A stretch of DNA of 64,000 nucleotides from a virus (Duplodnaviria > Caudoviricetes). The notes under the pieces are model-generated. The model ran no database searches and had not been told where the DNA came from. It saw nothing but the letters and a program-made list of their open reading frames with translations. Location of the stretch: IMG/VR virus record IMGVR_UViG_3300037067_012588. One strand, written 5' to 3'. Shown one piece after another: positions 1 through 64,000 of this stretch. The position numbers and the translations under genes are program-made. Positions within the stretch are counted from its first letter, which is position 1, and the number at the start of each line of letters is the position of its first letter.

Positions 1-878
1 TTCTTGTTATAAGCAGGAGAAGAAAGTTGAGTCCATGTGCTTGTTGATGTATTGAATGACCACATCGGCGAAGCGGAACCCAAAGCAATATAGAGAGAAC
101 CATTGTTTTCCCACATGGCATGGTCATATCGAGCGGTCGGGAATGTTGCTCCCTGACTCACAGAGTTTGACCAAACATCAGTCGCAGGGTCATAGACAGA
201 CAAAATACCAAGAGCCGTATCGCTCTGATCTTGCCCACCCCAAACATAGAACTTGTTGTCAATAACAACAAGCTTCCAACCAAAATGCTTTCTCGGAGTT
301 ATCGTTGAGCTTTTTGCCTTACGCTCCCACTTGCCAGTTGCAAACTCATACGACCAGAGATCATCAAGAGTTCTCGTTTGACCTTGTCCTCCAAAAATCC
401 ACATCTTGCCGCCCCAAACACACGAGCCATGATATCCACGAGCAGGCGGAACTTGGTCGCCCATGTCTCGAATTGTGTTTGTCTCGATGTCGTATTCCCA
501 CATACGACGCCAATAGTTATCACCAAACCATGTCGAACGACGTTTTCCGCCGTAGACATATATTTTTCCATTATAGTGTTCTGCTGTTCCCAACCCAAAC
601 AAAGGAAGAGTCCAATGAGTGTTCGAACCAGGAATGAAATTACGAGGATGTTGACGAACAATGTCAGCTTTTCGTCCTTCATAGTAATTGACCTGATAAT
701 CCATGATATTCATACCAGACAGGGTACGCATATCTTGGGGTGTGTTTATTGGCCAAGCGTCTTTTGTTGAGAAAAACATCTGAGACGGAACAACGCTTGA
801 AGCCGACTGCACAGTGATACCTTGAGCATATCTCCGTGCAGAAATTGAAACTGGAAACCCTGAAAATCCGACTGACAT
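1..878 (-). CDS. Kelch-repeat beta-propeller protein (partial; runs off the left edge; absent from the ORF track)
   Basis: Hand translation: ATG at 878 after GAGGAGG, open to position 1. It gives MSVGFSGF...YNGKIYVYGG...PPARGYHGSCVWGGKMWIFGG...DDLWSYEFATGKW...IDNKFYVWGG...YDPATDVW...PTARYDH, which are classic Kelch GG/YDP..W repeats. Confidence 0.85.
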   Translation of the reverse strand, partial: MSVGFSGFPVSISARRYAQGITVQSASSVVPSQMFFSTKDAWPINTPQDMRTLSGMNIMDYQVNYYEGRKADIVRQHPRNFIPGSNTHWTLPLFGLGTAEHYNGKIYVYGGKRRSTWFGDNYWRRMWEYDIETNTIRDMGDQVPPARGYHGSCVWGGKMWIFGGQGQTRTLDDLWSYEFATGKWERKAKSSTITPRKHFGWKLVVIDNKFYVWGGQDQSDTALGILSVYDPATDVWSNSVSQGATFPTARYDHAMWENNGSLYIALGSASPMWSFNTSTSTWTQLSSPAYNK

Positions 879-905
879 GCGAAGTCCTCCTCGACGAGAC
901 AAACC

Positions 906-938
906 AGACTGGGGGGCGGGATATTCCGCCCCCCGTCT
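906..938 (-). terminator. GC-rich hairpin between two genes (terminator or mRNA-stability element)
   Basis: GGGGGGCGG-GATATT-CCGCCCCCC 9-bp stem flanked by AGAC/GTCT; only a weak U-tract follows. Confidence 0.45.
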
Positions 939-953
939 CATGTGAAATCTTTG

Positions 954-1355
954 TTACGAATACAAACCACCGAAAGCCGTGATGTGGAAAGTTTCGCTGT
1001 TGTGCGTCGAAGCACGAAGGACAACATTCATAGGAAGCATGATTCCGTTCGGAAGCATATCCAAAGTCTGAGAAAATGCCTTCACCGAAGCACCAGGAAC
1101 AGCGGCATCGACTCGAACTTCGCTGATCAGTGTGTGAAGATCAGCGACAGGGTCATAGATAAACAATCGAACCATACCAGCCGACGTTGTTCCTGCCGCC
1201 TGAACAACAACCTTGTCAACACGAGTCCCATCTGACGCACCAGAGACAACATCATACAACTGTCCAGTTCCGTTCAGATTCGTGTTTCCAGTGGTCATCA
1301 CAACTTGACCAACAGCACCCTTCAACGCATAAATTGGAGCGGTATTAGCAGCCAT
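954..1355 (-). CDS. Small hypothetical protein, probably virion/structural
   Basis: 133-aa ORF, GAGGAGGAG RBS, beta-rich composition, located in the fibre cluster. Confidence 0.7.
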   Translation of the reverse strand: MAANTAPIYALKGAVGQVVMTTGNTNLNGTGQLYDVVSGASDGTRVDKVVVQAAGTTSAGMVRLFIYDPVADLHTLISEVRVDAAVPGASVKAFSQTLDMLPNGIMLPMNVVLRASTHNSETFHITAFGGLYS

Positions 1356-1429
1356 TGTAACTCCTCCTCGTAAACAAAAAACCAGTCAATAGGTCTCACG
1401 ACCTCACATTACAGATAGCCATAAAATAA

Positions 1430-4400
1430 TTATTCCAAAACAACAGTTGGAACAGGAAGGGTTCCTGCATACGTCGCCCAACCTGTCAACGGCGGCAACT
1501 CTGTATCTTCCTGCTTCACATACCACGACCCACCAACCTGCCCAAGAACAGAACCAATCAACCAAGCCCCTATTCCGTTGTTCCAGAAAATAAATGCCTC
1601 ACCAGAACCCTTTACGAAATAAGGCTTTCCATCATTCAAGTCGAACATTTCCTGTGTGTATGATCCATTTGCACTCGTTGTTCCAGCATCCGAAAGAACA
1701 TATACAATCGGCATCGCAGATGAACTACTTGATGAACTAGAGCTAAAACTATCACTAAACGATGAACTTGACGATGAGCTACTTGATGACCAATTCTCAT
1801 CCGATGAAGAACTCGAACTACTAAGAGACTTCGAATATGAACTCGATGAGCTACTTTCGCTCAAAGAACTCGACGAACTGCTCGAACTCAACGAAGAACT
1901 GCTTGAGCTTGACGATGAAAGGCTAAAGCTCGATGAGCTAAACGAAGAACTCGAACTACTAAAGCTCGACGATGAACTCGAACTACTAAAGATGTAAGGT
2001 GTCTTCTGTGGAACAAAATTCGTCAACCATCTCGCAACATTTGAAATACGAATCTCATCCATATATCCCTTGAAGTACCCCATCGATGTCGGAGAAAGAG
2101 AAGCCGAACCATTTGCTCCAATCCACATCTGTCCAGAATAGATATTTGGAAGAGCAGTCGTTGTAATCTTGTTCATCTCCTGTCCGTCACGATAAATCGT
2201 GATAGTATTTCCATGACGTACAACAGCGACATGATACCAAACATTGCTCGACCAATTATTGCGCCCAGGACCAGAACCCAATGAGAATGTTGCCCCACCA
2301 GAGCTATTATGCCACGCAAACTGAACACCACTCTGTCCATCATAAGCAAGATACCAACGATTACTCGCATCCTGATACTTACCAATCAGATACTGACCAG
2401 CCGTATCTGCCCAATCCATGCGAATCCAGAAATCAATCGTGAAATCAGACCTCAAATCCCAATCAACACTGTCTGCAATCTTGGCATACGAATAATTTGC
2501 CCCTTCGAAATACAAAGAGCCACCGAAATCTCTACGAACTTTCGGAACCGAAATCATGTTGCCCGACAGAACCAAAGCTCGACGATAATCAGACATATCG
2601 CCTTCACGCTGAATGAGAAGGCGAGTATCACCGTCTGTAGTGTATGGGAACTCCTGTGGAACAAAGTTTCCAGACCAACGAGCAACACCTGAAACACGAA
2701 CCTCATCCATCAGTGCCGTCATGAAGTCAGCATCACCAAGAAGCGTTCCACCGATATATCCAGCCGCCGAAGCAGACAAATCCGAAGCCAAGGCAAATGA
2801 CTCAACCAAGTTACCATTCAAATATAGCCCTAAAGAGCCAGCAAGGCGCACAGCAGCGACATGGAGCCACTTACCCCGTACTGTTGGAACAAATCCAGTC
2901 GAAAGCGTTGTGGTGGCTCCTGCGTCCCTTGTTACGAATGAAAGAAGGGTACGTTCGTCCTCAATTCCATATTGAACCACTTCTGGATTAAATGAACTCG
3001 TCCACTTCGCCTCACCAAAGACAACACGGAACTCATCCACAAATCCCTTCAGGCGACTGAGTCCTTCTCCTCCCCAACGTCCAATGTTCTTTGGCTCCAT
3101 CTTTGTAATAAGTGTTCCAGAGACCGTAACATCGACATCCACAACACCATTGATATATGTACGCCAGTTGTTTCCATTTCGAACAAAAGCAATATGCGAC
3201 CACATATTCAAAGGAAGACTAATCGTTCCACGACCATTTCCGGCACTGTCGCCGTTCAGTATGCTCCAAGAAGAACCATTTGAACTTGCATACACACTGA
3301 CGTTTCCAGAACCGTTGTTACTGAAGTCCAAACCAAGCCAACAATCTGAATTACTTGCAAATAGTGATTGTCTCGAATATGCAGTTGGCATATACCAGAA
3401 ATCAATGGTGAAATTTGAAGCTCCAAATGCAAAATCTGTGCTTGCTGGAATGGAAAGATAAGAAGAACCATCAAACACCATCGACCACTTATTAACGATG
3501 ACATTGTTGTTTGAAGTCGTTACTGTGGAATTTGTAATGGCACGATTCTCGGCATAATCCACAAAACCACTATCGACCGCACGAATCAAAGCAATAGTCT
3601 TTATCGTCTGAACGTTCAACTTCCACGACCCATTAATTGAAGAAGTATTTCCAGACCCAACAACCGTCGAATTGCGAATAGCTGTTCCTGGCAACACCCA
3701 TGACTCAGCAGTGAAATCACCAGTCCCAAAATTGAAGGCAGAAGAAGCTGGCGTATAAAGATAACTCCCTCCAGTGAATCTCAACCCAGATTCATCATCA
3801 GAGAACAACCCAGCACCAGTCAATTCAACAGAGCCATAGTTTGTCAACGTGTGGTTCCAATCAGACTTATCCCCGTCACTCGCAACCAACAACTTCGTCG
3901 CCGCATCTCTTGCAGACGAACTACTGCTTGAGCTAAACGAGAAAGACTCTGAACTTGAATAAGACGAATCAGAACGCTTCGAATAACTTGAACTTGATGA
4001 TGACCAATCTGTTGCAGATGAAGAATATGATGACGAAATCGAATGAGACGAGTCATAAAATTGAACCGTACCATCCTTCTCATCAGCAGCTTCATTCCAT
4101 GTCAATCCTCCGTCATAACTGACATAGTTTCCGCTTGCCTCTGGTGTATTCCCAAACCAATAACTCGGCAAACGTGAAGCCTCATCTGTTGGAACCTCTT
4201 GCTCGTTCCCAGTGATTGCACGAATGAACCGACCACCCATCGACCCAGACGAGAAGCTGTAAGACGAACGACTAATCGATGACGAACTCGAAGAATCAGA
4301 ACTCCATGATGAGCTAGACGAGGAATGCGATGGATGCCCATCTGCATAATAATCCCATGTAACCGTAACTGGCCCGCTCGTATGATGAACACTCCAAGGT

Positions 4401-7400
4401 GTCCTATCTGTCGAATCCTCAACTGCATCTGCCCAAGTGATTCCACCATCATTGCTGATAAAGAACCCATCCTGACGGCGAACGCCAAGAAGAGGAATCG
4501 CACCGACAGAAACTTCTTGACGAATTCCTTCAAAGCCTCTCTGGTCACGAATCACATCGAAATACGGACCAGAAATAGCCGATGAACTGAAGCTGGACGA
4601 TGAACGGCTCACTGAGGAACGACTCATCGATGAACTCGATTGCGAACTGAAACTACTCGATGAACTGCTTGAGCTGAAACTATACTGATTGTTTGTGTAG
4701 AACATCCCTACACCATCAGCATACACAAGAGAAGCATCTATATCCGAGAAAGCCTTATCGTATATAGAAACAGAATCGATACCTCCATTAAAATATTCCT
4801 GCCAAGCAGATGCCCATCGACCACGCCCTATATTGATATTTGCCAACTCATTTGCTGAATAGGATGTGAATGTGGTAGAACGCACCCCGTTTACAAAGAG
4901 CTTCAATACGTTTCCATCACGAACAGCCAAAATATGATGCCAACGTCCAACACCAACAGTCATCGCAGAATCGACACGAGAATAATTTGATGATCCAGTG
5001 TTTTCGTTCACATCAAGAATAACTTGATTATTTGGATTCAGCTTTATAGAAACAACAGGATATGCCGTCTCAGATGCAGCCGTGAAAATATACTGATACG
5101 ATGAACCATTTGTTTCTGGTTTCACCCACATAGATATTGTCCACTTCTGACCAAACTGATATTCGGAACCCTGCATGTATGTGTCTGTTCCGTTGAACCT
5201 TGCGGCTCCGCCATTCTTTCCAACAATATCACGAACAACATTTGGTGATACTGTTAATTCCATTGTACCAATACTATCAAGCTCGTTACCCGTCTGCCCT
5301 TCAAGTTCCCAAAGGTGAACAAGACCATCAGCCATCGACAATGATTCAGAAGACGATGAACTTGAAACAGAAGACCAAGAAGAACTCGAACTGCTTATCG
5401 AGCTGTGCGAATACGATGATGAACTGAACGAGTTTGAAGAAGATTCTCCAGGCTCCAAGAACACACGGAAAGCATACTCTCCATCTTCATCGCCCTTATA
5501 AGTCGACACCCATGTCGTCCCGCCGTCATAAGTCGTAAATAATCCATCTTTCTTGGCAACCAAATCCCAATAAACAGGAGTTGACTCCATCTTTGAATCA
5601 GGACGGAATGGAGGTTCGTTCGTTTCAAGAATGAAATGCTGTCTCTGTTTCACCGAACCTGAAGAAAAACTGTTCGATGAACGACTAATCGACGATGAAG
5701 ATGACATAGAACTGAATGACATCGATGAACTGCTCTTCGAAGAACGTGAGCTACTCGATAAAGAAGTTGACGGCAAGGTATCTGTTGTGAACACCTTCCA
5801 CTGAATAGCATCAACATCATCGCTCGTCGCTTCAACCCATGTCATACCACCATCAAGAGAGACAAATCTTCCCTGTTGTTTTGCTGCAACCTGAAGTCCA
5901 GCATTCAAAACAGCATCAAGCTCGTTTTTCTTTCCAATGAAATTTCTTCTTGGGTCAACTTCCGCATTCATGAACAGGTCACGGAGAACCATACTGTTCG
6001 ATGAACTCGATGAACTACTGAAACTCGAACTGCTAAAACTCGAAGACGAACTTGAACTAGATGAACTTGAGCTATATGATTGAGAATAAGCAGGAGCTTC
6101 GTTGATTGTTCCGTTTCTGTAATATGTCCCGTTGGCGTAAATTGTTCCTCCACCCGAAACAATCACAGCATCCAAAGCAACATTGTAGGTCAACGTCGGA
6201 ACAGGCTCTGTACCAATCCCAAGTGTCTCCCAAATAGCGGCAACGGCTCCCTCGATGTCTTTGCCATCATAAGATGTCTTGTACCACTTGATCCCATTCT
6301 CTGGTCCTGTTCCAAGATACCAAGACAAACCAGGTTCATACCACAAACCAACACCACCAGAGTTTGGAGATGATGAAGAAGAAATCGATGACCATGAAGA
6401 ACTTGAACTGCTGAAGCTCGAAGAACTACTCGAACTTGAAGATGAACTTGAAGATGTCCACATGTCCATAGCAGTCAAGTTATTCCAACAAGATGTCCAT
6501 CCTGTTCCAATACCTTCCGAAAGCATCTGGGCGTATCCAGAGAAAGGAAGCAGAGACAATGTAAACGTAAAATCTCCAAATACTGTCCAAAGGTCTCCAT
6601 CAACGAGTTTATACCACGCCCGAATACGTTGACCGTCTCTACGGAAGCGCAACGTAACTGGTCCAACAGGAACGACACCTGTTACCTCGCCATTCCACCA
6701 ATCTGTTGATCCATATCCCCAAGAGGTTTTCATGGATAAGTCAAAACCCACACCATTTCCACGAATCTCAACTTTGGCATAGTAAACTTCGTCAACATAA
6801 TAAGCCAATGTCGCAACGCTTCCTATATCGATAGCTGTCTCTGCAGAAATCTGCATATCCCAGTCTTGATGCAACGGACGACGCCACTGAATTCCGTAGG
6901 CATTATCACTCCATCCCAAACCATCATGTTTCAACTCACCGTTAAATTCATTCGGAGTTTGACAATCCCAACAAGTCGAAGTATCCATCGAACCATTCGA
7001 TGGATGAATGATTTCAAAATCTGCCAAGTCACAGAATGTATAGTAGAAAATCGGATACTGTGAAGACGACGAGGAACTCGACGGAGAACTTGATGACACT
7101 GATGATCTTGAACTTGACGATGAGCTACTCGATGTTGAATCGTCAATATTAAAAATATAAACCCCGCCGCAATTTTCATGAGTACCATCATCATACCCAG
7201 TTGTTCCAGCGAATACTTCCTTACCAAGAATCTCCACAGCCCATCCAAGGTTTTCACTTGCACTTCCTGTCAAATCTTGGCAAAGCCCACGCTCAACCCA
7301 AACTCCACGAGAATTCTTTGAATCCTTGAATAGATATACAGCTCCAATGCCACCTTTTTTGTATGACCCAACAGCAACTTGGAAGTTGTCTATCGCAACA

Positions 7401-9982
7401 TCATAACCAAAGCAGTCTCCAACAATCGAATCCGAACCCGTAAACGATGAAGCCTGAACCCAAGCTTCTGTCCCAATCGTCCTATTGTATCCATACACAA
7501 TGCCTTTAGCACTGTTGTACCCAAACGACCCAACAATAATCTTGTCATTGTCAATATCAACTGAACATCCATAATATGCATTCGGAAGAACATATTCTGG
7601 AGTAAGTTTAGCTGTCTGTTCCCACCAATCATACCAATAGTGCCTGAAAACATATGCGGCCCCAACACCACCGTTCGCCAAATATGCACCAACAATCACT
7701 CGGCTGTTTGAAATAGCAACAGAATGCCCAAAGTAATCATTTGGCTGAATGTCGTTCGAAAGCAACTTCGCAGAAAATGTCCACACCTCTACACCATCTG
7801 TCAGACGATAAGCATATACGGCTCCCGTTTCTGTCGATGTGTTTGTGCTAAATGAACTCGATGACGAACTGACAGAGCTTTCACTGCTCGATGACAAAGA
7901 AGAACTGGATGAACTTGAAGAAGAGTCGCTCCAACTCGATGAACTTGAACTAGATGAACTCGAACTGTCAGACCATGAAGAGCTGGAACTGCTTGACCAA
8001 CTCATATCAGAAGACGAACTCGAAGAATCAGAAGAACTCGAAGACCACGATGAAGAACTAAAGCTACTCGATGACCACGATGAAGAGCTAAAGCTACTTG
8101 ATGCGAAATACTCCTTCGCATTCGAACGCTCTGCTCCGACAACAATCACCAAACCTTCAATTCCAACCGATACGCCAAAACGCTGCTGCGGAACGGCATC
8201 CCTTGAAAGAAGTTTATCTGTCTGCGTCCAATCTTCTGTTTCATCCTGCTTCTTGAAGACATAGGCAGCACCAGCCTCTGTACCCTTAGCATTTGTGTTC
8301 TTCGGCGCACCGATGACGATATATGGTAGAGATATAGCCACAGATGCACCAAACCAGTTGCTTGCCCCAACATCACTAGCAACAAGCTTTGAAGTCTGAG
8401 TCCAAACACCATTAATCTTCTTAAACACATACGCAGAACCAGCATCCGTCTTTCCGTCAACATCGTCATACTGCGACCCAACGACAAGATATTCACCATC
8501 GATAGCCAACGAAACACCAAACCGCTCATCTTGTTCTGGATCATTCGGAAGAAGAACACTCGACCCAGGAAAGAAAGAACTCGAAGATGACGAACTTGAA
8601 GAATTGCTGCTTGAACTCCAACTACTTGAAGAAAAACTACTTGAAGAATAGGAATACGATGACGAGCTTGATGAACTCAAAGATTCCGATGACCACGACT
8701 CTGACGACCACGAAGAACTTGAACTGCTGAAGCTCGAAGAAGTTGATTCAGATGAACTCGAACTTGAAGGCTGAACAAGATTAATATAGGAATTCTTGTT
8801 TCCAACAGTATTTGCTGGAGGGTAATAATTCAAGTCTTCTGGGACGGGGTCCAGATTCCACCCACAATGGTAAGGCTGAGACCAATAGGCAATGATATAA
8901 CTTCCGCTATCGGCAAGATACCCGTATTCAGCCGTATCACGACAGATAGTGCTTACGGCATCCATCGTTGACTGACGCTCAACAGCAAAACCATTTTTAG
9001 GTCCAATGGTGAATGCAAAACCAGCGTCCATAACGGAGCCAGTCTTCAGAATAAAACCACCCATAGCAGGACGAACTGCCGCTGCGTTTATGGCATCGAT
9101 ATAACTACCATTCTCGGCATAGAAACCAATTATGCCACCAATTGCAACAACACCCTCAGCCTCTACGCCTCCCTTTGTTTGAGAATGAACACCATGAGGG
9201 AAGTTTTCAAATACAACATTCTGTCCAAGCCTCAAATATGAATTATCCGAGACAAAAGCTCCACAGATATCGTCTGACGAAGCATTCTTTGAAACAAAGT
9301 GAATGCCGTCTACCAACCCAAGAACACCTCCACTCCGAAGGTCAATCGCAGAAACATTGTCGCATTCAACTATAACCGCATCCAAGTCGACATATGAACG
9401 GACATAACCAAAAACCTCTTCACCGCCAGACTCCCTAAAGCTCTCGTTCGCATAAACTCGTGTGTAGCCTTCCCACAACTCAAAAGAAGAAACAGTATAG
9501 ACTCCGTTATTTCCTTGAGTCTCATCATAAATCCTAAACGCACAACCAACAGGGAACGATGAACGAACATCGCCCTCAAAAACAACAACCGAATCAGGGT
9601 TTGATTGAATGTCAACGATGTTGAAACGCAATGTTCCAGATATCACCCCTCGAACATTAATCCTACTTCCACATGGGTGATCTATTGTAAAAGATGTGGC
9701 GTTCGAATAAACACCAGGCAACAACTTCACTGTTACAGTGGCGTTTTCTTCAATCCATTTGTCGTTTATCCAGTCGGCAAACTTAGCGAATGTTCTCCAA
9801 GGATTTGTCTCAGAACCATTTCCTGTATCGTCATTACCCATTGGACTCAGATAGACAACTTGGTTTGAACTTACAACGGACATCGCCCGCCGCCAAGCCG
9901 TTGTTCCGACTCCATCCGCAAAAAGACCACGTCCCTCTGGGATACCTTGAGAATCAATCCATTTAGCTTTCAGATTGGCCAT
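1430..9982 (-). CDS. 2850-aa poly-serine-linked multidomain fibre/adhesin (beta-helix-like N-terminus, FG-GAP repeats, Asp-boxes, LamG/ConA-like domains)
   Basis: N-terminal YLSPMGNDDTGNGSETNPWRT motif; FG-GAP repeats (FGVSLAIDGEYLVVGS..GSAYVF); four [ST]xDGGxTW Asp-boxes; several LamG-like domains (W.H.A.VR.G......Y.NG, F.G..DE.R[VI]); more than 10 long Ser tracts. Confidence 0.85.
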   Translation of the reverse strand: MANLKAKWIDSQGIPEGRGLFADGVGTTAWRRAMSVVSSNQVVYLSPMGNDDTGNGSETNPWRTFAKFADWINDKWIEENATVTVKLLPGVYSNATSFTIDHPCGSRINVRGVISGTLRFNIVDIQSNPDSVVVFEGDVRSSFPVGCAFRIYDETQGNNGVYTVSSFELWEGYTRVYANESFRESGGEEVFGYVRSYVDLDAVIVECDNVSAIDLRSGGVLGLVDGIHFVSKNASSDDICGAFVSDNSYLRLGQNVVFENFPHGVHSQTKGGVEAEGVVAIGGIIGFYAENGSYIDAINAAAVRPAMGGFILKTGSVMDAGFAFTIGPKNGFAVERQSTMDAVSTICRDTAEYGYLADSGSYIIAYWSQPYHCGWNLDPVPEDLNYYPPANTVGNKNSYINLVQPSSSSSSESTSSSFSSSSSSWSSESWSSESLSSSSSSSYSYSSSSFSSSSWSSSSNSSSSSSSSSFFPGSSVLLPNDPEQDERFGVSLAIDGEYLVVGSQYDDVDGKTDAGSAYVFKKINGVWTQTSKLVASDVGASNWFGASVAISLPYIVIGAPKNTNAKGTEAGAAYVFKKQDETEDWTQTDKLLSRDAVPQQRFGVSVGIEGLVIVVGAERSNAKEYFASSSFSSSSWSSSSFSSSSWSSSSSDSSSSSSDMSWSSSSSSSWSDSSSSSSSSSSSWSDSSSSSSSSSLSSSSESSVSSSSSSFSTNTSTETGAVYAYRLTDGVEVWTFSAKLLSNDIQPNDYFGHSVAISNSRVIVGAYLANGGVGAAYVFRHYWYDWWEQTAKLTPEYVLPNAYYGCSVDIDNDKIIVGSFGYNSAKGIVYGYNRTIGTEAWVQASSFTGSDSIVGDCFGYDVAIDNFQVAVGSYKKGGIGAVYLFKDSKNSRGVWVERGLCQDLTGSASENLGWAVEILGKEVFAGTTGYDDGTHENCGGVYIFNIDDSTSSSSSSSSRSSVSSSSPSSSSSSSQYPIFYYTFCDLADFEIIHPSNGSMDTSTCWDCQTPNEFNGELKHDGLGWSDNAYGIQWRRPLHQDWDMQISAETAIDIGSVATLAYYVDEVYYAKVEIRGNGVGFDLSMKTSWGYGSTDWWNGEVTGVVPVGPVTLRFRRDGQRIRAWYKLVDGDLWTVFGDFTFTLSLLPFSGYAQMLSEGIGTGWTSCWNNLTAMDMWTSSSSSSSSSSSSSFSSSSSSWSSISSSSSPNSGGVGLWYEPGLSWYLGTGPENGIKWYKTSYDGKDIEGAVAAIWETLGIGTEPVPTLTYNVALDAVIVSGGGTIYANGTYYRNGTINEAPAYSQSYSSSSSSSSSSSSFSSSSFSSSSSSSNSMVLRDLFMNAEVDPRRNFIGKKNELDAVLNAGLQVAAKQQGRFVSLDGGMTWVEATSDDVDAIQWKVFTTDTLPSTSLSSSSRSSKSSSSMSFSSMSSSSSISRSSNSFSSGSVKQRQHFILETNEPPFRPDSKMESTPVYWDLVAKKDGLFTTYDGGTTWVSTYKGDEDGEYAFRVFLEPGESSSNSFSSSSYSHSSISSSSSSWSSVSSSSSSESLSMADGLVHLWELEGQTGNELDSIGTMELTVSPNVVRDIVGKNGGAARFNGTDTYMQGSEYQFGQKWTISMWVKPETNGSSYQYIFTAASETAYPVVSIKLNPNNQVILDVNENTGSSNYSRVDSAMTVGVGRWHHILAVRDGNVLKLFVNGVRSTTFTSYSANELANINIGRGRWASAWQEYFNGGIDSVSIYDKAFSDIDASLVYADGVGMFYTNNQYSFSSSSSSSSFSSQSSSSMSRSSVSRSSSSFSSSAISGPYFDVIRDQRGFEGIRQEVSVGAIPLLGVRRQDGFFISNDGGITWADAVEDSTDRTPWSVHHTSGPVTVTWDYYADGHPSHSSSSSSWSSDSSSSSSISRSSYSFSSGSMGGRFIRAITGNEQEVPTDEASRLPSYWFGNTPEASGNYVSYDGGLTWNEAADEKDGTVQFYDSSHSISSSYSSSATDWSSSSSSYSKRSDSSYSSSESFSFSSSSSSSARDAATKLLVASDGDKSDWNHTLTNYGSVELTGAGLFSDDESGLRFTGGSYLYTPASSAFNFGTGDFTAESWVLPGTAIRNSTVVGSGNTSSINGSWKLNVQTIKTIALIRAVDSGFVDYAENRAITNSTVTTSNNNVIVNKWSMVFDGSSYLSIPASTDFAFGASNFTIDFWYMPTAYSRQSLFASNSDCWLGLDFSNNGSGNVSVYASSNGSSWSILNGDSAGNGRGTISLPLNMWSHIAFVRNGNNWRTYINGVVDVDVTVSGTLITKMEPKNIGRWGGEGLSRLKGFVDEFRVVFGEAKWTSSFNPEVVQYGIEDERTLLSFVTRDAGATTTLSTGFVPTVRGKWLHVAAVRLAGSLGLYLNGNLVESFALASDLSASAAGYIGGTLLGDADFMTALMDEVRVSGVARWSGNFVPQEFPYTTDGDTRLLIQREGDMSDYRRALVLSGNMISVPKVRRDFGGSLYFEGANYSYAKIADSVDWDLRSDFTIDFWIRMDWADTAGQYLIGKYQDASNRWYLAYDGQSGVQFAWHNSSGGATFSLGSGPGRNNWSSNVWYHVAVVRHGNTITIYRDGQEMNKITTTALPNIYSGQMWIGANGSASLSPTSMGYFKGYMDEIRISNVARWLTNFVPQKTPYIFSSSSSSSSFSSSSSSFSSSSFSLSSSSSSSSSLSSSSSSSSLSESSSSSSYSKSLSSSSSSSDENWSSSSSSSSSSFSDSFSSSSSSSSSAMPIVYVLSDAGTTSANGSYTQEMFDLNDGKPYFVKGSGEAFIFWNNGIGAWLIGSVLGQVGGSWYVKQEDTELPPLTGWATYAGTLPVPTVVLE

Positions 9983-9993
9983 GTTCTATTCCC

Positions 9994-10680
9994 CTAAACC
10001 TTATACGGGTATATGATTTGAATCGTGTCGCCCTCAACGATATTCCCAGTCAAAGGAACAGTGGGCTGACCATAATTCTGAAAAACTATACGCTTGATTG
10101 TTGAAGAAAGCTGAACTTGAAAATCAGGATACGTTCCCCAAACATTCAACATGTTGTCCGCATTCAACTGCTCAATACCACCAAGAACATTGACACGAAC
10201 GAGTTTCGCATCAAGTATTTCCGGAGAAAGAGTTGAGATATCTACAAATCCTTGAGACATATCATCCGTAGTAATCGTGTGAGGAAGAACGTTTTCACGA
10301 ACACCTCCAAGATTCTCATCGATAATTTCACGATTTGTCTCATCATACAAAGCACGAAACTGATCAGGAACAGTCGCCGTACCAACACGAGCAAGCTTCC
10401 AGTTTGGAGTAGGAGTAAAGACAACCCCTCGCCCTTCCTCTGGTGACTTCAGAGTCTTCCTCAAATCCTCAACAATGAGAACGTAATTCTGTGACGAATA
10501 CTTTGCAGCAATGCTAAAAACACTCTGTTCATTGTATTCTGAATCACTGATAATATCCCCAACAGAAATCTCATCCGAAGTCGCCTCATCCAAATAGATA
10601 TTGATTTGCGACAAGAGATTTCCCCTTGGCGACATGGCAACCTTGGCTTTTGGAGATAGATAACAATTTGCCGTCACCAT
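9994..10680 (-). CDS. Hypothetical structural protein
   Basis: 228-aa ORF packed tightly in the operon; no family recognised. Confidence 0.7.
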   Translation of the reverse strand: MVTANCYLSPKAKVAMSPRGNLLSQINIYLDEATSDEISVGDIISDSEYNEQSVFSIAAKYSSQNYVLIVEDLRKTLKSPEEGRGVVFTPTPNWKLARVGTATVPDQFRALYDETNREIIDENLGGVRENVLPHTITTDDMSQGFVDISTLSPEILDAKLVRVNVLGGIEQLNADNMLNVWGTYPDFQVQLSSTIKRIVFQNYGQPTVPLTGNIVEGDTIQIIYPYKV

Positions 10681-10683
10681 ATT

Positions 10684-11994
10684 TTAGCCCTCGCTCGATG
10701 AAGATTCATAATAAGATGATGATGAAGAATATTCATATAGGCTTTCAGATGACGAGCTTGAAGAATAACTCGACGAACTGAACGAACTTGAAGACGAAGA
10801 CGATGCATTCGAAGTAGGAAGAGTTGTCATCAGAACCAAAAACCTCACCCTATCTGCCGTCACATTACGAATCTCAAATGTTGTAATCGGATTCAAAGTA
10901 AGGTCTGAAGAAATTTTCGGCGACCAAAGCTGATATGAACGCTCGGCAACAGCCGAGACAACCACGTCTTCTCCGTTCTTTCCAACAGGCGCTGTAACCG
11001 TTCTGATAGTCGTATATGGGCAAGCATATGATGGATAGGCAACATCACCTGGAGCATCCATTGGAGTGAACCCAGCAAGAACAGGAACAAGATTCTGAAC
11101 ACTATGGGTAATTGTGATGTTTTTGGAATCGTTATCCCATACCCCAGACCATCCGTCTGGCATCTCAAACACTTCCAACCCAGCCAACCGATATACATCT
11201 AGCGAGAATCGAACCAAACGGAAATCTGTTGCCCAACTCCCGATATCGGAACCTATCGCCGTATAAACAGAACCAACTCCAGGCCAGCCGCCTCCGTGCG
11301 GTGTATTATCGGGTGCAATTTGTGACATCCGAGAGGTTGTTACACCTCCAGAAACCTCCGACTGCATCAATCCGATATAAACCCAGCAATCCAAGAATCC
11401 AGGATTGAAAGAAGAGTCACCTACAGGATTCGCCACACTTGCTGGCGGATTCTCCTGATAGATAATCCCTCCGTATTCATACAAAATCCAACTGTTCGCA
11501 GCCAACGGCTCGATAACTCGCATTTGTTGGTCATAGAGAGTTACACCAAACGTTGAACCACCAAGTGCTGCTGGAACAATCTGAATACCACCCTGAGTAT
11601 CGACCAACTTTGTTCCAGGAGCCCAACCCCATGCAGGAGGTGCGGGTGGCGTCGCTATTGGACGAAAGTTCGACCCAGTACCAGTTCTTACAGCAGTGAA
11701 ATAATCTGACGGCAACTCAGCAGAAAATCCATGAACACCAGCATTTGTTCCGCCCGTTGTCTCGGTTCCAGGAATAGGACGTAGAAGCAATCTTACACGT
11801 TCAACAATACCATTCGTCAATGTATAAGGAGCCTCACCAACAGAAACTGTTGGAATTGTTTGTCCAAACAAAGAACTCGCCTTAACAGAAAATCCTGTCC
11901 CAAAATCCTCATTGGCAACAAGAGCTTTGTTCGGAGAAGTATGTGCTACCCCGAACATTTTCTTAAAGGCTATCAGTGCGTTGTCCATAGACAT
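10684..11994 (-). CDS. Hypothetical structural protein with C-terminal poly-Ser tail
   Basis: 436 aa. Contains a PDGW...ITITH segment like the C-terminal modules of 22450..25752 and 25831..27255; ends in a Ser tract. Confidence 0.7.
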   Translation of the reverse strand: MSMDNALIAFKKMFGVAHTSPNKALVANEDFGTGFSVKASSLFGQTIPTVSVGEAPYTLTNGIVERVRLLLRPIPGTETTGGTNAGVHGFSAELPSDYFTAVRTGTGSNFRPIATPPAPPAWGWAPGTKLVDTQGGIQIVPAALGGSTFGVTLYDQQMRVIEPLAANSWILYEYGGIIYQENPPASVANPVGDSSFNPGFLDCWVYIGLMQSEVSGGVTTSRMSQIAPDNTPHGGGWPGVGSVYTAIGSDIGSWATDFRLVRFSLDVYRLAGLEVFEMPDGWSGVWDNDSKNITITHSVQNLVPVLAGFTPMDAPGDVAYPSYACPYTTIRTVTAPVGKNGEDVVVSAVAERSYQLWSPKISSDLTLNPITTFEIRNVTADRVRFLVLMTTLPTSNASSSSSSSFSSSSYSSSSSSESLYEYSSSSSYYESSSSEG

Positions 11995-12010
11995 AAGAAC
12001 CCCCCACGAC

Positions 12011-14836
12011 CTACTGAAGTCCCCACTGGAACCGAAGCGATGAAATAAAACCTGTCCATTTTACATGAGCCGTCAAACGAACAACCATTGACTCACCACT
12101 TGCACAGAAAATTGTTCCGAGTGTGCCTTGGTTTTTTGTCCCGCCAGAACCAATAGATGAATTCAACGACCCAACCAAACATCCACCAGAACTTGTCGGC
12201 AAAAATGGAAGCCATGTCGTTCCAGAATGGGCACTTGAACCAATCTGCTCTGGCATCTTTACCTCAACGAACAAATTATTATTTGACCCACCGTTTGCAT
12301 CAAGCGAAGAAGCATCTGTAACCCAAGTGGCATCACCAGCCAATGTCATTGTGAAGTTTGACCAACTCCCTTGAGCATCATTGTATATCTTCCTGAAATA
12401 AAACAATGAAGTATCAGGGAGCGCCGAATAGTTCGCATTCCCAACAGGAGTCACAGAAACCAAACTGAAGTCCCCGCCATATGGCATAGCATGAATTCCT
12501 GTAACACTTGGAGCAACAAGACACTCATCATATTGAATCAAACACCTTGTATCCAAAGCATCTGCCATTCTGTGAATCATCGAATCAAATGATCCAAACC
12601 CAAGATCGTTGATTGAAGGCTGATCGGGGAAATCATCAAACCCAACACGATAATATTCACTTCTGAAATCTTCCTGAAGATATGTTGAAGCCGATGTCAA
12701 GTTGAATAACAAAATGTTGTCGGTTGAATCCTCTGAAAGACTTGTTGCAGCCAACAAAGGATGCAAGCACCGAGGACGAACCGTTATTCTGTTGTTCAAA
12801 AGCTTTGAAACGTTCACAGTAACAAGCTGAGAAATCGAAACTGTATCGGACTCATCAGTCACAATATCGGGAAGCCCTAATGAAAAATTTGTTCCATTCG
12901 TGTTTGACGAATGAACAGCACCAGAGTTTGACGAGAATGTGTTTCGATACGCATTCGTAATCGTTGCGTTGAACGTCGATTGCCCACCTTGGAAATATTC
13001 AACACCAGTCAAATACTTAGACCCAAGACCAGAAATTGTCTTCCCTTCTGGGGTCAATGTGAAATCGTGCGATGATAGTCCAATGTCGGTAGCATCAGTA
13101 TCAACTACCCATTCTACAAAATTTGTCGTTGATTCTGTCAGTCCGATACGATGAACAATCTTAATCCAATTCCACCCACTACGCATTCCAGAAATACCAA
13201 TCGTTGCTATTCCTGTTCTATATTTAAATATTACAATAGGGTCTCCGTTCGGAAATTTGCATTCAATAGCATCCGAAACACTTATAGAATCCCCATTTCC
13301 ATTCGAAACACTTATTGATCCCTCTGTTGACGAAAGGTCTAACTCTAAAACCTCGGTCACATCATCGTTAACAAAAAGAAGCAAAGAACCTTCTGTAGCC
13401 TTCCCAAATGAATATGCTGGAAAGCTCCCATTAGAATCTGCAGCAACTGTCCCAGCGAGCCTCAACGATATTGGAGTTCCTGCATTGAATATTCCAATAC
13501 GGCGATTGTTTGCCGTGACTGTTCGAGCATACAACTCATTTCTATCGACAGCAGACAAATCACCAAGAGCGTCAACATTCGTATATCCAGATATGCCTCC
13601 ACTCACACCAAACGATAATTTTCCATCGACTCCATTGTAATCAGAATGAATTGTTGTATCTGTCATAGACGTCAGTTGAGGCGCTTCTTTTGGAGCAATC
13701 GATTTCAAGACCTGATTAAATCTGTCAACAACAACTCCAATTCTTGTGTCCTGTTCGAAGTCTTCAAAAAGACCATCATTATAAACAGTACCTGACTCAG
13801 GCGCACCAATTCCACCACCCAAAGCACCCCAATATGAAACACTCGGAGGTTCTGTTGCGAGAGATGACGCAACAGACACATAAGCCACGCCATTATGATT
13901 TACAACATCTCCAATAGCATAAGATGTACCAACATCCCAATCGCCACGAAAATTCCAGCCTCCAGAACTCCCGCCGCTTGTTCCAGCCCCACTTGTCAGA
14001 ATTCCAGAAGTCTCATCAAGTTTGATAAACACAGGCACAGCCCGTGTTGGCTTCAACATCGTCAAACCACCAGATACAGAATCAGACAGATAAACATATC
14101 CGCCCACTGTACCAGTCGGCATTGATATATTTGAAACCTTCACTCCGACAGGACGATAGGTAAATCTATCCCAACCAGAAGGTGTTGACTCTGGACTTCC
14201 ACGAAGAATCGAGGTAACGACTCCAATAACAACAGAAGAAGTCTCTGAGTTGGCCTGTGCCTTATGATATCCTGTCCCATCAAGATAAATCGCATCACCA
14301 ACAGAAAACCCATGTCCTACCTGATCTATCTCAATCTCATTGTTTCTCTTCGAATAAAGGAAACGAGAAAATATCTCTCCAATAAATCCTTCACGAATCG
14401 TTGATGGAAGTGACGGAATAGGAAAAAGAACGGGAAGACCATCTTGAACCTCAAACAACAAACCAGCTCCATCAGAAACTTGGCCAATACCCTGACCAGT
14501 TTGGTCATCTGCCTGAAATGTGTTTTCCCTGTCAATGTCTTCGAGAACACAAGTAAAAGATGACATATCCACGACATTCAAAGATACTATCTTCAAGAAA
14601 CGTCCAAACGCCATCGTCGTCAGAACATCTCCGACATTAACATCATAAGCGTTATATGAATATGGCTCTCTTGTCTGATGACTGCTGTGAGTCTGAGGTG
14701 AAGCGGTTACATTTGCATCCCAACGAACAGGAAATCCAATCCATGGGTCTCCTGTCCCATCGTCGTAATTCCAAGAAGTGTTTGTACCTGTGATTGTCAG
14801 GTTTATCTGTAAAATCTTTGCTGGACGAAATGACAT
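12011..14836 (-). CDS. Fibre-like protein, paralogue 1 (shared N-terminal module; CBM-like WxxGTSYAIGDVV repeat)
   Basis: N-terminus [10 protein letters not shown]...[15 protein letters not shown] is shared with 17691..22424 and 22450..25752; WNFRGDWDVGTSYAIGDVVNHNGVAYVS resembles carbohydrate-binding repeats in phage fibres. Confidence 0.75.
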   Translation of the reverse strand: MSFRPAKILQINLTITGTNTSWNYDDGTGDPWIGFPVRWDANVTASPQTHSSHQTREPYSYNAYDVNVGDVLTTMAFGRFLKIVSLNVVDMSSFTCVLEDIDRENTFQADDQTGQGIGQVSDGAGLLFEVQDGLPVLFPIPSLPSTIREGFIGEIFSRFLYSKRNNEIEIDQVGHGFSVGDAIYLDGTGYHKAQANSETSSVVIGVVTSILRGSPESTPSGWDRFTYRPVGVKVSNISMPTGTVGGYVYLSDSVSGGLTMLKPTRAVPVFIKLDETSGILTSGAGTSGGSSGGWNFRGDWDVGTSYAIGDVVNHNGVAYVSVASSLATEPPSVSYWGALGGGIGAPESGTVYNDGLFEDFEQDTRIGVVVDRFNQVLKSIAPKEAPQLTSMTDTTIHSDYNGVDGKLSFGVSGGISGYTNVDALGDLSAVDRNELYARTVTANNRRIGIFNAGTPISLRLAGTVAADSNGSFPAYSFGKATEGSLLLFVNDDVTEVLELDLSSTEGSISVSNGNGDSISVSDAIECKFPNGDPIVIFKYRTGIATIGISGMRSGWNWIKIVHRIGLTESTTNFVEWVVDTDATDIGLSSHDFTLTPEGKTISGLGSKYLTGVEYFQGGQSTFNATITNAYRNTFSSNSGAVHSSNTNGTNFSLGLPDIVTDESDTVSISQLVTVNVSKLLNNRITVRPRCLHPLLAATSLSEDSTDNILLFNLTSASTYLQEDFRSEYYRVGFDDFPDQPSINDLGFGSFDSMIHRMADALDTRCLIQYDECLVAPSVTGIHAMPYGGDFSLVSVTPVGNANYSALPDTSLFYFRKIYNDAQGSWSNFTMTLAGDATWVTDASSLDANGGSNNNLFVEVKMPEQIGSSAHSGTTWLPFLPTSSGGCLVGSLNSSIGSGGTKNQGTLGTIFCASGESMVVRLTAHVKWTGFISSLRFQWGLQ

Positions 14837-14914
14837 TGGAGATTCTCCGTTTCAACGACCATCAGAACCGACAGAGTCCACCAACGGCTCCCTATCATCC
14901 TGCGACAATCAGCT

Positions 14915-17068
14915 TTATATTGAATATGACCAATCAGATGTATTGATGTAATTCTTGGAAAGCCAATCCAGTTCAGTTCTTGCGTTGTTCTCGGCATACC
15001 ACCCATCACCCCAAAGCGAAGCAATTCTTTGGAAATATGCCTCATACATGTCTGTAACACGCTCGACACTATAATTCTCAGCCGACCACTTGCGACAATT
15101 TTCTGGTTTCAACTTGTCTGCATTTTTTGCCGCCCAAACAAATTCCTCAATCGTTCTGCATCGATAACCTGTTACTCCATGGAGAACAGTTTCCGTATTC
15201 CCCGTCAAAACAATGTTCCCACCCAAGCGAGCCGTCCAAGTATGGAGTTCCGTAGAAGGACACCAAACATCTTCAGTGCGGACTTCTCCTTTTTTCAAAC
15301 GAGCAGGGGTAATAAAAGGATTGCAAAGGCTTACCACACAGTTTTTTGTTCCCTTGTAAACCCCATGAACATTTTTTGTTGGTCGGAACCCACATAAGTA
15401 AGCACACAACTCAATCGCATCACAAATCGGACCAGCATTTTGCGAAATTTGAACCGTTGATCCTTTTGACGCCTTCCACCCTTCTGCGTTAATACAAGCC
15501 TGAAGAAAAGACAACCGAGCCTCCGAAGACAACCCCAAGACAAAGCCAAACAACCCACGAACATGAACCTCTGCTTTTGCAAACAATTCTCGAACAAAGC
15601 CCGGATCAATCTGAAACACTTTTTTCGGAAGACAGCTAGACGGAGCTTTCCCTTTCCTCTCAGAATGAGGGACGCCAGTCAAAACACTCCTGATTTCTTC
15701 AATCCCATCTTTCTTTGATTGATAAATTTTCGCCTTACCAATCATTTCCGGGGAATCGACACCGTCAACAAAGTTGCGATGTTTTCCGTTAACCATCACA
15801 GTTTCAATTCCACCATCAGTCATCAGCCAACCGATCAAAGCAGCTTCTTTTGCCGAAACACCCAAGTCCCCACCTTGAGCGACAACAGAAGTCGTCATAC
15901 TGTCACCAGAATTCAAACAGTTTTCAATTGCATCCAGCCTCCCAACGAACCGTGGGTTCTTGGGATTGTGTATCTTGTGCCTCATCACCCATCGATGACC
16001 ATCTGTCACACGAAACTTCCAATTCCTGTTCTTAAATTCTTGAGTCTTCTTGGACTTGAAGACATGAACGGCTGTAATCTTCGTCCATTTGTTCGTTCCA
16101 GACTCCTTATCGTACCCCAAAGTTTCATCTTCTCCGACCTTCACTTGGCTGTAATCAAGCCAACCTCGCTTTGTTAGAATCTGAGTTTCAGTAGGAACAC
16201 AGAAAGCTCCCCAATCAGATGTCAAAACAGGAGTTCCACAAAGCTGAGCCTCAACAGCAACACCACCAAACGGTTCAATGTAATACGTCGGAGCAAAACA
16301 AAACTGCGCCCCACCCATCAATCGTGCTCGTTCTTCTGGTCCAACACAACCGACGTGTTCAACATGAGAAGATGTAATGTTCAATTTCTCGTTCGGATTC
16401 ACCAAAGAACCCTGACCAGCGACAATCAGCTTCAAACCAAGACGCTTTGTCACCTCAACGGCAACATCCAAACCTTTCCGCTGAACAAGACGCCCAACAA
16501 ACAAGGCGTAATCGCCCTTCTTCTTTTGAAATGGGAAAGATTCAAGATCAAAATAATTCGGAATTACCGAGTCATACCAAATGCCGTTCGTAATACTTCT
16601 CTTTCCATAAACCCAATGCATCCAAGCATAGGATTCAAAAACCTTGAAGGAAGAAAATACTCCCTCGTATCCAATGCCTGACTCGACAGCCAACAATCCT
16701 GTTCCTTGAGCAATAGGTTGATGCCAACAACCCATAGGACAAAGGAGAATATCGTTCTTCTCTTTCCGCTCATTGATAGCATTGATGGCATTCTTGTTGA
16801 ACGCTGTGTAAGCAGCATCACCACCATCGAGTTTAAAGAACTCCTTCTTCATATCGTATTCGCCATAACAGGCAACACGATCTTTTTCATCAAGCACTAC
16901 AATTGACTCATCACAGTCAACCTCAGACCCTTCAACCCCATAAAAGAAAACCTTGTGTCCTTTTGAACGCAACATCTTTCCAAGTCGAACAATCTTGTTC
17001 GTATAAGCACATTGAGAAAACTTCTTATGTGTCGCAAGATGAGCCAATCCAAGTAAATGAAAACGCAT
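14915..17068 (-). CDS. GT4 (GT-B fold) glycosyltransferase interrupted by an intein
   Basis: GT4 motifs LFVGRLVQRKG and EPFGGVAVEAQLCGTPVLTSDWGAF|TETVLHGVTGY; an insertion splits the last motif. Confidence 0.9.
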   Translation of the reverse strand: MRFHLLGLAHLATHKKFSQCAYTNKIVRLGKMLRSKGHKVFFYGVEGSEVDCDESIVVLDEKDRVACYGEYDMKKEFFKLDGGDAAYTAFNKNAINAINERKEKNDILLCPMGCWHQPIAQGTGLLAVESGIGYEGVFSSFKVFESYAWMHWVYGKRSITNGIWYDSVIPNYFDLESFPFQKKKGDYALFVGRLVQRKGLDVAVEVTKRLGLKLIVAGQGSLVNPNEKLNITSSHVEHVGCVGPEERARLMGGAQFCFAPTYYIEPFGGVAVEAQLCGTPVLTSDWGAFCVPTETQILTKRGWLDYSQVKVGEDETLGYDKESGTNKWTKITAVHVFKSKKTQEFKNRNWKFRVTDGHRWVMRHKIHNPKNPRFVGRLDAIENCLNSGDSMTTSVVAQGGDLGVSAKEAALIGWLMTDGGIETVMVNGKHRNFVDGVDSPEMIGKAKIYQSKKDGIEEIRSVLTGVPHSERKGKAPSSCLPKKVFQIDPGFVRELFAKAEVHVRGLFGFVLGLSSEARLSFLQACINAEGWKASKGSTVQISQNAGPICDAIELCAYLCGFRPTKNVHGVYKGTKNCVVSLCNPFITPARLKKGEVRTEDVWCPSTELHTWTARLGGNIVLTGNTETVLHGVTGYRCRTIEEFVWAAKNADKLKPENCRKWSAENYSVERVTDMYEAYFQRIASLWGDGWYAENNARTELDWLSKNYINTSDWSYSI
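15197..16201 (-). mobile_element. Intein (335 aa) with LAGLIDADG-type homing endonuclease
   Basis: Starts CVPTETQILTKRGW; block B VTDGHRW; LAGLIDADG-like LIGWLMTDG and FLQACINAEG; ends DVWCP...VLTGN followed by Thr(+1). Confidence 0.9.
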
Positions 17069-17115
17069 GTTACTCCTCCATCATAGTGTCCAAAAAGGAA
17101 AACCAATTATACATC

Positions 17116-17688
17116 TCAAGTGCGGGTATCGGTAAATTCTGCAAACCAAGTTCTCTTCTCCTCATCAGTCATGGTTGTTGAATCATACACATCCATGATG
17201 CTTGCTCGAAGAGCAACCCCAGAATCAAGACGACCCTTAACCGTTACCGCATACGCAACAATGAATCCATTAAACGCAGACTCATCCGTAAGAACATATC
17301 CAAGCTCCGATGCCGTCGAAACCGTTTGTGGAAATGTCAGCATCCCAGACACCTTCAACAACTGCATTCTTGTCCAATTTCCCTGCGCTGCATCCGAAAG
17401 ACTGAACAACGTTGAATTGTATGTAAAGCCAAGATAAATCAACGTCCTCGTCTTCATATCGACATTGAATATCAAACGGTTTTTTATCGACACAAGATCT
17501 TCAACAAAAGGTGTCGGAGGAACAGGTGGAACATATGGAATCTCTATTGGAGAATTCCCCAAAGAAATCCACTCAAGATACAAATCCTGATTTTGATCAA
17601 CAACTTGTTCTCTTCCATCTGGATACACATAGACAATTTCAAAGTTTCCCTCTGCGTCTGTGTAAACCTTGTTATAGCTTCCATCCAT
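17116..17688 (-). CDS. Tail-fibre assembly-like protein (DUF4376-like)
   Basis: 190 aa directly downstream of a fibre gene; GFTYNSTLFSLSDAAQGNW resembles DUF4376 proteins. Confidence 0.55.
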   Translation of the reverse strand: MDGSYNKVYTDAEGNFEIVYVYPDGREQVVDQNQDLYLEWISLGNSPIEIPYVPPVPPTPFVEDLVSIKNRLIFNVDMKTRTLIYLGFTYNSTLFSLSDAAQGNWTRMQLLKVSGMLTFPQTVSTASELGYVLTDESAFNGFIVAYAVTVKGRLDSGVALRASIMDVYDSTTMTDEEKRTWFAEFTDTRT

Positions 17689-17690
17689 GA

Positions 17691-22424
<4,734 letters not shown>

Positions 22425-22449
22425 AACTATTTTCTCCTCTCGGAATTAT

Positions 22450-25400
22450 TTAAAACAGAAGAGTGACTCGACAATTCAAACCTGATCCTGTTCCCGTGAT
22501 AGATGGAGCCAAATCAAGAATCATTTCTGGACCAGGAACACCTCCAGCCGTTGTTGCCGATGACATGACAACTGTTGACGGATAACGATAACGCCATGTT
22601 GTCGCCGTTGCCTGACCACAGAAGATAACTCCACGACATGGCTTACCCATCGTATGGGTAATTGTGATGGCTGTCGTGCTTGGTGTACCAGCCACATACG
22701 TCCAATCCGCAGGGAAATCTACAGGAGGTGTTGCTCCAGGATTTGTTCCTGAGAATGCAACGGTGAACGTCACATCCTTCAAGTTCGTATCACCAATAAG
22801 AACAACACCAGTTGTTGAACTCGTTGCCACCAAAATCTGTTTGGCAAAGTTCTGTGGCTCAGTCGCAACAAGAGCACCAGCCGATGTATCAGACAACCAA
22901 TACAAACCTCCAGCCGTCAATCCTGTCAAACCTGAAATCTTTCCACGATAAACAATCGTGAAATCATCACCTGCAACATTCGAAACAATACCAACAGCCC
23001 TTGAACCAATCAAAGCCGTCGGTCCACCAGAACTTGCAGCGGCTGCAAGAGCCTTCACCCATGCTGTTCCGTCATAACGAATAACATCCCCAACAACTAA
23101 TCCATGACCAGATTGAGTTATTGTCTCTGCAATCGTCTCACCACTTCCACTACCCCCAGAAGGACCTGTTGCACCCATTGGACCAGTAGCGCCCGTCTCG
23201 CCTGCTCCTGTAGCTCCTGTCTCACCAGCAGTACCTTCTGGCCCAGTAGCACCAGTAGCCCCATCTTCACCAGCAGGACCAGTCAAGCCCTGAATGCCTT
23301 GAATGCCTTGTGGGCCAGTCAAACCCTGTTCACCCTGCGGACCAGTCGCACCAGTAGCACCATCTGTACCATCTGCGCCATTTGCACCAACAGGCCCAGT
23401 AGCCCCTGTCTCGCCTGCTCCAGTTGCACCAATAGGACCAGTCAAGCCCTGAATACCCTGTGGCCCAGTGGCCCCAGTCTCGCCTGCCCCTGTAGCCCCA
23501 ATAGGACCAGTGGCCCCTGTTGCACCAATTGCACCATCTGTCCCTGCAGGCCCAGTAGCACCTGTTTCACCTGCACCAGCAGGACCAGTTGCTCCTGTCG
23601 CACCATCAACACCCGCAACTCCATCTGCACCAGTAGCACCATCTGCACCCGCAGGCCCAGTCGGACCAGTTGCACCAACAGAAGGACGAGCCGCCAAAGC
23701 TTCGATTGCCGTTTGGACTGTCTTCGGAGTTCCTGCCAGCAAAGCGATGGTGTTATCAAACCCAACACCCTTCGCAATGGTCAGATAATTAGGAACCATG
23801 TTCCCAACAACCGTTCTTCCTGCATAAAGAAGCTGTGACATTGTTTCAGCATCAGCATAAACGTTTGTATTTCCAGAACCTGTTCCAATATTGATAATCG
23901 CTGATGTTGGAATCGCACAGTTCGTCAAACCAGAATAACTTGACCCATCAACCGATACGGCTGAGAATGTAATAGAACCAGTTGCTGTTCCACCAGCGGT
24001 CCTATCAAATCCACCCTGAATACGACTTGAATCAATTTCAAAAATAGTCGCAGTCGGTCCAATGATTGACTTCATTTGACAACTGTGAGCCTTAATACCA
24101 AAAGTGTCTCCAGACAAACCACCCATATATCCATTCTCAATCGCAGAAGCATTTGCTTCAATAACAAGAGCACTTGTCGTTCCAGAAGCTTGCGGCAAAT
24201 CCTTCGTCTTTGTCATACCATTGCGAATGTTTGCATGGTCGATTGTGATATAACTGTTTCCAACACGAACCTGCCACTGCTCTGTTGGAGCTGAGTTGAA
24301 ATGTTGATTTACAGCACCCATGATGATAATACTATCTGCTGAAAACGCTGCTTCAACACCAGAACCTTCACCAATAATATCGAGAGTTGGAGAAGCATGA
24401 TTTGCTCCATCCGACCACGGACGTGCTAGAAATGCGTGCATCGGATAACTTGGATGAACTTTGAAATCATCACCGTAAGGCAAATCAGCCGTATCAAAAA
24501 TCCAGCGAACATTACCCATAATCCGAACACCCGTTCCAAGAAGAGCAACACGGGCTCGACGAATGTTAATCAAAACATCATTCGGTTCAGTTTCTGTTCC
24601 TTCTTCCGTATATACACCAGGAGCAAGATCGAGAACAATCTTCTCAGCACTCCATGTGTAAATACCTTCTTCTGTCGAAGGAGCAACAGGAATAGAAAGC
24701 ATAGCAGCGTTGATGTTCTTGAATGGCTTCGACAATGTTCCATCAGCCGTCGCATCATCACCAATTGTCGAATTGACATGAATCGTACTATCCGAAACAA
24801 CCGAACGATTCTTCAAAGACTCAAGAGCATCCTGAACATTGTTCGGACTTCCTGGCAACTGAGCTATCGTGTTGTCGAAGAAAGAATCCTTCGCAGTCAA
24901 CGGACCCTTGGGTTTTCCTCCAACCCAAAGTCCACTCATATCACCCAACTTGATGAACAACGGCGCACTAACACCGTTAATCGGATCATCTGTACTCATT
25001 TCTCCAGCAACGGTTGACGACAGATAAACATATGATCCAACATCACCAACAGGCATCGGAATAGAAAGAATTGGGGCAATCGGACGCATTCTGAATCGGT
25101 CTGGACCAGGAACTGTCGTTTCTGTCACGATGCCAACAACCCTACCATTCCCAATCGTATCAGCCTGAGCCTTTACATAGCCAGAAGACGTAATACCAAT
25201 TGCATCTCCAACAGAAAAACCATGTGCTACTTGGTCAACATAAACTTCATTGATTGCTTCTGATTTGAAAAACCGACAAACAACCTCACTGACAAATGTC
25301 AGAGCCATCGAAGCAGGAAGAGAAGGCAATGGGAAGATAACAGGAAGTCCATCTTTCATCTCAAAAAGGATGCCTGATCCTTCAGTAATAAATCCACTTC

Positions 25401-25752
25401 CCTGTCCAACTTGATCGTCAGCTTGGAAGGTATTCTCTCGATTGTAATCTTCAAGATCGAGTGTGAATGGTGAATATGGATCGGAAATCTCCCCTATCGC
25501 TGCAACCTTAAGAAACCTACCAAAGGCCATTGTTGTCAGAATATCACCAACCTTGATGTCGAGAGCGTTATAAACATACGGTTCTCTCGTCAAGTGACTA
25601 CTATGAAGCTGCGCCGAAACAGACGCAGTAACACGCCACTTGACAGGAAATCCAATCCATGGATCTCCTGTACCGTCATCGTTCGTCCAAGTCTCCACAA
25701 TCTCTGCGTTGGAAATTGTCAATTGAAGAATTTTTGCTGGAATATACGACAT
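22450..25752 (-). CDS. Collagen-like fibre protein, paralogue 3
   Basis: 1100 aa: shared N-terminal module, GATGP-rich collagen segment, a second internal copy of the HGxxVGD..KA..A..GIV..YxLS..G module, and a C-terminal module shared with 25831..27255. Confidence 0.85.
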
Positions 25753-25788
25753 GGCAAGCTCCTTTCAGAAGCATAGAATTCAAAGGAA

Positions 25789-25816
25789 CTCGGAGGGTCA
25801 GTTTTGACCCTCCGAG
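25789..25816 (-). terminator. Putative intrinsic terminator or intergenic hairpin
   Basis: Perfect 12-bp stem CTCGGAGGGTCA-GTTT-TGACCCTCCGAG, followed on the minus strand by TTCCTTT. Confidence 0.6.
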
Positions 25817-25830
25817 CAGAGCCATAACAC

Positions 25831-27255
25831 TTAGAACTGAACCAAGACCTTACAGATATTTCCCGAACCTGTTCCCGTGACCGAAGGAGCAACATCAACA
25901 GTGAATGATGTCGTGCTGATAACACCAGCAGAATCAGGAACGAAAGAAATTGCAACCGTTGTAGGAACACGAACATACCAACGGCCATTGGTAACACTCT
26001 GACCAAGGAAACTCACAAACTTCGGATGAGTTCCCATCGTGTGAGTGAATGTAACAGAAGTCGAACTCGGCGTACCAACCGAATATCCCCAACCAGCAGG
26101 AAGATCAACAGGAGGTGTTGCGCCAGGAACAGCACCAGCAAACTGCACAGAAATTTCCGTAACACCACTTCCACCGCCACCAGAAGGACCTGTTGCACCC
26201 ATTGGCCCAGTTGCACCCGTTTCACCAGCACCTGTGGCCCCAACAGGCCCAGTCGCACCAGAAGATCCAGCCGTACCAGCAGGACCAGTTGCACCATCTG
26301 CCCCAACAGGACCAGTTGCACCAGTAACTCCTGCTCCTGTGGCTCCAACAGGCCCAGTAGCACCTGTAGCACCATCTGCGCCATTTGCGCCAACAGGCCC
26401 AGTGGCCCCTGTTTCACCTGCCCCAGTTGCACCAATAGGACCAGTCAATCCCTGAATGCCCTGTGGCCCAGTAGCACCCGTTTCACCCGCACCTGTAGCC
26501 CCAATCGGTCCAGTCAAACCTTGAATACCCTGTGGCCCAGTTGCTCCTGTTTCACCCGCACCAGCAGGACCAGTAATACCTTGTTCACCCTGAATACCCT
26601 GCGGCCCAGTGGCTCCTGTTTCACCAGCACCTGTAGCCCCAATAGGCCCAGTCGCTCCCATCGCCCCATCTGCACCATTTGCACCTACAGGACCAGTTGC
26701 GCCAGTTTCACCTGCCCCTGTAGCCCCAATAGGCCCAGTGGCCCCTGTCGCACCAATAGCGCCATCTGCGCCCGCAGGCCCAGTAGCACCTGTAACACCT
26801 GCACCAGCAGGACCAGTTTCACCAATAGGGCCAGTAAAACCTTGAGCTCCATTTGTTCCAGACGGCCCAGTAAAACCTTGAATACCCTGAATACCGACAG
26901 GTCCCGTAACACCTGTTGCGCCATTTGTTCCAGCAGGCCCAGTCATACCCTGCGGACCAGTCGGCCCTGTCGCACCATCTCCACCTTCGCCACCCGTTCC
27001 TGTGTCACCAACTTCATTCTCGGAAATTGTTCCTACGAGCGTGCAAAGCTGCTTCCACGAACCCGCACGGAAGTCACCAAGAACTGAACGACCATTCACT
27101 ACGAGACGCTGAGAATTCTCAGACTCGTAAATGAAATGTCCAGCCTGAACACGAGCGATTTTTTCAAAATCAGCCTCTGGCTTCAGATAATTGATGATGT
27201 CCGACATCATAAACGCTTTGTTCGCTTGCCATTTCAACATGAGATATTCCTCCAT
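25831..27255 (-). CDS. Collagen-like protein (GAT/GET-rich)
   Basis: 474 aa with about 270 aa of Gly-X-Y; C-terminal [13 protein letters not shown]...THTMG is paralogous to 22450..25752. Confidence 0.85.
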
Positions 27256-27300
27256 CCATTTCCAGAGGGCACTTTAACCCACCATCGCACCATTGCGATC

Positions 27301-29301
27301 TTACCTTCCACGAAAAACCGTTTGCTTCAAAATACTCTCAGGACCACTCAACTGCGGAACCTGCGAATAATTCTCATCTTTCAAATAGTCCAATATCGCC
27401 TCATGGGCTTTCATCCAATCAATATTTTTGTCCTTGTCAATCGTCACTTTCAGAGCAGCAGTCATTGCACCATTGTATTGTCCACCAATAAAAGCATCAG
27501 CAGATGTCTGATTGTCACGGCAACCAGAAAGAAGAAGATGACGTGTTTTGAAAAAAGCGATATTGGAAGCCGACCTTGGACCAAACAAATCCTTCCAACC
27601 AACACGATTCACTGGAAGATTTCTGTTCCTCGAACGCACAGCAATATCAAAAGGAGGTTTCAAATAACGAACCTTCACGGGATGTGGATTACCAATAGGC
27701 ATCGCACGATCCATACTTCCAGAATGACAGTTATGAACAAAAACTCCAGAAGACAAGGCAAAATTGTGAAACTCATCAACAGTTAAATCATAAACAACCT
27801 CTGTTCGACCAGTATCTTCAACTCTGACAACCTTATGATTATTTGGACAACAAAACTCACAATCCTCTTTAACCAATCCACGTTTTTCATGCCAACGAAC
27901 ATGGTTTGTTTTTCTTGTTTTCAAGACACCTTCTGGACTTGAAGCATATTCTTTTGAACTTGCAGACATTTTTTCACGCAACTCTTGATTCTCCCAGTTT
28001 GCCTTCGAAACATTCCTTGACCTCTCTCTTCCTTCTTCAGACTTATTCATCTCTATAAAACGTTTTGAATTTTCAGAATTATCACGATTCTGAGCAGCCT
28101 CCACATGAATACGGCGATATTCCTCGTCTTTCCAACACTCACGAACCAATTCAGATTGAAGCCTGCAATACTCTTCGCTAGACCTCCATGCACGATAATC
28201 AGGATCACTCCAAACCTTTTTGAAATTCTTCCTGCCAACCTCTCCATGAATACGCTTGTGGTCGTACCACGTCATCATTTTGAGGTTTTCTGGACGATTA
28301 TCCCTCTTATTGAAGTTCGAATGATGACAAACACTCTTTCCTTCAGACATATCCATCCCAACAGCATCTCTCATAGCAATATGGGTAGGACACCAACGAC
28401 GTTTCCCATTTTCTTGGTTTGTTGTTTGAACAAACTCATATCCCTTCAAATAACTACTATCAGTGCTACGCCACTCCCGACGATATAATGGCATCAAAGA
28501 ATCACCCTCTACCAAATCTCCTGCCTCAACAAAAGACCCATCCCTCATCATAAAACGATGATCATCAGTACATTCAACAGACTCTCCATTATCAAGAACA
28601 ACCCGAATAAGCTTTCTTGTGCCAGTTATTCTTGCTGAGTGAGCACGACCAGGAACAACACGACCATCCTCCAAAGAAGAATAAACCCAATATTCTCCGC
28701 CATCCTTCTCCATCTCAGCAATCGTTTTTTCTGTTCCATCAAGTAACGGAATTTTCGTCGCTCCTGCAAGACATGCGTCGCACAGAAATGTCAAAAAAGC
28801 ACCTTCTGGAATACGACGGAAAAATCCTGCCAAAATCTTGTCCGTCAACGGATTATCCCAATCCATGTCGGTCGGACAAAGAATCTGACATTCCTCGTTC
28901 TCAAGAGTATCTTCGTTCCGACAACGAATAGATGAACCATGACCCGAATATTGAAACACCAACTGCGAACCAGGTTGTGCTGATGAAATCAACCACTCAA
29001 GACGCTCAAGAATGTTCTGCTGTGTTGCACGCTCATCACAAAGAACACGGATGTTGTCCTCTTCAAATCCATAATTCTTTGTCAGTCTGTCATAAATGTC
29101 GTTAACGTCATTTACACAACCATTTAAGTCAGAACCACTCAAAGCAACATACTTGTTAATCCCAACCAATACGGCAAAATTTTGAGGCATAATGCTTTCC
29201 TCCGTCGAAGAAACAACGACAACAGGAGCCGCTGTCACAGACTCCTGCGAAGACTTGAATATAGAAAGAATGAAGTTAAGAATGACTTTGAAAACTCCCA
29301 T
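27301..29301 (-). CDS. Caspase-family (peptidase C14, metacaspase/orthocaspase-like) protease containing an intein
   Basis: AVLVGINKY, LNGCVNDV, YSGHG (catalytic His), DA|CHSG (catalytic Cys after splicing), LSGCRDNQTSAD, GAMT. Start set at ATG 29301 (AAGGAG RBS); the ORF track begins at 29355. Confidence 0.9.
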   Translation of the reverse strand: MGVFKVILNFILSIFKSSQESVTAAPVVVVSSTEESIMPQNFAVLVGINKYVALSGSDLNGCVNDVNDIYDRLTKNYGFEEDNIRVLCDERATQQNILERLEWLISSAQPGSQLVFQYSGHGSSIRCRNEDTLENEECQILCPTDMDWDNPLTDKILAGFFRRIPEGAFLTFLCDACLAGATKIPLLDGTEKTIAEMEKDGGEYWVYSSLEDGRVVPGRAHSARITGTRKLIRVVLDNGESVECTDDHRFMMRDGSFVEAGDLVEGDSLMPLYRREWRSTDSSYLKGYEFVQTTNQENGKRRWCPTHIAMRDAVGMDMSEGKSVCHHSNFNKRDNRPENLKMMTWYDHKRIHGEVGRKNFKKVWSDPDYRAWRSSEEYCRLQSELVRECWKDEEYRRIHVEAAQNRDNSENSKRFIEMNKSEEGRERSRNVSKANWENQELREKMSASSKEYASSPEGVLKTRKTNHVRWHEKRGLVKEDCEFCCPNNHKVVRVEDTGRTEVVYDLTVDEFHNFALSSGVFVHNCHSGSMDRAMPIGNPHPVKVRYLKPPFDIAVRSRNRNLPVNRVGWKDLFGPRSASNIAFFKTRHLLLSGCRDNQTSADAFIGGQYNGAMTAALKVTIDKDKNIDWMKAHEAILDYLKDENYSQVPQLSGPESILKQTVFRGR
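27730..28773 (-). mobile_element. Intein (348 aa) with HNH homing endonuclease
   Basis: Starts CLAGATKIPLLDG; block B CTDDHRF; HNH motif VCHHSNFNKRDNRPENL; ends VYDLTVDEFHNFALSSGVFVHN followed by Cys(+1). Confidence 0.92.
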
Positions 29302-29369
29302 TTGTGTTCTCCTTGAAAAAGAGTACTCACAATAGAGAGTTATTAAAAAAAACATAAATCCGAGGGGGG

Positions 29370-29528
29370 TTATTTCTTCTTTTCACTGAGAATACTCGCA
29401 ACCCTTGCAACAATATTCGGAACCGACCTCTCATCCAAAAGAGAAGCGATAAGCATCAACTCAGCAGCAATTTCTTTTTTGCCGATTCTCTGTTGCCTCA
29501 TATTATCGGCTCTTTGTTTTTCTGACAT
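29370..29528 (-). CDS. 52-aa small protein carrying the shared ELxxIA tag (below the ORF-track cutoff)
   Basis: AAAGGAG RBS; MSEKQRADNMRQQRIGKKEIAAELMLIASLLDERSVPNIVARVASILSEKKK*; fills the gap between neighbours. Confidence 0.75.
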   Translation of the reverse strand: MSEKQRADNMRQQRIGKKEIAAELMLIASLLDERSVPNIVARVASILSEKKK

Positions 29529-29540
29529 AACTATTCTCCT

Positions 29541-30833
29541 TTAATCACGAAGCATCTTTTCGAAACTCTTAATGCCATGGCTTGTTGCGTCAAAATAATC
29601 ACCCGTGAATATTGCCCTATCACCAACAACTCTCATTTTTTCCATGTCACCCTCAAACTCAAAGGTTCCTCTGTCAGTATCAATAGAAACTTTGTATTTT
29701 TTTGGCCGCCATGACTTCAAAAAATCAAGAACAACATCACGAGGAATATCACCCTCATGCTTATCATAAATGTTTTTCAACTTAACAGAGAAATCAACTT
29801 TTTCCCTTACATAAACAGAATCTATATAAGCATCCCATGATGGGTCATCTCTTCCTCCATGTTGGGCTGGTTCTGCGTAATAATCTACATCTGCCTCTTT
29901 TGGATTCTGGTCAAACTGCTGTTCACTGAAGATTTCCTCAAGAGTATCTTCAAGAGCCTTATTTGTTCCATTCGCAACAATATTGCCTGCAATGCCAGCA
30001 ACACGCTCGCCAACAGAAGCCCATGTCGTAATCACTTCTGCCGGAACAGGGTCTTTCCTTGGGTCATAATTAACCACTGCAACTCCTTCTGGAAGCTTCA
30101 TCCGAACATTGTTTTCAGGCTTTTGTTCTCCACTCAAAGGATTCCTATCTAGGAAATTCTTCTCGTCAATAAAATCACATACCTCTTGAGACATCTCACT
30201 CGGGTCGACATCACGAAGCTCGGCACGATACTTCGCATGGTTCTTCCAATTCGTTTGACACCTCCTACGACCACCATCCAACATCTCTGTCTTGTTGAAG
30301 TTAACCCTGCGGTATAATCTCCCACTCTCGGCAAGGCTCAAATCATTTGGATGACGAAGCATCTCCAATTTATCAGACGGTGCAAGCAAAGTATTCTGGA
30401 TACGTTCAACAACATTCTCAACAGACGCCGTAACCCTTTCACTCCTCAACTCAGAATACAAGGCATCAAAGTCACCAGCGCCCCATCCCTTGAAGTTGTT
30501 GAACTCTCTTGAAACAACATGGTCAATATCACGAACAGTTCCACGACCACGAGCAAGCTCACCTATCGTGTTAATAACAGACGCACGATCCTGAATGTTC
30601 TCCAGCTTTGTCCTCAAAATCATCCGAAGCAAACGAGCCTTCTTTTGCATATCTCGCTTGTCCTGAAAGTCGCCCTCTGGAACAAACGCTATGAGCCTTG
30701 CAATATTGGCAAGCTCGTTAGCGACCTTTATGGACTTCCATGGTTCTTTAAACATAGTGACATTCTCCCACTCTGGACGGTCCTTAAGCTGATACAAGAT
30801 ATCATGCTCGGACTGATCATCAAACAAAGGCAT
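29541..30833 (-). CDS. Hypothetical modular protein with three copies of the shared tag
   Basis: VANELANIARLIA, ASVENVVERIQNTLLA, ASVGERVAGIAGNIVA. Confidence 0.75.
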   Translation of the reverse strand: MPLFDDQSEHDILYQLKDRPEWENVTMFKEPWKSIKVANELANIARLIAFVPEGDFQDKRDMQKKARLLRMILRTKLENIQDRASVINTIGELARGRGTVRDIDHVVSREFNNFKGWGAGDFDALYSELRSERVTASVENVVERIQNTLLAPSDKLEMLRHPNDLSLAESGRLYRRVNFNKTEMLDGGRRRCQTNWKNHAKYRAELRDVDPSEMSQEVCDFIDEKNFLDRNPLSGEQKPENNVRMKLPEGVAVVNYDPRKDPVPAEVITTWASVGERVAGIAGNIVANGTNKALEDTLEEIFSEQQFDQNPKEADVDYYAEPAQHGGRDDPSWDAYIDSVYVREKVDFSVKLKNIYDKHEGDIPRDVVLDFLKSWRPKKYKVSIDTDRGTFEFEGDMEKMRVVGDRAIFTGDYFDATSHGIKSFEKMLRD

Positions 30834-30844
30834 GATAAAACCCC

Positions 30845-32287
30845 TTACCTGTGAACTTCTTCCAGGAACGAAACAACATCTGGACTCAACTTATTTGTTG
30901 TCCAAAATGAAAACAACTCCGCATACCACTCCGAATCACTCTTAGTTGAATACGGTGTCGGAAAATATTTGCTAAAATCCACATCGGGAAGCCTCTTCCC
31001 AACAATCTCAAATTCTCCTGTCAGAAGCATAATCAACGGAGAAGTATAGGTACTGCCAACAGACTTCTCTCTGCGCCCTCCAGCCTTTATTTTCTTGATT
31101 CGTATCTTTCTCTCATATGGAATATAGCTTATAAACTCGTATTCATCACCCTTCGATGGACCCATTTTATCAATCAGGATGTCTCCCTCAACCAAACCCA
31201 AATCTTCAAATTTAGGAAGTTTGTGTCTCTTGTCATAAAAGGTCTGAGAAACAAGAGACCGAGCATCTCTCGACATAAACTTGTTCATATCCCTATGCGC
31301 AAGCTCATGAAGAAACGCACGAACATCTTTCCCATCTAACCCTTGAAGCTTCTTCACACCAATACGCACCAAATCACTAGAGGTAGAATAGTCTGCCAAA
31401 CGATTCCCCGCAAGAGAACCAATCATCAACACTTTCCCACCTGACAAATATCCAAGACCCTTCGAAGCCAACAAATGAGACACAATATCCAAAAGCTTCT
31501 TGGCTTCTTCCACATCAAACTTGATTCCTTTTTCAACTTGAATATCCCAATTGTCATACTTGAAGTTTGAAAGCATCACCTCGTCAGAGTCTTCCTCGAT
31601 AACATCAACTGGACCAAATAATCCAACAAAACTTTCTGGATGCATTTTTTCCTTCAAAACAAAGAACTCTAACAACCTATTCTTTGACGAGAAATCCTTC
31701 TCGCTCTTCGTCACAATACGAGCAATATTTGAATCCTCAAACTTCCCATCCCTTATGTCTCTTGGCAACCGATAAGTCAAACTCTTAACGTATCTTTTTG
31801 CAAGACTCTCACGTTCAGTTTTCATGTTATATAACGCAGAAAGACCATCTGGAGTAAAATTCGTCAAAACATCACCAACAGAATCAGCAAAAATCTCCTT
31901 AGTCATTTCTGTTCCAACTTTTTTCTCTACGGCCTTCTTCGATGCTATCTCGACCAAATGATATTTTCCACCATTTTCGGTAACAACAAACTTCGGCCAA
32001 TTCCCGACACCAAAAAGAACAATACCATTGTTCAGTTTAATAAAATTGTATGCAAAAATCAATTTCGCAATCTTCATCAGCTCACTCGCAACAATTGACC
32101 TTACCGAAGCTGTCTTGCCGTCTACTTGATTCGCTGCACTATACCCTATCGCAAAGCATGAACCCTCATCCTTACCAGACTCATAGGCACTGTTAAAAGC
32201 ATGTACAAAAGCCCGCTGAGCCTTCGCACTGTACTTCGAAAGATTCGGATGGCTCTTCACTGCCTCAGCAGCACTATCAAACGGCAT
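30845..32287 (-). CDS. ChaB-like N-terminal domain + tag + zincin (HExxH) metallopeptidase-like domain
   Basis: MPF...KAQRAFVHAFNSAY...DE.SCFAIGYSAA is ChaB-like; FLHELAH and PTPYSTKSDSEWYAELF are zincin motifs. Confidence 0.7.
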   Translation of the reverse strand: MPFDSAAEAVKSHPNLSKYSAKAQRAFVHAFNSAYESGKDEGSCFAIGYSAANQVDGKTASVRSIVASELMKIAKLIFAYNFIKLNNGIVLFGVGNWPKFVVTENGGKYHLVEIASKKAVEKKVGTEMTKEIFADSVGDVLTNFTPDGLSALYNMKTERESLAKRYVKSLTYRLPRDIRDGKFEDSNIARIVTKSEKDFSSKNRLLEFFVLKEKMHPESFVGLFGPVDVIEEDSDEVMLSNFKYDNWDIQVEKGIKFDVEEAKKLLDIVSHLLASKGLGYLSGGKVLMIGSLAGNRLADYSTSSDLVRIGVKKLQGLDGKDVRAFLHELAHRDMNKFMSRDARSLVSQTFYDKRHKLPKFEDLGLVEGDILIDKMGPSKGDEYEFISYIPYERKIRIKKIKAGGRREKSVGSTYTSPLIMLLTGEFEIVGKRLPDVDFSKYFPTPYSTKSDSEWYAELFSFWTTNKLSPDVVSFLEEVHR

Positions 32288-32302
32288 GAAAAATGTCTCC
32301 CG

Positions 32303-33550
32303 TTACCCAAAGAAATGCTCTGTCGCTTTCGAGTGATGACTTCCATCTTTAAGCCATGCAACAACATTTGAAGTCGCACTCAACGAACTATCTCCTCCGT
32401 CCCTTACCTTCTTCAACTCAGCAACAGACTTGACCAAATATGCCTGCAATCGCTCCAAGTCCTTCAAAAGAACTTCAGCCATTTCCTTGTCACTGCCGTT
32501 GCTTGCCAGAATGGCTTCATGAATGCTCTGAGCAACAACACCCCGACTCGATGCATTCTTGCCATCCATAACAACATAAATCTCCCAATGTGGAACAACC
32601 TCGCCATCCCTCGTCTCAGTCTTCAATCTATTCATCTCAACAACGTTGTTCGGATACTCCTTCTGGATAGCCTCATGAATACCCTTCGCCGCAAAATCTG
32701 TCGCATCAAAAAAATAAACAGTTCCGACCCTACCACCATTCGTCTTGCGACCTTGGGGTTTTGTTTGGACAGCCCTAACCGTACTCTGGTTCACATTGTT
32801 GAAAGACTTGATGATGCTAATCCACTTACTCCTGTTCATTTCTGCAACAAGGCTCTTCGCAATACGAACCAATTCACTCGCAACACCTTGAAAACCAACA
32901 GACGCAATCAAAACCTTATGTCCCTGAATTTTAATCTTCTTCTTTTTCAACAATGACTCCAACGAATCCAACAATCCATCATCCTCGGGAACAGGGTCGC
33001 CATTCGACAAAAACTCATTGTAATACTCAATTCGACGAGGCTGAGTCCTTATCATATCCAACACAGACTCCTCGTCCCAACGCTCCCATGACTTCTTGTT
33101 CATCAGAATCTCCCCAGCATAAATAACTTTCCCGCCAAAAAAAACAGTCCAATTCTTGGACATGGAATCATACCGATACGAATACTTATCAGATAAACTG
33201 AAAATCAAAGACCCCTGAGCGTGCTGGTCATCCACCGTCAACTCAAACGGACAACCATCAAACTCCCACTTTTTCCCAAATTGCTTCCAACCAGCCTTAC
33301 CCAAAAGCTTCGGAAGCAATACCTTGTTTTCTGTTGTCGCCAACCAGTCAAACCATACACCAGTCTTTGTCCCCATAGAACCACGCTTCTCAAGCTTAAT
33401 ATCAGAACCACCTATCGTTCCCAAAAAACGACCAATCCCCTTATCTCGACTCCCAATGTCGTTCCAAACCTGAACGCCAATATCGTTCCCACGACCCCTA
33501 CCATCTATCTTCAACACCGCAGACAAACTCTTCATCGAAATATTCCTCAT
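32303..33550 (-). CDS. Hypothetical modular protein with the shared tag
   Basis: ASVGFQGVASELVRIAKSLVA; start placed at the ATGA overlap with the upstream stop (ORF track 33610). Confidence 0.7.
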   Translation of the reverse strand: MRNISMKSLSAVLKIDGRGRGNDIGVQVWNDIGSRDKGIGRFLGTIGGSDIKLEKRGSMGTKTGVWFDWLATTENKVLLPKLLGKAGWKQFGKKWEFDGCPFELTVDDQHAQGSLIFSLSDKYSYRYDSMSKNWTVFFGGKVIYAGEILMNKKSWERWDEESVLDMIRTQPRRIEYYNEFLSNGDPVPEDDGLLDSLESLLKKKKIKIQGHKVLIASVGFQGVASELVRIAKSLVAEMNRSKWISIIKSFNNVNQSTVRAVQTKPQGRKTNGGRVGTVYFFDATDFAAKGIHEAIQKEYPNNVVEMNRLKTETRDGEVVPHWEIYVVMDGKNASSRGVVAQSIHEAILASNGSDKEMAEVLLKDLERLQAYLVKSVAELKKVRDGGDSSLSATSNVVAWLKDGSHHSKATEHFFG

Positions 33551-33924
33551 CGAATATTGTAAGTCGTTTGGGAACCATCTGTCCCTTTCAAACGAAACTT
33601 CGGACTCCACTTCCCACGCAAATGCTCCTCAAGTCCCTCTATAGGAGTACTATTAACAATTATTTTGCAGGTCGTTACATAAAATGAACCACGAAACTTC
33701 CCCAACCTCAAATCCACACTCGCAAGAGGAATCCCCATACTCTTCAAATCAGATATCAAATCAGCCTGCAGCTTCGCCTGAGATTGCTTCGATAAACGGT
33801 CCTTCACAATCTTCATCTTCTCACGCATGTCCCAAAACTCACCCTCAAACTCAGTCTGAGGACGCTCCTTACCAGCTACCAACAATCGGGCTATCGAAAG
33901 TAAAGAAGCTGCAACATACTTCAT
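33547..33924 (-). CDS. Hypothetical protein with the tag at its N-terminus
   Basis: MKYVAASLLSIARLLVA; GAGG RBS; overlaps its neighbours by ATGA. Confidence 0.7.
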   Translation of the reverse strand: MKYVAASLLSIARLLVAGKERPQTEFEGEFWDMREKMKIVKDRLSKQSQAKLQADLISDLKSMGIPLASVDLRLGKFRGSFYVTTCKIIVNSTPIEGLEEHLRGKWSPKFRLKGTDGSQTTYNIR

Positions 33925-34247
33925 ATCCCATTCCTCTTCTTGAAAAGATCATCTGCTATCTTGAAGTCTGGCCAACTTTCCATCATCATCCCAACCATCT
34001 GCCCAGCCAACATCTGATCCTCTGGCAATTCATACCGATACCGCCCCATACCACCAACAAAATACAACGCCATCTCTTCAAGACATGAACCATCCTCAGA
34101 CATCTTCGGCGCAACCTCAATAGACATACCAATCCCAAGGTGAAACTCCACCCCAGACTCAAAAGGATAAACCTTCCCAATAGCATCACGAGCCAAAAAT
34201 GCTGCCCTATCCACCAATCGCTGAATGTCTTCGTCCATGTCGTTCAC
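33921..34247 (-). CDS. Hypothetical protein
   Basis: 108-aa ORF in a tightly packed operon. Confidence 0.6.
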   Translation of the reverse strand: MNDMDEDIQRLVDRAAFLARDAIGKVYPFESGVEFHLGIGMSIEVAPKMSEDGSCLEEMALYFVGGMGRYRYELPEDQMLAGQMVGMMMESWPDFKIADDLFKKRNGI

Positions 34248-34250
34248 CTA

Positions 34251-34922
34251 TCAACGAATTTCACGCCAACCTGCATGACTTCCTTCGTCAAAATGACTAT
34301 CACGAATAACCATCTTCTTCTGTCCAAACTTGTCAACGATAATCCAAGAACCAAGCTTTCTGCCTTCCCACAAAACATCCTTGATAAAATCGGTCGATAA
34401 CCCATCAAAATGAGCAAGAATATCCCCAACCAAAGGCATAGAACGCTCTTTCTCTTGCACCGACTCAATCAGCATATCCAAATCACGACGAACAGAGTTA
34501 AACAATGACAAGACATTAGAAGAAATACCAAACCTCTGACGCATTTCCGAGGTCAAAGAATCAAGAGACTTACGCAACCCAACAAAATCAGATACCAATA
34601 TATTCGTTTGAATAATCTTTGCTATACGAAACAACTCTCTTGCAACCTTTTTTGTCTTCATTATTTCCTCAGCTCTGTCAAAAAAAATTGCAGCAACATC
34701 ATGGTAGTTTTCATCCTCAGCAGCAAGACCACGCCTCCATGCCTTTGCAGCATCTGTTATCGAATGAGCCATTGCCTTTGCCAATGTCAAAAGCTTGCTC
34801 TTGAAATCTCCACCCTTCGAAGCTTTCTCTACCATATCGCTTATTCGCTTATAGTCTTTCGACTCAGACAGAAGAGCCTTACGCCCATAAATCTCCTCAA
34901 GCTTATCTTCCAAATTCATCAC
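34251..34922 (-). CDS. Hypothetical protein with the shared tag
   Basis: KKVARELFRIAKIIQT; AGGAG RBS. Confidence 0.7.
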   Translation of the reverse strand: MMNLEDKLEEIYGRKALLSESKDYKRISDMVEKASKGGDFKSKLLTLAKAMAHSITDAAKAWRRGLAAEDENYHDVAAIFFDRAEEIMKTKKVARELFRIAKIIQTNILVSDFVGLRKSLDSLTSEMRQRFGISSNVLSLFNSVRRDLDMLIESVQEKERSMPLVGDILAHFDGLSTDFIKDVLWEGRKLGSWIIVDKFGQKKMVIRDSHFDEGSHAGWREIR

Positions 34923-35005
34923 AATCTCCTATTCAACAATTTTTTCACACAATAAGCAGAGTCAGATATAATCTCATCACCTCGATTGCGTTTCTATAAC
35001 CCATC

Positions 35006-36019
35006 TCAAAAACACTTATTGATCTTATCTGCAACACTCTCGCTAAACTGCCTCTTCACCTCTACAAAAGCAGGCTTGTAAAACTCTTCCGTCCTCAACT
35101 TCCCCAACTCAGCAGGCATACTGCCAAAATAATTCGCCAACTCCTTAATCGCCTCCAAAGCTTTCACTGCCCTCTTATTCTTCAATACCTTGTCATACAG
35201 ATAAATCAACGCATCCGTATGAGCATTACGGTCTGTCAATTCAGACATAGCCTTCAAATGCTTCGGGTCAATCGTGCCAACCTCGGCAACAAGACTCACA
35301 GCCACTCGCTCAGCAATATCCTCGCTAGATACCATGCTCGAAGCAATCCGCTCTACCCTCTCTGATGCTACCACTATCTTCACCGCAGAAGGCTTCGATG
35401 GCCACATCCTCGTCAAATAATTCTTGTAAGGCTCGCCATCGCCCTCATTCAACTCAACAGTCACTCGATTCAAACCAGATTTGTACTTGTTCAGCCAATG
35501 AACCACCGTCCCGCCAAATTTCTTCGCTGACTTGAATATGAAATCCTTCAAGTCTTTCAACTCAGAATCACGAACGTCAACAAAACCATCCGTTAAATCA
35601 AAAGTTACATAGTCAAACGGAACCTTCGCTGATTTCATCTTTCCACTCCTTGTCATCTCAAACTCAAACGCAGGCATCGGCTTATAAGTGAAACCAATAC
35701 CCTTCAAAATGTCTTCCACTTGACGAATATCACCAGTGTCACCAACAAAAACATGCATCGAAATCACTATGTTCGGTGGAAAATATGACCCATTCTCACT
35801 AACACCAGGTGCCCGCATCACAGAAACATCCAACTTCTTCTGCCTCAACTGCTGAATCAATCGCCTTGAAACCATACCAGACTTGCGACGAAGTTGCTCA
35901 AACTCACGCCTGTCCGTATACTCAACACTCGGAACTGTCATATACCAAGATATCACGAAAAGCTGATTCATGAGCTGCATTGTCTGCTCTATCGGAAATT
36001 GCCTAGCTTCAATATCCAT
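35006..36019 (-). CDS. Hypothetical modular protein with tag variants
   Basis: VVASERVERIASSMVS, IAERVAVSLVA; ATG 36019 after AAAGGAG (ORF track 36091). Confidence 0.7.
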   Translation of the reverse strand: MDIEARQFPIEQTMQLMNQLFVISWYMTVPSVEYTDRREFEQLRRKSGMVSRRLIQQLRQKKLDVSVMRAPGVSENGSYFPPNIVISMHVFVGDTGDIRQVEDILKGIGFTYKPMPAFEFEMTRSGKMKSAKVPFDYVTFDLTDGFVDVRDSELKDLKDFIFKSAKKFGGTVVHWLNKYKSGLNRVTVELNEGDGEPYKNYLTRMWPSKPSAVKIVVASERVERIASSMVSSEDIAERVAVSLVAEVGTIDPKHLKAMSELTDRNAHTDALIYLYDKVLKNKRAVKALEAIKELANYFGSMPAELGKLRTEEFYKPAFVEVKRQFSESVADKINKCF

Positions 36020-36256
36020 ATCCGTATCTCCTTTTTCTTCCCATATCCATGAGTAATTATAAAAAAATGTATATATGAACTGACTTTGCAAATTTAATAT
36101 TTTCGTATGGTGGTGTTGTAAATGAGGAGTAATGTCCCTGTTATAATTATACCCACCCCTCTAAAACAAAGGCGTACACACAACAAAAACACCGTAATTC
36201 TTTCGCAACATAACTACTTATGACTCGATTTTTCATCCAATCATAATCTTGCGGTC

Positions 36257-36308
36257 TACCCACATCTCCGAGGTTTTTTACCTACATCTCCGAGTTTCGT
36301 CGTATAAT
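36257..36308 (+). promoter_or_regulatory. Two 16-bp direct repeats at 22-bp period, followed by a TATAAT box
   Basis: TACCCACATCTCCGAG (36257-36272) and TACCTACATCTCCGAG (36279-36294); TATAAT at 36303-36308, with 5 nt before the ATG at 36314. Confidence 0.6.
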
Positions 36309-36313
36309 CATGC

Positions 36314-37270
36314 ATGGATAAGACAACGATGAACGAAATTGTGCGACGAATACGAGATTCCAAGGCCTATTCAGACTGGGTGGAAAGGAATCGGGCAACG
36401 ACATGTGTTCGCTGTGGATCACTCGAAAACCTTTCTCTACACCATATTGAGACAATCTCCCATTGTCTTTCTGACCACTGGAAATTCTATGGAGATTGGG
36501 AGGAAGCGTATCAGCACGTTTTGACCCTCCACGAGTCTGATATGATCAGTGCAGCAACCCTCTGCGACAAATGCCACACACGCACTCATCCGGGCAGGGT
36601 GCCACAGACCATCGACACAACCGCCATAGACGCAACCAAGTGGCTTACAGCCCCCAGAACACCCCTTCCACGGTTCGCTCCCCGCAAGGCAAAGCATGGA
36701 TGTCTTGGACTTATCTCATTTCAGGTACTTTTGGGACTTGGGAACTATATCCTCCAAGGCAAAATCCATGAAAACCTTGTTGTTGCTCCTTGTGGAGAAC
36801 TTGCTAGGATTTTGGGTAAAAAGAACGGAACCGCTTGGCGAGCAGACCTTGGTCGTGCTTGTGAAACGCTTGAACAGGCAGCTATTATCAGCGGGCATCA
36901 TATATCCAACGAGGAAGCAGAGTTTTTCTTTACGCAAGGATATCTCGATCAACTCTGTAAAAACCCGTGGTTTATCAAAATCACAGAAGGACATGGATCA
37001 AGTTCGTTGGCTATTTTCCTGCGATGGTTTCTCTGTTTCTTACCAAATCGACGCCGATATGCTATTGGTGTGGATAAGATGGCCAAGTATCTCGGAAGTG
37101 ATGATTCAAACCCTCATCGGTTTGCGGCAAGAGTTGTTGAAGCCTCTAAGCAAACTCCTTGGATAACAAAGGCAGAATTTCGTGATGGTCTTTTGCAGTT
37201 CCAAATGAAAAAACGGGCAACCGCACCCGTTTTTGGTTTGAGAAAGATTCTGAATAGCCGATTACACTGA
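36314..37270 (+). CDS. HNH/zinc-finger domain fused to a putative winged-helix (Rep_3-like) DNA-binding region
   Basis: CVRCGS.ENL.LHHI...TLCDKCHTRTH is HNH-like. C-terminal YAIGVDKMAKYLG...F..RVV.A loosely resembles replication initiators (weak). Only credible plus-strand gene. Confidence 0.6.
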   Translation: MDKTTMNEIVRRIRDSKAYSDWVERNRATTCVRCGSLENLSLHHIETISHCLSDHWKFYGDWEEAYQHVLTLHESDMISAATLCDKCHTRTHPGRVPQTIDTTAIDATKWLTAPRTPLPRFAPRKAKHGCLGLISFQVLLGLGNYILQGKIHENLVVAPCGELARILGKKNGTAWRADLGRACETLEQAAIISGHHISNEEAEFFFTQGYLDQLCKNPWFIKITEGHGSSSLAIFLRWFLCFLPNRRRYAIGVDKMAKYLGSDDSNPHRFAARVVEASKQTPWITKAEFRDGLLQFQMKKRATAPVFGLRKILNSRLH

Positions 37271-38026
37271 AAGTTTTATTTCAACCCTTAATGTGCAAAC
37301 GTCTGGATCGACTGGGAAAGTTTGTTGTTGGCAATTTGTATTAGAACCTGAAGTATTTCCATGTTCTAGCGTTCCTGGTGTTGGACCATACGAATTATTC
37401 AAACCATATGGCCAAAGAATTGAAAGAATACGGCTTTTTGTGTCAGAGTATCCATAATAACATGAATTATGCCTGAGTGTGTTGCAATACAAATATATCT
37501 TACAATCTTCTTGGTTCTTCGATATTGATAGATTCAACCTAAACCCATCACTTTCCCCAGCATAACTATTATACCAAAAAACATACCCACCATTATTTGT
37601 TGGACAAGTTAAGTTGTTCATTCCAAAGGTCAACGGGAAGAACGGCGAAGTAAACCCTCCACCGCCATCATAAAAATCCCCAGTCCCTATCACTTGCGCA
37701 TATCCAGAAATCTGTCCAAGCCCAGAGCCATAAACAGAAGCAGAAGGCAATATAGATGTGTTTTTCTTCAAAGGACCAAGAACATCATTTGTTAAACCAT
37801 TCGCAGAATAACACGAACTGGAAAAATCCATCGGAACCAAATCTGTAGCAACACAACAAAGATTTGCAGCAATATCCAAAATTCTTTGACGAACAACACC
37901 AACCATATACCACCAAACGTGATATGATGCACCAGAAGACAACGGCGCAAGCAATCCCATCGATGGTATCTTCTTTTCGTTGAGTTCTTCAATGATTGGA
38001 TTCAGGTCTGTTGGTTTTGTCGACAT
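37262..38026 (-). CDS. Hypothetical protein
   Basis: ORF with GAGG RBS before ATG 38026; Gly/Tyr/Ser-rich. Confidence 0.55.
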   Translation of the reverse strand: MSTKPTDLNPIIEELNEKKIPSMGLLAPLSSGASYHVWWYMVGVVRQRILDIAANLCCVATDLVPMDFSSSCYSANGLTNDVLGPLKKNTSILPSASVYGSGLGQISGYAQVIGTGDFYDGGGGFTSPFFPLTFGMNNLTCPTNNGGYVFWYNSYAGESDGFRLNLSISKNQEDCKIYLYCNTLRHNSCYYGYSDTKSRILSILWPYGLNNSYGPTPGTLEHGNTSGSNTNCQQQTFPVDPDVCTLRVEIKLSV

Positions 38027-38036
38027 AAATTGGACC

Positions 38037-38423
38037 TCAATAAAAAAGACCGTACATTTCAGCCTTGATGAAAAAACGTCCACCCGATATCTCAAACTCA
38101 AATACAGTCATCGGGTTCAGGTTCCCTGCGAAATTGAAGGACTTCTTTTTCTTCTTGCCCTTTGACATAATCTCCCATTTCACAGGAACAACAAGGTCTG
38201 GACCAGAAAGGCCTTTCAATGCCCGACGAGCCCAGTTCGAAAGCGCTGTCATGTCTGAGCTTGCTGGATGATATTCAGCTATTGGTGCAGGAGCAGACAA
38301 GATAGCCATGAACTCATACGAATGCTCATCCGTTCTTGTTTCGCCTCCACCGACAAGCTTTACAGCCTCAAGAACAAAATCCTTGGCTGTAAGGTTGAAT
38401 ATCGACTTATACAGCTCCAACAT
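38037..38423 (-). CDS. Hypothetical protein
   Basis: AAGGAG RBS; packed in the operon. Confidence 0.55.
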   Translation of the reverse strand: MLELYKSIFNLTAKDFVLEAVKLVGGGETRTDEHSYEFMAILSAPAPIAEYHPASSDMTALSNWARRALKGLSGPDLVVPVKWEIMSKGKKKKKSFNFAGNLNPMTVFEFEISGGRFFIKAEMYGLFY

Positions 38424-38503
38424 CACCATCTCCTTCAAAAACAAAACGTCGCTCCACTACAGAACGACGTTCTATTCAATTTTTAATATACCTGTGCAAA
38501 AAA

Positions 38504-39079
38504 TTACTTGAAGTTCTCACGATTGTAAAACGGCCGGTCAGTCAAGACATTTGTGATAACTTCCATCTGAGGCTTGAGATACATAGACATATCCTCACCA
38601 CGCATCGACTTCATCAAAGCCACAGCAAGGTGCGAACCAACCACAGCATCTGCCTCGTCATCATTCTTCGTATCAATGTTCCACTTCTTGAACACTTCTT
38701 TACAAATCATGTCCTTCGGGCAAGTTCCTTTTCCGCTCACAAACTTCTTGAGCTGTGTCGGGGCAGGAATGACAAATGGTAATCCGAGGTCGTGCATCTT
38801 GAGGCGGACGATATGCCCAAGCCCAATCAGCTTCATGGCAGAACCAATTTGGGCTGAATTGGTTGGTGTGAAGAAATCCTCCACAACAATCAAGGAAACG
38901 TCAGATGGGATAAATTTGATAACCTCATCCATGATATGACGATACCTGTCGAGGTCACATTTGAAACTCTTCGGAACTGTCTTGATCGAGCGGAACTCAA
39001 TCAGTTTATCTCCATCAATTTTCGCAAGACCTGACGATGTAAGAGAAAGGTCAAGCCCTACAGCAATCATGTTACTCAT
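38504..39079 (-). CDS. ruvC: RuvC-like Holliday junction resolvase
   Basis: GLDLSLTSSG, VVED, PTQLKKFVSGKG..K, NDDEADA acidic motifs. Confidence 0.85.
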   Translation of the reverse strand: MSNMIAVGLDLSLTSSGLAKIDGDKLIEFRSIKTVPKSFKCDLDRYRHIMDEVIKFIPSDVSLIVVEDFFTPTNSAQIGSAMKLIGLGHIVRLKMHDLGLPFVIPAPTQLKKFVSGKGTCPKDMICKEVFKKWNIDTKNDDEADAVVGSHLAVALMKSMRGEDMSMYLKPQMEVITNVLTDRPFYNRENFK

Positions 39080-39332
39080 CGGTGACTCCCAAAATGTCTT
39101 TCGCCTTTTTCAGTGAAGCAAGAGACTCTTTCCGAAGAGTCTCTATCTTGTCCTGTAGTTCTGTCACAGGAATGCCAAATTTATCAACGCATTCCTTCTC
39201 CATTTCCTTGATTCGGTTCTCGTAGGTTTCAAGCTCGCCAGACAAACGACTCTTTTTTGTCCTCAGTTCTTCAGCAATCTCACGAGCATTGGACATCTGC
39301 TCAAGCAAATCCTTCGTATCGACATCAGCCAT
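39072..39332 (-). CDS. Small coiled-coil protein
   Basis: 86 aa with E/K/L heptad pattern. Confidence 0.65.
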   Translation of the reverse strand: MADVDTKDLLEQMSNAREIAEELRTKKSRLSGELETYENRIKEMEKECVDKFGIPVTELQDKIETLRKESLASLKKAKDILGVTDE

Positions 39333-39712
39333 TATTCGTCCCCTGTTATTGTACCATCCAATGAAGACTTCAACTCTTCTTCGTCAAGTTCGTTGATTTC
39401 ACCAAGAAGGAAAACCGTTCCCTTCTTCGTAACCGCTCCGAGAAACATTTTTCCATCATCTTCTGTTTGTTTTCCTACACGGAAAAACCTCACACCAGTA
39501 TCTTTTCCGTCCTCGCCCTTGATTCCATAGACAAATATAAGCGGGCGTTTGTCTTCCTCTCCAACCTCAAACATAGTCACCCAACGCTTCAAAACGTTAG
39601 TAACTCGTCCATTTTCTTTCTTTACGACCCAGAAGTCCTTCGTGTCACGAACAAGTGTTCCGACAATTTTCCCAAGCCCAGAAACATGGGACATAAATTT
39701 CTTTCCAACCAT
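39332..39712 (-). CDS. Hypothetical protein
   Basis: ATG overlapping the upstream TGA; GGAGG RBS. Confidence 0.6.
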   Translation of the reverse strand: MVGKKFMSHVSGLGKIVGTLVRDTKDFWVVKKENGRVTNVLKRWVTMFEVGEEDKRPLIFVYGIKGEDGKDTGVRFFRVGKQTEDDGKMFLGAVTKKGTVFLLGEINELDEEELKSSLDGTITGDE

Positions 39713-41025
39713 CACGACCTCCTCGCCCGACGTACAGGCTCGTTGTGCGAACACTTCTCAACAGGCTTTTGACAAAACGGACAAATATCCACAGACTCCA
39801 TAAGCAGAGCAACATCTTGCTCTGCATTCTCCAAAGCCGTGGAAGCTTTATCCAAAGCACCCTTTGACTCAGTTTTCTTTTGCACGCATCTTGTGAACAC
39901 AACTAAGAAGGTGTTCATCGAATCAGCTTTGTTCAGAATATCTGTTGCCTGTTCGAGAATCAAAATGGCTTCTTCAATCTCTGGAAGGCTTTCTATTGTA
40001 CCCCTTATTCCCTTAACCTTCCTCCGAACCTCAAGATAATTCTCAGAAAAAACCTCCATCTCCTGAACCGAAGCAATGGCTTTATCTGTTTTTCCCAATA
40101 AAACCAATGCCGCATCCGTATTTGGAATGGAAGAAAGACTATCCTTGACAACCTTCACCTTGTTGAGGTAAGATGTATACCCAACAAGAGTCTTTGACAT
40201 ATCCATTGCCACCTGTGCCCGCTCCTGTGCGACATCAAGACTCTTGATAGCCTTGTCTACGTCTGGAAGGGCTGCGAGCGCACCACGGGCTTTCTGTGCG
40301 GTTTCTTGAGCCTTGTCGAGAGCACCTTTGAAGTTCTCCTGCTCAACTGCCTTCTTTTCAAAGGCGACAGACTTGGCCAAGGCTTCATCTGCCTGATTGA
40401 GGACGTCTTCTTCCTTTGCGAGAAAGAGTTTGTCGTGCATCTGTTCTTGAAAACCATTTGCTTCAAGCTCAAGACGCTTGATATCTTTTCCGTTTCTGAG
40501 GTTGTCGAGCGATATCTCTCTTACGATACCCTCGATACCAGACAATCCAGAAATCTCATCAACCACCTGCGCACGGGTCGATCCAGACGAAACATCACCA
40601 TTCAGTTCATCGAGCAGAAAATGCCCTTCGAGTTGGTCCATGATGTTGGCATTGAACGAAATGTTTCCAATAGTCACTGGTCGAAGCCCTGTGATATCTA
40701 TGACATCCTGCAAAAGCTCTTTGCCTATATTTTCAAACAGCTTGGTTTTTTGTCCGTTTGGGGTGACCTCCCACTGGTTTATCTTCTTGCCCCTGCGCAC
40801 CCGAACGATTCCCTTATCTGTCGTCAGTGTTATCTCGCAGAACTTTTCACCAACACGAACCGAGTCCGTGATGAACTCGTTGAAGCAAACGAGCTTAAGA
40901 GCACGCAAGATGCTTGTCTTTCCGCTGTTGCTTTTTCCACAGATGAGGTTGAGTCCCGAGGAGAAATCACTGAGGACGGTATGCTCATGACTTTCGAAGT
41001 TTTTGATTTCAAGTGCCTGTAGCAC
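39712..41025 (-). CDS. SbcC/Rad50-like ATPase, N-terminal half ending at the zinc hook
   Basis: LEIKNFESH, Walker A GKSNSGKT, Q-loop, coiled coil, terminal CPFC; no ABC signature or Walker B. GTG start after GGAG (ORF track 41184). Confidence 0.8.
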   Translation of the reverse strand: MLQALEIKNFESHEHTVLSDFSSGLNLICGKSNSGKTSILRALKLVCFNEFITDSVRVGEKFCEITLTTDKGIVRVRRGKKINQWEVTPNGQKTKLFENIGKELLQDVIDITGLRPVTIGNISFNANIMDQLEGHFLLDELNGDVSSGSTRAQVVDEISGLSGIEGIVREISLDNLRNGKDIKRLELEANGFQEQMHDKLFLAKEEDVLNQADEALAKSVAFEKKAVEQENFKGALDKAQETAQKARGALAALPDVDKAIKSLDVAQERAQVAMDMSKTLVGYTSYLNKVKVVKDSLSSIPNTDAALVLLGKTDKAIASVQEMEVFSENYLEVRRKVKGIRGTIESLPEIEEAILILEQATDILNKADSMNTFLVVFTRCVQKKTESKGALDKASTALENAEQDVALLMESVDICPFCQKPVEKCSHNEPVRRARRS

Positions 41026-41105
41026 GTTTTGTTCTCCAATAGAAACAGGGAATCGGAACGTTCCGACTCCCTGATTATACAGATAATCAGGCACTTGTGA
41101 ATCGT

Positions 41106-41828
41106 TTATTTCTTGCGTTTTTTGTTCCGAACAATTGTGTAGCCTTCGGGAATAGAAACCAGAACTGTTCCGATTTTTGGGCATTTTGCCTTAATCAAAA
41201 ACACACCGTTTTCCTCGATGAGTTCTGAGTTTCCCAAACGATACTTGTTTTTGCTTGACCTCGGGCTACTCGAAGGAGTATGGGCAAACACGAGATTGTT
41301 TTCGAAATACACCAACTCTTTTGGACTCATGTCCCAAAACCTTGAATAGACATGTCCACGCTTAACAGGAAAACGCAAATCGTTCTGGATCGCCCACATC
41401 GGACTCTCTATAACTCCAGACTTGACCAAACGACTGTCAGGGTTTGCCAAACAAACCCTACTCCAGATGTTTTCCTGAAACTTGCCAACACAAGCTGCCC
41501 TTGCAAGAGCAGCACAATGTTTTGGGTGATTCGCAACAAGGTTCGCATCAAACCCATACTTTATCACAAGAACATATTGATACTCAAACACTTCGGTTGC
41601 CGACCGAACAATTCCATCCCAAAACAACTGCCTGAGAGCCTCTGTTTTGAGGCTCTTATAAACCCCCAATGAAACATAAAGATTTTTTGACAACTTATCC
41701 ACGCAATCTTTTGTATCCATTGAAATACTCTTCAGACAGGCAACAGCACGATCAGGCAACACAACATTTTTCATCATCATCTCCTTAAACATTGTTCTTC
41801 TGTAAGAAAAATCAAACAAAATAACCAA
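41106..41828 (-). CDS. Hypothetical protein
   Basis: 240-aa ORF; true start probably near 41780 (AAGGAG). Confidence 0.6.
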   Translation of the reverse strand: MVILFDFSYRRTMFKEMMMKNVVLPDRAVACLKSISMDTKDCVDKLSKNLYVSLGVYKSLKTEALRQLFWDGIVRSATEVFEYQYVLVIKYGFDANLVANHPKHCAALARAACVGKFQENIWSRVCLANPDSRLVKSGVIESPMWAIQNDLRFPVKRGHVYSRFWDMSPKELVYFENNLVFAHTPSSSPRSSKNKYRLGNSELIEENGVFLIKAKCPKIGTVLVSIPEGYTIVRNKKRKK

Positions 41829-41839
41829 ACATGAAATGT

Positions 41840-42073
41840 TTATTGTTTAAAAATATCAAGGTCTTCTTCAGAACATCGAAGAACAAACGCACGAGTTAGA
41901 TCAGCATCCCAACCATAATCATCAAGACGACCCTTAATACATCGAATTTTCTCGGAGAGATTCTTTCTCACATCAAAAACCGACAACAAAATATGGGTCT
42001 TCTCTTTTCCCTCGAACTCGTCAAAAAGATCACAGAAAAATCTTTTTAATTGTTCTGATGCTCTCAAAAACAA
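41840..42073 (-). CDS. Hypothetical protein
   Basis: Short ORF filling a gap on the coding strand; start uncertain. Confidence 0.4.
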   Translation of the reverse strand: MFLRASEQLKRFFCDLFDEFEGKEKTHILLSVFDVRKNLSEKIRCIKGRLDDYGWDADLTRAFVLRCSEEDLDIFKQ

Positions 42074-42123
42074 TTTCGTCTTGGGAAATTGGAACGCAAT
42101 GCCCTGAACAAACTCGTCCTTAC

Positions 42124-42678
42124 TTATTTCTTTGGTCTTTTTTTTTGATCGGAAAACCCATACAACGGATTCGTTTTTTTGTTGTTTAGGTTGACGATTC
42201 CAACCATTTCAAAATATTTACCCCTGAAGTCAAACCATTGGTTCTTTACAGAACTGTATTTTTCACCATCAATATCAAAACCACAAGCACTACGAAGACC
42301 ACTTGTTTTTGAAGGACCATTCTCCCGAAGAAAACGAATCGCTTCGTGTAGTTTTTCTTTGTCTCCTTCTTTCGAAAAATGGATTCCAGAAAGGATATCT
42401 TCCTCGTCCTTTCTGGAATTTGTTTCCACATTCTCTGTTGGAATACCGCCCAACATCTTTTGGTTTTGAAACGATAGAAGACTCGGAACAACACAACATT
42501 TCAGGCACTCAATAATTTCCTGAAATGCATTGTTTTCATTCCGCATACGAGCCATAACCACACTGTCGTTTGACGAAGATGGTTGACTTGTCGTCATAAA
42601 AACATCGCACAATGAAGCAAAGGATGCTGAAGCCCTACCAATAATCTCGCCCACGTCAATATCGACCCTCTTTGCCAT
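42124..42678 (-). CDS. Hypothetical protein (possible C-terminal winged helix)
   Basis: GAAGGAG RBS; a TTGAGA-16-TATAAC sigma70-like promoter lies upstream (~42744-42771, minus strand). Confidence 0.55.
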   Translation of the reverse strand: MAKRVDIDVGEIIGRASASFASLCDVFMTTSQPSSSNDSVVMARMRNENNAFQEIIECLKCCVVPSLLSFQNQKMLGGIPTENVETNSRKDEEDILSGIHFSKEGDKEKLHEAIRFLRENGPSKTSGLRSACGFDIDGEKYSSVKNQWFDFRGKYFEMVGIVNLNNKKTNPLYGFSDQKKRPKK

Positions 42679-42913
42679 GATTGGTTCTCCTTCAACGGGC
42701 ATAATCGCCCAGCCTTAGTGTGCTGAATTATCAGCACCGATATGTTATACGTTCGTATGACACATTCTCAACAACTTTTTGGATTTATTTCCGAAGTTTC
42801 TTTTTGTTGTTAGGAATTCCTTTCTTTTTTTGCTTTTCGATAGCACGAATTCTTTCCAGATTCTCACGAATGACCTTACATGACTCGAAAAAGTTCGTCA
42901 CACTATGTCCTCT

Positions 42914-43306
42914 CTACAGAACATCGTTGATGTCGGCGTAGCACCAATATCCGCCAGTACCCGACCAGCACACTTCAGGGTCCTTGATGGGGAATGAGAA
43001 GGGAGTGAAATCAACATTGTTGTAACCAAGCCGTGAACACTCGTGACGGTAAACCGCAAGAGTTGCTTCGACGATTTCATCATCAAAGCCGTTCGCTCGC
43101 AGCGTGTCAACTTCGTAGTGGCTGATGCACGAAGGAGTGATATTCTGACCGCTCCCCATGCTCCGAACCGTAACCTTCATGTTTCGCTTGGCGATACGTT
43201 CTGGCACGGAAGGGTTCGTGGAGGTGATTCGAGTCCCAGCCTTGATAACAACAACATCGCCAGTCTTGATGGGGAGCTTTTTGGTGTCTTGGTATCCATG
43301 AAACAT
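42914..43306 (-). CDS. Hypothetical phage protein
   Basis: AAGGAG RBS; directly downstream of the repeated promoter motif. Confidence 0.65.
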   Translation of the reverse strand: MFHGYQDTKKLPIKTGDVVVIKAGTRITSTNPSVPERIAKRNMKVTVRSMGSGQNITPSCISHYEVDTLRANGFDDEIVEATLAVYRHECSRLGYNNVDFTPFSFPIKDPEVCWSGTGGYWCYADINDVL

Positions 43307-43337
43307 GTCGGTTCTCCTTTTGGGTTGGGTTCTTCAT

Positions 43338-43375
43338 TTCACAAAAGAACATCGTCCAGAAGGAGAATTTCTGGA
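43338..43375 (-). promoter_or_regulatory. Repeated intergenic promoter/operator-like motif, copy 1
   Basis: Plus strand TTCACAAAAGAACATCGTCCAGAAGGAGAATTTCTGGA; contains a TCCAGAA-7-TTCTGGA dyad. Confidence 0.7.
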
Positions 43376-43388
43376 AAAAATCTGACTT

Positions 43389-43697
43389 TTATTCTGCAGG
43401 TTCGATGGTAATCGTCAATCCGTATGCCTGAAGTTGCTCCATATGAAGCTCAGCATGTTCCTTGGACTCCGTCTTGGCAATAGCTACACCCTCGTTGTGC
43501 GCAGTCAACATGATGTCCATAGCCTTGTCCGTCTCATACTTAAACGTCTCAACCAAAGCCCTTGTCACTGTATACATATCACTGATGTCATCGTTGTGTA
43601 ACATAACGTGATAATTTGGTATCAGTTGCGTCTCTGTGTCGTTTTTTGGAATGACAACAGGTTCCGCAACACAAGGTCCGTTCGGATTGCAGCTCAC
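43389..43697 (-). CDS. clpS: ClpS N-degron adaptor
   Basis: YHVMLHNDD...V...L...F......A..IMLTAHNEG.A...E.AE...L..TIEP; the N-degron pocket residues NDD and H are present. Confidence 0.88.
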   Translation of the reverse strand: MSCNPNGPCVAEPVVIPKNDTETQLIPNYHVMLHNDDISDMYTVTRALVETFKYETDKAMDIMLTAHNEGVAIAKTESKEHAELHMEQLQAYGLTITIEPAE

Positions 43698-43731
43698 AAC
43701 ACACCTCCATCTTATGGGACGACATTGCCCA

Positions 43732-44862
43732 TTACTTTATATCGTCCCGACCGCAAATTTCTGGCCAATTTGGCATGTCAAATTTCGTCATCGGACAACG
43801 ATCAGACGAAAGAAGCAAAGCTGTCGGGTCAACCATATAGTCGGGCATCTCTTCATCGAGCCCACCCCAGCAAGACGACACAGACGTTCTGCCGTGCTTG
43901 TAAAGCTCCAAGTGCAACATCGACCTCGAATGCCCAGGAACATCTGGTCGCTCCCTACCTTCTCTCACTACAGCACTTACACGCCCCACAAGGCACCCAC
44001 GACGCACTGTTTCACCAACATGTGGTGTTGCAAAGTCCTTTTTTATTTCTCCGTAGCACACAACACCAGACGCACCTTCAATAAGAATAGCATCTGTATC
44101 ATTCCACCAAGGCGAACCAGCAAGCTCTCCAGTGAAACGTTCGTATCCAATCACTCTGCCATCTTCGACAGCATAAACAGGAGAATCATCTTTGCAATAA
44201 AGGTCAACACCTGTATGAACGTCTTTCCTTCGCTTCGCCCCAAACGAACCAGGATGCGAGCCAATCGGAATACCAGAGCACTCATCTTTAGGTAAGGGGA
44301 ATATCCAAGTCAGCTCACCCTCAAGGAGTTTGGCGATATCACAAACATGTGCCATAGCCCCAACACCTTCATCGCCGCAAGCCAACGTTTTCATTACAGG
44401 CGGAACAACCTTCACCTTCGTACCGAGACTATATAGCTTGAGAATGTGTTCTTGGGTGAAAGGATTTGCCCACATCAACGAATTCATAGCTGGTGCAACA
44501 ATCACAGGTCGAACAAAATCCCAAGCCCTGAAAATGCTCGTAAGCAGATTATCGCAGATTCCATTCGCCATTTTGGCAAGAGTATTCGCAGAAAGCGGTG
44601 CGATAACAAATGCCCCGAATTCTTTTCGGATGTCGATATGCCGAACAGGGTCGCCACTCTTCTGCCAAACCTTGTTTCCGTTTGAATAATTCCACTCGTT
44701 TGAGTCACGCCAAACCTTGACGTTGATTTTTTCTGTTTCCAAAAAATACATAGCATTCTCAGTGGCAACGATTTCTACATCGCCAAGATGTGACAACGCC
44801 GAAACCATCTTGTGTGCCACGGTCGTTGCAACAGAACCAGTCAATCCAAGCAGAATCTTCAT
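43732..44862 (-). CDS. coaC: Phosphopantothenoylcysteine decarboxylase (HFCD flavoprotein) fused to an M23-peptidase-like domain
   Basis: LLGLTGSVA, HI.IR, APLSANTLAKMANGICDNLL, PAMNSLMW, LACGDEGVGAM; C-terminal HTGVDLY...VYAVEDG.V...MLHLELY is M23-like. Confidence 0.85.
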   Translation of the reverse strand: MKILLGLTGSVATTVAHKMVSALSHLGDVEIVATENAMYFLETEKINVKVWRDSNEWNYSNGNKVWQKSGDPVRHIDIRKEFGAFVIAPLSANTLAKMANGICDNLLTSIFRAWDFVRPVIVAPAMNSLMWANPFTQEHILKLYSLGTKVKVVPPVMKTLACGDEGVGAMAHVCDIAKLLEGELTWIFPLPKDECSGIPIGSHPGSFGAKRRKDVHTGVDLYCKDDSPVYAVEDGRVIGYERFTGELAGSPWWNDTDAILIEGASGVVCYGEIKKDFATPHVGETVRRGCLVGRVSAVVREGRERPDVPGHSRSMLHLELYKHGRTSVSSCWGGLDEEMPDYMVDPTALLLSSDRCPMTKFDMPNWPEICGRDDIK

Positions 44863-45608
44863 TTCGAGGCCTTCCAGTTTTCATATTCCAACAAGATTTT
44901 ATCAACAACAATTTCAGCAATGTCACCATCCGACTTTGTATAACACGAACCACTACCACCACGATAAATCACGAGAACTCTGTGGTCATCGTTCTTGATG
45001 TCACGAAGGTCATTAGCAATGACCATGTCACAACCGTTCTTCTTGATGCTTTGCCTTGCAGCCTCAATCAGCTCAGAGTCCGTTGAACCCACAAGAAGCT
45101 TGAATCCGACAAGGAATGCGCTCGGACACTTCTTCTTGATACGACCAATCAACTTCGGGAGCTTGTGAAGCTGGATGGACATGTCTTCGTCTTTCGAGCG
45201 AATCTTGCCATTCATAGGCTTCGTGCCGTAATCCGAAACAGCAGCAGCGAGAACGATGATGTCAGGTGTATGCTCAACCTTCTTCTCATCAATCAAGTTA
45301 CACAAGTCTTTCGAGTAATCATCGAACGTCTTGTAATCGTATTGGTGATAGTTATCACCAAAATTCTCGCTGAACCAGCAAAGCTTTGCAAGAGCACCAA
45401 CAGCTTCTGACGGGCTGACCGAGTTGAGGTCAATGTTTGTAGAAAACGGTGTCTTAGAACCGCTTGCGCAAAGAAAGTCTACCTTTTGGTTGTTCTTCAG
45501 AAACCACGTTGCGAGCTTTGAGCCAAACGTTCCCTTAGACATATTGGCGATATGCCGAACAGTGTCAATTGGAATCTTAGTTCCGCCGCTGGTTACTAGA
45601 ACACGCAT
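44859..45608 (-). CDS. coaB: Phosphopantothenate-cysteine ligase (monofunctional)
   Basis: VLVTSGGT..PID.VR.I.N.S.G..G, AAAVSDY, LVGFKLL, VIANDL; GAGGAG RBS. Confidence 0.88.
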   Translation of the reverse strand: MRVLVTSGGTKIPIDTVRHIANMSKGTFGSKLATWFLKNNQKVDFLCASGSKTPFSTNIDLNSVSPSEAVGALAKLCWFSENFGDNYHQYDYKTFDDYSKDLCNLIDEKKVEHTPDIIVLAAAVSDYGTKPMNGKIRSKDEDMSIQLHKLPKLIGRIKKKCPSAFLVGFKLLVGSTDSELIEAARQSIKKNGCDMVIANDLRDIKNDDHRVLVIYRGGSGSCYTKSDGDIAEIVVDKILLEYENWKASK

Positions 45609-45635
45609 GTTAATTCTCCTCAGTACCAAAGGACT

Positions 45636-46151
45636 TCAAACGTTTTTTTCCATGAACTCGCAAACGGTGTAAACAGAAGATGTCAGCCAAAAAGGAAGAG
45701 TCATCTTATGCTTGTTCTTTTCAAAATATCCACGGGGAGAATTTTCACCAAAAGACAATGACATAGCCACCCAATCACAAATCATATGCAGACCATTAAC
45801 CTGAGCATTGATATCCTTGGGTTCGAACTTGATAGATTCGAAATGATGAGGGTTGCTTTTCTTGTGATTGTCCCACGCCAATCCAAACCCGTGCTCAACA
45901 ACCATTGATAGCTCTTTATCTGCACTTGTCGGGAAAAACTTCCTTCGGTATTGAACAAACTCCTTGTCGGAAAGCTTGCTCATGTCGTGACAACTTACCT
46001 GATTCCGCAAATTTTGATACAACTCACCATCCTTATCCAAATCAAGAGCTTTCGAAACAATAAGGAAGGCCTTTTGGACGTAGTTATAATGTTTCTCAAG
46101 ATAATCAAGATATTCTCGATTTTTTTGAACAGTCTCAAGAAAATCACTCAT
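45636..46151 (-). CDS. HD-like phage protein (DUF5662-like)
   Basis: H..YV...HDMSK...EF..Y...AW.NH...NPHH.E...MICDW.AM. Confidence 0.65.
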   Translation of the reverse strand: MSDFLETVQKNREYLDYLEKHYNYVQKAFLIVSKALDLDKDGELYQNLRNQVSCHDMSKLSDKEFVQYRRKFFPTSADKELSMVVEHGFGLAWDNHKKSNPHHFESIKFEPKDINAQVNGLHMICDWVAMSLSFGENSPRGYFEKNKHKMTLPFWLTSSVYTVCEFMEKNV

Positions 46152-46183
46152 GTGTTCATCCTTTCAAAAATGAAGGTATATTA

Positions 46184-48085
46184 CTATCCCTTCATCATAC
46201 TCATCAACTCTTCCTCACTGATGATTTTTGTTCCAAACTTCTCAGCCTTCTTGCTCTTATCCGAAGTCGAACTCGGATCAGCCTGAACAAGAAATCCAAG
46301 CCCCTTACCGACCGAGGACTTCACCGTCCCACCAGCAGCTTCGATTTCCTTTTCAACCTCGGCACGCTTGCGACCAGAAGGCATGGCTCCCGTGAGGCAG
46401 AAGGACTTGCCCGTCAGTGAGCCTGTCACCTCAACCACTTCTTCAACATCGACATAGTTCAAAAGCCTGTCGATTTCTCCGAAAGCCATTTTCAGGCTGC
46501 TCACAATCTTCTTCGCCGTCTTCTCGCCAACACTCGGAAGACCTGCCGCAAGCAACGTCTCTTCCGAAGCCTCAAGAACGCCGTGCATCGTCTTGAAGTG
46601 TGCAGCCATTGCCTTCGATGTTGAAGTGCCAAGACCATCAAGCCCAAGCGAATCAAGAACGACGGCAAGCGAAAGCTTCCGTTTCGAATTGAAGCAGTCA
46701 ATGGTATTTTTCGCCGTCTTGGCTCCAATCCCTTGTCCAACAAGCTGTGCCTCCGTCAACTCGTAAAAGTTGGAGAACTCGCACACAGCCCTGCTTTCAT
46801 AGAGGCTTTGAACCAGCTTTTCACCAACACCCTTTGCATCAATCGCTTCGATAAAGTGAATCAAGCGACCAATCTTGCGTTCAGGACAATTGATGTTACC
46901 GCACCACAAGGCAACATCGTTTTCGTCCATCTCGACTTTGCTTCCGCAACATGGGCAAGTTTCGGTATTCCCAATCCCACCGCTCATGTTGTTTTCGACC
47001 ACACGAACAACCTGTGGGATAATGTCACCAGCCTTTTCAATCAGAACCTTACAGCCGAAGGTGATGCCGTATTCACGAACATACGCCTCGTTGTGAAGAC
47101 TGATGTTGGAAATGGTAGAACCAGCCAAAAGAACTGGCTGAAGGCGTGCTACAGGCGTCAGCTTGCCATATCGACCAACTTGGCGGTCAATGCCAAGGAC
47201 GGTCGTAACGACCTGTTCGGCTGGAAACTTGAATGCTACGCTGCCCCACGGACATTTCGTGCCGTGCATTCCAGCAGAGTCACGCTCGGAGATGTCAAAG
47301 GCAGCAAACACAAGTCCGTCAATCTCGTAATCGAGATTCGGACGCTTTTCAGACCATTCCGCAATCTTCGCTTCAATGGATTCCTTTGTCAGGTCGACAG
47401 CATGGATTTCAACATATTCGACTCCATTCCGTGCGACAAAATTCTGACGTTCAATTTCATTGCTGAACGAAACGATGTCTCGAACATCGTATCCGAGGAA
47501 ATCAAGCTTGCGCTTGCCAGTTTCAGCGGCAGTCTTCTGATTCAGACTTCCCGCAGCAGCGTTACGGGGGTTGGCGAAAACACGCTCGCCAGAGTCACGA
47601 AGCTCCTTGAATACTGACCGCTTCATGTAGATTTCACCACGAAAGCGGACTTCATCGAGTCCATCGATTTTCTGTGGGATGGATTTGATATACCGAACGT
47701 TGTCGGTAACATCCTGACCCTCCATGCTGTTCCCACGAGTCGCCGCACGAACAAGTTCACCGTTTTTGTAGCAAAGCTCGACAGCCAGACCGTCAATCTT
47801 CGGCGACATGACGATGCTCCGAATACCAAGAGTCTTGAAGCGGTCAACGATTTCCTGTGCGCTGTAAACTTTATCCAGCGAACCCATAACCTCGGTATGC
47901 TTGACCTTCTTTCCATATGACACTTCAGCCCCAACCTCGGCAAGGGTCGCATGGTTGGGGTCAAGACTGCGAAGTTTCGCAATCAACTTGTCATATTCGG
48001 CATCGGAAATCTGCGTATTACCAGACGCATAGTTCTCGTTTTGCTTCAGAATTTCAGCAGAAAGGGCTTCAATCTCGCTGGACAT
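46184..48085 (-). CDS. ligA: NAD+-dependent DNA ligase
   Basis: ISDAEYD, KIDG adenylation motif, ATRG, NPRNAAAGSL, CP.C..C....C zinc finger, HhH repeats, BRCT (GKSFCLTG). Confidence 0.96.
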   Translation of the reverse strand: MSSEIEALSAEILKQNENYASGNTQISDAEYDKLIAKLRSLDPNHATLAEVGAEVSYGKKVKHTEVMGSLDKVYSAQEIVDRFKTLGIRSIVMSPKIDGLAVELCYKNGELVRAATRGNSMEGQDVTDNVRYIKSIPQKIDGLDEVRFRGEIYMKRSVFKELRDSGERVFANPRNAAAGSLNQKTAAETGKRKLDFLGYDVRDIVSFSNEIERQNFVARNGVEYVEIHAVDLTKESIEAKIAEWSEKRPNLDYEIDGLVFAAFDISERDSAGMHGTKCPWGSVAFKFPAEQVVTTVLGIDRQVGRYGKLTPVARLQPVLLAGSTISNISLHNEAYVREYGITFGCKVLIEKAGDIIPQVVRVVENNMSGGIGNTETCPCCGSKVEMDENDVALWCGNINCPERKIGRLIHFIEAIDAKGVGEKLVQSLYESRAVCEFSNFYELTEAQLVGQGIGAKTAKNTIDCFNSKRKLSLAVVLDSLGLDGLGTSTSKAMAAHFKTMHGVLEASEETLLAAGLPSVGEKTAKKIVSSLKMAFGEIDRLLNYVDVEEVVEVTGSLTGKSFCLTGAMPSGRKRAEVEKEIEAAGGTVKSSVGKGLGFLVQADPSSTSDKSKKAEKFGTKIISEEELMSMMKG

Positions 48086-48106
48086 ATTCTCACTCCTTCA
48101 AAAATA

Positions 48107-48144
48107 GACATAAGTACATCGTCCATGTCAGGAAAAACTTTCTG
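48107..48144 (-). promoter_or_regulatory. Degenerate copy of the repeated promoter motif upstream of ligA
   Basis: AAGTACATCGTCCA core, about 30 nt upstream of the ligA ATG. Confidence 0.45.
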
Positions 48145-48556
48145 TTATTCCCCTCAAAAACAAAAGAGCCTTCACATATTTTACAGCCGTCTTTGGTTTT
48201 GGGTCACAAGAAAGATTGCAAAGCATGTCGGCAATCTTCACACGACACGCCAATGGATTCGCCTTTATGCCATTGAAATAGTCTGTGTCCTTCTGCCCTT
48301 TGCGCCTCGTCATGGAAGAAACGGCGTCAACAATATACTGAGGAAAGCCAAGAGTCAAAAGCTTTTTTTCATCAACGGTCGTATCTTCAACAACATCATG
48401 CAACCAGCCGACAATTTTACCATCGGTATCGTCAAGGCGAGCAGCAACAGCTTCAGGATGAACAATATACGGCGTGACACCGTCACGCCGAAATTGACAT
48501 CGATGAGCTTCTTTGGCAACCTGTTCCGAAAACAAGACCCAAAGCGTATTATCCAT
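48128..48556 (-). CDS. Mesh1/SAH-like HD hydrolase ((p)ppGpp hydrolase family)
   Basis: AH..Q.R.DG..PYIVHP.AVA...WLHDVVEDT...V..MT...VKIAD...NL. Confidence 0.82.
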   Translation of the reverse strand: MDNTLWVLFSEQVAKEAHRCQFRRDGVTPYIVHPEAVAARLDDTDGKIVGWLHDVVEDTTVDEKKLLTLGFPQYIVDAVSSMTRRKGQKDTDYFNGIKANPLACRVKIADMLCNLSCDPKPKTAVKYVKALLFLRGITESFS

Positions 48557-48935
48557 TCTTTCTCCGATATTTGCGGTGAGCCTTCGGAAGGCTCCCATGA
48601 AGACTCTCAACCAAGATTATCAATTTCTTACACATATCAGTATCAAGTTTTCCGATATGTGCATCATCTTCAGACAGACCCAATCGATGACTAAGCCAAA
48701 TATACGCTCCTCGTCTTGTCAGATAACCGCCCTTCCAAAGACTATCGAACCTGTAGTGACATTCTGCCCTCATTCGCCTAACCTCCATATTGCTCGGAGG
48801 TCCACTTGGAGCCTTCGTTTCCTGACTGCACATCATATATCCATCGCAGCCTTTTTTCTGACAACAATAAAGGTATTTTCCAGACGTAGTGGTCGTTAAT
48901 ACGAGTTGACCTCCGCAAGACGGACAAACGAACAT
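48549..48935 (-). CDS. Zinc-finger protein (DUF3268-like)
   Basis: CPSCGG...C....CDGY..C...R..CH..FD.LW...R..AY.WL...LG...HIG..D...C. Confidence 0.75.
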   Translation of the reverse strand: MFVCPSCGGQLVLTTTTSGKYLYCCQKKGCDGYMMCSQETKAPSGPPSNMEVRRMRAECHYRFDSLWKGGYLTRRGAYIWLSHRLGLSEDDAHIGKLDTDMCKKLIILVESLHGSLPKAHRKYRRKNG

Positions 48936-48963
48936 GACGTCCCTCCTTCAAGGGAACCTGGGG

Positions 48964-49344
48964 TCAAACATCAACCCCGAGGTTCTGCGCAAAATCGACA
49001 AGGTCGGCAAATTGAGTCTCCACCTCGGAATACCCACTCGAATGTCCATCACTCCATGCCTTGGCATAGATAACCTCAGCCTTCTTCCGAACGTCATCAG
49101 CGATGACACCGTTGTCGCTCCTGACGTACTCAAGGAACAGGTCGTTCATGAAAAGCGCCATGAGCCGAATCTCCTCGGCGTTGTAAATCTTGACGGCGGC
49201 ATTGTAGTCCACCTTGGCTGCCTCGTATGCACGCAGCTCCTTGGCGAAGTTCTCGGCGTCATCGGCAGTCGGGTTCTTTGCGAGAATCGGCTTCTTGAGG
49301 CTCTCGGGGTACGTCATCTTGTTCTTATATTTGCTCATATCCAT
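48964..49344 (-). CDS. Hypothetical protein
   Basis: AAGGAG RBS; downstream of motif copy 2. Confidence 0.7.
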   Translation of the reverse strand: MDMSKYKNKMTYPESLKKPILAKNPTADDAENFAKELRAYEAAKVDYNAAVKIYNAEEIRLMALFMNDLFLEYVRSDNGVIADDVRKKAEVIYAKAWSDGHSSGYSEVETQFADLVDFAQNLGVDV

Positions 49345-49385
49345 TTTATTTCTCCTTTTGTTTTTTTGGGTTTCGTTCTTCGTCT

Positions 49386-49423
49386 TTCACAAAAGAACAT
49401 CGTCCAAAGGAGAAATTTTTGGA
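49386..49423 (-). promoter_or_regulatory. Repeated promoter/operator-like motif, copy 2
   Basis: TTCACAAAAGAACATCGTCCAAAGGAGAAATTTTTGGA. Confidence 0.7.
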
Positions 49424-49436
49424 AAAAATCTGATTT

Positions 49437-49820
49437 TTACCTCCAAGATTCTCCCATTTTTTCGAGAATTCGCCTCGCAGCTTTAACAGATTCATTGTCC
49501 GAATGCCCTAACGCAGTTCTTTTCAACTTCTCAACTCTGGACGGTTGACGAATCTGATTCTCAGACACAAGCCTTTGATATTCTTCTCGCAACTCTTGTC
49601 GTTTTTCTTCCCACATTGCCAACTTTTTCGCATAGTTTCTTTCCAGAATATTTCGAGGATTAGAACCAGAAGACAACCCTGGCAACTTATGCATTGCTGG
49701 GTCGCCCAAAGAAGACATTCCGTATCCCTTGGAGGACAAAAATTCTTCTTCTGTTAGAATCTCAACCACAGCAAATACCCCTATCAAGAAACCATCACAT
49801 GTCGAAGAAGTTCTTTTCAA
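49437..49820 (-). CDS. Hypothetical protein
   Basis: Packed ORF on the coding strand; start uncertain. Confidence 0.55.
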   Translation of the reverse strand: MKRTSSTCDGFLIGVFAVVEILTEEEFLSSKGYGMSSLGDPAMHKLPGLSSGSNPRNILERNYAKKLAMWEEKRQELREEYQRLVSENQIRQPSRVEKLKRTALGHSDNESVKAARRILEKMGESWR

Positions 49821-50029
49821 ACGACCTCTTTTTCAACACGACGATTCGTCACGCCACGCAACCGAAGTTCCATCGAGATATAGCTCACTTCATCGGCGTA
49901 ATAGCCAGCATTCTCGCCGTCAGGCATGGCTTCCATTGCTGCCTTCGCATCCTCAAGATTGAAAAGCAACGACTCAACAGACTTCGAGCGCAGACTCTTC
50001 GGATATTCTCGGTGATCCATCTTCTTCAT
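49817..50029 (-). CDS. Hypothetical protein
   Basis: 70 aa; GAAGGA RBS. Confidence 0.6.
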   Translation of the reverse strand: MKKMDHREYPKSLRSKSVESLLFNLEDAKAAMEAMPDGENAGYYADEVSYISMELRLRGVTNRRVEKEVV

Positions 50030-50034
50030 GACTG

Positions 50035-50346
50035 TTATCCTTCATTAAGGATGGTTTTGATTTGTTCGATGATAGATTCGTATTTCTTTGCACCAGCAAT
50101 CGTTTCGATGTCACTGTCCGTCGAAAGCTGATGGAGAATACCTTCCAGAAGTCGATACATCTTCGGAGACTTGGCAATCAACTTCGAGTTTGCTTCTGCG
50201 TTAGGTCCTTCAGGGACAGCAATCGCAATACGCTTTCCCTTAGTGTCAAAATATCCATCCTTAGCAACAACCTGCCAGTTGAGAACAAACTCACCAATCT
50301 GACGACGTTTTGCAATCCATTCCCCATCTGTAAAATCTGCCGACAT
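50035..50346 (-). CDS. Hypothetical protein
   Basis: ATG 50346 after AAAGGA; EANSKLIAKSPKMY resembles the common phage 'ANA.LIAAAP.L' motif. Confidence 0.6.
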   Translation of the reverse strand: MSADFTDGEWIAKRRQIGEFVLNWQVVAKDGYFDTKGKRIAIAVPEGPNAEANSKLIAKSPKMYRLLEGILHQLSTDSDIETIAGAKKYESIIEQIKTILNEG

Positions 50347-50359
50347 GTCAGTATTCCTT

Positions 50360-50620
50360 TCAGCGATTCTCGAACTCTTGCCCGACAAACTTTCTCCAGT
50401 TCGGAGAAATAGCATCGGCGTTTCTCCAATATTGACCAAAAGCCAAATACCCGTCTTTCCCGTAAAAATCAAGACCAGATTCAAAAACCTTCACCTTGAT
50501 GACTGGCATCAGAATCAAGGGATGCTTCCAGTCAATCTTGAAAACAGGCTTCCGAACACCGAGAAACTCCAAAATCGAATTGTAAATTCCCATGTCTTTC
50601 CTTTCAGCGGCTGATGCCAA
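50360..50620 (-). CDS. Hypothetical protein
   Basis: Fills a gap on the coding strand; probable start at MGIYN. Confidence 0.5.
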   Translation of the reverse strand: MASAAERKDMGIYNSILEFLGVRKPVFKIDWKHPLILMPVIKVKVFESGLDFYGKDGYLAFGQYWRNADAISPNWRKFVGQEFENR

Positions 50621-51035
50621 GACGAGCAGCGCACTCAGGTCCGTACCCTGCCTTCAGGGACGCTGGTGTTGTCAGTTTGCGGTTGCAACACAGACAACGC
50701 TTTTCGTGTTGGACGGAGTAGGTTCTCCCACTAAGGTCGATTTTCACCTCGACGACTTCACCAGAAGCCTCGTAAGCTTCCTGAATCGCCTCAAACGCCT
50801 TCTCGATAAGCTGGGCATAGTAACGGAATGCAGGGCTTTGCTTCTTCGTCCAGACATTGACACTGCTGTTGGACACAAAGCCGAAGCCACTGTAGCTTGT
50901 TTCGTTGTCACTTCCTGTCAGGAGGGACACGATACGCTTTCCCTCAAGAGCACCTTTGTTGATGGTGTGAATCTTGAAAGTGCGATATTCACTCGTTCCG
51001 ATATTCTGGATGGTAATCGTTCCGTTCTGAATCAT
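50604..51035 (-). CDS. DUF6011-like zinc-finger protein
   Basis: RCLCCNRKLTTPASLKAGYGPECA; AGGAG RBS. Confidence 0.75.
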   Translation of the reverse strand: MIQNGTITIQNIGTSEYRTFKIHTINKGALEGKRIVSLLTGSDNETSYSGFGFVSNSSVNVWTKKQSPAFRYYAQLIEKAFEAIQEAYEASGEVVEVKIDLSGRTYSVQHEKRCLCCNRKLTTPASLKAGYGPECAARLGISR

Positions 51036-51060
51036 GGCTGTTCTCCTGTTTGGTAATCGT

Positions 51061-51098
51061 TTCACGAAAGAACATCGTCCAGAATGAAAAAATCTTGA
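51061..51098 (-). promoter_or_regulatory. Repeated promoter/operator-like motif, copy 3
   Basis: TTCACGAAAGAACATCGTCCAGAATGAAAAAATCTTGA. Confidence 0.7.
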
Positions 51099-51100
51099 AA

Positions 51101-51718
51101 TTATTTTCGCAATTGCGAAGAATTACTGCGAGGTTTCCCAGTCGTTGACTTCTTTTTCTTTTTGATTCGCCCGTAAACCTCATCCATGTTTCTCATAACA
51201 CAGGACGCAGACAACCAATCAGTTGTCGCAATTCCGTCATCTGGAAGAGAATCAACAGACAATCTCATCAGAACACTTCCTGCGAAAAACATCTCATCAC
51301 GATTCAGGTTGTGCAGTTTTACCTTCCAAAACTCTTCATGAATCCTGCACTCATGAATCTGTTGGAGCTTGATTCCATTGAGATGACCATACGAATGCAT
51401 ATATTCGATATTTGACGCCGCAAACAAAACCTTCTCTGCAAAGCTCTTTTTACTATCGTATACACCTGTCACCGCCATACGCCACAATGAAAGACCATCC
51501 CATATCGCCTTCGAGTATCCAGCCTTGTCGAGAAACAACGCCGTAGCAACGACAATAGCACCAGCCCTCGTATCGTGGCTTTTGCAGATATCATCAATTT
51601 GCTTGATGAGACGTTCTTCTTCCTTCGTTGTGCTGCCAATATAAAGGATATGAAGCTCGTCTGAAATCTTCTTCTCAACCTGAGCCAGTGTTTTCTTGCA
51701 AAAGCAATCAAGAATCAT
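51101..51718 (-). CDS. Hypothetical protein
   Basis: ATG 51718 after GAGGAG; the ORF-track extension to 52048 overlaps the radical SAM gene. Confidence 0.6.
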   Translation of the reverse strand: MILDCFCKKTLAQVEKKISDELHILYIGSTTKEEERLIKQIDDICKSHDTRAGAIVVATALFLDKAGYSKAIWDGLSLWRMAVTGVYDSKKSFAEKVLFAASNIEYMHSYGHLNGIKLQQIHECRIHEEFWKVKLHNLNRDEMFFAGSVLMRLSVDSLPDDGIATTDWLSASCVMRNMDEVYGRIKKKKKSTTGKPRSNSSQLRK

Positions 51719-52523
51719 TCTGGACACTCCTCTTGTAACGAAACGATGAACGTGAACAAGTTTTGCAACTCGATACAAACGTTTTGCGGAACGTTTGGTT
51801 GAACTCCTTGAATCGTTCCGCAAAGTCGCCTTCGGCGTAATCATCAACCTCGGCGTAGTTCCACGAGCCGAAGCCACACTTGTAAATACGCCCAACCTCA
51901 TCAATGAGGAAAGCATACCGATTTTCAGGATTATGGCAGTAGCAAGCAAACAGCGAATAGACGCCCAGCTCGATATCTCCACGACCAACAGGAACAATCG
52001 ATTCAGGCTTTGTCTGTTCTTCTGTCGCAACGTTATGCGAAATCCCAAGAGTTGTCAACAAGTTATCTGCTTGTTCTACATTGGCATTGTTATGCCACCT
52101 GTCTTCTGAGATAGAGACATTGATATTGGAAAAGGTAGAAAGAAACTCAGCAGCTCCTGCCTCGACAACCGTATCGCCGCTAGTCACCAGACGGCAATAG
52201 GTTACGTCTTTCACGAGAATGGAAACAATTTCACGCCAGTCAGGGTTGCAACAAATCTCGCCGCCCATGATCGATATATGTTTGATGTTATTGTTTCGGA
52301 GGAACTCGGCAGTCTTGTTGGCTTGGGCAATGGTCATCATCGCCGTCTTCTTCGGCGAACAACCAAAACAACAATGAGGACAAGATTGGGTGCATTTCGA
52401 TGTGATACGAATAGTCGGTCGAAGAACCTTTGGGCACTTCGACCGATTTTTGCAGGTATCGCAATTGCAGTTGCGAGCACCTTTGCATTCTTCTTCGATA
52501 CAGATATCACAGCGACAAGACAT
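51708..52523 (-). CDS. Radical SAM protein with Cys-rich N-terminus and SPASM/Twitch-like C-terminus
   Basis: CTQSCPHC (CxxxCxxC), GGE, P.GRG, IDEVGRIYKC, C..C. Confidence 0.85.
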   Translation of the reverse strand: MSCRCDICIEEECKGARNCNCDTCKNRSKCPKVLRPTIRITSKCTQSCPHCCFGCSPKKTAMMTIAQANKTAEFLRNNNIKHISIMGGEICCNPDWREIVSILVKDVTYCRLVTSGDTVVEAGAAEFLSTFSNINVSISEDRWHNNANVEQADNLLTTLGISHNVATEEQTKPESIVPVGRGDIELGVYSLFACYCHNPENRYAFLIDEVGRIYKCGFGSWNYAEVDDYAEGDFAERFKEFNQTFRKTFVSSCKTCSRSSFRYKRSVQNDS

Positions 52524-52545
52524 GTTTTCCCCTTTATGGTCAATA

Positions 52546-52585
52546 CTCACAAAAGAACATCGTCCAGCAAGGAGAAAATTTATGA
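52546..52585 (-). promoter_or_regulatory. Repeated promoter/operator-like motif, copy 4
   Basis: CTCACAAAAGAACATCGTCCAGCAAGGAGAAAATTTATGA. Confidence 0.65.
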
Positions 52586-52614
52586 GTTTTATTCAGAAGG
52601 CTCTTCAACAGCCT

Positions 52615-53139
52615 TCATGTCTTTCTAAGGACAAACTTCTTGTCTTTCATGCTCCACACGCATTCACGGTGAAGCCGATTCTTGTCATGTTCGGCTTCAG
52701 GGTCATTGTTGGCACAGATAACCCAGCCCTTTCCCATGACCATCTTGCACCAGAACCCATACTCTTCACACTCTTTATCACCCGGCCAACTTCCAGTCCA
52801 TGGGAGGAGTTCTTCATCCGTGACAGGCATTTCGTCACATCCAGCCAGAAGTTCTCCGCTTTCATCCGACAAACACATCAGCGCCTGTCCACCGCAGTGA
52901 GGACAACGCTCGATATCGCAACCAGGCTTGTGCTTCTCGCCAGGTTTGACTCCGCAATCAGGACACAAGGCTCCATTTTCGTTTTCGATGGCTGCAATTG
53001 CAGCCGCCCAATCACGAAGCTTGTCGGAAAACGTATTGCGGTCATCTCCATCCTTGAAGATGCCTTCGCTTCCCTTTTCGACTTCTGCATCGATCATATC
53101 AATCGCAGAGACAATGCCACTCGATTCATTGGCAGACAT
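52615..53139 (-). CDS. Cys/His-rich hypothetical (metal-binding) protein
   Basis: CPDCGVKPGEKHKPGCDIERCPHCGGQ...C. Confidence 0.7.
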   Translation of the reverse strand: MSANESSGIVSAIDMIDAEVEKGSEGIFKDGDDRNTFSDKLRDWAAAIAAIENENGALCPDCGVKPGEKHKPGCDIERCPHCGGQALMCLSDESGELLAGCDEMPVTDEELLPWTGSWPGDKECEEYGFWCKMVMGKGWVICANNDPEAEHDKNRLHRECVWSMKDKKFVLRKT

Positions 53140-53168
53140 GAGTCGCCTCCCCTCTCTCCTGAAGGAGA

Positions 53169-53197
53169 ACCTTGGGGGATGGGTTGTCCCCCAAGGT
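53169..53197. other. Intergenic 11-bp-stem hairpin
   Basis: ACCTTGGGGGA-TGGGTTG-TCCCCCAAGGT; no U-tract on the coding strand. Confidence 0.55.
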
Positions 53198-53208
53198 CTC
53201 GGACTTGA

Positions 53209-53640
53209 CTAAATCTTGGACACCTTCTGGTCGATGACTTCGACTTCAAGCTTCGTGGTAATCTTGCCGTTGCACTTGGACGTGGTCGAACCCTTGACCT
53301 TCTCGATGGCTTCGGCAGCATCAGCTTCAGCCTTGTCGACCAACTTCGGGTCAACCGTTTCAGCCATCTCGATCAGCTTGGTCATATCGAGACCTGTCAT
53401 GCCAGCCGCTTCACGCTGCTTGTTCATCTCGTTGAGGGCGACCGTGAGAAGCTGCCACGGCTTAGCCTTCTGAACCATCTTCTGTTCGTAGGATTCACCC
53501 ACGGTCAGGTTGCCCAGAATGCGCACATTGACATCGACAGCGTACACACCCGCTTCCATGTCCGCAGCCGCCGTCTTGAGAGCCGCATCCTTGATTGCCT
53601 TGCCAAGAGCCAACGTGGTGCTTGCAGTCAGATTCGCCAT
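53209..53640 (-). CDS. Hypothetical protein
   Basis: GGAGG RBS; follows motif copy 5. Confidence 0.7.
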   Translation of the reverse strand: MANLTASTTLALGKAIKDAALKTAAADMEAGVYAVDVNVRILGNLTVGESYEQKMVQKAKPWQLLTVALNEMNKQREAAGMTGLDMTKLIEMAETVDPKLVDKAEADAAEAIEKVKGSTTSKCNGKITTKLEVEVIDQKVSKI

Positions 53641-53684
53641 TTTCTTTCCTCCGTTTGGGTTCATGTTCTTCTCATACCGTTTTG

Positions 53685-53722
53685 TTCACAGAAGAACATC
53701 GTCCAAAGAAGAAAATTCTGGA
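53685..53722 (-). promoter_or_regulatory. Repeated promoter/operator-like motif, copy 5
   Basis: TTCACAGAAGAACATCGTCCAAAGAAGAAAATTCTGGA. Confidence 0.7.
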
Positions 53723-53731
53723 AAGATTTTT

Positions 53732-54469
53732 CTACAAACAACCAGAAAACATCTGATCTACCTCTTTGTCCATCTTTTCAACAGGATATACCTGAAGAGC
53801 CATTTTGGGCAATCGTCTAACGAAGAAAATAGCCATATTCGCATCCAGTGCGCCCCTGAAATAACCTTCCTCATGAAGCAGACGCCGATAGATGTTCAAC
53901 TGAAGGCTGTAATGGTTGAAATTGCAGTCATCCAGATGCTTCAGGAATCCGTTCCCACACTGGTATGTGTTCCCGAATTTGATTTCCTTGTTCGTCTTCC
54001 AGTCAAACACACATAGACGACCCTGCTTGTCCTTGAACAGCAGGTCTATAGTTCCTGCAAGCCGATACCTCGGGCTAAAGATAATCTTCTCAGATGCAAT
54101 GAAGCGATAGTTCTTCAAGAGGTCGTTGTCAATGAAATCCCCAACCGTCTTGAAACTTTTCTCATCTTGCTCATCGGAAGGATCAGGCAACGGATTCCCG
54201 AGCAGTTTTGCTTCGGCGAACTCATGAACCCTTGTTCCATATTCCGAGCCTTTGTTCTTTTTGTCTTCCCAATCCTTTTTGACATCTTCAACATTCAGGT
54301 TTCTTTTCGCAGCATATTTCTTTGCGACCCCTTCTGTATCGAACTCTGGAAAATGGTTGTGTATGAACCCAGTGACCGATGTGTAAACAACGCCCTGAGT
54401 GTCAATATACTTGTGGTCTTCCTCGGTGAAGGTGATAACCTCCCCCGATGGATGCTCAGCTTGTTTCAT
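53732..54469 (-). CDS. PD-(D/E)XK (RecB/Cas4-like fold) nuclease without an Fe-S cysteine motif
   Basis: H.Y...SVT...GTRVH...E...SE..I....LAGTIDLL...DWKTNK...YSLQL.IY; 3 nt separate it from the cas3 stop. Confidence 0.85.
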   Translation of the reverse strand: MKQAEHPSGEVITFTEEDHKYIDTQGVVYTSVTGFIHNHFPEFDTEGVAKKYAAKRNLNVEDVKKDWEDKKNKGSEYGTRVHEFAEAKLLGNPLPDPSDEQDEKSFKTVGDFIDNDLLKNYRFIASEKIIFSPRYRLAGTIDLLFKDKQGRLCVFDWKTNKEIKFGNTYQCGNGFLKHLDDCNFNHYSLQLNIYRRLLHEEGYFRGALDANMAIFFVRRLPKMALQVYPVEKMDKEVDQMFSGCL

Positions 54470-54472
54470 TTA

Positions 54473-56695
54473 TCAGCTCCTCGGAAAAACAATATCGTTG
54501 ATGCCAAGCTCGTTGTTGTAAGGACCATCCCAATACAAAACGTCCGACACAGACTTTATATGTTTGATTTTTTCATTGCTATTGCTAATATTGACTCCAA
54601 CTTGATACATCTCGATTTTCTTCATGAATTTCCTATCAGGTTTTATTCCGCTCTGTAGCTGACCGATATACTTCTTTCCAGCGCCATACGGAACCAAGAC
54701 CTGAGAAGACTCCTCATCAACAACACGATACAAATCGCCAACCTTTTCGTAATCGTAGGTTTCGATAAATTTGGATATTTCAGGAGACTTGTCTTGGCAT
54801 AGGTCGACCTGAGTAAGAAACATCGAAAAGAACTTCTCCAGAAAAACTGGGTCATACACATCGATATTCCAATTGTAAGAATTGAGCAACGTCAAAGTCG
54901 CATTAAGCTCCAAAAGCAGAGTCCCTGAGAAAATTTTAATACCATCATCAGGAATAACAACAAACATCCTTCCAAAAGAAAGGAACCCATGTCTGTTCGC
55001 TCGACCAAGCGCCTGAACCAACGATCTTAACGAACCAAAAAAACGAAAGACAGTTGGGAAATCCAAATCAACTCCGGCCTCAACAAGCGAGGTTGAAAAA
55101 ACCAAACACCTCTGATTGGTTTTCAATCTCAGTCGTATCTCTTCCAGTATCTTTTCCTGATGCTTTTTTGCAAGAAACGTGTTAAGCAGGAACAAACCAT
55201 CAGTCGTCCCAGTCTTCTCAAGCATCTTCAAATACATCTCGTATGACTCACACCTTGTGTTTGTTATGCACAAGGTTTGCTCTTTAGACTCACATTTCAG
55301 GATTTTCTCACAGATTTCTTCATACGAGAGTGTATCGGAAACTGATTTCGGAAAAATCACATTGGCACGACGAATCTCTGGCGCTGAAAAAACCTCCCTA
55401 AACCTCGGGTCAACATAAGAACAGCTCACATACCGACTGTAATCGGGCAATGTTGCCGATGACAACAGGTAGGACGTATTGAATATCCTCTGCCACGCAC
55501 TCAACGTTTCAAATGTAACATTCAAAAGATTAGCAGGAATATCTTGAGACTCATCGAAAACAACAACAGAGTTCGCAAAATTATGAAGCTTCCTAAACCG
55601 ACCACCATGCCTCGCATGAAGGCTGTCAAGACACTGAGCCATTGTTGTCACAATAATCGGAGCTTCCCAGTTTTCTCGCAACTGCTTTGAGCGAATAAGC
55701 TCTGTTTCTTTTTCCTCGGGGTTTGAGTAAACCTCGAAATCAATCCCTGAGTGGTCTTCAAGCAAAGCAACGTTGTCACCAAAAGCGTTCCTAATCTCAT
55801 TGGCCGTTTGAATCGCAATCTTAATAAACGGAACAACAATTATCACCCTGTTCTTCTTGTGAGTCTCGGCATGGCGCAACGCCCATCCAAGTTGAGCCAT
55901 AGTCTTACCAACACCTGTCGGATACGGCATCAGATGAAAACCAACAGGAGAACTTCCAGCAGCAACAGACCTCTCGAAAACAATGTTTCTGAGGTCGGTC
56001 ACGGGACTGTTGGCAAACAAAACGCTCTTGGATTTGCGATAGCTATCCAAGAGACAAAAAAGCTTACCCCAATCTGGACGCTCATACATCATCCTCGACG
56101 CAGCAGCCTTCGGGTCAAAAAACATCTCGGTATCAAGACAATCAGCATCAACCAAACAACTTGATATATAACGAATGATAGCACTCATGTCGTGACAGTT
56201 TGTCGGCATAAGCAACTGTTCTTCTTGAGCTTCACGAATGTAATCAAGAAGATTCGGCTCAATAGCGCAAGCCTCCTTAAAACAATCCTCCCAATGACAA
56301 GACATTATATCGTTCGTTCTGAGATGGGCAACTTTGTAAAAATCATTAACCCAAGTATTTCCTGAATAAAACCCTCGATGATGCGCAGCTATTGGGTAAA
56401 ACACCTGCTCTTTGAGATTATTATTCATAGCCGCAAACAAACCCTGAGATTGATGTGCGAAAGAATATGTATCGGTATTGTAAATGAAATCAGAACGACG
56501 ACCGACTTGGTATCTCAGAGACAACTTTCCGAAATCATGTCCTCCACCAACACAACAACACGTTCCTCGCATGGGTATATTTGGTTTATCTCTGAGAAGA
56601 AATCGCAACATTCTTGCAATCACTCCACGAGTATGAGCCAACCAAGATTGATGTTTGCCGTCATGTTCTGAAAAATGACCTATCGGTGTTGTCAT
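54473..56695 (-). CDS. cas3: CRISPR-associated helicase/nuclease Cas3 (N-terminal HD domain)
   Basis: LAH, HDFGK, H, AHH, LVDAD HD motifs; PTGVGKT, DESQ, SAT, STSLVEAGVDLDF, Q..GR.NR.G helicase motifs. Confidence 0.93.
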   Translation of the reverse strand: MTTPIGHFSEHDGKHQSWLAHTRGVIARMLRFLLRDKPNIPMRGTCCCVGGGHDFGKLSLRYQVGRRSDFIYNTDTYSFAHQSQGLFAAMNNNLKEQVFYPIAAHHRGFYSGNTWVNDFYKVAHLRTNDIMSCHWEDCFKEACAIEPNLLDYIREAQEEQLLMPTNCHDMSAIIRYISSCLVDADCLDTEMFFDPKAAASRMMYERPDWGKLFCLLDSYRKSKSVLFANSPVTDLRNIVFERSVAAGSSPVGFHLMPYPTGVGKTMAQLGWALRHAETHKKNRVIIVVPFIKIAIQTANEIRNAFGDNVALLEDHSGIDFEVYSNPEEKETELIRSKQLRENWEAPIIVTTMAQCLDSLHARHGGRFRKLHNFANSVVVFDESQDIPANLLNVTFETLSAWQRIFNTSYLLSSATLPDYSRYVSCSYVDPRFREVFSAPEIRRANVIFPKSVSDTLSYEEICEKILKCESKEQTLCITNTRCESYEMYLKMLEKTGTTDGLFLLNTFLAKKHQEKILEEIRLRLKTNQRCLVFSTSLVEAGVDLDFPTVFRFFGSLRSLVQALGRANRHGFLSFGRMFVVIPDDGIKIFSGTLLLELNATLTLLNSYNWNIDVYDPVFLEKFFSMFLTQVDLCQDKSPEISKFIETYDYEKVGDLYRVVDEESSQVLVPYGAGKKYIGQLQSGIKPDRKFMKKIEMYQVGVNISNSNEKIKHIKSVSDVLYWDGPYNNELGINDIVFPRS

Positions 56696-56744
56696 AAAAT
56701 CTCCTTTTGCCGATAAAAGTCGCCACAGTATTTTTTATGCGAAG

Positions 56745-58130
56745 ATTTCAATATACCAGTGGATTTTCATCCACTGGAACAATGCATTCTCGTGAATCTT
56801 TGCCCGTTTTGTCAGTTTCAATATACCAGTAGACTTTCATCCACTGGAACAACATCGTCCGAGAAGCATTTTTTTGACCATAATTCTTTCAATATACCAG
56901 TGGACTTTCATCCACTGGAACAAGAAGCTGCGGACATACTACGGGCAACGTCATGTGCATTTCAATATACCAGTGGACTTTCGTCCACTGGAACCCTTGC
57001 GGCGACCATCCAAAGCATCAAAAGTACCCATATTTCAATATACCAGTGGACTTTCGTCCACTGGAACGGGCTGGTTTTTTGCCGTTTGAAACAAGACACC
57101 AATTTCAATATACCTGTGGACTTTCGTCCACAGGAACATGAGCGAAGCATCATTGAGGTTTCGTCCGCTATTTCAATATACCAGTGGACTTTCGTCCACT
57201 GGAACCGCCGTACCCCCACTTTATAGATAACCTCGCCTGTTATTTCAATATACCAGTGGACTTTCGTCCACTGGAACGTATGCCCTTGCACTTGAGGGCG
57301 TGCCCTTCAACAGATTTCAATATACCAGTGGACTTTCGTCCACTGGAACCTCGGCAAGATATAAGTCAGTCTGTGCCTGTGCCGCTTATTTCAATATACC
57401 AGTGGACTTTCGTCCACTGGAACGTCCATAGGTAGAGCCCAAAGAAAGGAGCCCTGCAATATTTCAATATACCAGTGGACTTTCATCCACTGGAACTGCC
57501 GTTAGCCAAATACTGGCGGCAGGACAGACATTTCAATATACCAATGGACTTTCGTCCACTGGAACCAACATGATGCTTTCTGTGTGTTCGACCGCACAGC
57601 CATTTCAATATACCAGTGGACTTTCGTCCACTGGAACACAACCAAATCACCTGTTGCAACATCAAACTTATTATTTCAATATACCAGTGGACTTTCGTCC
57701 ACTGGAACAAAGGACCGTAAAAACCTGTCCGATACTATGCCGATTTCAATATACCAGTGGACTTTCGTCCACTGGAACAGGGCGGGCGTGTCCTGTCCGA
57801 TGAAGGCTTATTTCAATATACCAGTGGACTTTCGTCCACTGGAACTTTGCACTATCCCATGATTCATGGTAGAATCAGGACAATTTCAATATACCAGTGG
57901 ACTTTCGTCCACTGGAACGTTTTTGAGAATAGCCTCCCAGTGTTTTTTCGCCAATTTCAATATACCAGTGGACTTTCGTCCACTGGAACTCGCATGGGCT
58001 ATGGGGCATACAGGGCGTACAGGGATTTCAATATACCAGTGGACTTTCGTCCACTGGAACTACAGCCCCCAATACCTTCGGCAATCACTCAGATATTTCA
58101 ATATACCAGTGGACTTTCGTCCACTGGAAC
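56745..58130 (-). CRISPR. CRISPR array: 20 repeats of 36 bp, 19 spacers of 31-38 bp
   Basis: Repeat on the minus strand is GTTCCAGTGGACGAAAGTCCACTGGTATATTGAAAT. Degenerate repeats cluster at the 56745 end (trailer), so the leader is at the 58130 end. Confidence 0.98.
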
Positions 58131-58365
58131 CTTACCGCTCTCAAATCACTACATATCAAACACTTACATAGCCACTTGCGAGCGCCTCATCAAAAAGACG
58201 AGGAATCACAAAATTTGTCATCGTTCGATTGTCAAAGAACTCTTCAAACCTATACACACCAAACACTTACAACTTTGCGAGCGCCTCAAACCCACAAAAT
58301 TCAGCACAACCATATAGCATCAAATCAGTTATGTTGAAATTTGTCTGGTTTCTCACAGACACCAA
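58131..58365 (-). promoter_or_regulatory. CRISPR leader with an IHF-like site and a duplicated motif
   Basis: TATCAAACACTTA (58154-58166) fits the IHF consensus WATCAANNNNTTR; TTGCGAGCGCCTCA occurs at 58176-58189 and 58275-58288. Confidence 0.75.
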
Positions 58366-59298
58366 TCAGTCTCTCGCAAGAGAATCCAACATGCACCACT
58401 CGATACCACGAGCCTTACAAAAGGCGTCAATGGTCTCGTGAGAGGTAAATTCAAAATCATCACGACTCTTCGGAAACTCCCCAGACTCTACCAAAGACGC
58501 ATTCAGTTTCGGAAAAAGCAATTTCTTGATGTTGTGAATCTCAGCAAAACGACCCTTTTGAGAATGCTGAAAGACGTACACAGAAATAAGCCTTGACTCA
58601 CCAAGAGCCTTTGAACGTTCCCCCTCGTAAGCCATCCTGAGTGATTCGAAGAAGATGTTCAAATCATCGTCTGAGACACCATTATCAACACCAACCAACG
58701 GTGCATAGTCACCAACGCCAAGATAAACGGCATAAGGAACAAAACAGGTCTTTGCCCACGAATTTATCTTGCCATCAGACCTCGAAGGACCAGTATTGCT
58801 GATACGCTCAATCTCGATTGGATGGCAAGACTTGAAGTCAGTCATCTGAACACTTCCACGAAAAGCCGCACCATTGTTGCAAGTCGTTGCGCCAAAAACC
58901 CTCGACTCCCAGAAATCAGCAAGAAACCTCTTGCGATCAGCAATGATAACGTTCTTCTCATCATCTGTCTTTTTCGGCTTCTTCGGCTTCTTCGTCTTCC
59001 CATCGCCAGCATCAACACCCTCAACAACAGCCGCATCGCTATCTTTTGCAGAACCACCGAGATTGTACATCTTGAACGTATCGTTGAGGTTTGTCCCACG
59101 GTGAGTGAAGCCAACCATCCCATGAGAGTTTTCAGCACAATCACGAATCTTGCGCTTCACGGATACACCACAAACAGACCCAAACCCATCTGAGGTCATC
59201 CTCGGCGCACCTTCGTTGTCAGGGTCCCCGTTCAAGTTCCCATTTACAGCCTCAAGAACAAACGCAAAATCGATGTACTTTTTTGAATCATACTTCAT
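58366..59298 (-). CDS. cas7: Type I-C-like Cas7 (Csd2/Csh2 family)
   Basis: NGNLNGDPDNEGAPR, VSVKRKIRD, W.SRVFGA, GSVQ, VPYAVY. Confidence 0.9.
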   Translation of the reverse strand: MKYDSKKYIDFAFVLEAVNGNLNGDPDNEGAPRMTSDGFGSVCGVSVKRKIRDCAENSHGMVGFTHRGTNLNDTFKMYNLGGSAKDSDAAVVEGVDAGDGKTKKPKKPKKTDDEKNVIIADRKRFLADFWESRVFGATTCNNGAAFRGSVQMTDFKSCHPIEIERISNTGPSRSDGKINSWAKTCFVPYAVYLGVGDYAPLVGVDNGVSDDDLNIFFESLRMAYEGERSKALGESRLISVYVFQHSQKGRFAEIHNIKKLLFPKLNASLVESGEFPKSRDDFEFTSHETIDAFCKARGIEWCMLDSLARD

Positions 59299-59360
59299 TG
59301 GAAAACTCCTTCATTGAAAAAAACATTCAGAAAAACATCACACAATTCACTTTTTTGAAT

Positions 59361-59888
59361 TCACTCCGACTCTTCGCCATCGTCCTCATCGTCATCGATA
59401 TCATCATCGATGTCATCGTCATTCTCAACAATCGCAGCCACACCAGCCGCAGCATCCTCAGCCGCCTTCTTCTTCTTGTACTCTTCGATATTCTTGTAGT
59501 ACACTTCGATAAAGCTCTTCTTCTCAGAAGCATACCCGAAGTGAAAACTCAACTCCTGAGCAGGTGTAAAACGAACAGGAAAATCACTCGGATTTCCGAA
59601 CTCTGACATGATCTCCAAATACCTTTTCTCGGTTGCATTCGTATACTCACCATTGGAAATGTAATACGTGAGCGTACTGAGATTCGTGGCAAAGAATCTC
59701 CTTGGGCTTGTTGTTGCGCTGAAAATCTTCGTACCCTCGAAATCTGTTGTAGCTGTCACTTTCTGTGTTTTCGATTTTTCCTTGTTAACGTTGTCAGTCT
59801 CACGCCTTGCATTCACAAGCAAGAAGAACAACCGACCAATATCACTCGCCGCCTTGCAACCATCATCAACAATCACACCGTTCGACAT
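59361..59888 (-). CDS. cas11: Putative Cas11c small subunit from an internal in-frame start in cas8c
   Basis: In-frame ATG at 59888 preceded by GGGAAAGGG, just before the GRLF motif; matches the known internal translation of Cas11 in type I-C. Confidence 0.55.
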   Translation of the reverse strand: MSNGVIVDDGCKAASDIGRLFFLLVNARRETDNVNKEKSKTQKVTATTDFEGTKIFSATTSPRRFFATNLSTLTYYISNGEYTNATEKRYLEIMSEFGNPSDFPVRFTPAQELSFHFGYASEKKSFIEVYYKNIEEYKKKKAAEDAAAGVAAIVENDDDIDDDIDDDEDDGEESE

Positions 59889-61373
59889 CGCAAACCCTTT
59901 CCCAACAAATAACCTCGACAAAACAAGACGCATGGCAACCATCGCAGAAGGACGAGTAACAGCACAAGACCTACGACGGTTTTTCAACAAGCCATCAACA
60001 AGAAATCTTGGAATCGGTAATACTTTGACATTGCCTTGAGAATCAAGCGGAGCAGAATTCAACATAAAGCTGAGAAATTGTTGAATGTGAGCCTTCAAAG
60101 GTGGCTCAGTTTTCTTCCCACCTTCATCTTCTTTTGCTTTTGCCTTCCTGTAGGTTCGCTCAACCTTACCAGAATCGTCAACTTCTTCATCCCAAATTCC
60201 AACGAAAAGCTCATCCATGAGATATTTCATGACAGGAATTTTTTTAAGTTCCGAGATCAAAAAGTTTTCACCAAGGTCGTTGTAAATCATTCGCAGCGAG
60301 CGAACGAGGTCACTCACAACAACGTCATCAACCGACACACAAACTCTCGTGCTTGCCCCTCCAATAGAAACCATTGCAACGGAGCACGTTTCAGGCGCAA
60401 TCGTATCCATCGTGGAATTCGGACTCTGGATGGACAAAAACCTCGAAAGATTTATCGCTGGGTCAAGAGACTTGAAATAGCCCCACACGTCATCATCGCA
60501 CCTGATAAGCATCATGTCGCCGTTTGGAAGTTTCACTCGACGATTTTTGTTTGAAAGGAGATCGTAGAACGACTGCTTTATCTTGTCTGAACAAGTCACA
60601 CAGATTGAAGAACTCTGCATTTTTTTGAACCCATGAAACCATGTAGAGTTGTCGCTGAACGAAGCAATGGAAGTTCCCGTCGATTTTGCACCGGAAAGGA
60701 ATTTGCTTGCCTTCAAGATTGGAAGCTTCCTGACAAATTGCCCCTCTTTCCCGCAACAAGGGCAGAAGCCAAAAACAATTTTGGCGTTCTTCCCAGAGCC
60801 AACAACCAAAGCATCCTTGCGGTTCTCCCTGAAAAACACACTCCAAAACTTTATGAAGTCTGGGTCGTGAACGAGCGGAAGTCCATTTGCATCATCGACA
60901 GACAACGCAACACGAATGGAATCTTTTTCCTTGTTTGTTATTTCAAGAATCTTTTTCTTCCACTCATCGTCAAGCGGCTGAGCGACAACATTTGCCGCCG
61001 ATAAAATTTTATCGGCAAGAACGTCGTACCCAGCACCTCTTGCGTGCCCAGCGAGCTCTCGATACAGATTAGGGTAAGACTTCGAACCCGGAGTCCAATT
61101 TGAAAACAAACGAGTCATGTCATCACAAAAAAACTGAGTCGACGAAAGCCCTTTTTCTCTCGATAACTCCAAGAATCGAGGAGCACGAAGGCTTGGACGT
61201 TTTTTGTGAGCCCCTTTACGAGTTTCTTCACGAGTCTGAATGTCAAGAACTCCAACAATCTTGTTGTTTTCGATGAGAATTGTCGCATAGACAAGCTCTT
61301 CATCAAAAGCGACATAATCGAAATTTGGCTTCGGGTTCTTGTCGAAGCTCTCAACCAACCATTTTAACGACAA
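59361..61373 (-). CDS. cas8c: Type I-C large subunit Cas8c (Csd1), divergent, with acidic tail
   Basis: R..G....FFCD, HD..F..FW, CPCCG....R..P..K....GA.S.G.SI.SF, GRLF, FP..F....Q..F.FGY; located between cas5 and cas7. Confidence 0.8.
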   Translation of the reverse strand: MSLKWLVESFDKNPKPNFDYVAFDEELVYATILIENNKIVGVLDIQTREETRKGAHKKRPSLRAPRFLELSREKGLSSTQFFCDDMTRLFSNWTPGSKSYPNLYRELAGHARGAGYDVLADKILSAANVVAQPLDDEWKKKILEITNKEKDSIRVALSVDDANGLPLVHDPDFIKFWSVFFRENRKDALVVGSGKNAKIVFGFCPCCGKEGQFVRKLPILKASKFLSGAKSTGTSIASFSDNSTWFHGFKKMQSSSICVTCSDKIKQSFYDLLSNKNRRVKLPNGDMMLIRCDDDVWGYFKSLDPAINLSRFLSIQSPNSTMDTIAPETCSVAMVSIGGASTRVCVSVDDVVVSDLVRSLRMIYNDLGENFLISELKKIPVMKYLMDELFVGIWDEEVDDSGKVERTYRKAKAKEDEGGKKTEPPLKAHIQQFLSFMLNSAPLDSQGNVKVLPIPRFLVDGLLKNRRRSCAVTRPSAMVAMRLVLSRLFVGKGFAMSNGVIVDDGCKAASDIGRLFFLLVNARRETDNVNKEKSKTQKVTATTDFEGTKIFSATTSPRRFFATNLSTLTYYISNGEYTNATEKRYLEIMSEFGNPSDFPVRFTPAQELSFHFGYASEKKSFIEVYYKNIEEYKKKKAAEDAAAGVAAIVENDDDIDDDIDDDEDDGEESE

Positions 61374-62002
61374 AGCGACACCTCCTTCTTTGCACCTTCG
61401 TAATCAATCCATCCATCGACCATTTTCGCATCAAAATAAACAGGCGGAATCGAAGGGCGAAGTCTGTCTATTCCGTAATACAACCAACCAAGATCGAGCG
61501 TTTGTCCACCCGTCAACTCCCGAGCCTCATCCAACTCAAGAACCCGAAAGAACGCACCGTAATCCGAACATCCAAAACAAGGCATTCCTTTTTCTGCTGT
61601 CCCTGTTTTTGCGTTCTCCATGAACATGGCAAAGTATTTGTCTACCGTACAATCCGCACGCCTTGACTCGTCAATGTTTTCCTCAATCAACTCGATTCTG
61701 GAAATAGTGACAAAATCTGGGTGCATCAACAACCTCTTGCACCTTTGTTGTGGCTGGATGTGCGAAATTTCCTTGAACTCGTTGTTCTTCACAGACGAGT
61801 AAACGAATGGATGCCGAATGAAAACATCCTCAACAACAAAACGAAACTGAGGCTTTGTGTGTATCTTGTAGTGCATACCCTCAACTGCAGACGCCGAGGG
61901 TACGCATTGCGATGATGGGTCAGAATCCGTCATCGGAATCGTCCACAAAGCAAAGTCACCCCAAAAATGCATCGCCACACGCCTTGCGCTGTCTCTCTTC
62001 AT
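61364..62002 (-). CDS. cas5: Type I-C Cas5 (Cas5c/Cas5d), divergent
   Basis: WGDFALWT.P, P..SA..G....I..KP, NE, QQR, P.FGC..Y, DLGW...ID, P..F.A.M.DG.I. Confidence 0.85.
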   Translation of the reverse strand: MKRDSARRVAMHFWGDFALWTIPMTDSDPSSQCVPSASAVEGMHYKIHTKPQFRFVVEDVFIRHPFVYSSVKNNEFKEISHIQPQQRCKRLLMHPDFVTISRIELIEENIDESRRADCTVDKYFAMFMENAKTGTAEKGMPCFGCSDYGAFFRVLELDEARELTGGQTLDLGWLYYGIDRLRPSIPPVYFDAKMVDGWIDYEGAKKEVSLCR

Positions 62003-62340
62003 AGTCAACTCTCTTTCTTACACCTTGATTTTTCCAAAATGAACAATGTTTTTGCCTTTGGTGTATTTTTATACGAAGCAAGGAAGCCTTTTTTTTTGAC
62101 GAATTTCTGTTTTCTTCAAAAATATGCGAAAAACCTTCCACTCTAATCGTGCTCCCCTTGCAAGACTTCCTCGCCTCTATCCTAAATGGGGCTGCCGATG
62201 ACTTCCGCTGACAGATTTCTTCGTTTATTTTGTTAATTTCTTCATTCTTGCCTTCAGGCTCTTTATCGCCTCTATTCTTAAAGGAGTTCTTGTTGGTTCA
62301 AACTGACAGAAATCTTCGTTTTTTTCAAAATCTTCCTGAT

Positions 62341-62802
62341 TTACGGCTTCCACAAGCCAACCTTACAAGTGAAGAGACTAGCACAGTGAATAGCCGCATC
62401 GTAATCTTCTTGAAACCAAACGCCCAGTCCGACCATATACTTCCGAATAAACCCCGACAAACACTCCTCTGCCCAAGACAAACGAGTGTCTTTCAGCTTC
62501 CCACTATTTCCAAAAACAAGCGGAGACAACAAGGCAACCTCAGCCCTTGACAAGTCCTCGCCAAGAACAAACCATCTTGCGAATTTCTTGTCAAGTCCCT
62601 TCATATAATAGGGTTCTGAGAAAAACAGCGGCGACGACCCAACAACATCGGTGTAAAACCTCAACCACATGTCTTGACCGTAGTTTTTGTCGTTGTTCAC
62701 CCTATCGCAAAAACTGGAAGCCTCCCTTTCACTCAAAAACGGAAGAGCCTTTACCCGCTGCCGAGCAACACACTTCGTCAATTCATCTTCATACATAGCC
62801 AA
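62341..62802 (-). CDS. Hypothetical protein
   Basis: 153-aa ORF abutting the gyrA stop. Confidence 0.55.
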   Translation of the reverse strand: MAMYEDELTKCVARQRVKALPFLSEREASSFCDRVNNDKNYGQDMWLRFYTDVVGSSPLFFSEPYYMKGLDKKFARWFVLGEDLSRAEVALLSPLVFGNSGKLKDTRLSWAEECLSGFIRKYMVGLGVWFQEDYDAAIHCASLFTCKVGLWKP

Positions 62803-64000
62803 TCACTCCGGGCTTGCAACAGTGACAAATTCACCATCCGACAACCTCTTCAACCTCACACCCCTCGTCGCACGACCGTGAACAGGAACATCGGACATGG
62901 CAATCCGAATGCACTGAGTCGTATTTGTCAGCAGGAACAACGTCGCATCTTCGTCAGATGCAGGAACAACGCCAGCATACAGCAGGGAATCGCCATCCTG
63001 AAGGGCTGCTCCAGCCACGCCTTGCCCTCCACGCCCCTTTGACGAGAAGTCCTCGGCTGGCGACCGCTTGGCGAACCCAAGCTTGCTCACGGTCAATACG
63101 TGACCTCCTGTGAGCACTCTGGTAATCCCAAGCAACTTGTCTCCATCCGCAACCCTCATCGCAGCCACACCAGCCGCAGCACGGCTTTGAACCTCACGGA
63201 TGTCAGCCAATCCTGTTCTCAGGATTTGCCCTTGAGCCGTCGAAATCATCACGTCGTCGTCAACCTTGCAGACAACAGCACCAACAACCTCGCCGCCACG
63301 CTCGACATCGTAAATGATCGTTGTTCCATTCTTGGCTTTACGAACGGAATCTGCAGCCATCTTCTTGATAAGCCCATTCGCCCCAAGGATTGCCAAACAC
63401 TCTCCATCAGCAATATCCATCGGAGAGACGGCAACAACAACCTCATCATCCGCAACGCCAGCAACATATTCTGAAAGCTTCTTCGGCAAACGACCCTTGT
63501 GCATCGCAGGGATATCGTAAACACGAGTCCTGTAACGATTCCCCTTGTTTGTGATGAACATCACCTCGTCGTGCGAGGAAACCGTGACAGCGAATATCGG
63601 ATAAACACCATCTGGTATCTTCGTACCATTCACCCCTGTCCCACGACGCTTCTGAACACGGTATTCCGACAGCGGAGTTGCCTTGATTGTTTTGTCCGAC
63701 ATGAACGACAGGACAACATCCTGCTGCTTCACAAGGTCTTTGATTGAAATGGTTGAGAAGTCAGGCACAACCATCGTCCTCCTGTCAGCTCCAAACAGAT
63801 GGTCAACTTCCTTCGTCTCTTCAATGATAATGGCATCAATACGTTCGGGACAACGAAGAATGTCCTCTGCCTCAGAAACGATTCCAGAAAGCTCCTTCAG
63901 TTCCTCGTCGAGCTTTGTCACATCGACCTTGCTGAACCTACGAATAGGCATATTGAAAACGTATTCGGCGCATTCCTTGTCGAACTTGTATTCGACAATC
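62803..64000 (-). CDS. gyrA: DNA gyrase subunit A, C-terminal part (5'-partial)
   Basis: Frame open to the window edge; FG..RRT, GyrA-box-like QKRRGTG, pinwheel blades (FITNKG, ST.QG...R, R.A.GV, GRGGQGV, GRATRGV). Confidence 0.9.
   Translation of the reverse strand, partial: IVEYKFDKECAEYVFNMPIRRFSKVDVTKLDEELKELSGIVSEAEDILRCPERIDAIIIEETKEVDHLFGADRRTMVVPDFSTISIKDLVKQQDVVLSFMSDKTIKATPLSEYRVQKRRGTGVNGTKIPDGVYPIFAVTVSSHDEVMFITNKGNRYRTRVYDIPAMHKGRLPKKLSEYVAGVADDEVVVAVSPMDIADGECLAILGANGLIKKMAADSVRKAKNGTTIIYDVERGGEVVGAVVCKVDDDVMISTAQGQILRTGLADIREVQSRAAAGVAAMRVADGDKLLGITRVLTGGHVLTVSKLGFAKRSPAEDFSSKGRGGQGVAGAALQDGDSLLYAGVVPASDEDATLFLLTNTTQCIRIAMSDVPVHGRATRGVRLKRLSDGEFVTVASPE

Follow-up and report, generated by a model that had tools for sequence, protein, structure and literature searches.

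That inteins settle in the active sites of enzymes is textbook knowledge, as is the use of a His-Cys dyad by C14 proteases. The class-1 inteins with HNH nucleases that interrupt terminase, DNA polymerase, DnaB, GyrB and RtcB have in common a Cys1, a TxxH motif, a terminal His-Asn, a +1 Cys and the HINT fold, together with a nested endonuclease, insertion into a catalytic motif, a sporadic distribution, intein-free alleles and mini-intein derivatives. The intein described here shares these features, its nested HNH endonuclease being a putative one, but differs in that its host is a caspase-family protease and its +1 residue is the protease's own nucleophile. Inteins are commonly carried by huge phages (PMC12880540), and among proteases they are known from the Chlamydomonas eugametos chloroplast ClpP and from Lon, as cited in PMC5784728 and PMC10710043. 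As in the present case, the interrupted protease must splice before acting; however, ClpP and Lon are serine proteases of the ATP-dependent class, whereas the host considered here is a C14 protease with a Cys-His dyad, from a family that, unlike ClpP and Lon, carries inteins at four active-site positions. A further described system, the intein of P. abyssi MoaA, is redox-trapped by a CxxC disulfide (Callahan et al. 2011, as described in PMC10663303). Metacaspase genes of viruses have so far been mentioned as auxiliary genes only (bioRxiv 10.64898/2026.01.21.700432), and a full-text literature search for inteins in caspases, metacaspases or orthocaspases returned none. To judge from that search, neither caspase-family proteases as intein hosts nor the presence of several insertion sites within the family seems to have been reported before.

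The window that we analysed is a 64,000-nt stretch of a Caudoviricetes virus (IMG/VR record IMGVR_UViG_3300037067_012588), and the open reading frame at 27301-29355 on its minus strand (684 codons plus stop, uninterrupted) encodes a phage metacaspase-like (C14) cysteine protease together with an intein. Peptidase_C14 is matched in two separated stretches of this frame (Pfam, E = 1.4e-20). The N-extein (residues 1-194; 28774-29355, minus strand), identified by Peptidase_C14 at residues 59-208, by invariant columns and by matches to solved metacaspases, runs from an amphipathic N-terminal helix through a low-complexity linker to a p20-like part that holds the catalytic His139 (codon 28939-28941), a CPTD motif (C160, D163) and Asp193. 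The C-extein (residues 543-684; 27304-27729, minus strand) begins with Cys543 (codon 27727-27729, minus strand) and supplies the CHSG active-site loop and a p10-like part with SGCRDNQTSADA; in sequence comparison it forms the second stretch that matches Mca1 and Yca1. Met19 is the likely start, having an AAGGAG Shine-Dalgarno sequence 7 nt upstream and coinciding with the aligned N-termini of homologues, and the protease spliced from there would contain 318 extein residues (calculated mass about 35 kDa). A blastn search with the gene against 50,697 phage records gave zero matches.

Several independent comparisons place the exteins among metacaspases. In an alignment with nine intein-free homologues, His139 (SGHG), Asp193 and Cys543 are invariant across the family, as are C160, P161, D163, Q616 and S618, while T617, A619 and D620 are at least 90% conserved; H139 and C543 align with the His-Cys dyad of Yca1 and Mca1. 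An intein-free relative (P0002) that is 86% identical to the window's joined exteins matches C. glabrata Mca1 (E = 1e-26), yeast Yca1 and Arabidopsis MC4 and MC9 by sequence, with both its p20-like (DxCHSG) and its p10-like (SGCxDNQTSADA) stretches aligned to solved metacaspases, and its AlphaFold model (pLDDT 87.6) matches Arabidopsis metacaspase 9 (AtMC9; Foldseek E = 6e-19). In a model of the precursor, both extein halves together align with AtMC4 (Z = 26.0). Compared with metacaspases (MEROPS C14B) of known structure (i.e., Yca1 4F6O, C. glabrata Mca1 7QP0, AtMC4 6W8S, AtMC9 8A53, T. brucei MCA2 4AF8 and bacterial GSU0716 3BIJ), the window protease shares the dyad in SGHG and DxCHSG, the CPxD and SGCxDxQTSAD motifs and the fold. 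It differs in being phage-encoded and in having neither a type I prodomain nor a long type II linker; instead, and unlike the solved enzymes, it has the conserved N-terminal amphipathic helix plus the low-complexity linker.

Of 64 positions with a conservation of 85% or more among 42 intein-free homologues, the exteins retain 63, and comparison with the allele on L001, a 253-kb IMG/VR phage contig, gives a pN of 0.18 and a pS of 0.78 (synonymous sites being saturated), in line with purifying selection on the exteins. In TbMCA2 and Yca1, the S1 pocket is reportedly formed by the CPxD motif together with the Asp that stands two residues ahead of the catalytic Cys. Because both elements are conserved in the window protease, as a putative acidic S1 pocket, along with the p10-like SGCxDxQTSAD motif, the spliced enzyme is predicted to cut after Arg or Lys.

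The alignment with the nine homologues resolves the interruption as one clean insertion (...FLCDA/CLAGATK...GVFVHN/CHSGSMD..., slashes marking the junctions). Residues 195-542 are missing from all nine and from some 110 further intein-free relatives, which come from an N-extein-only search among shorter proteins (120 proteins of about 270-360 aa, caspase domain only, with identities of up to 88%). The first-pass annotation had described a phage metacaspase split as DA/CLAG...VHN/CHSG by an intein at its catalytic Cys, the same Cys serving as the +1 splice nucleophile, and had placed the gene between fibre genes and a cluster of tagged proteins. The alignment confirms the split to the residue, the sequence, fold and motif matches uphold the identity of the protease, Cys543 does double as the +1 nucleophile, and the gene is indeed flanked by collagen-like fibre genes on one side and by a group of proteins with a short helical tag on the other; the end coordinate given there, 29301, coincides with the likely start at Met19.

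The inserted segment (residues 195-542, 348 aa; 27730-28773, minus strand) is a class 1 intein, delimited by script-placed boundaries and by matches to Pfam Intein_splicing (E = 2.1e-19) and to the NCBIfam models of intein ends, which exceed their cut-offs (intein_Nterm/intein_Cterm; TIGR01445, 37.5 bits, and TIGR01443, 26.1 bits). Its signature consists of Cys1 (C195), block B T263-x-x-H266, block F VYDLTV...HNFA and block G His541-Asn542. In an alignment of 26 same-site inteins, C195, T263, H266, the VYD and HNFA of block F, H541-N542 and C543 are invariant; Cys543 is invariant in the caspase alignment as well and aligns with the DxCHSG Cys of solved metacaspases. The precursor model contains a HINT fold (residues 195/197-542) whose nearest solved counterparts are the Mtu RecA intein (Z = 19.0, 140 residues, rmsd 2.4) and the Npu DnaB intein (Z = 18.4, 135 residues, rmsd 1.8), while sequence identity to solved inteins is low (best PDB sequence match, E = 2e-6). 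An HNH homing-endonuclease motif occupies approximately residues 303-376 (28228-28449, minus strand; PHROG 7545, E = 7e-14) and is followed by a helical region at residues 377-505; Pfam HNH_3 scores below threshold (18.8 bits, cut-off 24.8), and H344, H345, N353, N357 and H366 of the motif are invariant across the 26 same-site inteins. The GC content of the intein (0.408) equals that of the exteins (0.409 and 0.427), so there is no compositional sign of recent arrival. The intein looks splicing-competent from its residues, and the constraint on the exteins suggests that it does splice.

We consider it likely, from the sequences and models combined, that a working metacaspase gene of a huge uncultured phage has been invaded by a selfish, site-specific HNH homing intein, and that this intein is neutral baggage rather than a regulator. 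Excision would follow the standard class-1 route: Cys195 would attack the carbonyl of Ala194, the thioester would pass to Cys543, Asn542 would cyclise, and formation of an Ala194-Cys543 bond would restore the DACHSG active-site loop, such that Cys543 could pair with His139 as the catalytic dyad only after splicing. During co-infection, the HNH nuclease would be expected to cut intein-free caspase alleles, into which the intein would be copied. Two properties would favour the Cys site: no other DNA in the gene is as conserved, and imprecise loss from it would kill the enzyme.

The selfish nature of the intein is indicated by its absence from the nearest exteins, its patchiness, the monophyly of the inteins at this site, the existence of mini-inteins and the presence of relatives in other genes. 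In a sample in which intein-free alleles close to that of the window are over-represented, the nearest exteins (86, 76, 75, 66, 63 and 57% identity) all lack an intein, and the best intein-bearing extein is at most 51% identical. On the extein tree (142 rows), the window extein is sister to the intein-free P0002 (SH-aLRT 99) in a four-row clade (99) whose other members are intein-free, and the Cys-site label requires at least 13 changes, at least 7 of which are forced by well-supported branches, gain and loss being indistinguishable on the trees. On the intein tree (81 rows), all 26 Cys-site inteins form one clade (100) and 10 inteins inserted after the catalytic His form a separate clade (93); both clades are embedded among inteins of unrelated host proteins. 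Partners whose exteins are 36 to 50% identical to those of the window have inteins that are 55-60% identical to its own. At a broad scale, the intein subclade matches the extein clade, a pattern that old vertical inheritance with many losses could possibly also produce.

The L001 contig carries an intein-free allele with gene order kept on both sides, where the tagged proteins again lie upstream and the collagen-like fibres downstream. Three mini-inteins lack the HNH region (P0163, P0258 and P0261), and a fourth protein (P0123) has lost it partially. Other members of the family interrupt an Aphanizomenon phage dCTP deaminase, a Rhodobacter phage DNA polymerase, a terminase (L015), gyrase B, RtcB and papain-like proteases, and one is present in Bacillus phage SP-15. 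A scan of bacterial and archaeal genomes with intein-derived search patterns gave more than 571 matches to the family; among the best 80 of these, a caspase with this intein is found only on a 3.3-kb contig binned to a Woesearchaeota MAG, the rest being in other genes. The family has no further copy in the window. An intein unrelated to it, the second in the window, is located at approximately 15197-16201 (minus strand) within a glycosyltransferase gene (ORF 14915-17068); it begins with CVPTETQ, contains a LAGLIDADG-like LIGWLMTDGG segment and ends with LTGN followed by Thr, and the L001 homologue of this frame matches the glycosyltransferase part only (84% over 280 aa).

The first-pass annotation inferred that the precursor is inactive until spliced and that this could act as a conditional switch. 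On an adaptive view of that idea, the intein would be kept because it holds the protease as an inactive zymogen until a signal, possibly the reduction of a Cys192-Cys195 or a Cys195-Cys543 disulfide, permits splicing, thereby timing proteolysis in infection. In keeping with this proposal, caspase-family enzymes are usually made as zymogens, and the insertion separates the catalytic Cys from the remaining active-site loop. With a 40-kDa domain interrupting that loop, the precursor very probably has no activity; however, the same holds for every intein in an active site. The N-terminal junction is also spanned by a CxxC (C192-D-A-C195), as in MoaA, which makes conditional splicing chemically possible: according to PMC10663303, the P. 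abyssi intein is kept from splicing by a disulfide that links an N-extein Cys to Cys1, and the window intein similarly has an N-extein Cys within three residues of its Cys1. Unlike in MoaA, this nearby Cys is present in the caspase family regardless of the intein. A Cys occurs at -3 or -1 in 71 of 113 intein-free alleles (63%) and in 16 of 28 intein-bearing ones (57%), and such similar frequencies argue that the junction Cys is a caspase feature and not an adaptation to the intein. Intein-free homologues in the same genomic context, which the first-pass annotation had named, together with constitutive splicing, as what would make the intein simply selfish, are found both as the closest exteins and as the syntenic L001 allele. 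The conserved HNH motif would serve mobility rather than regulation, and decay to mini-inteins has taken place. With the nearest exteins free of inteins, the junction Cys not enriched and the marks of a mobile element present, the proposal is left without specific support, and we regard a regulatory role as unlikely. It is quite unlikely that the intein has been co-opted as a gate in which Cys195 would remain in a disulfide with Cys192 or Cys543 until late infection, after which the spliced protease would trim the neighbouring tagged proteins at the Lys/Arg preceding their shared helix.

If the intein had instead lost the ability to splice, the caspase gene would be effectively inactivated in the window phage. 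Since none of its neighbours is conserved across 66 loci, the gene could in that respect be called non-essential, but the splicing residues (C195, T263, H266, H541, N542 and C543) are intact, the reading frame is uninterrupted and all but one of the 64 conserved extein positions are kept, which makes such a dead end very unlikely. That an assembly chimera or mis-join produced the apparent insertion might be entertained for a metagenome-type sequence, but is scarcely credible given that the insertion keeps the reading frame and has canonical intein ends that delimit it to the residue, and that at least 27 other database proteins, stemming from different projects, show the same architecture independently. 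A selfish homing intein in a working protease gene is the reading that we retain.

Inteins are not confined to one position in this protease family. At least 35 metagenomic clusters (90% identity) combine Peptidase_C14 with Intein_splicing, and intein-bearing caspases come almost only from metagenomic, phage-sized contigs. Insertions occur directly after the catalytic His (SGHG/S; L002, L003 and 12 proteins), before the catalytic Cys (Dx/CHSG, the site used in the window; 28 proteins including the window's), before the Cys of CPxD (DExx/CPxD; P0235, P0287, P0289 and P0290) and, with an intein of the LAGLIDADG type, at DE/CL (P0123). The last of these proteins (1029 aa) has two inteins, a 466-aa LAGLIDADG-type element at DE/CL and an HNH-family element at the catalytic Cys whose endonuclease is partly deleted. 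In two database proteins (P0302 and P0334), the window's HNH-intein family resides in papain-like (Peptidase_C1) cysteine proteases.

These observations add caspase-family proteases to the list of intein hosts, though the mechanism itself is ordinary, and four sites in one protease family constitute a compact natural data set on how homing inteins choose sites and jump between them. An intein whose +1 nucleophile is the catalytic Cys is a possible template for engineered splice-activated proteases. The annotation of such genes, now labelled 'intein/homing endonuclease' or 'hypothetical', can be corrected, and metacaspases emerge as widespread stand-alone genes of huge phages.

The surroundings of the gene say little about its substrates. 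Among the 66 caspase loci, even the most frequent companion family occurs next to the caspase in no more than 6, L001 alone shares synteny with the window, and guilt by association indicated no substrate. What does recur, in otherwise unrelated frames flanking caspase genes, is a helix tag of approximately [K/R]-x-(V/I)A-x-EL-x-x-IA-(K/R)-x-(L/I), which in many cases stands at the very N-terminus and in many cases follows a Lys/Arg (window 29370-34922; L001 7339-9794; L010 9313-12323; L003 1433-2571; L004 8840-9238). In all frames of at least 40 aa from 68 loci plus the window, the strict pattern has 10 matches, all in five caspase loci, against a chance expectation of about 0.2 (a rough by-hand estimate for a slightly smaller set of frames). 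The tag-bearing proteins could be metacaspase substrates, which the Lys/Arg before the tag would fit, or the tag could be a targeting signal; its recurrence may equally reflect the shared ancestry of caspase-bearing phages. Whether the protease matures virion proteins or cleaves defence proteins, as the first-pass annotation offered, is a matter of pure inference.

Downstream of the caspase gene, the fibre cluster extends over 1430-9982 and 17691-27255 of the window and encodes a protein of 2850 aa that combines FG-GAP with Laminin_G_3 repeats, as well as three proteins with collagen-triple-helix repeats (1577, 1100 and 474 aa). Elsewhere in the window, a split CoaBC-like pair (43732-45629) consists of a Flavoprotein (CoaC-like) domain fused to an M23 peptidase-like domain and of a separate DFP (CoaB-like) gene. 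The phage also bears a type I-C-like CRISPR-Cas system at 53732-62008, comprising a Cas4-like PD-(D/E)XK nuclease (53732-54469), a Cas3-like helicase (54473-56695), Cas7 (58366-59298), Cas8c/Csd1 (59361-61373) and Cas5 (61364-62008), along with two short repeat arrays (57169-57349 and 57602-57845) whose palindromic repeat is about 36 nt long.

Follow-up and report, generated by a model that had tools for sequence, protein, structure and literature searches.

A capsid targeting sequence (CTS) is carried by the internal proteins IPI-III and Alt of phage T4, as reportedly described by Mullaney and Black in 1996. The leader of T4 IPIII reads MKTYQEFIAE. Encapsulation peptides of bacterial microcompartments and cargo-loading peptides of encapsulins are likewise short amphipathic helices or peptides, located N-terminally, C-terminally or between domains; attached through a flexible linker, they dock cargo inside a protein shell, which in encapsulins has the HK97 fold of phage capsids. 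The T4 CTS spans about 10 residues, is strictly N-terminal, ends at the gp21 site ([LI]-x-E) and is cut off, and packaging of its carriers is proven. It is shared by variable internal proteins (PMC9026906; PMC7411985). The giant phages phiKZ and SPN3US have many head-internal, ejected proteins with propeptides that are thought to target the prohead (PMC7411985). Polyvalent proteins of phages and conjugative elements, for which the criterion used here is 2-15 conflict-related domains within a single polypeptide, combine zincin peptidase, Toprim, nuclease and further domains of this kind in mosaics; packaging and delivery together with the DNA are presumed for them (PMC5512222).

The locus described here lies in a 64-kb window, the whole stretch of 64,000 nucleotides that was analysed, from an uncultured phage with a genome of about 344 kb. 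Six neighbouring, otherwise unrelated genes of its minus strand share a 14-residue motif, [VI]-A-x-E-L-x-x-I-A-[KRS]-x-[LI]-x-A (29370-34922), which we call the tag and which is probably an address label for the virus head. As with the CTS, a short peptide is common to unrelated, fast-changing proteins, usually at the N terminus and near head genes, and the carriers vary among related phages while the label is retained. Unlike the CTS, the tag is a 14-residue helix that also occurs internally, as in five of the six window copies, or C-terminally, after ChaB domains; it ends in L-x-A rather than [LI]-x-E and has A-x-E at positions 2-4. For these phages, packaging would be a prediction. By eye and unaligned, the IPIII leader bears no likeness to the tag consensus.

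In being a short, position-independent amphipathic helix outside the fold of the cargo, the tag resembles the peptides that dock cargo to microcompartment and encapsulin shells; those shells are cellular organelles with metabolic cargo, whereas the tag would serve DNA-filled virions, with enzymes for the next round of infection as cargo. The phiKZ and SPN3US propeptides differ from it in having at least 100 residues and no common short motif, although A-x-E is also present in the tag, and the phages studied here are related by their capsid protein to Bacillus phage G and not to phiKZ. As in polyvalent proteins, modules are shuffled between relatives, and the tagged bodies resemble head-packaged polyvalent domains (PMC5512222). 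ChaB is absent from the text of that paper. A polyvalent protein is one giant chain, and a linker helix common to its modules has not been reported, whereas tagged modules mostly form genes of their own with one tag each, or are linked through tags in small numbers; the window proteins have two modules each, and most units are single-module genes. Literature searches found no published description of the tag.

The tag and its carriers in the window

Matches were collected with the strict pattern A.[ESN]L..IA[KRS].[LIM] on the six-frame translation of the window. It matched six times, in consecutive minus-strand ORFs of 52, 430, 480, 435, 125 and 223 aa, against a mean of 0.002 and a maximum of 1 match in 1000 residue shuffles. 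A profile HMM trained solely on 33 tags from other phage contigs recovered five of these copies with 12.9-24.5 bits, the best score among 20 shuffles being 8.5 bits. The copy in the 430-aa protein reached 1.0 bits with this HMM, yet it fits the strict pattern and is retained as a tag by the orthologues P0004, P0005 and L140 m522. The initial annotation had counted seven tagged proteins; six are borne out by the strict pattern and the shuffles, and the seventh, of 361 aa, holds a decayed copy that does not score. Tagged genes and tags are listed below in their 5' to 3' order, together with an untagged neighbour and the downstream metacaspase gene.

35006..36019, minus strand: gene of the 361-aa ORF; likely start M25 at 36019 behind AAGGAG
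35282..35365, minus strand: decayed tag SERVERIASSMVSS-EDIAERVAVSLVAE at the two-domain junction of the 361-aa protein
34251..34922, minus strand: gene of the 223-aa protein; N-terminal helical module (AKAWRRGLAAEDENYH), internal M-KTKK-tag, C-terminal module
34605..34646, minus strand: tag VARELFRIAKIIQT of the 223-aa protein, residues 93-106; 14.7 bits
33921..34247, minus strand: gene of an acidic 108-aa protein, untagged; 4-nt overlap between its 3' end and the beginning of the 125-aa gene, which is tagged
33547..33924, minus strand: gene of a basic 125-aa protein; 70% identical orthologue h124 in L140
33874..33915, minus strand: tag VAASLLSIARLLVA of the 125-aa protein, residues 4-17; 14.6 bits
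32303..33610, minus strand: gene of the 435-aa ORF; likely start M26 at 33535
32843..32884, minus strand: tag VASELVRIAKSLVA of the 435-aa protein, residues 243-256; 24.5 bits
30845..32287, minus strand: gene of the 480-aa protein; ChaB-like domain 1-55, tag helix 62-78, zincin-like HExxH body 82-480
32051..32092, minus strand: tag VASELMKIAKLIFA of the 480-aa protein, residues 66-79; 17.8 bits
29541..30833, minus strand: gene of the 430-aa protein; 36-residue leader, tag, body; 522-aa orthologue in L140
30684..30725, minus strand: tag VANELANIARLIAF of the 430-aa protein, residues 37-50; strict pattern, kept in orthologues; 1.0 bits
29370..29528, minus strand: gene of a 52-aa microprotein; good ribosome-binding site AAGGAG; conserved in L140 (n60)
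29430..29471, minus strand: tag IAAELMLIASLLDE of the 52-aa protein, residues 20-33; 12.9 bits
27301..29355, minus strand: gene of a C14 metacaspase with HNH intein, untagged; likely start M19 at 29301

The tagged genes are co-oriented, lie 3-15 nt apart and run into fibre genes; promoter and terminator scans gave background level only. Residues that are identical between tags are mostly encoded by different codons (7 of 7 and 7 of 8, for example), so that the tag is conserved as a peptide. A DNA repeat or recombination site is thereby eliminated as an explanation, the tags having residues and not codons in common. In the 33 tags from other phages, A2 is present 31 times, E4 32 times and L5 33 times, which makes them nearly invariant; positions -2 and -1 are mostly Lys.

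The AlphaFold model of the 480-aa protein has a mean pLDDT of 89.9, with values above 90 in the flanking domains and 53-69 in the tag helix, which is thus predicted as a low-confidence free helix between confident domains. The body carries HELAH, where the family consensus is HELGH, and combines the HExxH motif with the fold of zincin metallopeptidases. It has no Pfam family match, and Foldseek returned weak matches to M1 aminopeptidases, LTA4H, lethal factor, Wss1 and selecase (probabilities 0.75-1.0, E of at least 0.04). The N terminus scores 16.7 bits against ChaB (PF06150), below the cut-off of 27; a related L040 protein reaches 41.4 bits, and dozens of homologues share residues 1-60. In the 435-aa protein, an N-domain and a conserved middle region ending in ...KVLIAS precede the tag cassette and the C-domain. 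The orthologue P0002 keeps both flanks and lacks exactly the 19-residue cassette VGFQGVASELVRIAKSLVAE, and in P0001 the tag is followed by another C-domain. No relatives of the 435-aa or the 480-aa protein were found in GenBank phages.

The 125-aa protein is the sole member of the cluster with its tag at the very N terminus; the ESM Atlas returned nothing for it, and its pairing with the 108-aa gene is kept in L140. In the 223-aa gene the tag is directly preceded by MKTKK, with GAGGAA three bases ahead of that ATG, which may be either a relic start or an internal start. The 52-aa ORF is taken as a real gene because it is conserved in L140. In P0004 and P0005 a ChaB domain precedes the leader and tag of the 430-aa family. 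Further copies in the 430-aa protein, which the initial annotation had placed behind TAS and WAS, fall away: TASVENVVERIQNTLLA and WASVGERVAGIAGNIVA score at noise level with the HMM and are conserved segments of the family body. The 361-aa protein is a fusion of an N-terminal domain with a C-terminal domain that in L140 is a stand-alone tagged protein. This orthologue begins with a canonical tag, MKSRF-IAKEIVHIARGLVSG, to which the SERVERIASSMVSS-EDIAERVAVSLVAE region (-0.0 bits with the outside HMM) aligns with a gap; we therefore regard this stretch as a decayed tag. A SER[IV].RIAS variant was found again in L040.

Position and portability of the tag

In related huge phages, the canonical place of the tag is close to the start: a Met lies at most five residues upstream in 32 of 33 cases, with the consensus M-[DN]-x-K-K-[VI]A.EL[LV]K[IV]AK.L.A. 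The matches are strand-specific, with 31 against 1 in the control over five contigs. A very strict DNA pattern for this N-terminal form matched just 3 contigs of a viral contig collection, and that exact form is therefore rare there. The roughly 400-aa family with GxPGLD..VA.EL..IAK.L.A.AY that dominated a DNA scan consists of P2-type tail sheath proteins and is unrelated to the tag.

Other arrangements also occur. The tag also stands behind ChaB domains, sometimes as the very C terminus, and homologues of the zincin body have it at their N terminus or behind topoisomerase IB or Toprim modules. Fusions in relatives include topoisomerase IB-tag-zincin, Toprim-tag-zincin and ChaB-DUF5662-tag, and P0156 has the mosaic order tag-module-tag-module. 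Portable and insertable, the tag works in any position. Its proposed location at N termini or domain junctions is confirmed by the AlphaFold model together with these natural variants. Between the window and L140, the anchors 361C, 108, 125, 430 and 52 are shared, and every tagged gene in the intervals differs.

The tag had also been described as often preceded by Ala-Ser. This does not hold as a property of the tag: Ala-Ser stands directly before it in two of the six verified copies, and there it belongs to the upstream module, namely the tail of the ChaB family (...DGKK[AS][AS]) and a VVIAS that is retained in the tag-less P0002. The tripeptide ASV occurs 6 times in the 2222 aa of the cluster, compared with 7 in 18562 aa, an enrichment of about 7-fold, and marks module junctions, where a junction or cleavage role is conceivable; in L140 an insertion of about 100 aa is bordered by VVAS/V and YKAS/V, the slash marking the border. 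Internal GTG starts at these AS-V sites were rejected, as the Val codons are GTT, GTA or GTG and stand without a ribosome-binding site, the site in the 435-aa gene reading GCG TCT GTT.

Head-gene context and possible functions

A head-gene context is seen in the relative G001, where the large terminase is followed by a tagged topoisomerase IB, the portal, two tagged genes, the maturation protease, scaffold-like proteins, the capsid protein and seven tagged genes. The same capsid family occurs near tags in G003 and G004. In G005 ten tagged genes are scattered across 130 kb, where no capsid gene was seen, so tagged genes also lie outside head modules. The tagged bodies comprise zincin peptidase, topoisomerase IB, CCA-adding/HD enzyme, WGR and ChaB, with 2H phosphoesterase in relatives. 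This tag is missing from a phage whose capsid protein is 70% identical, which instead carries another shared motif in at least 7 copies; the tag would thus appear to be a lineage-specific label. It was not found in Bacillus phage G or Tunturiibacter phage Tunturi_5, two cultured phages related by capsid protein, and our searches returned no cultured tag-bearing phage.

The reading that we favour, and to which we give about an even chance, is that of a position-independent docking helix which loads swappable cargo into the prohead, much as the T4 capsid targeting sequence does. The tag would form a two-heptad amphipathic helix, [VI]-A-x-E-L-x-x followed by I-A-[KR]-x-L-x-A, and dock its fusion partner onto a common receptor in the assembling head, for which a variable scaffold or core protein is a likelier candidate than the capsid protein. 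The tagged proteins would then be enclosed and travel with the DNA into the next host. The evolutionary unit would be [tag-module], which in relatives is a small gene by itself, its tag placed five residues behind the start; several such units are fused in the window, and the tag therefore sits at module junctions. The units would form a variable cassette array between conserved anchor genes. Of the capsid-targeting and cargo role suggested in the initial annotation, portability, the canonical N-terminal site and the interleaving with head genes speak in favour; binding to a head component, packaging, cleavage (at A-x-E in the tag or at h-x-A/S junctions) and ejection are what we infer. A simple cut-off leader does not fit, because the conserved part follows A-x-E, the only recognisable protease motif.

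Position independence is typical of docking peptides in general, and the partner could be another intracellular structure (a replication or repair factory, a compartment, a hub or a hetero-oligomer bundle), with the capsid uninvolved. Many tagged bodies are nucleic-acid enzymes (topoisomerase IB, CCA-adding enzyme, Toprim, WGR, 2H phosphoesterase), which recruitment to replication sites would suit equally well, and tagged genes are also scattered away from head genes. The heptad h-A-x-x-L-x-x, with Ala residues seven apart, resembles helix-bundle formers; a PDB sequence search with the tag returned only insignificant look-alikes, designed antiparallel four-helix coiled coils (E = 1.6). Such a role leaves the gene order hard to explain, since proteins acting in the same cell would have no evident reason to lie between terminase and portal, directly after the capsid gene in a group of seven, or co-oriented and contiguous with fibre genes in the window, and we consider it rather unlikely. 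An amphipathic helix that brings proteins to the host membrane would agree with hydrophobic moments of 0.46-0.72 in four of the six window tags, three of them reached by at most 4% of shuffles. The other two tags are not significantly amphipathic, and the motif has no aromatics, an invariant acidic residue and invariant Ala at two positions seven apart. Small Ala, an acidic residue and a lack of aromatics suit helix-helix packing better than lipid binding, and membrane binding is very improbable.

Processing is a further possible function. The tag could be mainly a cleavage element of the maturation protease (A-x-E/L, h-x-A/S or both, the slash now marking the cut), the fused ORFs being polyproteins and targeting secondary or absent. 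The near-invariance of A2, E4 and L5, the exact placement of tags between modules in fused proteins and the ASV enrichment with the bordered L140 insertion are in line with this; A-x-E is moreover the prohead-protease motif of SPN3US (PMC7411985), and herpesvirus assemblin cuts VQA/S-type sites beside a capsid-binding scaffold tail (PMC4498786). We nevertheless judge it decidedly unlikely. Behind the Glu, the tag stays conserved at ten more positions as an amphipathic helix, which exceeds by far the requirements of known prohead-protease sites; most tags lie at the extreme N terminus, and cutting there would release just some 9 residues. In the tag-less orthologue the AS persists, and it is a general tail of ChaB domains; a Ser after a strand could be a helix cap. 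No Pfam family could be assigned to the maturation protease, so no cleavage specificity can be argued from it.

The initial annotation had also joined the tag with the neighbouring C14 metacaspase in one cargo system. In a system of this kind the protease would process or activate tagged proteins, for instance after Lys-Lys. Metacaspases cut after basic residues, Lys is the usual residue at -2 and -1, the gene lies 14 nt downstream of the last tagged gene, and in G002 a C14 gene follows a ChaB-tag gene by about 180 nt. The metacaspase itself has no tag, however; a hydrophobic segment forms its likely N terminus, and a lipoprotein box (MKKRIVTAFALVLAGC) is present in the G002 homologue, features that would point to export. 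C14 occurs in one of five related contig fragments, and G001 has many tags around its head genes and no C14 in 66 kb. We consider the combined system very improbable.

Consequences for the phage and its relatives

If the docking helix is indeed an encapsulation signal, the tag marks probable head-packaged, injected proteins of an uncultured 344-kb phage. These would be candidate first-minute counter-defence or repair tools: the zincin here and, in relatives, topoisomerase IB, CCA-adding enzyme and 2H phosphoesterase. A cleavable N-terminal leader as in T4 would then not be the only device open to phage heads, which could also use a docking helix independent of position, like microcompartments and encapsulins. 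A wider proposal is tentative, and we incline against rather than for it: the phage-G-related clade of huge phages may use a position-independent code by which any module with the 14-residue helix enters the prohead, with swappable arrays and polyproteins, and with interchangeable lineage labels whose receptors co-evolve. Were such a code to exist, the packaged, injected proteome could be read straight from sequence, and the tag would offer an easy means of bringing foreign proteins into phage heads. From the [tag-module] cassette arrays and their fusions one gains a concrete picture of how a cargo set may diversify.

The tag and its gene cluster

Six-frame translation of the window gave six matches to the strict pattern A.[ESN]L..IA[KRS].[LIM], compared to a mean of 0.002 matches in 1000 residue shuffles.

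Strict tag matches in the window
between 29370 and 34922, minus strand: six matches, in consecutive ORFs of 52, 430, 480, 435, 125 and 223 aa

To guard against circularity, the tag profile was trained on 33 tags taken exclusively from other phage contigs. With this outside profile five of the window ORFs scored between 12.9 and 24.5 bits, the top shuffle score being 8.5. The sixth copy, VANELANIARLIAF of the 430-aa protein, scored poorly and is retained as a tag in three orthologues. When copies were compared, most identical tag residues were encoded by different codons, so that selection acts on the peptide and not on the DNA. The tag is real: these counts bear out the short helical element that the initial annotation had seen in neighbouring proteins. 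Two additional copies that it had placed in the 430-aa protein were discarded, as they scored at noise level and correspond to conserved segments of the protein body. Searches of published papers yielded no description of the tag.

Tag-bearing relatives were obtained by scanning viral contigs with a degenerate DNA pattern and scoring the hits with the profile. They are fragments of other huge phages of 66-181 kb (22-67% complete, CheckV estimate), in which the matches are strand-specific, with 31 against 1 for the reversed control. Their consensus is M-[DN]-x-K-K-[VI]-A-x-E-L-[LV]-K-[IV]-A-K-x-L-x-A, where positions A2, E4, L5, A9 and L12 of the tag are nearly invariant. In 32 of the 33 tags of relatives a Met lies no more than five residues upstream, and we therefore take an N-terminal leader to be the canonical form.

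Every large gene of the window lies on the minus strand, and the gene content includes collagen-like tail fibres, a glycosyltransferase, a RuvC-like resolvase, an SbcC-like ATPase, an NAD-dependent ligase and a Cas3-like helicase. Genes of the tagged cluster are spaced by 3-15 nt or overlap, and the metacaspase and fibre genes follow on from the cluster. Conservation and a good ribosome-binding site mark the 52-aa ORF as a real gene. At 33547-34247, the genes of an acidic 108-aa protein without tag and a basic 125-aa protein with tag overlap by 4 nt. This pair, also kept in L140, a 7-kb metagenome contig with an orthologous cluster, could be a cargo protein with its chaperone or neutraliser.

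Tag-modules, fusions and cassettes

The internal position of the tag in window proteins is explained by natural variants. P0002, an orthologue of the 435-aa protein with 47% identity, has kept both flanks including 'VVIAS' and lacks exactly the 19 residues VGFQGVASELVRIAKSLVAE; P0001 has the N-terminal part of the same protein followed by ...IAS-TGEEK-MDMKK-IAGELVVIAKGLVAGG and a different C-terminal domain. The 223-aa protein contains an internal M-KTKK-VARELF... with GAGGAA three bases ahead of that ATG, and its N-terminal half is found again in other combinations. In P0004 and P0005 a ChaB domain precedes the leader and tag of the 430-aa protein. The 480-aa protein runs from ChaB over the tag to a zincin body; in its zincin homologues the tag is often N-terminal, or it follows a topoisomerase IB module or a Toprim module. 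ChaB domains are often followed by the tag, which sometimes forms the extreme C-terminus of a protein of 78-105 aa. From these variants and fusions, the evolving unit is a tag-module, which either stands alone as a gene or is joined to further units. Two proteins, L140:3809-4762 (one N-terminal and one internal tag) and P0156 (both internal), carry two canonical tags and may be read as such units in concatenation.

The 480-aa protein was modelled with AlphaFold (alignment of 75 sequences, mean pLDDT 89.9). In this model the tag is a helix at residues 62-78 with a pLDDT of only 53-69, flanked by two domains that exceed 90, as would be expected of a free docking helix. The N-terminal form in relatives, the cassette-less P0002 and this model all agree with the initial placement of the tag at N-termini or domain junctions.

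A seventh tagged protein, of 361 aa, had also been proposed. It does not score with the tag profile; what stands is a gapped alignment of its EDIAERVAVSLVAE to a canonical L140 tag, located at the start of a stand-alone L140 protein that corresponds to the C-terminal domain of the 361-aa protein. From this alignment we read EDIAERVAVSLVAE as a decayed tag remaining at a fusion junction. A variant motif, SER[IV].RIAS.., with zero matches in shuffles, occurs in the 361-aa protein (window 35282-35365) and C-terminally in a 2H phosphoesterase of G002, a related fragment (L040:4256-4915). A looser form occurs in an 893-aa G002 mosaic (L040:723-3404), which contains a nucleoside 2-deoxyribosyltransferase-like domain and shares its C-terminal module with a tagged 247-aa L140 protein.

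L140 and the window have a common order of anchors, namely the 361-aa C-domain and the 108-, 125-, 430- and 52-aa proteins, between which every tagged gene differs. Four L140 genes replace the 223-aa gene and four more replace the 435- and 480-aa genes.

Head genes, putative cargo bodies and a second motif

Tagged genes lie among head genes in G001, a related fragment of 66 kb estimated to be 22% complete.

Gene order and selected genes of G001
1-4: large terminase; tagged topoisomerase IB; portal; two tagged genes
5-8: HNH endonuclease; head maturation protease with intein; two acidic scaffold-like proteins; two copies of a 170-aa protein
9-10: major head protein (phrog_2522); seven tagged genes
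L121:9150-9902: tagged type IB topoisomerase gene, directly between large terminase and portal
L008:2891-5155: head maturation protease (phrog_18299), intein-interrupted

The phrog_2522 capsid family is also found near tags in the fragments G003 and G004. An intein interrupts both the G001 protease and, in the window, the neighbouring metacaspase.

The identified bodies in the window are a ChaB-like domain and a zincin-like peptidase, the latter (480-aa protein) with a HELAH motif and weak fold matches to gluzincins. In relatives, bodies with a scoring tag include topoisomerase IB, a CCA-adding enzyme with HD domain, WGR, ChaB and DUF5662. P0010 has a Toprim module ahead of the zincin body with a junction helix below the profile threshold, and the G002 2H phosphoesterase (weakly Acb1-like) has only the variant motif. 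Similar domain sets are known from polyvalent proteins, thought to be packaged and delivered along with the DNA (PMC5512222).

Capsid-protein relatives of the tag-bearing clade include Bacillus phage G and Tunturiibacter phage Tunturi_5, from both of which the tag is absent. LR745208.1, a 485-kb uncultured phage whose capsid protein is 70% identical to that of G001, has zero copies in the whole record. It has at least seven copies of another shared motif, MTTLRSKLIRLAH.NP.LRP.LLPLLKEA (...IRLAH..P.LR..LLP.L; control 0), with 0 matches in four other phages.

Second-motif entries of LR745208.1
10710-11114
18337-19392

This second motif also stands behind a ChaB domain in P0097 and may be another address label, interchangeable with the tag. 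The labels look lineage-specific and interchangeable, which suggests that their receptor varies more than the capsid protein does.

Possible roles: proteolysis, docking or head loading

A mainly proteolytic role of the tag is a serious rival that we regard as rather improbable. The tag contains A-x-E, which is the motif of the SPN3US protease (PMC7411985); the maturation protease of the tag-bearing phages fell into no assignable family. ASV is enriched about seven-fold in the cluster, and the L140 orthologue of the 430-aa protein (L140:5294-6862) carries an insertion of ~100 residues with the edges VVAS|V and YKAS|V; AS-V thus marks junctions. The matching window site reads TAS|VENVVERI. AS-V may be a cleavage site or, alternatively, the end of a strand with a Ser capping the helix that follows. 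The VQA|S site cut by herpesvirus assemblin adjoins the scaffold's capsid-binding tail (PMC4498786), a likeness that may serve as a lead only. The tag had been described as often preceded by Ala-Ser, but AS precedes just two of the six verified tags and in both belongs to the upstream module. The proposed partnership with the metacaspase fared no better. The metacaspase scored no tag, its likely N-terminus is hydrophobic, and a G002 homologue (L040:7353-8237) starts with a lipoprotein box (LAGC); the last two features point to a putatively exported or membrane-bound enzyme. The window metacaspase probably starts at M19, behind AAGGAGAA (window 29301-29355). Only one of the five related fragments has a C14 gene, again behind a ChaB-tag gene, so that synteny may be shared. 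We find nothing to indicate that tag and protease function as a pair.

Docking of the tag to another shared partner is likewise a serious rival, somewhat more probable than proteolysis and still unlikely. Of the capsid-targeting proposal, the metacaspase link finds no support and the placement of tagged genes among the terminase, portal, protease and capsid genes of G001 stands. We consider it most likely, at about even confidence, that the tag marks swappable cargo modules for loading into the head, whatever its position in the protein.

Follow-up and report, generated by a model that had tools for sequence, protein, structure and literature searches.

Canonical type I-C systems, such as those of Desulfovibrio vulgaris, Neisseria lactamica and Bacillus halodurans, have the gene order cas3-cas5-cas8c-cas7-cas4-cas1-cas2-array. 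Their PAM is 5'-TTC, and the compact I-C Cascade-Cas3 machinery is already in use as a genome-engineering tool. Pre-crRNA is processed by Cas5; in the B. halodurans Cas5d the catalytic triad consists of Y46, K116 and H117, and a repeat hairpin followed by an 11-nt 3' tail is the expectation for Cas5c processing (PMC5965381). Among phages, a "type I-C variant" has been reported from huge phages, and in the passages of that study considered here it is characterized by a helicase protein that replaces Cas3 (Al-Shayeb et al., 2020; PMC7162821). For types I-B, I-E and V-A, degenerate CRISPR units have been described whose partial complementarity to cas promoters lets them repress these, and type I-C has candidates (bioRxiv 10.1101/2023.03.10.532045).

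Here, we analyze a 64-kb stretch of viral DNA ("the window") from a parent contig of 344,634 bp, which we consider likely to carry an intact, very divergent, phage-borne, interference-only derivative of type I-C that is functional in our reading. Because adaptation-less phage-borne CRISPR systems are already known, this headline is not in itself new; what sets the present case apart is the rarity of the lineage and its rearranged gene order.

Results

Composition of the module

The module lies on the minus strand and reads cas5c, cas8c, cas7, a 235-nt leader, the array, a 49-nt gap, cas3 and a coupled PD-(D/E)XK exonuclease (Table 1). An initial annotation of this DNA had described an interference module resembling type I-C, its array placed within the row of genes and no adaptation genes in the window, and all of its parts are found where they had been placed; the order given there for one strand, cas5-cas8c-cas7-leader-array-cas3-nuclease, corresponds to minus-strand coordinates.

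Table 1. Features of the module and its edges, in the direction of the minus strand
Feature	Position	Strand	Remarks
Second copy of 17-nt element	62062..62078	-	54-70 nt upstream of cas5 start
cas5c, pre-crRNA endonuclease subunit	61364..62008	-	214 aa from TTG 62008; alternative ATG 62002
cas8c, large subunit	59361..61373	-	670 aa; PF09709 Cas_Csd1
Candidate internal cas11 frame	59361..59888	-	Met496 to stop, 175 aa; inside cas8c
cas7, Csd2 family	58366..59298	-	310 aa
Leader	58131..58365	-	235 nt; AGGCGCTCGCAA at 58275-58286 and 58176-58187; TCTTTGACAATCGAA at 58224-58238
CRISPR array	56745..58130	-	20 repeats of 36 nt and 19 unique spacers of 31-38 nt
Spacer 18, like the phage's own intergenic promoter-like motif	56851..56885	-	GGACGATGTT common to five intergenic copies
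17-nt element CTTCGCATAAAAAATAC	56728..56744	-	begins at first base past last repeat; 32 nt before cas3 ATG
cas3, HD nuclease fused to SF2 helicase	54473..56695	-	740 aa
PD-(D/E)XK exonuclease	53732..54469	-	245 aa; start 3 nt after cas3 stop
Core of recurrent intergenic motif	53695..53704	+	AACATCGTCC; 28 nt past exonuclease stop; downstream edge of unit

The best family and structure matches are to type I-C for Cas5c, Cas7 and Cas8c, with Cas8c, Cas7 and Cas5 scores below the curated NCBIfam I-C cut-offs, and the Cas3 profile leads to two solved Cas3 structures. Cas5c matches PF09704 (E 8e-8) and the I-C Cas5c family TIGR01876 (E 2.8e-12), and aligns over its full length with solved Cas5c structures (D. 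vulgaris 8dex, E 9e-20; 3vzi, 1e-15). A His is found at the position of the His in the I-H-W-K-P stretch of D. vulgaris Cas5c; the B. halodurans chain aligned to the window protein over residues 10-70 only. Cas7 belongs to PF05107 (E 5e-36, 125 bits against a cut-off of 33.2), and its top NCBIfam match is the I-C Cas7 family TIGR02589 (E 2.5e-29, under its cut-off), the I-B Csh2 family reaching 1.4e-8.

Cas8c is very divergent: PF09709 is matched with 49.9 bits (cut-off 27) by the N-terminal part only (residues 33-287), the equivalog TIGR01863 scores 35.8 bits, far under its cut-off of 218.65, and a collection of 1.84 billion representative proteins contains just two true relatives. By these comparisons, its membership in the Csd1 family is a distant one. 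There is no separate cas11 gene, as in canonical I-C, and by analogy with the internal translation of type I-C, Cas11 would probably be made from within cas8c: the candidate start Met496 has its counterpart in Met484 of the Cas8c of the relative, and a purine-rich, SD-like sequence stands before both.

Cas3 scores 122.9 bits with TIGR01587 (cas3_core), above the cut-off, and matches TIGR01596 (cas3_HD) below the cut-off (E 2.3e-8). Its profile finds the solved Cas3 structures 8g9u and 8zns with E values of about 1e-77, the former from a deposition whose Cas5 likewise matches the window's Cas5. The initial annotation had taken the HD and helicase motifs to be intact, and comparison with two relatives at 40% identity agrees: the HD motifs (H21, H53-D54-x-G-K, H81, H105-H106, D183/D185) and helicase motifs I, III and VI are kept, so that the catalytic motifs are conserved across three lineage members, while motif II is DESQ in the window, not DExH, and DEAH in the relatives. 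The nearest Cas3 outside the lineage (32% identity) lies in a canonical locus, WYL-cas3-cas5-cas8c-cas7-cas4-cas1-cas2.

The absence of cas1, cas2 and cas6 from the 64-kb window, also noted initially, is upheld as far as the following searches go, and extends to cas4. A tblastn search of the window with a canonical I-C set found no adaptation genes (best E 0.35-0.7), and Pfam and PADLOC scans of 45 further window ORFs gave no cas1, cas2, cas4 or cas6 among the matches listed. Cas1 and Cas4 are likewise absent from the 106-kb IMG/VR record of the relative (estimated to be 79% complete), in which a replication gene cluster contains one Cas2-like match below threshold (18.8 bits). If new spacers are still acquired, this would have to be via Cas1-Cas2 from another part of the phage genome or from the host, the latter being what the initial annotation had proposed.

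Array, leader and spacers

The repeat is predicted to fold into 3 nt, a 9-bp stem with a GAAA loop and an 11-nt tail (z = -6.1). Variant repeats sit at the cas3 end of the array; in the repeat at 57102-57137 and in the terminal repeat, compensatory double changes preserve the stem, and the repeat hairpin of the relative's arrays is preserved by compensatory changes as well. The repeat has no match among the Rfam CRISPR-DR families, and arrays with this repeat number 0 in 185,579 species genomes and 0 in a metagenome collection, the latter being a weak negative because that collection also lacks the window's own contig. Three leader blocks recur in unchanged order in the relative's leader (A3) and as a variant set in its second leader, and occur nowhere else in the window; these conserved blocks are candidate leader elements.

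The 19 spacers are all different, as had been annotated. The system had also been annotated as a weapon against competing elements or the host. A protospacer search with the spacers found no target, and the only hint comes from the likeness of spacer 18 to a promoter-like motif of the phage itself, with matches to the flanks of the five intergenic copies as well as to GGACGATGTT. The local score of spacer 18 against the motif is 15, compared with 5-9 for the other spacers, and none of 2000 shuffles reached 15. The motif core AACATCGTCC is present in six copies on the plus strand of the window (0.19 expected), five of them ∼30-45 nt upstream of the ribosome-binding sites of minus-strand genes. 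The likeness hints that the system may be aimed at related phages.

Expression of cas3

The gap between the last repeat and cas3 is exactly 49 nt long, as initially annotated, and holds an AAAGGAG ribosome-binding site. It also holds a 17-nt element that has two copies in the window, one before cas3 and one before cas5 (Table 1). No convincing sigma-70 -35 box was found in either copy, and a promoter and terminator scan of the window performed no better than on shuffles. Most likely, cas3 and the coupled exonuclease would form a transcription unit of their own, under the 17-nt element that is common to the cas5 upstream region. Co-transcription with the array is possible because there is no terminator between the two in the window, and read-through from the array may add to the expression of the cas3 unit.

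The initial annotation had gone further, proposing that cas3 has no promoter and that its mRNA is the 3' remainder left after Cas5c cuts in the last repeat, tying Cas3 synthesis to crRNA maturation. The short distance to the cas3 ATG, with neither a terminator-like site nor a good sigma-70 promoter in between, fits such a scheme, and the terminal repeat should be cleavable because it has a perfect hairpin through its compensatory change and an unchanged 11-nt tail. We nevertheless consider it unlikely, and as the only source of cas3 mRNA it is not supported: in both relatives, a well-formed TTGACT-N17-TATATT, the phage's generic promoter, which also precedes cas5 and other genes, stands between array and cas3; the gap in the window holds an element that recurs only upstream of cas5; and a co-oriented array right before cas3 is also found in bacterial I-C loci, for which no such coupling is known.

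The two copies of the 17-nt element could also be read in terms of a CreR-like autoregulation, in which the terminal repeat and the trailer would make up a crRNA-like RNA, 13 nt of which pair upstream of cas5, and Cascade would repress the operon without cutting it. Trailer positions 1-13 match the cas5-upstream site in 12 of 13 places, the only non-self match of the trailer in the window (0.03 expected by chance), and the handle of the terminal repeat is intact. The one mismatched place, position 6, is unpaired in type I complexes. Yet the site is flanked by TTG, not by the canonical I-C TTC, no second pseudo-repeat lies downstream of the trailer, and a comparable match is missing from the trailers of the relative in its available sequence. 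Moreover, the similarity resumes past a 1-nt indel in an A-run, which a DNA duplication fits equally, and a shared promoter accounts for the same data, making this form of autoregulation quite unlikely in our view.

An extension of the same idea, which we hold to be very doubtful, makes the cas3 mRNA itself the carrier of a crRNA-like regulator, composed of the terminal repeat and the cas3 5' untranslated region. Once Cas5c had cut the last repeat, the remaining RNA would open with a perfect 11-nt handle, followed by the 13 nt that would pair with the cas5 promoter region, mismatched at the unpaired position 6 only. Cascade bound to this RNA could repress its own operon. It could also throttle Cas3 translation, since the ∼36 nt ahead of the cas3 ribosome-binding site would be covered by Cas7. 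If true, this would be a self-balancing circuit that joins the levels of Cascade, crRNA and Cas3 in a phage weapon. We prefer the shared promoter, and the 17-nt element of the trailer and the cas5 upstream region offers a simple test of it against crRNA-like autoregulation.

The exonuclease downstream of cas3

The nuclease that the initial annotation had counted as the last member of the system is present and appears to be coupled to cas3; its assignment to the CRISPR machinery is weakened, since it belongs to a common phage family (phrog_298) and is absent beside the relative's cas3. The protein matches phrog_298 ("exonuclease") with E 1e-29 and PF12705 with E 7e-8. It might be a working part of the system, either as a Cas4 substitute that trims prespacers or as a helper of Cas3, given that 3 nt lie between the cas3 stop and its start, that it stands ahead of the next promoter-like motif and that it has the RecB/Cas4-type motifs D...DxK...QxxxY. 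This we regard as quite improbable: its top match is to the common phage family, it has neither a Cas4 family match nor the four-Cys (Fe-S) pattern, and no homologue is found beside cas3 or anywhere else in the relative's 106-kb record, where a second array follows cas3 in the place of the exonuclease. It is probably a phage recombination or replication enzyme that is translationally coupled to cas3, and not a Cas protein.

Phage-like setting and lineage

One of the two Cas8c relatives is an IMG/VR viral contig that has the order cas5-cas8c-cas7-leader-array-cas3, with proteins 29-43% identical to those of the window (43% for Cas5c). Within this small lineage, phage-only to date, that order is a fixed trait as far as these comparisons go. 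The segment cas7-leader-array-cas3 and the three leader motifs are common to phages that otherwise share nothing in the compared regions, and this retention of order and leader motifs between otherwise unlike phages suggests that the block travels, or is maintained, as a single module.

The setting looks phage-like, in line with the phage-type flanks of the initial annotation, judging from the non-structural and tail-fibre families, the size of the parent contig, the intergenic motif and the relative. It is highly improbable that the contig is instead a megaplasmid, a piece of chromosome or a chimeric assembly carrying an ordinary host system that misses its adaptation module: the phage case in the window is built on genes other than capsid, portal and terminase, a Terminase_6N search of the relative was negative, and the gyrA, ligA, ClpS and caspase-like genes are cellular too, but the window has PHROG matches to collagen-type tail-fibre, exonuclease, ligase and glycosyltransferase families, nearly all of its genes lie on one strand with even composition across the module, the genome-specific intergenic motif reaches the edge of the module and is echoed in spacer 18, the relative is an IMG/VR viral genome, and none of the 185,579 species genomes holds a member of the lineage.

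Discussion

From what is known of the family, the module would work as follows. The array would be transcribed on the minus strand from the conserved leader, and Cas5c would cut at the 3' base of the 9-bp hairpin, giving each crRNA an 11-nt 5' handle. Cas5c, Cas8c and Cas7, probably together with an internally translated Cas11, would assemble on each crRNA into Cascade, which on binding matching, PAM-flanked DNA would recruit the HD-helicase Cas3 to degrade it. The likeliest targets would be related competing phages or other mobile elements.

The module is a very rare and so far phage-only offshoot of type I-C, and with a Cas8c that is nearly without detectable relatives, it widens the known sequence space of compact Cascade-Cas3 systems. 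Its gene order might derive most simply from bacterial two-array I-C loci through loss of the adaptation genes and rearrangement, the ancestral order then being array-cas3-cas5-cas8c-cas7-cas4-cas1-cas2-array. Such two-array loci are found in MAGs of Thermomicrobiales (L024), Armatimonadetes (L033) and Alkalispirochaeta (L039), where a co-oriented array lies directly upstream of cas3, within a few hundred bases; in L033, a further array comes directly after cas7, between cas7 and cas4. Unlike the window, all three keep cas4-cas1-cas2 and the order cas3-cas5-cas8c-cas7, and their Cas3 proteins are 27-31% identical to that of the window.

The window shares with canonical type I-C a Cas5c without Cas6, a Cas8c, a Csd2-type Cas7 and a fused HD-helicase Cas3, as well as a repeat hairpin with an 11-nt tail ending in ATTGAAA plus one base. 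It differs in lacking cas4-cas1-cas2, in having cas3 not at the front but behind the Cascade genes and the array, in sequences that score far under the curated cut-offs with a barely detectable Cas8c, and in the DESQ motif II of Cas3. The resemblance to CreR (bioRxiv 10.1101/2023.03.10.532045) lies in a repeat whose handle is intact and in the 13 nt next to it, which match a site just before the effector operon; the missing downstream pseudo-repeat, the TTG flank and the absence from the relative set the window apart, and the match may be a duplicated promoter.

Among phage-borne systems, the I-F system of Vibrio phage ICP1 (Seed et al., 2013, as summarized in PMC11656645) is likewise a type I system encoded by a phage for its own use; in contrast to the window, it is described there as having its own adaptation module, a different subtype and known targets. 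The huge-phage I-C variant (PMC7162821) is similar in its setting, in a Cas5 closest to the I-C Cas5d and in having no Cas6, Cas1, Cas2 or Cas4, as far as the passages considered go, and these passages do not describe an array-inside order. Compared with that variant by its description only, the Cas3 of the window stands out in keeping a conserved HD nuclease domain.

Layout and Type of the CRISPR-Cas Unit

The initial annotation had described a type I-C-like phage module with its array inside the operon, and this anatomy proved to be real, with all parts found on the minus strand. When folded, the repeat (e.g., 58095-58130, minus strand) forms a 9-bp stem capped by a GAAA loop, with 3 nt ahead of the stem and an 11-nt tail behind it (-17.1 kcal/mol, z = -6.1). 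In the copy at 57102-57137, the stem carries compensatory A-to-T and T-to-A changes. The three repeats nearest cas3 are variants, of which the terminal one regains a perfect stem via a C:G to U:A change, its tail unaltered. Because the variant repeats lie at the cas3 end and the minus-strand tail ends in ATTGAAAT, the leader adjoins cas7, and the array is therefore transcribed in the same direction as the cas genes.

Coordinates of the cas unit and of other features in the window
Feature	Position	Strand	Description
cas5	61364-62008	minus	214 aa
cas8c	59361-61373	minus	670 aa
cas7	58366-59298	minus	310 aa
Leader	58131-58365	minus	235 nt, non-coding
Array	56745-58130	minus	20 repeats of 36 nt, 19 different spacers of 31-38 nt
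Array-cas3 gap	56696-56744	minus	49 nt, AAAGGAG ribosome-binding site
cas3	54473-56695	minus	740 aa
PD-(D/E)XK nuclease	53732-54469	minus	245 aa, start 3 nt past cas3 stop
Giant protein	1430-9982		2850 aa; FG-GAP, LamG, and BNR repeats
Giant protein	17691-22424		1577 aa; long collagen triple-helix repeats
Further collagen-type tail-fibre proteins	22450-27255
Intergenic motif core	43348-43357, 49396-49405, 51071-51080, 52556-52565, 53695-53704		plus-strand coordinates

The type I-C-like assignment is supported both by family models and by matches to solved structures. Cas5 matches Cas_Cas5d and TIGR01876 (the I-C Cas5c model) and aligns over its full length to the solved Cas5c proteins of D. 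vulgaris (8dex, 9e-20) and X. oryzae (3vzi); the catalytic triad of Cas5c has been described (PMC5965381). Cas7 matches PF05107 (5e-36), and its top NCBIfam model is the I-C Csd2 (2.5e-29, compared with 1.4e-8 for the I-B Csh2), while Cas8c exceeds the Pfam cut-off for PF09709 in its N-terminal part only. Cas3 passes the cas3_core model, with an HD domain E value of 2.3e-8, and a two-sequence Cas3 profile finds the solved Cas3 structures 8g9u and 8zns at ∼1e-77. Scores of Cas5, Cas7, and Cas8c fall far under the curated cut-offs of the NCBIfam I-C models and, judged by its sequences, the system is a distant member of type I-C. In type I-C systems, an internal Cas11 start within cas8c is known; an in-frame Met preceded by purine-rich sequence is conserved in cas8c (residue 496 in the window, 484 in the relative described below), and by analogy Met496 fits as a candidate internal Cas11 start.

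A Small Lineage Sharing the Gene Order

Word-index searches with Cas8c and Cas7 returned the query alone, GenBank phages gave no DNA match and only 25%-27% identity for Cas7, and the window repeat had no match in viral, metagenome, or genome contig collections. Exhaustive HMMER searching of 1.84 billion representatives recovered only two true relatives of Cas8c (31% and 29% identity). One is encoded by the phage-like record IMGVR_UViG_3300029288_002061 (106 kb, CheckV 79%), which ends inside an array after cas5-cas8c-cas7; a second contig of that metagenome (L007, 49.8 kb) starts in the same array and continues into cas3, and the Logan contig L003 bridges the two. This relative shares 43% (Cas5), 29% (Cas8c), 40% (Cas7), and 40% (Cas3) identity with the window. 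Compared with a relative's Cas3 that is just 41% identical, the window protein shows no change in any HD motif residue or in helicase motifs I, III, and VI; motif II reads DESQ in the window but DEAH in the relatives. A third member is represented by a 2.3-kb contig only (L008), with a repeat upstream of a Cas3 that is 77% identical to that of the second member.

The next best Cas3 proteins are bacterial (27%-33% identity), the nearest one examined belonging to a canonical WYL-cas3-cas5-cas8c-cas7-cas4-cas1-cas2 locus, and no lineage member was found among 185,579 species genomes. Since the relative has the same order, cas5-cas8c-cas7-leader-array-cas3 is conserved across a small lineage, one that, going by the sequences recovered, has so far been seen only on phage-like contigs. 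Three compared stretches of the relative revealed no non-cas gene detectably common to it and the window.

Directly after the relative's cas3 lies a second leader with a 17-repeat array (L007, 2678-4200). Its repeats have either of two stem variants, both preserving the pairing, and share their 5′ end and tail with the first array; an apparent 227-aa ORF at this place is a false gene-caller product of that array. Elsewhere in the relative phage (L006, 4466-6790 and 10183-14040), RecA and a family A DNA polymerase each contain intein sequence that includes LAGLIDADG homing endonuclease domains.

Expression of cas3

The leaders of the window and the relative have in common the blocks AGGCGCTCGCAA, TCTTTGACAATCGAA, and AGGCGCTCG(C/A)AA, in that order (alignment A3), within DNA that is otherwise unalignable; a variant of this set is present in the second leader of the relative, and in the window the blocks occur nowhere outside the leader. 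They are candidates for an array promoter (with a -35-like TTGACA) and protein-binding sites.

It had been proposed that cas3 mRNA is a product of pre-crRNA processing. In the window, neither a terminator-like site nor a good sigma-70 promoter was seen in the array-cas3 gap, in a scan that as a whole did no better than shuffles; transcripts of the array may therefore read through into cas3. A degenerate repeat closes the array in both relatives and abuts a T-rich stretch and TTGACT-N17-TATATT, a promoter type also present upstream of cas5 and several other genes of the relative phage. A terminator after the relative's first array was considered and rejected, as the hairpin is the degenerate repeat and the T-run belongs to the next promoter; in the third member, the resemblance to a terminator is not consistent. 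In the window, a 17-nt element (56728-56744) starts at the first base past the last repeat, and its one other copy in the 64 kb (62062-62078, same strand) is found 54-70 nt upstream of the cas5 ATG, the simplest reading being a promoter or operator common to both protein-coding units. The promoter before cas3 in the relatives and this element in the window speak against read-through as the sole route, and the proposed coupling to crRNA processing is probably not what chiefly drives cas3 expression. A separate cas3 promoter would be expected to produce a primary (triphosphate) 5′ end a few bases past the CATAAAAAAT stretch.

Alternatively, the trailer just past the last repeat could be read as a crRNA targeting the site upstream of cas5, that is, as CreR-type autorepression of the cas genes. 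Twelve of the first 13 positions match, with a chance expectation of 0.03 hits per window, and the single mismatch is at position 6, a position left unpaired by type I complexes; CreR-type autorepression shows this pattern. However, the target is flanked by TTG rather than TTC, no pseudo-repeat follows the trailer, and the relative has no equivalent match.

Every repeat of the array also contains TGGTATATT, an extended -10 form, 5 nt before its end, and the relative's repeat has TGCTATTAT at the equivalent position. TGGTATATT was considered as a source of cas3 transcripts but, depending as this would on the promoter type of the host, found no support. Upstream of cas5 (62160-62320, minus strand), there are two direct copies of a ∼45-nt unit (GAAGAWWTCTGTCAG ... 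ATAGAGGCGA), possibly a regulatory site of the cas5 unit.

Phage Setting, Nuclease, and Spacer Targets

Genes in the window lie almost all on one strand, with even composition throughout, and include collagen-type tail-fibre proteins, a phage-family glycosyltransferase, an NAD-dependent ligase, exonucleases, and part of gyrA. The gyrA-like ORF beside the cas unit (62803-63999) covers only the GyrA C-terminal part (model residues 419-793) and runs off the window end. A 684-aa ORF (27301-29355) matches HNH endonuclease PHROGs and, over a short region, the RecA intein region of the relative; it is probably the window ORF with an Intein_splicing match (2e-19). Between 29000 and 53000, Pfam matches include a caspase domain, ClpS, a radical SAM domain, Kelch propellers, a flavoprotein/DFP pair, an M23 peptidase, and an AAA ATPase (with Gabija/Septu-like PADLOC matches), an accessory set atypical for a phage.

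An intergenic motif of ∼40 nt (on the gene strand, a core GGACGATGTT followed by CTTTTGTGAA) precedes five minus-strand genes at 43-54 kb, 30-45 nt upstream of their ribosome-binding sites; the 10-mer occurs six times (0.19 expected), and we regard it as probably a phage-specific promoter class. Neither the motif nor related phages carrying it were found in IMG/VR. The final copy is located 28 nt beyond the stop codon of the exonuclease gene; because this genome-specific motif runs right up to the module, the module belongs to this genome and was not joined to it by chimeric assembly.

The nuclease encoded after cas3 has D...DxK...QxxxY motifs of the RecB/Cas4 type, with neither a Cas4 family match nor a four-cysteine cluster. 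It matches best the exonuclease family phrog_298 (1e-29), which is common in phages, and no homologue lies beside the relative's cas3 or elsewhere in its 106-kb record. A structure predicted without an alignment was of unusably low confidence (mean pLDDT 37.6). We take the protein to be a phage exonuclease of recombination or replication that happens to share a transcript with cas3; a role in the CRISPR system is less likely.

Spacer 18 resembles the intergenic motif, with 22 of 28 positions identical to one copy and a local score of 15, which 0 of 2,000 shuffles reach; all other spacers score 5-9. Its PAM-proximal end mismatches the in-window motif copies. This resemblance points to a related phage with the same promoter family as the likely source; an exact copy elsewhere in the phage's own genome, beyond the window, is an alternative. 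Apart from this resemblance, no spacer target was found in GenBank phages, PLSDB plasmids, IMG/VR (no 24-mer match for spacers 1 and 2, no 23-mer match for spacer 18), the window itself, or the relative's loci.

Adaptation Genes and Comparison with Known Systems

The absence of adaptation genes noted in the initial annotation holds within the 64-kb window, the part of the 344,634-bp parent contig covered by our searches: the Cas1, Cas2, and Cas4 proteins of L009, a canonical I-C locus, gave only noise as tblastn queries (E = 0.35 or worse), and none of them, nor Cas6, was among the first 25 families listed by each of the Pfam and PADLOC scans of 45 further window ORFs. The relative's 106-kb record likewise contains no Cas1 or Cas4. 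A 277-aa frame there gave a Cas2-like match of 18.8 bits, under the cut-off of 23.8, which was treated as noise; the frame is overlapped by an opposite-strand ORF and surrounded by RecA, helicase, and PolA genes of a replication cluster.

Among 36 bacterial loci with the nearest Cas3 relatives, four (L024, L033, L039, and L044) have a co-oriented array no more than a few hundred bases upstream of cas3. Three of them were confirmed as complete cas3-cas5-cas8c-cas7-cas4-cas1-cas2 loci that carry another array at their opposite end. L033, from an Armatimonadetes metagenome-assembled genome (6300-21584), reads array-cas3-cas5-cas8c-cas7-array(52 repeats)-cas4-cas1-cas2, its internal array separating interference from adaptation genes. 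As bacterial I-C loci have them, neither an array-cas3 junction nor an internal array is unique to the phage, and we infer that the phage order could be derived from such loci through loss of cas4-cas1-cas2 and rearrangement.

According to Al-Shayeb et al. (2020; PMC7162821), almost all CRISPR systems of huge phages lack Cas1, Cas2, and Cas4, and these authors also describe a type I-C variant with a Cas5d-like Cas5, no Cas6, and a helicase replacing Cas3; a 2024 review states the same absence for jumbo phages generally (PMC11656645). Adaptation-less phage CRISPR is thus already known, and the system in the window is a rare, rearranged variant of it.

Follow-up and report, generated by a model that had tools for sequence, protein, structure and literature searches.

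The cas genes and the array

The window, by which we mean the whole stretch of 64,000 nucleotides analysed here (IMG/VR record IMGVR_UViG_3300037067_012588), belongs to a phage genome of ∼ 345 kb; when its Cas7 is looked up by exact match, no protein but Cas7 itself is found, on a contig of 344,634 bp. The left 35 kb of the window encode collagen-like tail fibres and other virion proteins. The CRISPR-Cas locus lies on the minus strand, as does every gene around the spacer discussed below, with the order cas5, cas8c-like, cas7, leader, array, cas3 and PD-(D/E)XK nuclease:

61364-62008, minus strand: cas5 (Cas5c/d-like, divergent; family profile matches)
59361-61373, minus strand: cas8c/csd1-like large subunit (divergent; family profile matches)
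58366-59298, minus strand: cas7/csd2-like gene (family profile matches)
58131-58365, minus strand: leader, 235 nt from cas7 to the first repeat, holding a duplicated block of ∼ 103 nt
56745-58130, minus strand: CRISPR array, 19 unique spacers (31-38 nt) set between 20 repeats (36 nt)
54473-56695, minus strand: cas3 (HD domain and helicase), beginning 49 nt past the last repeat
53732-54469, minus strand: PD-(D/E)XK nuclease, downstream of cas3 (family profile match)

The best Pfam and NCBIfam matches of the module are to type I-C families, namely Cas5d (E = 2.8e-12), Csd1 (E = 3.4e-9) and Csd2 (E = 2.5e-29), all of which score far under the curated cut-offs. The Cas3 core (cas3_core) reaches 122.9 bits against a cut-off of 102.45; cas3_HD (E = 2.3e-8) stays under its own cut-off, and DEAD and Helicase_C domains are present in the same product. 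Because all family scores except that of the Cas3 core are far under the curated cut-offs, we describe the CRISPR-Cas system predicted here as a divergent type I-C-like interference module, and it is presumably an active one. Among the window ORFs that were scanned there was no match to Cas6 and no adaptation module (cas1, cas2, cas4); the PD-(D/E)XK nuclease alone follows cas3. A word-seeded search of 5.8 billion proteins, within a near-length range of 170-543 aa, returned no relative of Cas7 at E ≤ 1e-10 other than itself, and no relative of Cas3 was found in IMG/VR. Cas7 matches the Cas7/Csd2 profiles, yet the module is unusually isolated in sequence space.

Two further observations concern the flanks of the module. 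The cluster of the nuclease at 90% identity contains an 84-aa fragment, MFA5365786.1, from a 4.1 kb contig of a Candidatus Bathyarchaeia MAG; the contig is probably of phage origin and mis-binned into that MAG. The gap upstream of cas5 (62165-62325) holds two copies of an element of ∼ 60 nt (AACGAAGAWWTCTGTCAG ... ATAGAGGCGA), ∼ 96 nt apart, which may have a role in regulating the cas operon.

Read on the minus strand, the repeat has the sequence GTTCC...ATTGAAAT. Its fold is a 9-bp stem capped by a GAAA loop and followed by an 11-nt tail, UAUAUUGAAAU (-17.1 kcal/mol, z = -6.1). A stem with 11 unpaired nucleotides is the layout of the Cas5d type, in which the tail would become the 5' handle after the predicted cleavage. 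In the repeat at 57103-57137 two bases are changed (A to T and T to A) and the 9-bp stem stays paired; since this change is compensatory, the hairpin appears to be under selection. Substitutions are found in three repeats at the low-coordinate (trailer) end and in two scattered ones, those at the trailer end carrying one or two each. The strand of the cas genes, the hairpin with its 11-nt tail, the compensatory repeat and the decay of the repeats at the trailer end together place the crRNA on the minus strand. No Rfam family matches the repeat, and a scan of GTDB genomes for it, seeking a host array, gave unrelated coding sequences only.

The leader contains, at 58141-58271, a block duplicated at a spacing of ∼ 103 nt (82% identity over 28 nt, the flanks being longer). 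A sequence on the minus strand of the leader (∼ 58205-58229), GAACGATG...TTTTGTGA, may be a variant of the motif described below and could be the promoter of the array.

The spacer at 56851-56885 and the motif family

The spacer of interest sits close to the cas3 end of the array:

56851-56885, minus strand: spacer 2, 35 nt, second from the trailer end, between two 36-nt repeats

As the array is read on the minus strand and its trailer is at the low-coordinate end, this is the second-oldest of the 19 spacers. On the plus strand it opens with AACATCGTCC; in crRNA sense it reads AATTATGG...GGACGATGTT, and its last 10 nt are identical to the core of a motif that recurs in the window. AACATCGTCC is present six times, always on the plus strand, at 43348, 49396, 51071, 52556 and 53695 and in the spacer; the count expected from shuffles is 0.19, and none of 100 shuffles reaches six. 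The preliminary description had quoted a 35-nt spacer that starts with the 10-mer of this motif, and both the sequence and the five other copies were found as it gave them. It had also regarded the shared block as PAM-distal in crRNA orientation. The strand evidence agrees: because the crRNA is the minus strand, the 10-mer occupies spacer positions 26-35, the PAM-distal end. We considered a plus-strand crRNA, in which the 10-mer would lie in the seed beside a conserved AAG, and rejected it, as the hairpin would then be followed by a handle of just 3 nt, and as neither the strand of the cas genes nor the polarity of repeat decay agrees with it.

The copies of the motif outside the spacer are as follows:

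53686-53729, minus strand: promoter-like motif copy, exact core at 53695-53704
52547-52590, minus strand: promoter-like motif copy, exact core at 52556-52565, ahead of a gene for a radical SAM protein
51062-51105, minus strand: promoter-like motif copy, exact core at 51071-51080
49387-49430, minus strand: promoter-like motif copy with its core at 49396-49405; no copy matches the spacer better without gaps (22/35)
48106-48149, minus strand: degenerate copy of the motif (GGACGATGTA), ahead of the gene for the NAD-dependent ligase
43339-43382, minus strand: promoter-like motif copy, core at 43348-43357, with a 7-bp dyad TCCAGAA/TTCTGGA

In gene sense the family consists of an A/T-rich stretch, TTCCAR, ∼ 13 nt rich in T and C, GGACGATGTT and CTTYYGTGA, and we write it as TTCCAR-N13-GGACGATGTT-CTTYYGTGA with an invariant core, GGACGATGTT. 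The five non-spacer copies that carry this core lie in short gaps between minus-strand genes. Each follows directly on the stop codon of the upstream gene, and a minus-strand start codon, served by a good ribosome-binding site, lies 32-54 nt downstream. Judged by this position, a promoter-like function is the most probable one for the motif, and we hold it with reasonable confidence. The copy at 52547-52590 has the weakest upstream half and has an orthologue in a related metagenomic locus (L026). Two other assignments were tried and rejected. Consensus scans for sigma-70 promoters gave chance counts and no match at the motif copies, and the copy at 43348 is the only one that passes a terminator pattern, so that a terminator does not serve as a general reading.

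It is unlikely that the spacer shares the 10-mer by chance alone. Some 990 10-mers from the 19 spacers (both strands), multiplied by four invariant motif 10-mers and divided by 4^10, give a probability of 0.4%, which the post-hoc choice lifts to 1-2%; the earlier rough figure of ∼ 1% was thus a fair one. The likeness over the full length had been overstated. The 'about 25/35' reported against the copy at 49396 is right as arithmetic (22/35 ungapped, 26/35 with two gaps), but this identity is at chance level, since shuffled spacers reach 22/35 in the window 38% of the time (P = 0.38). When the gapped alignment is extended to eight copies, p is 0.06 for the best of the eight scores and ∼ 0.01 for their mean.

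A position weight matrix (PWM) was derived from eight motif copies that are independent of one another; the window supplied five of them and a relative three. The remaining 25 nt of the spacer score 0.25 bits on it; p is 0.006-0.009 when window sequence or shuffles serve as the null and 0.026-0.046 when AT-rich window sequence does. In leave-one-out scoring seven genuine copies reach 17-26 bits and one 0.5, which puts the extension level with the weakest genuine copy and far under the other seven. A TGGTCA/GGTCAA box in the spacer stands in register with the TTCCAR of the family, and a T/C-rich run precedes the core. In all nine copies CTTYYGTGA is conserved to the same degree as the core. The spacer stops at the 10-mer and so lacks this block, with repeat sequence in its place (3/11 matches). 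This loss is expected if a 35-nt prespacer was cut at that point and therefore argues only against the spacer as a working promoter. The GC content of the spacer is 0.34, that of the promoter-like regions 0.26-0.37 and the mean of the other spacers 0.51. We estimate that the 25-nt extension contributes a likelihood ratio of ∼ 3 towards a divergent member of the family, with which it is compatible.

Relatives of the phage and searches for targets

The spread of the motif was followed with its extended core, the 19-mer GGACGATGTTCTTYYGTGA, which joins the core to the downstream half, among 241 million metagenome records. It gave 52 matches, 48 of which fall in unrelated (bacterial) coding sequences; the full promoter-like architecture is present in the other four, all from sample Ga0172381. 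Two of these four contigs are syntenic with the window at 84-97% identity and two have no window counterpart. The motif is absent from IMG/VR. It is likewise absent from 22 kb of syntenic DNA in a distant relative, a 318 kb contig with the same ligase-DFP-flavoprotein-M23 order and a ligase identity of 44%. Because true copies among the metagenome matches came only from Ga0172381, and neither the distant relative nor IMG/VR has any, the motif is a mark of a narrow lineage.

Kin fragments are also present in Ga0376279 and ERZ27247350. A fragment in ERZ27247358 is near-identical to the phage (100% over 4,196 bp), and SRR18595300 contains exact protein matches to it (proteins only). Since relatives of 73-93% identity, one of them with cas3, occur in other samples, kin that could co-infect exist; judged from these contigs, members of the narrow lineage co-occur in several environments. 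Within Ga0376279 (L068, Ga0376279_0143685, and L060, Ga0376279_0029369) the cas3-nuclease region is 93% identical and the ligase region only 73%, which points to mosaic divergence, to a CRISPR module exchanged among kin or to the presence of two different relatives in the sample.

The preliminary description proposed a search of the genome and of kin for a protospacer with a TTC-like PAM. None was found in the window, in the fetched kin loci or in the databases, and TTC is not present at the PAM position of any of the nine motif copies. For the spacer at 56851-56885 the searches covered IMG/VR (exact 22-mer, and a pattern of positions 1-23), the JGI metagenomes and GTDB genomes (a 29-nt pattern with every sixth base free) and, by blastn-short, the window and all fetched loci; none of them returned a protospacer. 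The whole array gave no protospacer by blastn against INPHARED and PLSDB, and the leader-proximal spacers 17, 18 and 19 are absent from IMG/VR. Two to three mismatches have been allowed elsewhere for decayed spacers at the old end of arrays (PMC7162821).

When all 19 spacers were compared with the 62.6 kb of the window outside the array, none showed similarity above chance. The mean GC content of the spacers is 0.50 versus 0.45 for the window (p = 0.007), and most spacers seem to be drawn from DNA richer in GC than this region of the phage. Because of the higher GC content and the lack of window likeness, most spacers do not derive from homologues of this genome region, and, since the mean spacer GC exceeds that of the window, targeting of kin is not the general theme of the array.

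Spacer 18 (57990-58024) is something of an exception, being phased at 9 nt in the manner of a collagen-like Gly-X-Y repeat, in antisense. It shows dozens of phased partial matches to the phage's own tail-fibre genes (18.5-20.4, 23.3 and 26.5 kb), with 10-12 of 12 seed positions and at best 23/35 overall. This suggests a collagen-like fibre gene of another phage as its target.

Origin of the spacer and comparison with known systems

The reading that we prefer, and to which we give about an even chance, is that the spacer is an ordinary, old interference spacer captured from one copy of the lineage-specific promoter-like element in a phage that is kin to this one. Both its origin in such a motif and TTC as the PAM are what we infer from the sequence. 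The crRNA would comprise an 11-nt 5' handle, the 35-nt guide and a 3' hairpin, and would lead Cascade and Cas3 to the putative intergenic promoter of a competitor. The phage's own copies would be spared, having only the PAM-distal 10 nt in common with the guide, mismatches in the seed and no TTC PAM. An origin in the promoter of a related phage had already been put forward in the preliminary description. It gains from the existence of motif-bearing kin, from the restriction of the motif to one lineage, from the fit in GC content and from the 25-nt extension, which beats ∼ 95-99% of null sequences on the eight-copy matrix. It loses from the missing protospacer and from the weak statistics past the 10-mer. 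A further point against it is that three to four of the 19 spacers should resemble the window if most had come from homologous kin DNA, and none does. If true, a huge phage would be directing a CRISPR system of its own against a regulatory element found in close relatives alone, a case of warfare within a lineage and not against unrelated phages.

The spacer may instead derive from unrelated AT-rich DNA and end by accident in the 10-mer of the motif core, which we judge unlikely but give appreciable weight. With 128 kb of sequence to match, some three shared 10-mers are expected for any 35-mer, so that only the identity of this one is special, and it was picked post hoc; the full-length identity (P = 0.38), the best gapped alignment (p = 0.06) and an extension p of only 0.03-0.05 against AT-rich window sequence are all in keeping with accident, as is the occurrence of GGACGATGTTCTTYYGTGA in unrelated bacterial coding sequences in 48/52 metagenome matches. 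Set against this are the probability of ∼ 0.4% that one of the four invariant motif 10-mers lands in any spacer, and the extension, the register of the box and the GC content, which all lean to membership of the family. An origin in the phage's own DNA, from a motif copy outside the window that is tolerated for want of a working PAM or has since mutated, seems improbable to us. Own DNA is the most abundant substrate in an infection, and the spacer, like the repeats on either side of it, is old and shows slight decay, but a perfect self-target would be lethal with an intact cas3 and the five window copies do not match. Moreover, the 13 differences from any copy seen are more than drift can explain, because the trailer repeats differ by only 1-2/36 nt.

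Readings in which the spacer was kept as a regulatory element, either as a guide to a PAM-flanked promoter of the phage that times a class of genes or as the start site of cas3, would mean that it is not a relic of immunity; we consider them very improbable. In the first, the crRNA would steer Cascade to one or more of the phage's own promoters in the manner of CreR/CreA, with repression and no cleavage. Repression of promoters by crRNA-like RNAs of partial complementarity is established (10.1101/2023.03.10.532045), slightly degenerate repeats flank the spacer, which lies beside cas3, and the common block is a promoter-like core. The known cases, however, pair in the PAM-adjacent seed, whereas the 10 nt shared here are PAM-distal, and the unit belongs to the main array and is no stand-alone mini-array. 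At the PAM positions of the nine motif copies we find GAA, AAT, GAA, TCA, TCA, TTT, AAT, GAT and TGG, none of them TTC, and 3-5 of 8 seed positions match. A seed-anchored scan of the whole window gave nothing for this spacer beyond what other spacers get. As known crRNA-like regulators act through a PAM-adjacent seed, guidance of Cascade to an own copy for transcriptional control, the other possibility raised in the preliminary description, has no support in the accessible sequence (no TTC and at most 5/8 seed matches at nine copies), and we give this reading hardly any weight. Slighter still is the prospect that the promoter-like spacer, ∼ 155 nt upstream of the cas3 start, drives cas3 from inside the array. 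It is oriented like all motif copies and co-oriented with cas3, and the 49-nt gap upstream of cas3 holds no recognisable sigma-70-type promoter (scan matches at chance); the conserved CTTYYGTGA is, however, replaced by repeat sequence (3/11 matches), and read-through of the array transcript is a simpler source of cas3 expression. Even taken together, the guide and the internal promoter remain improbable.

With capture from a kin promoter as the preferred reading, three known systems offer a comparison. The type I-F CRISPR-Cas system of Vibrio phage ICP1 is a complete, phage-borne interference system, used against a mobile element that competes for the same host. It has cas1 and cas2/3, it targets a satellite (PLE) and not kin phage, and its targets are known and tested. 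The interference module described here is likewise phage-borne.

CreA/CreR guides use PAM-adjacent seed pairing inside the regulated promoter and occur as stand-alone mini-arrays (10.1101/2023.03.10.532045; PMC9458426). The spacer at 56851-56885 resembles them as a spacer-like segment between degenerate repeats with likeness to a promoter region. It differs in that its common block is PAM-distal and has no PAM, and in that the unit lies within the main array.

[quoted passage not shown] The present locus is like these I-C loci in being carried by a phage of > 200 kb with a Cas5d-type protein, a Cas8c-like protein, Cas7 and an array, and with no adaptation genes nearby. It departs from them in several respects: for the spacers searched no target was found here, and Cas7 is without a relative at E ≤ 1e-10; a true HD-helicase Cas3 is encoded, whereas the published I-C variant has a helicase in its place; and the array lies between cas7 and cas3 with 19 spacers, compared with a median of six repeats in the published loci (PMC7162821). 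Arrays directed against other phages have already been published for huge phages; as the searches gave no target, the spacer itself adds little past a lead and is a minor curiosity. The more substantial object is the very divergent I-C-like module, with its array set between cas7 and cas3.
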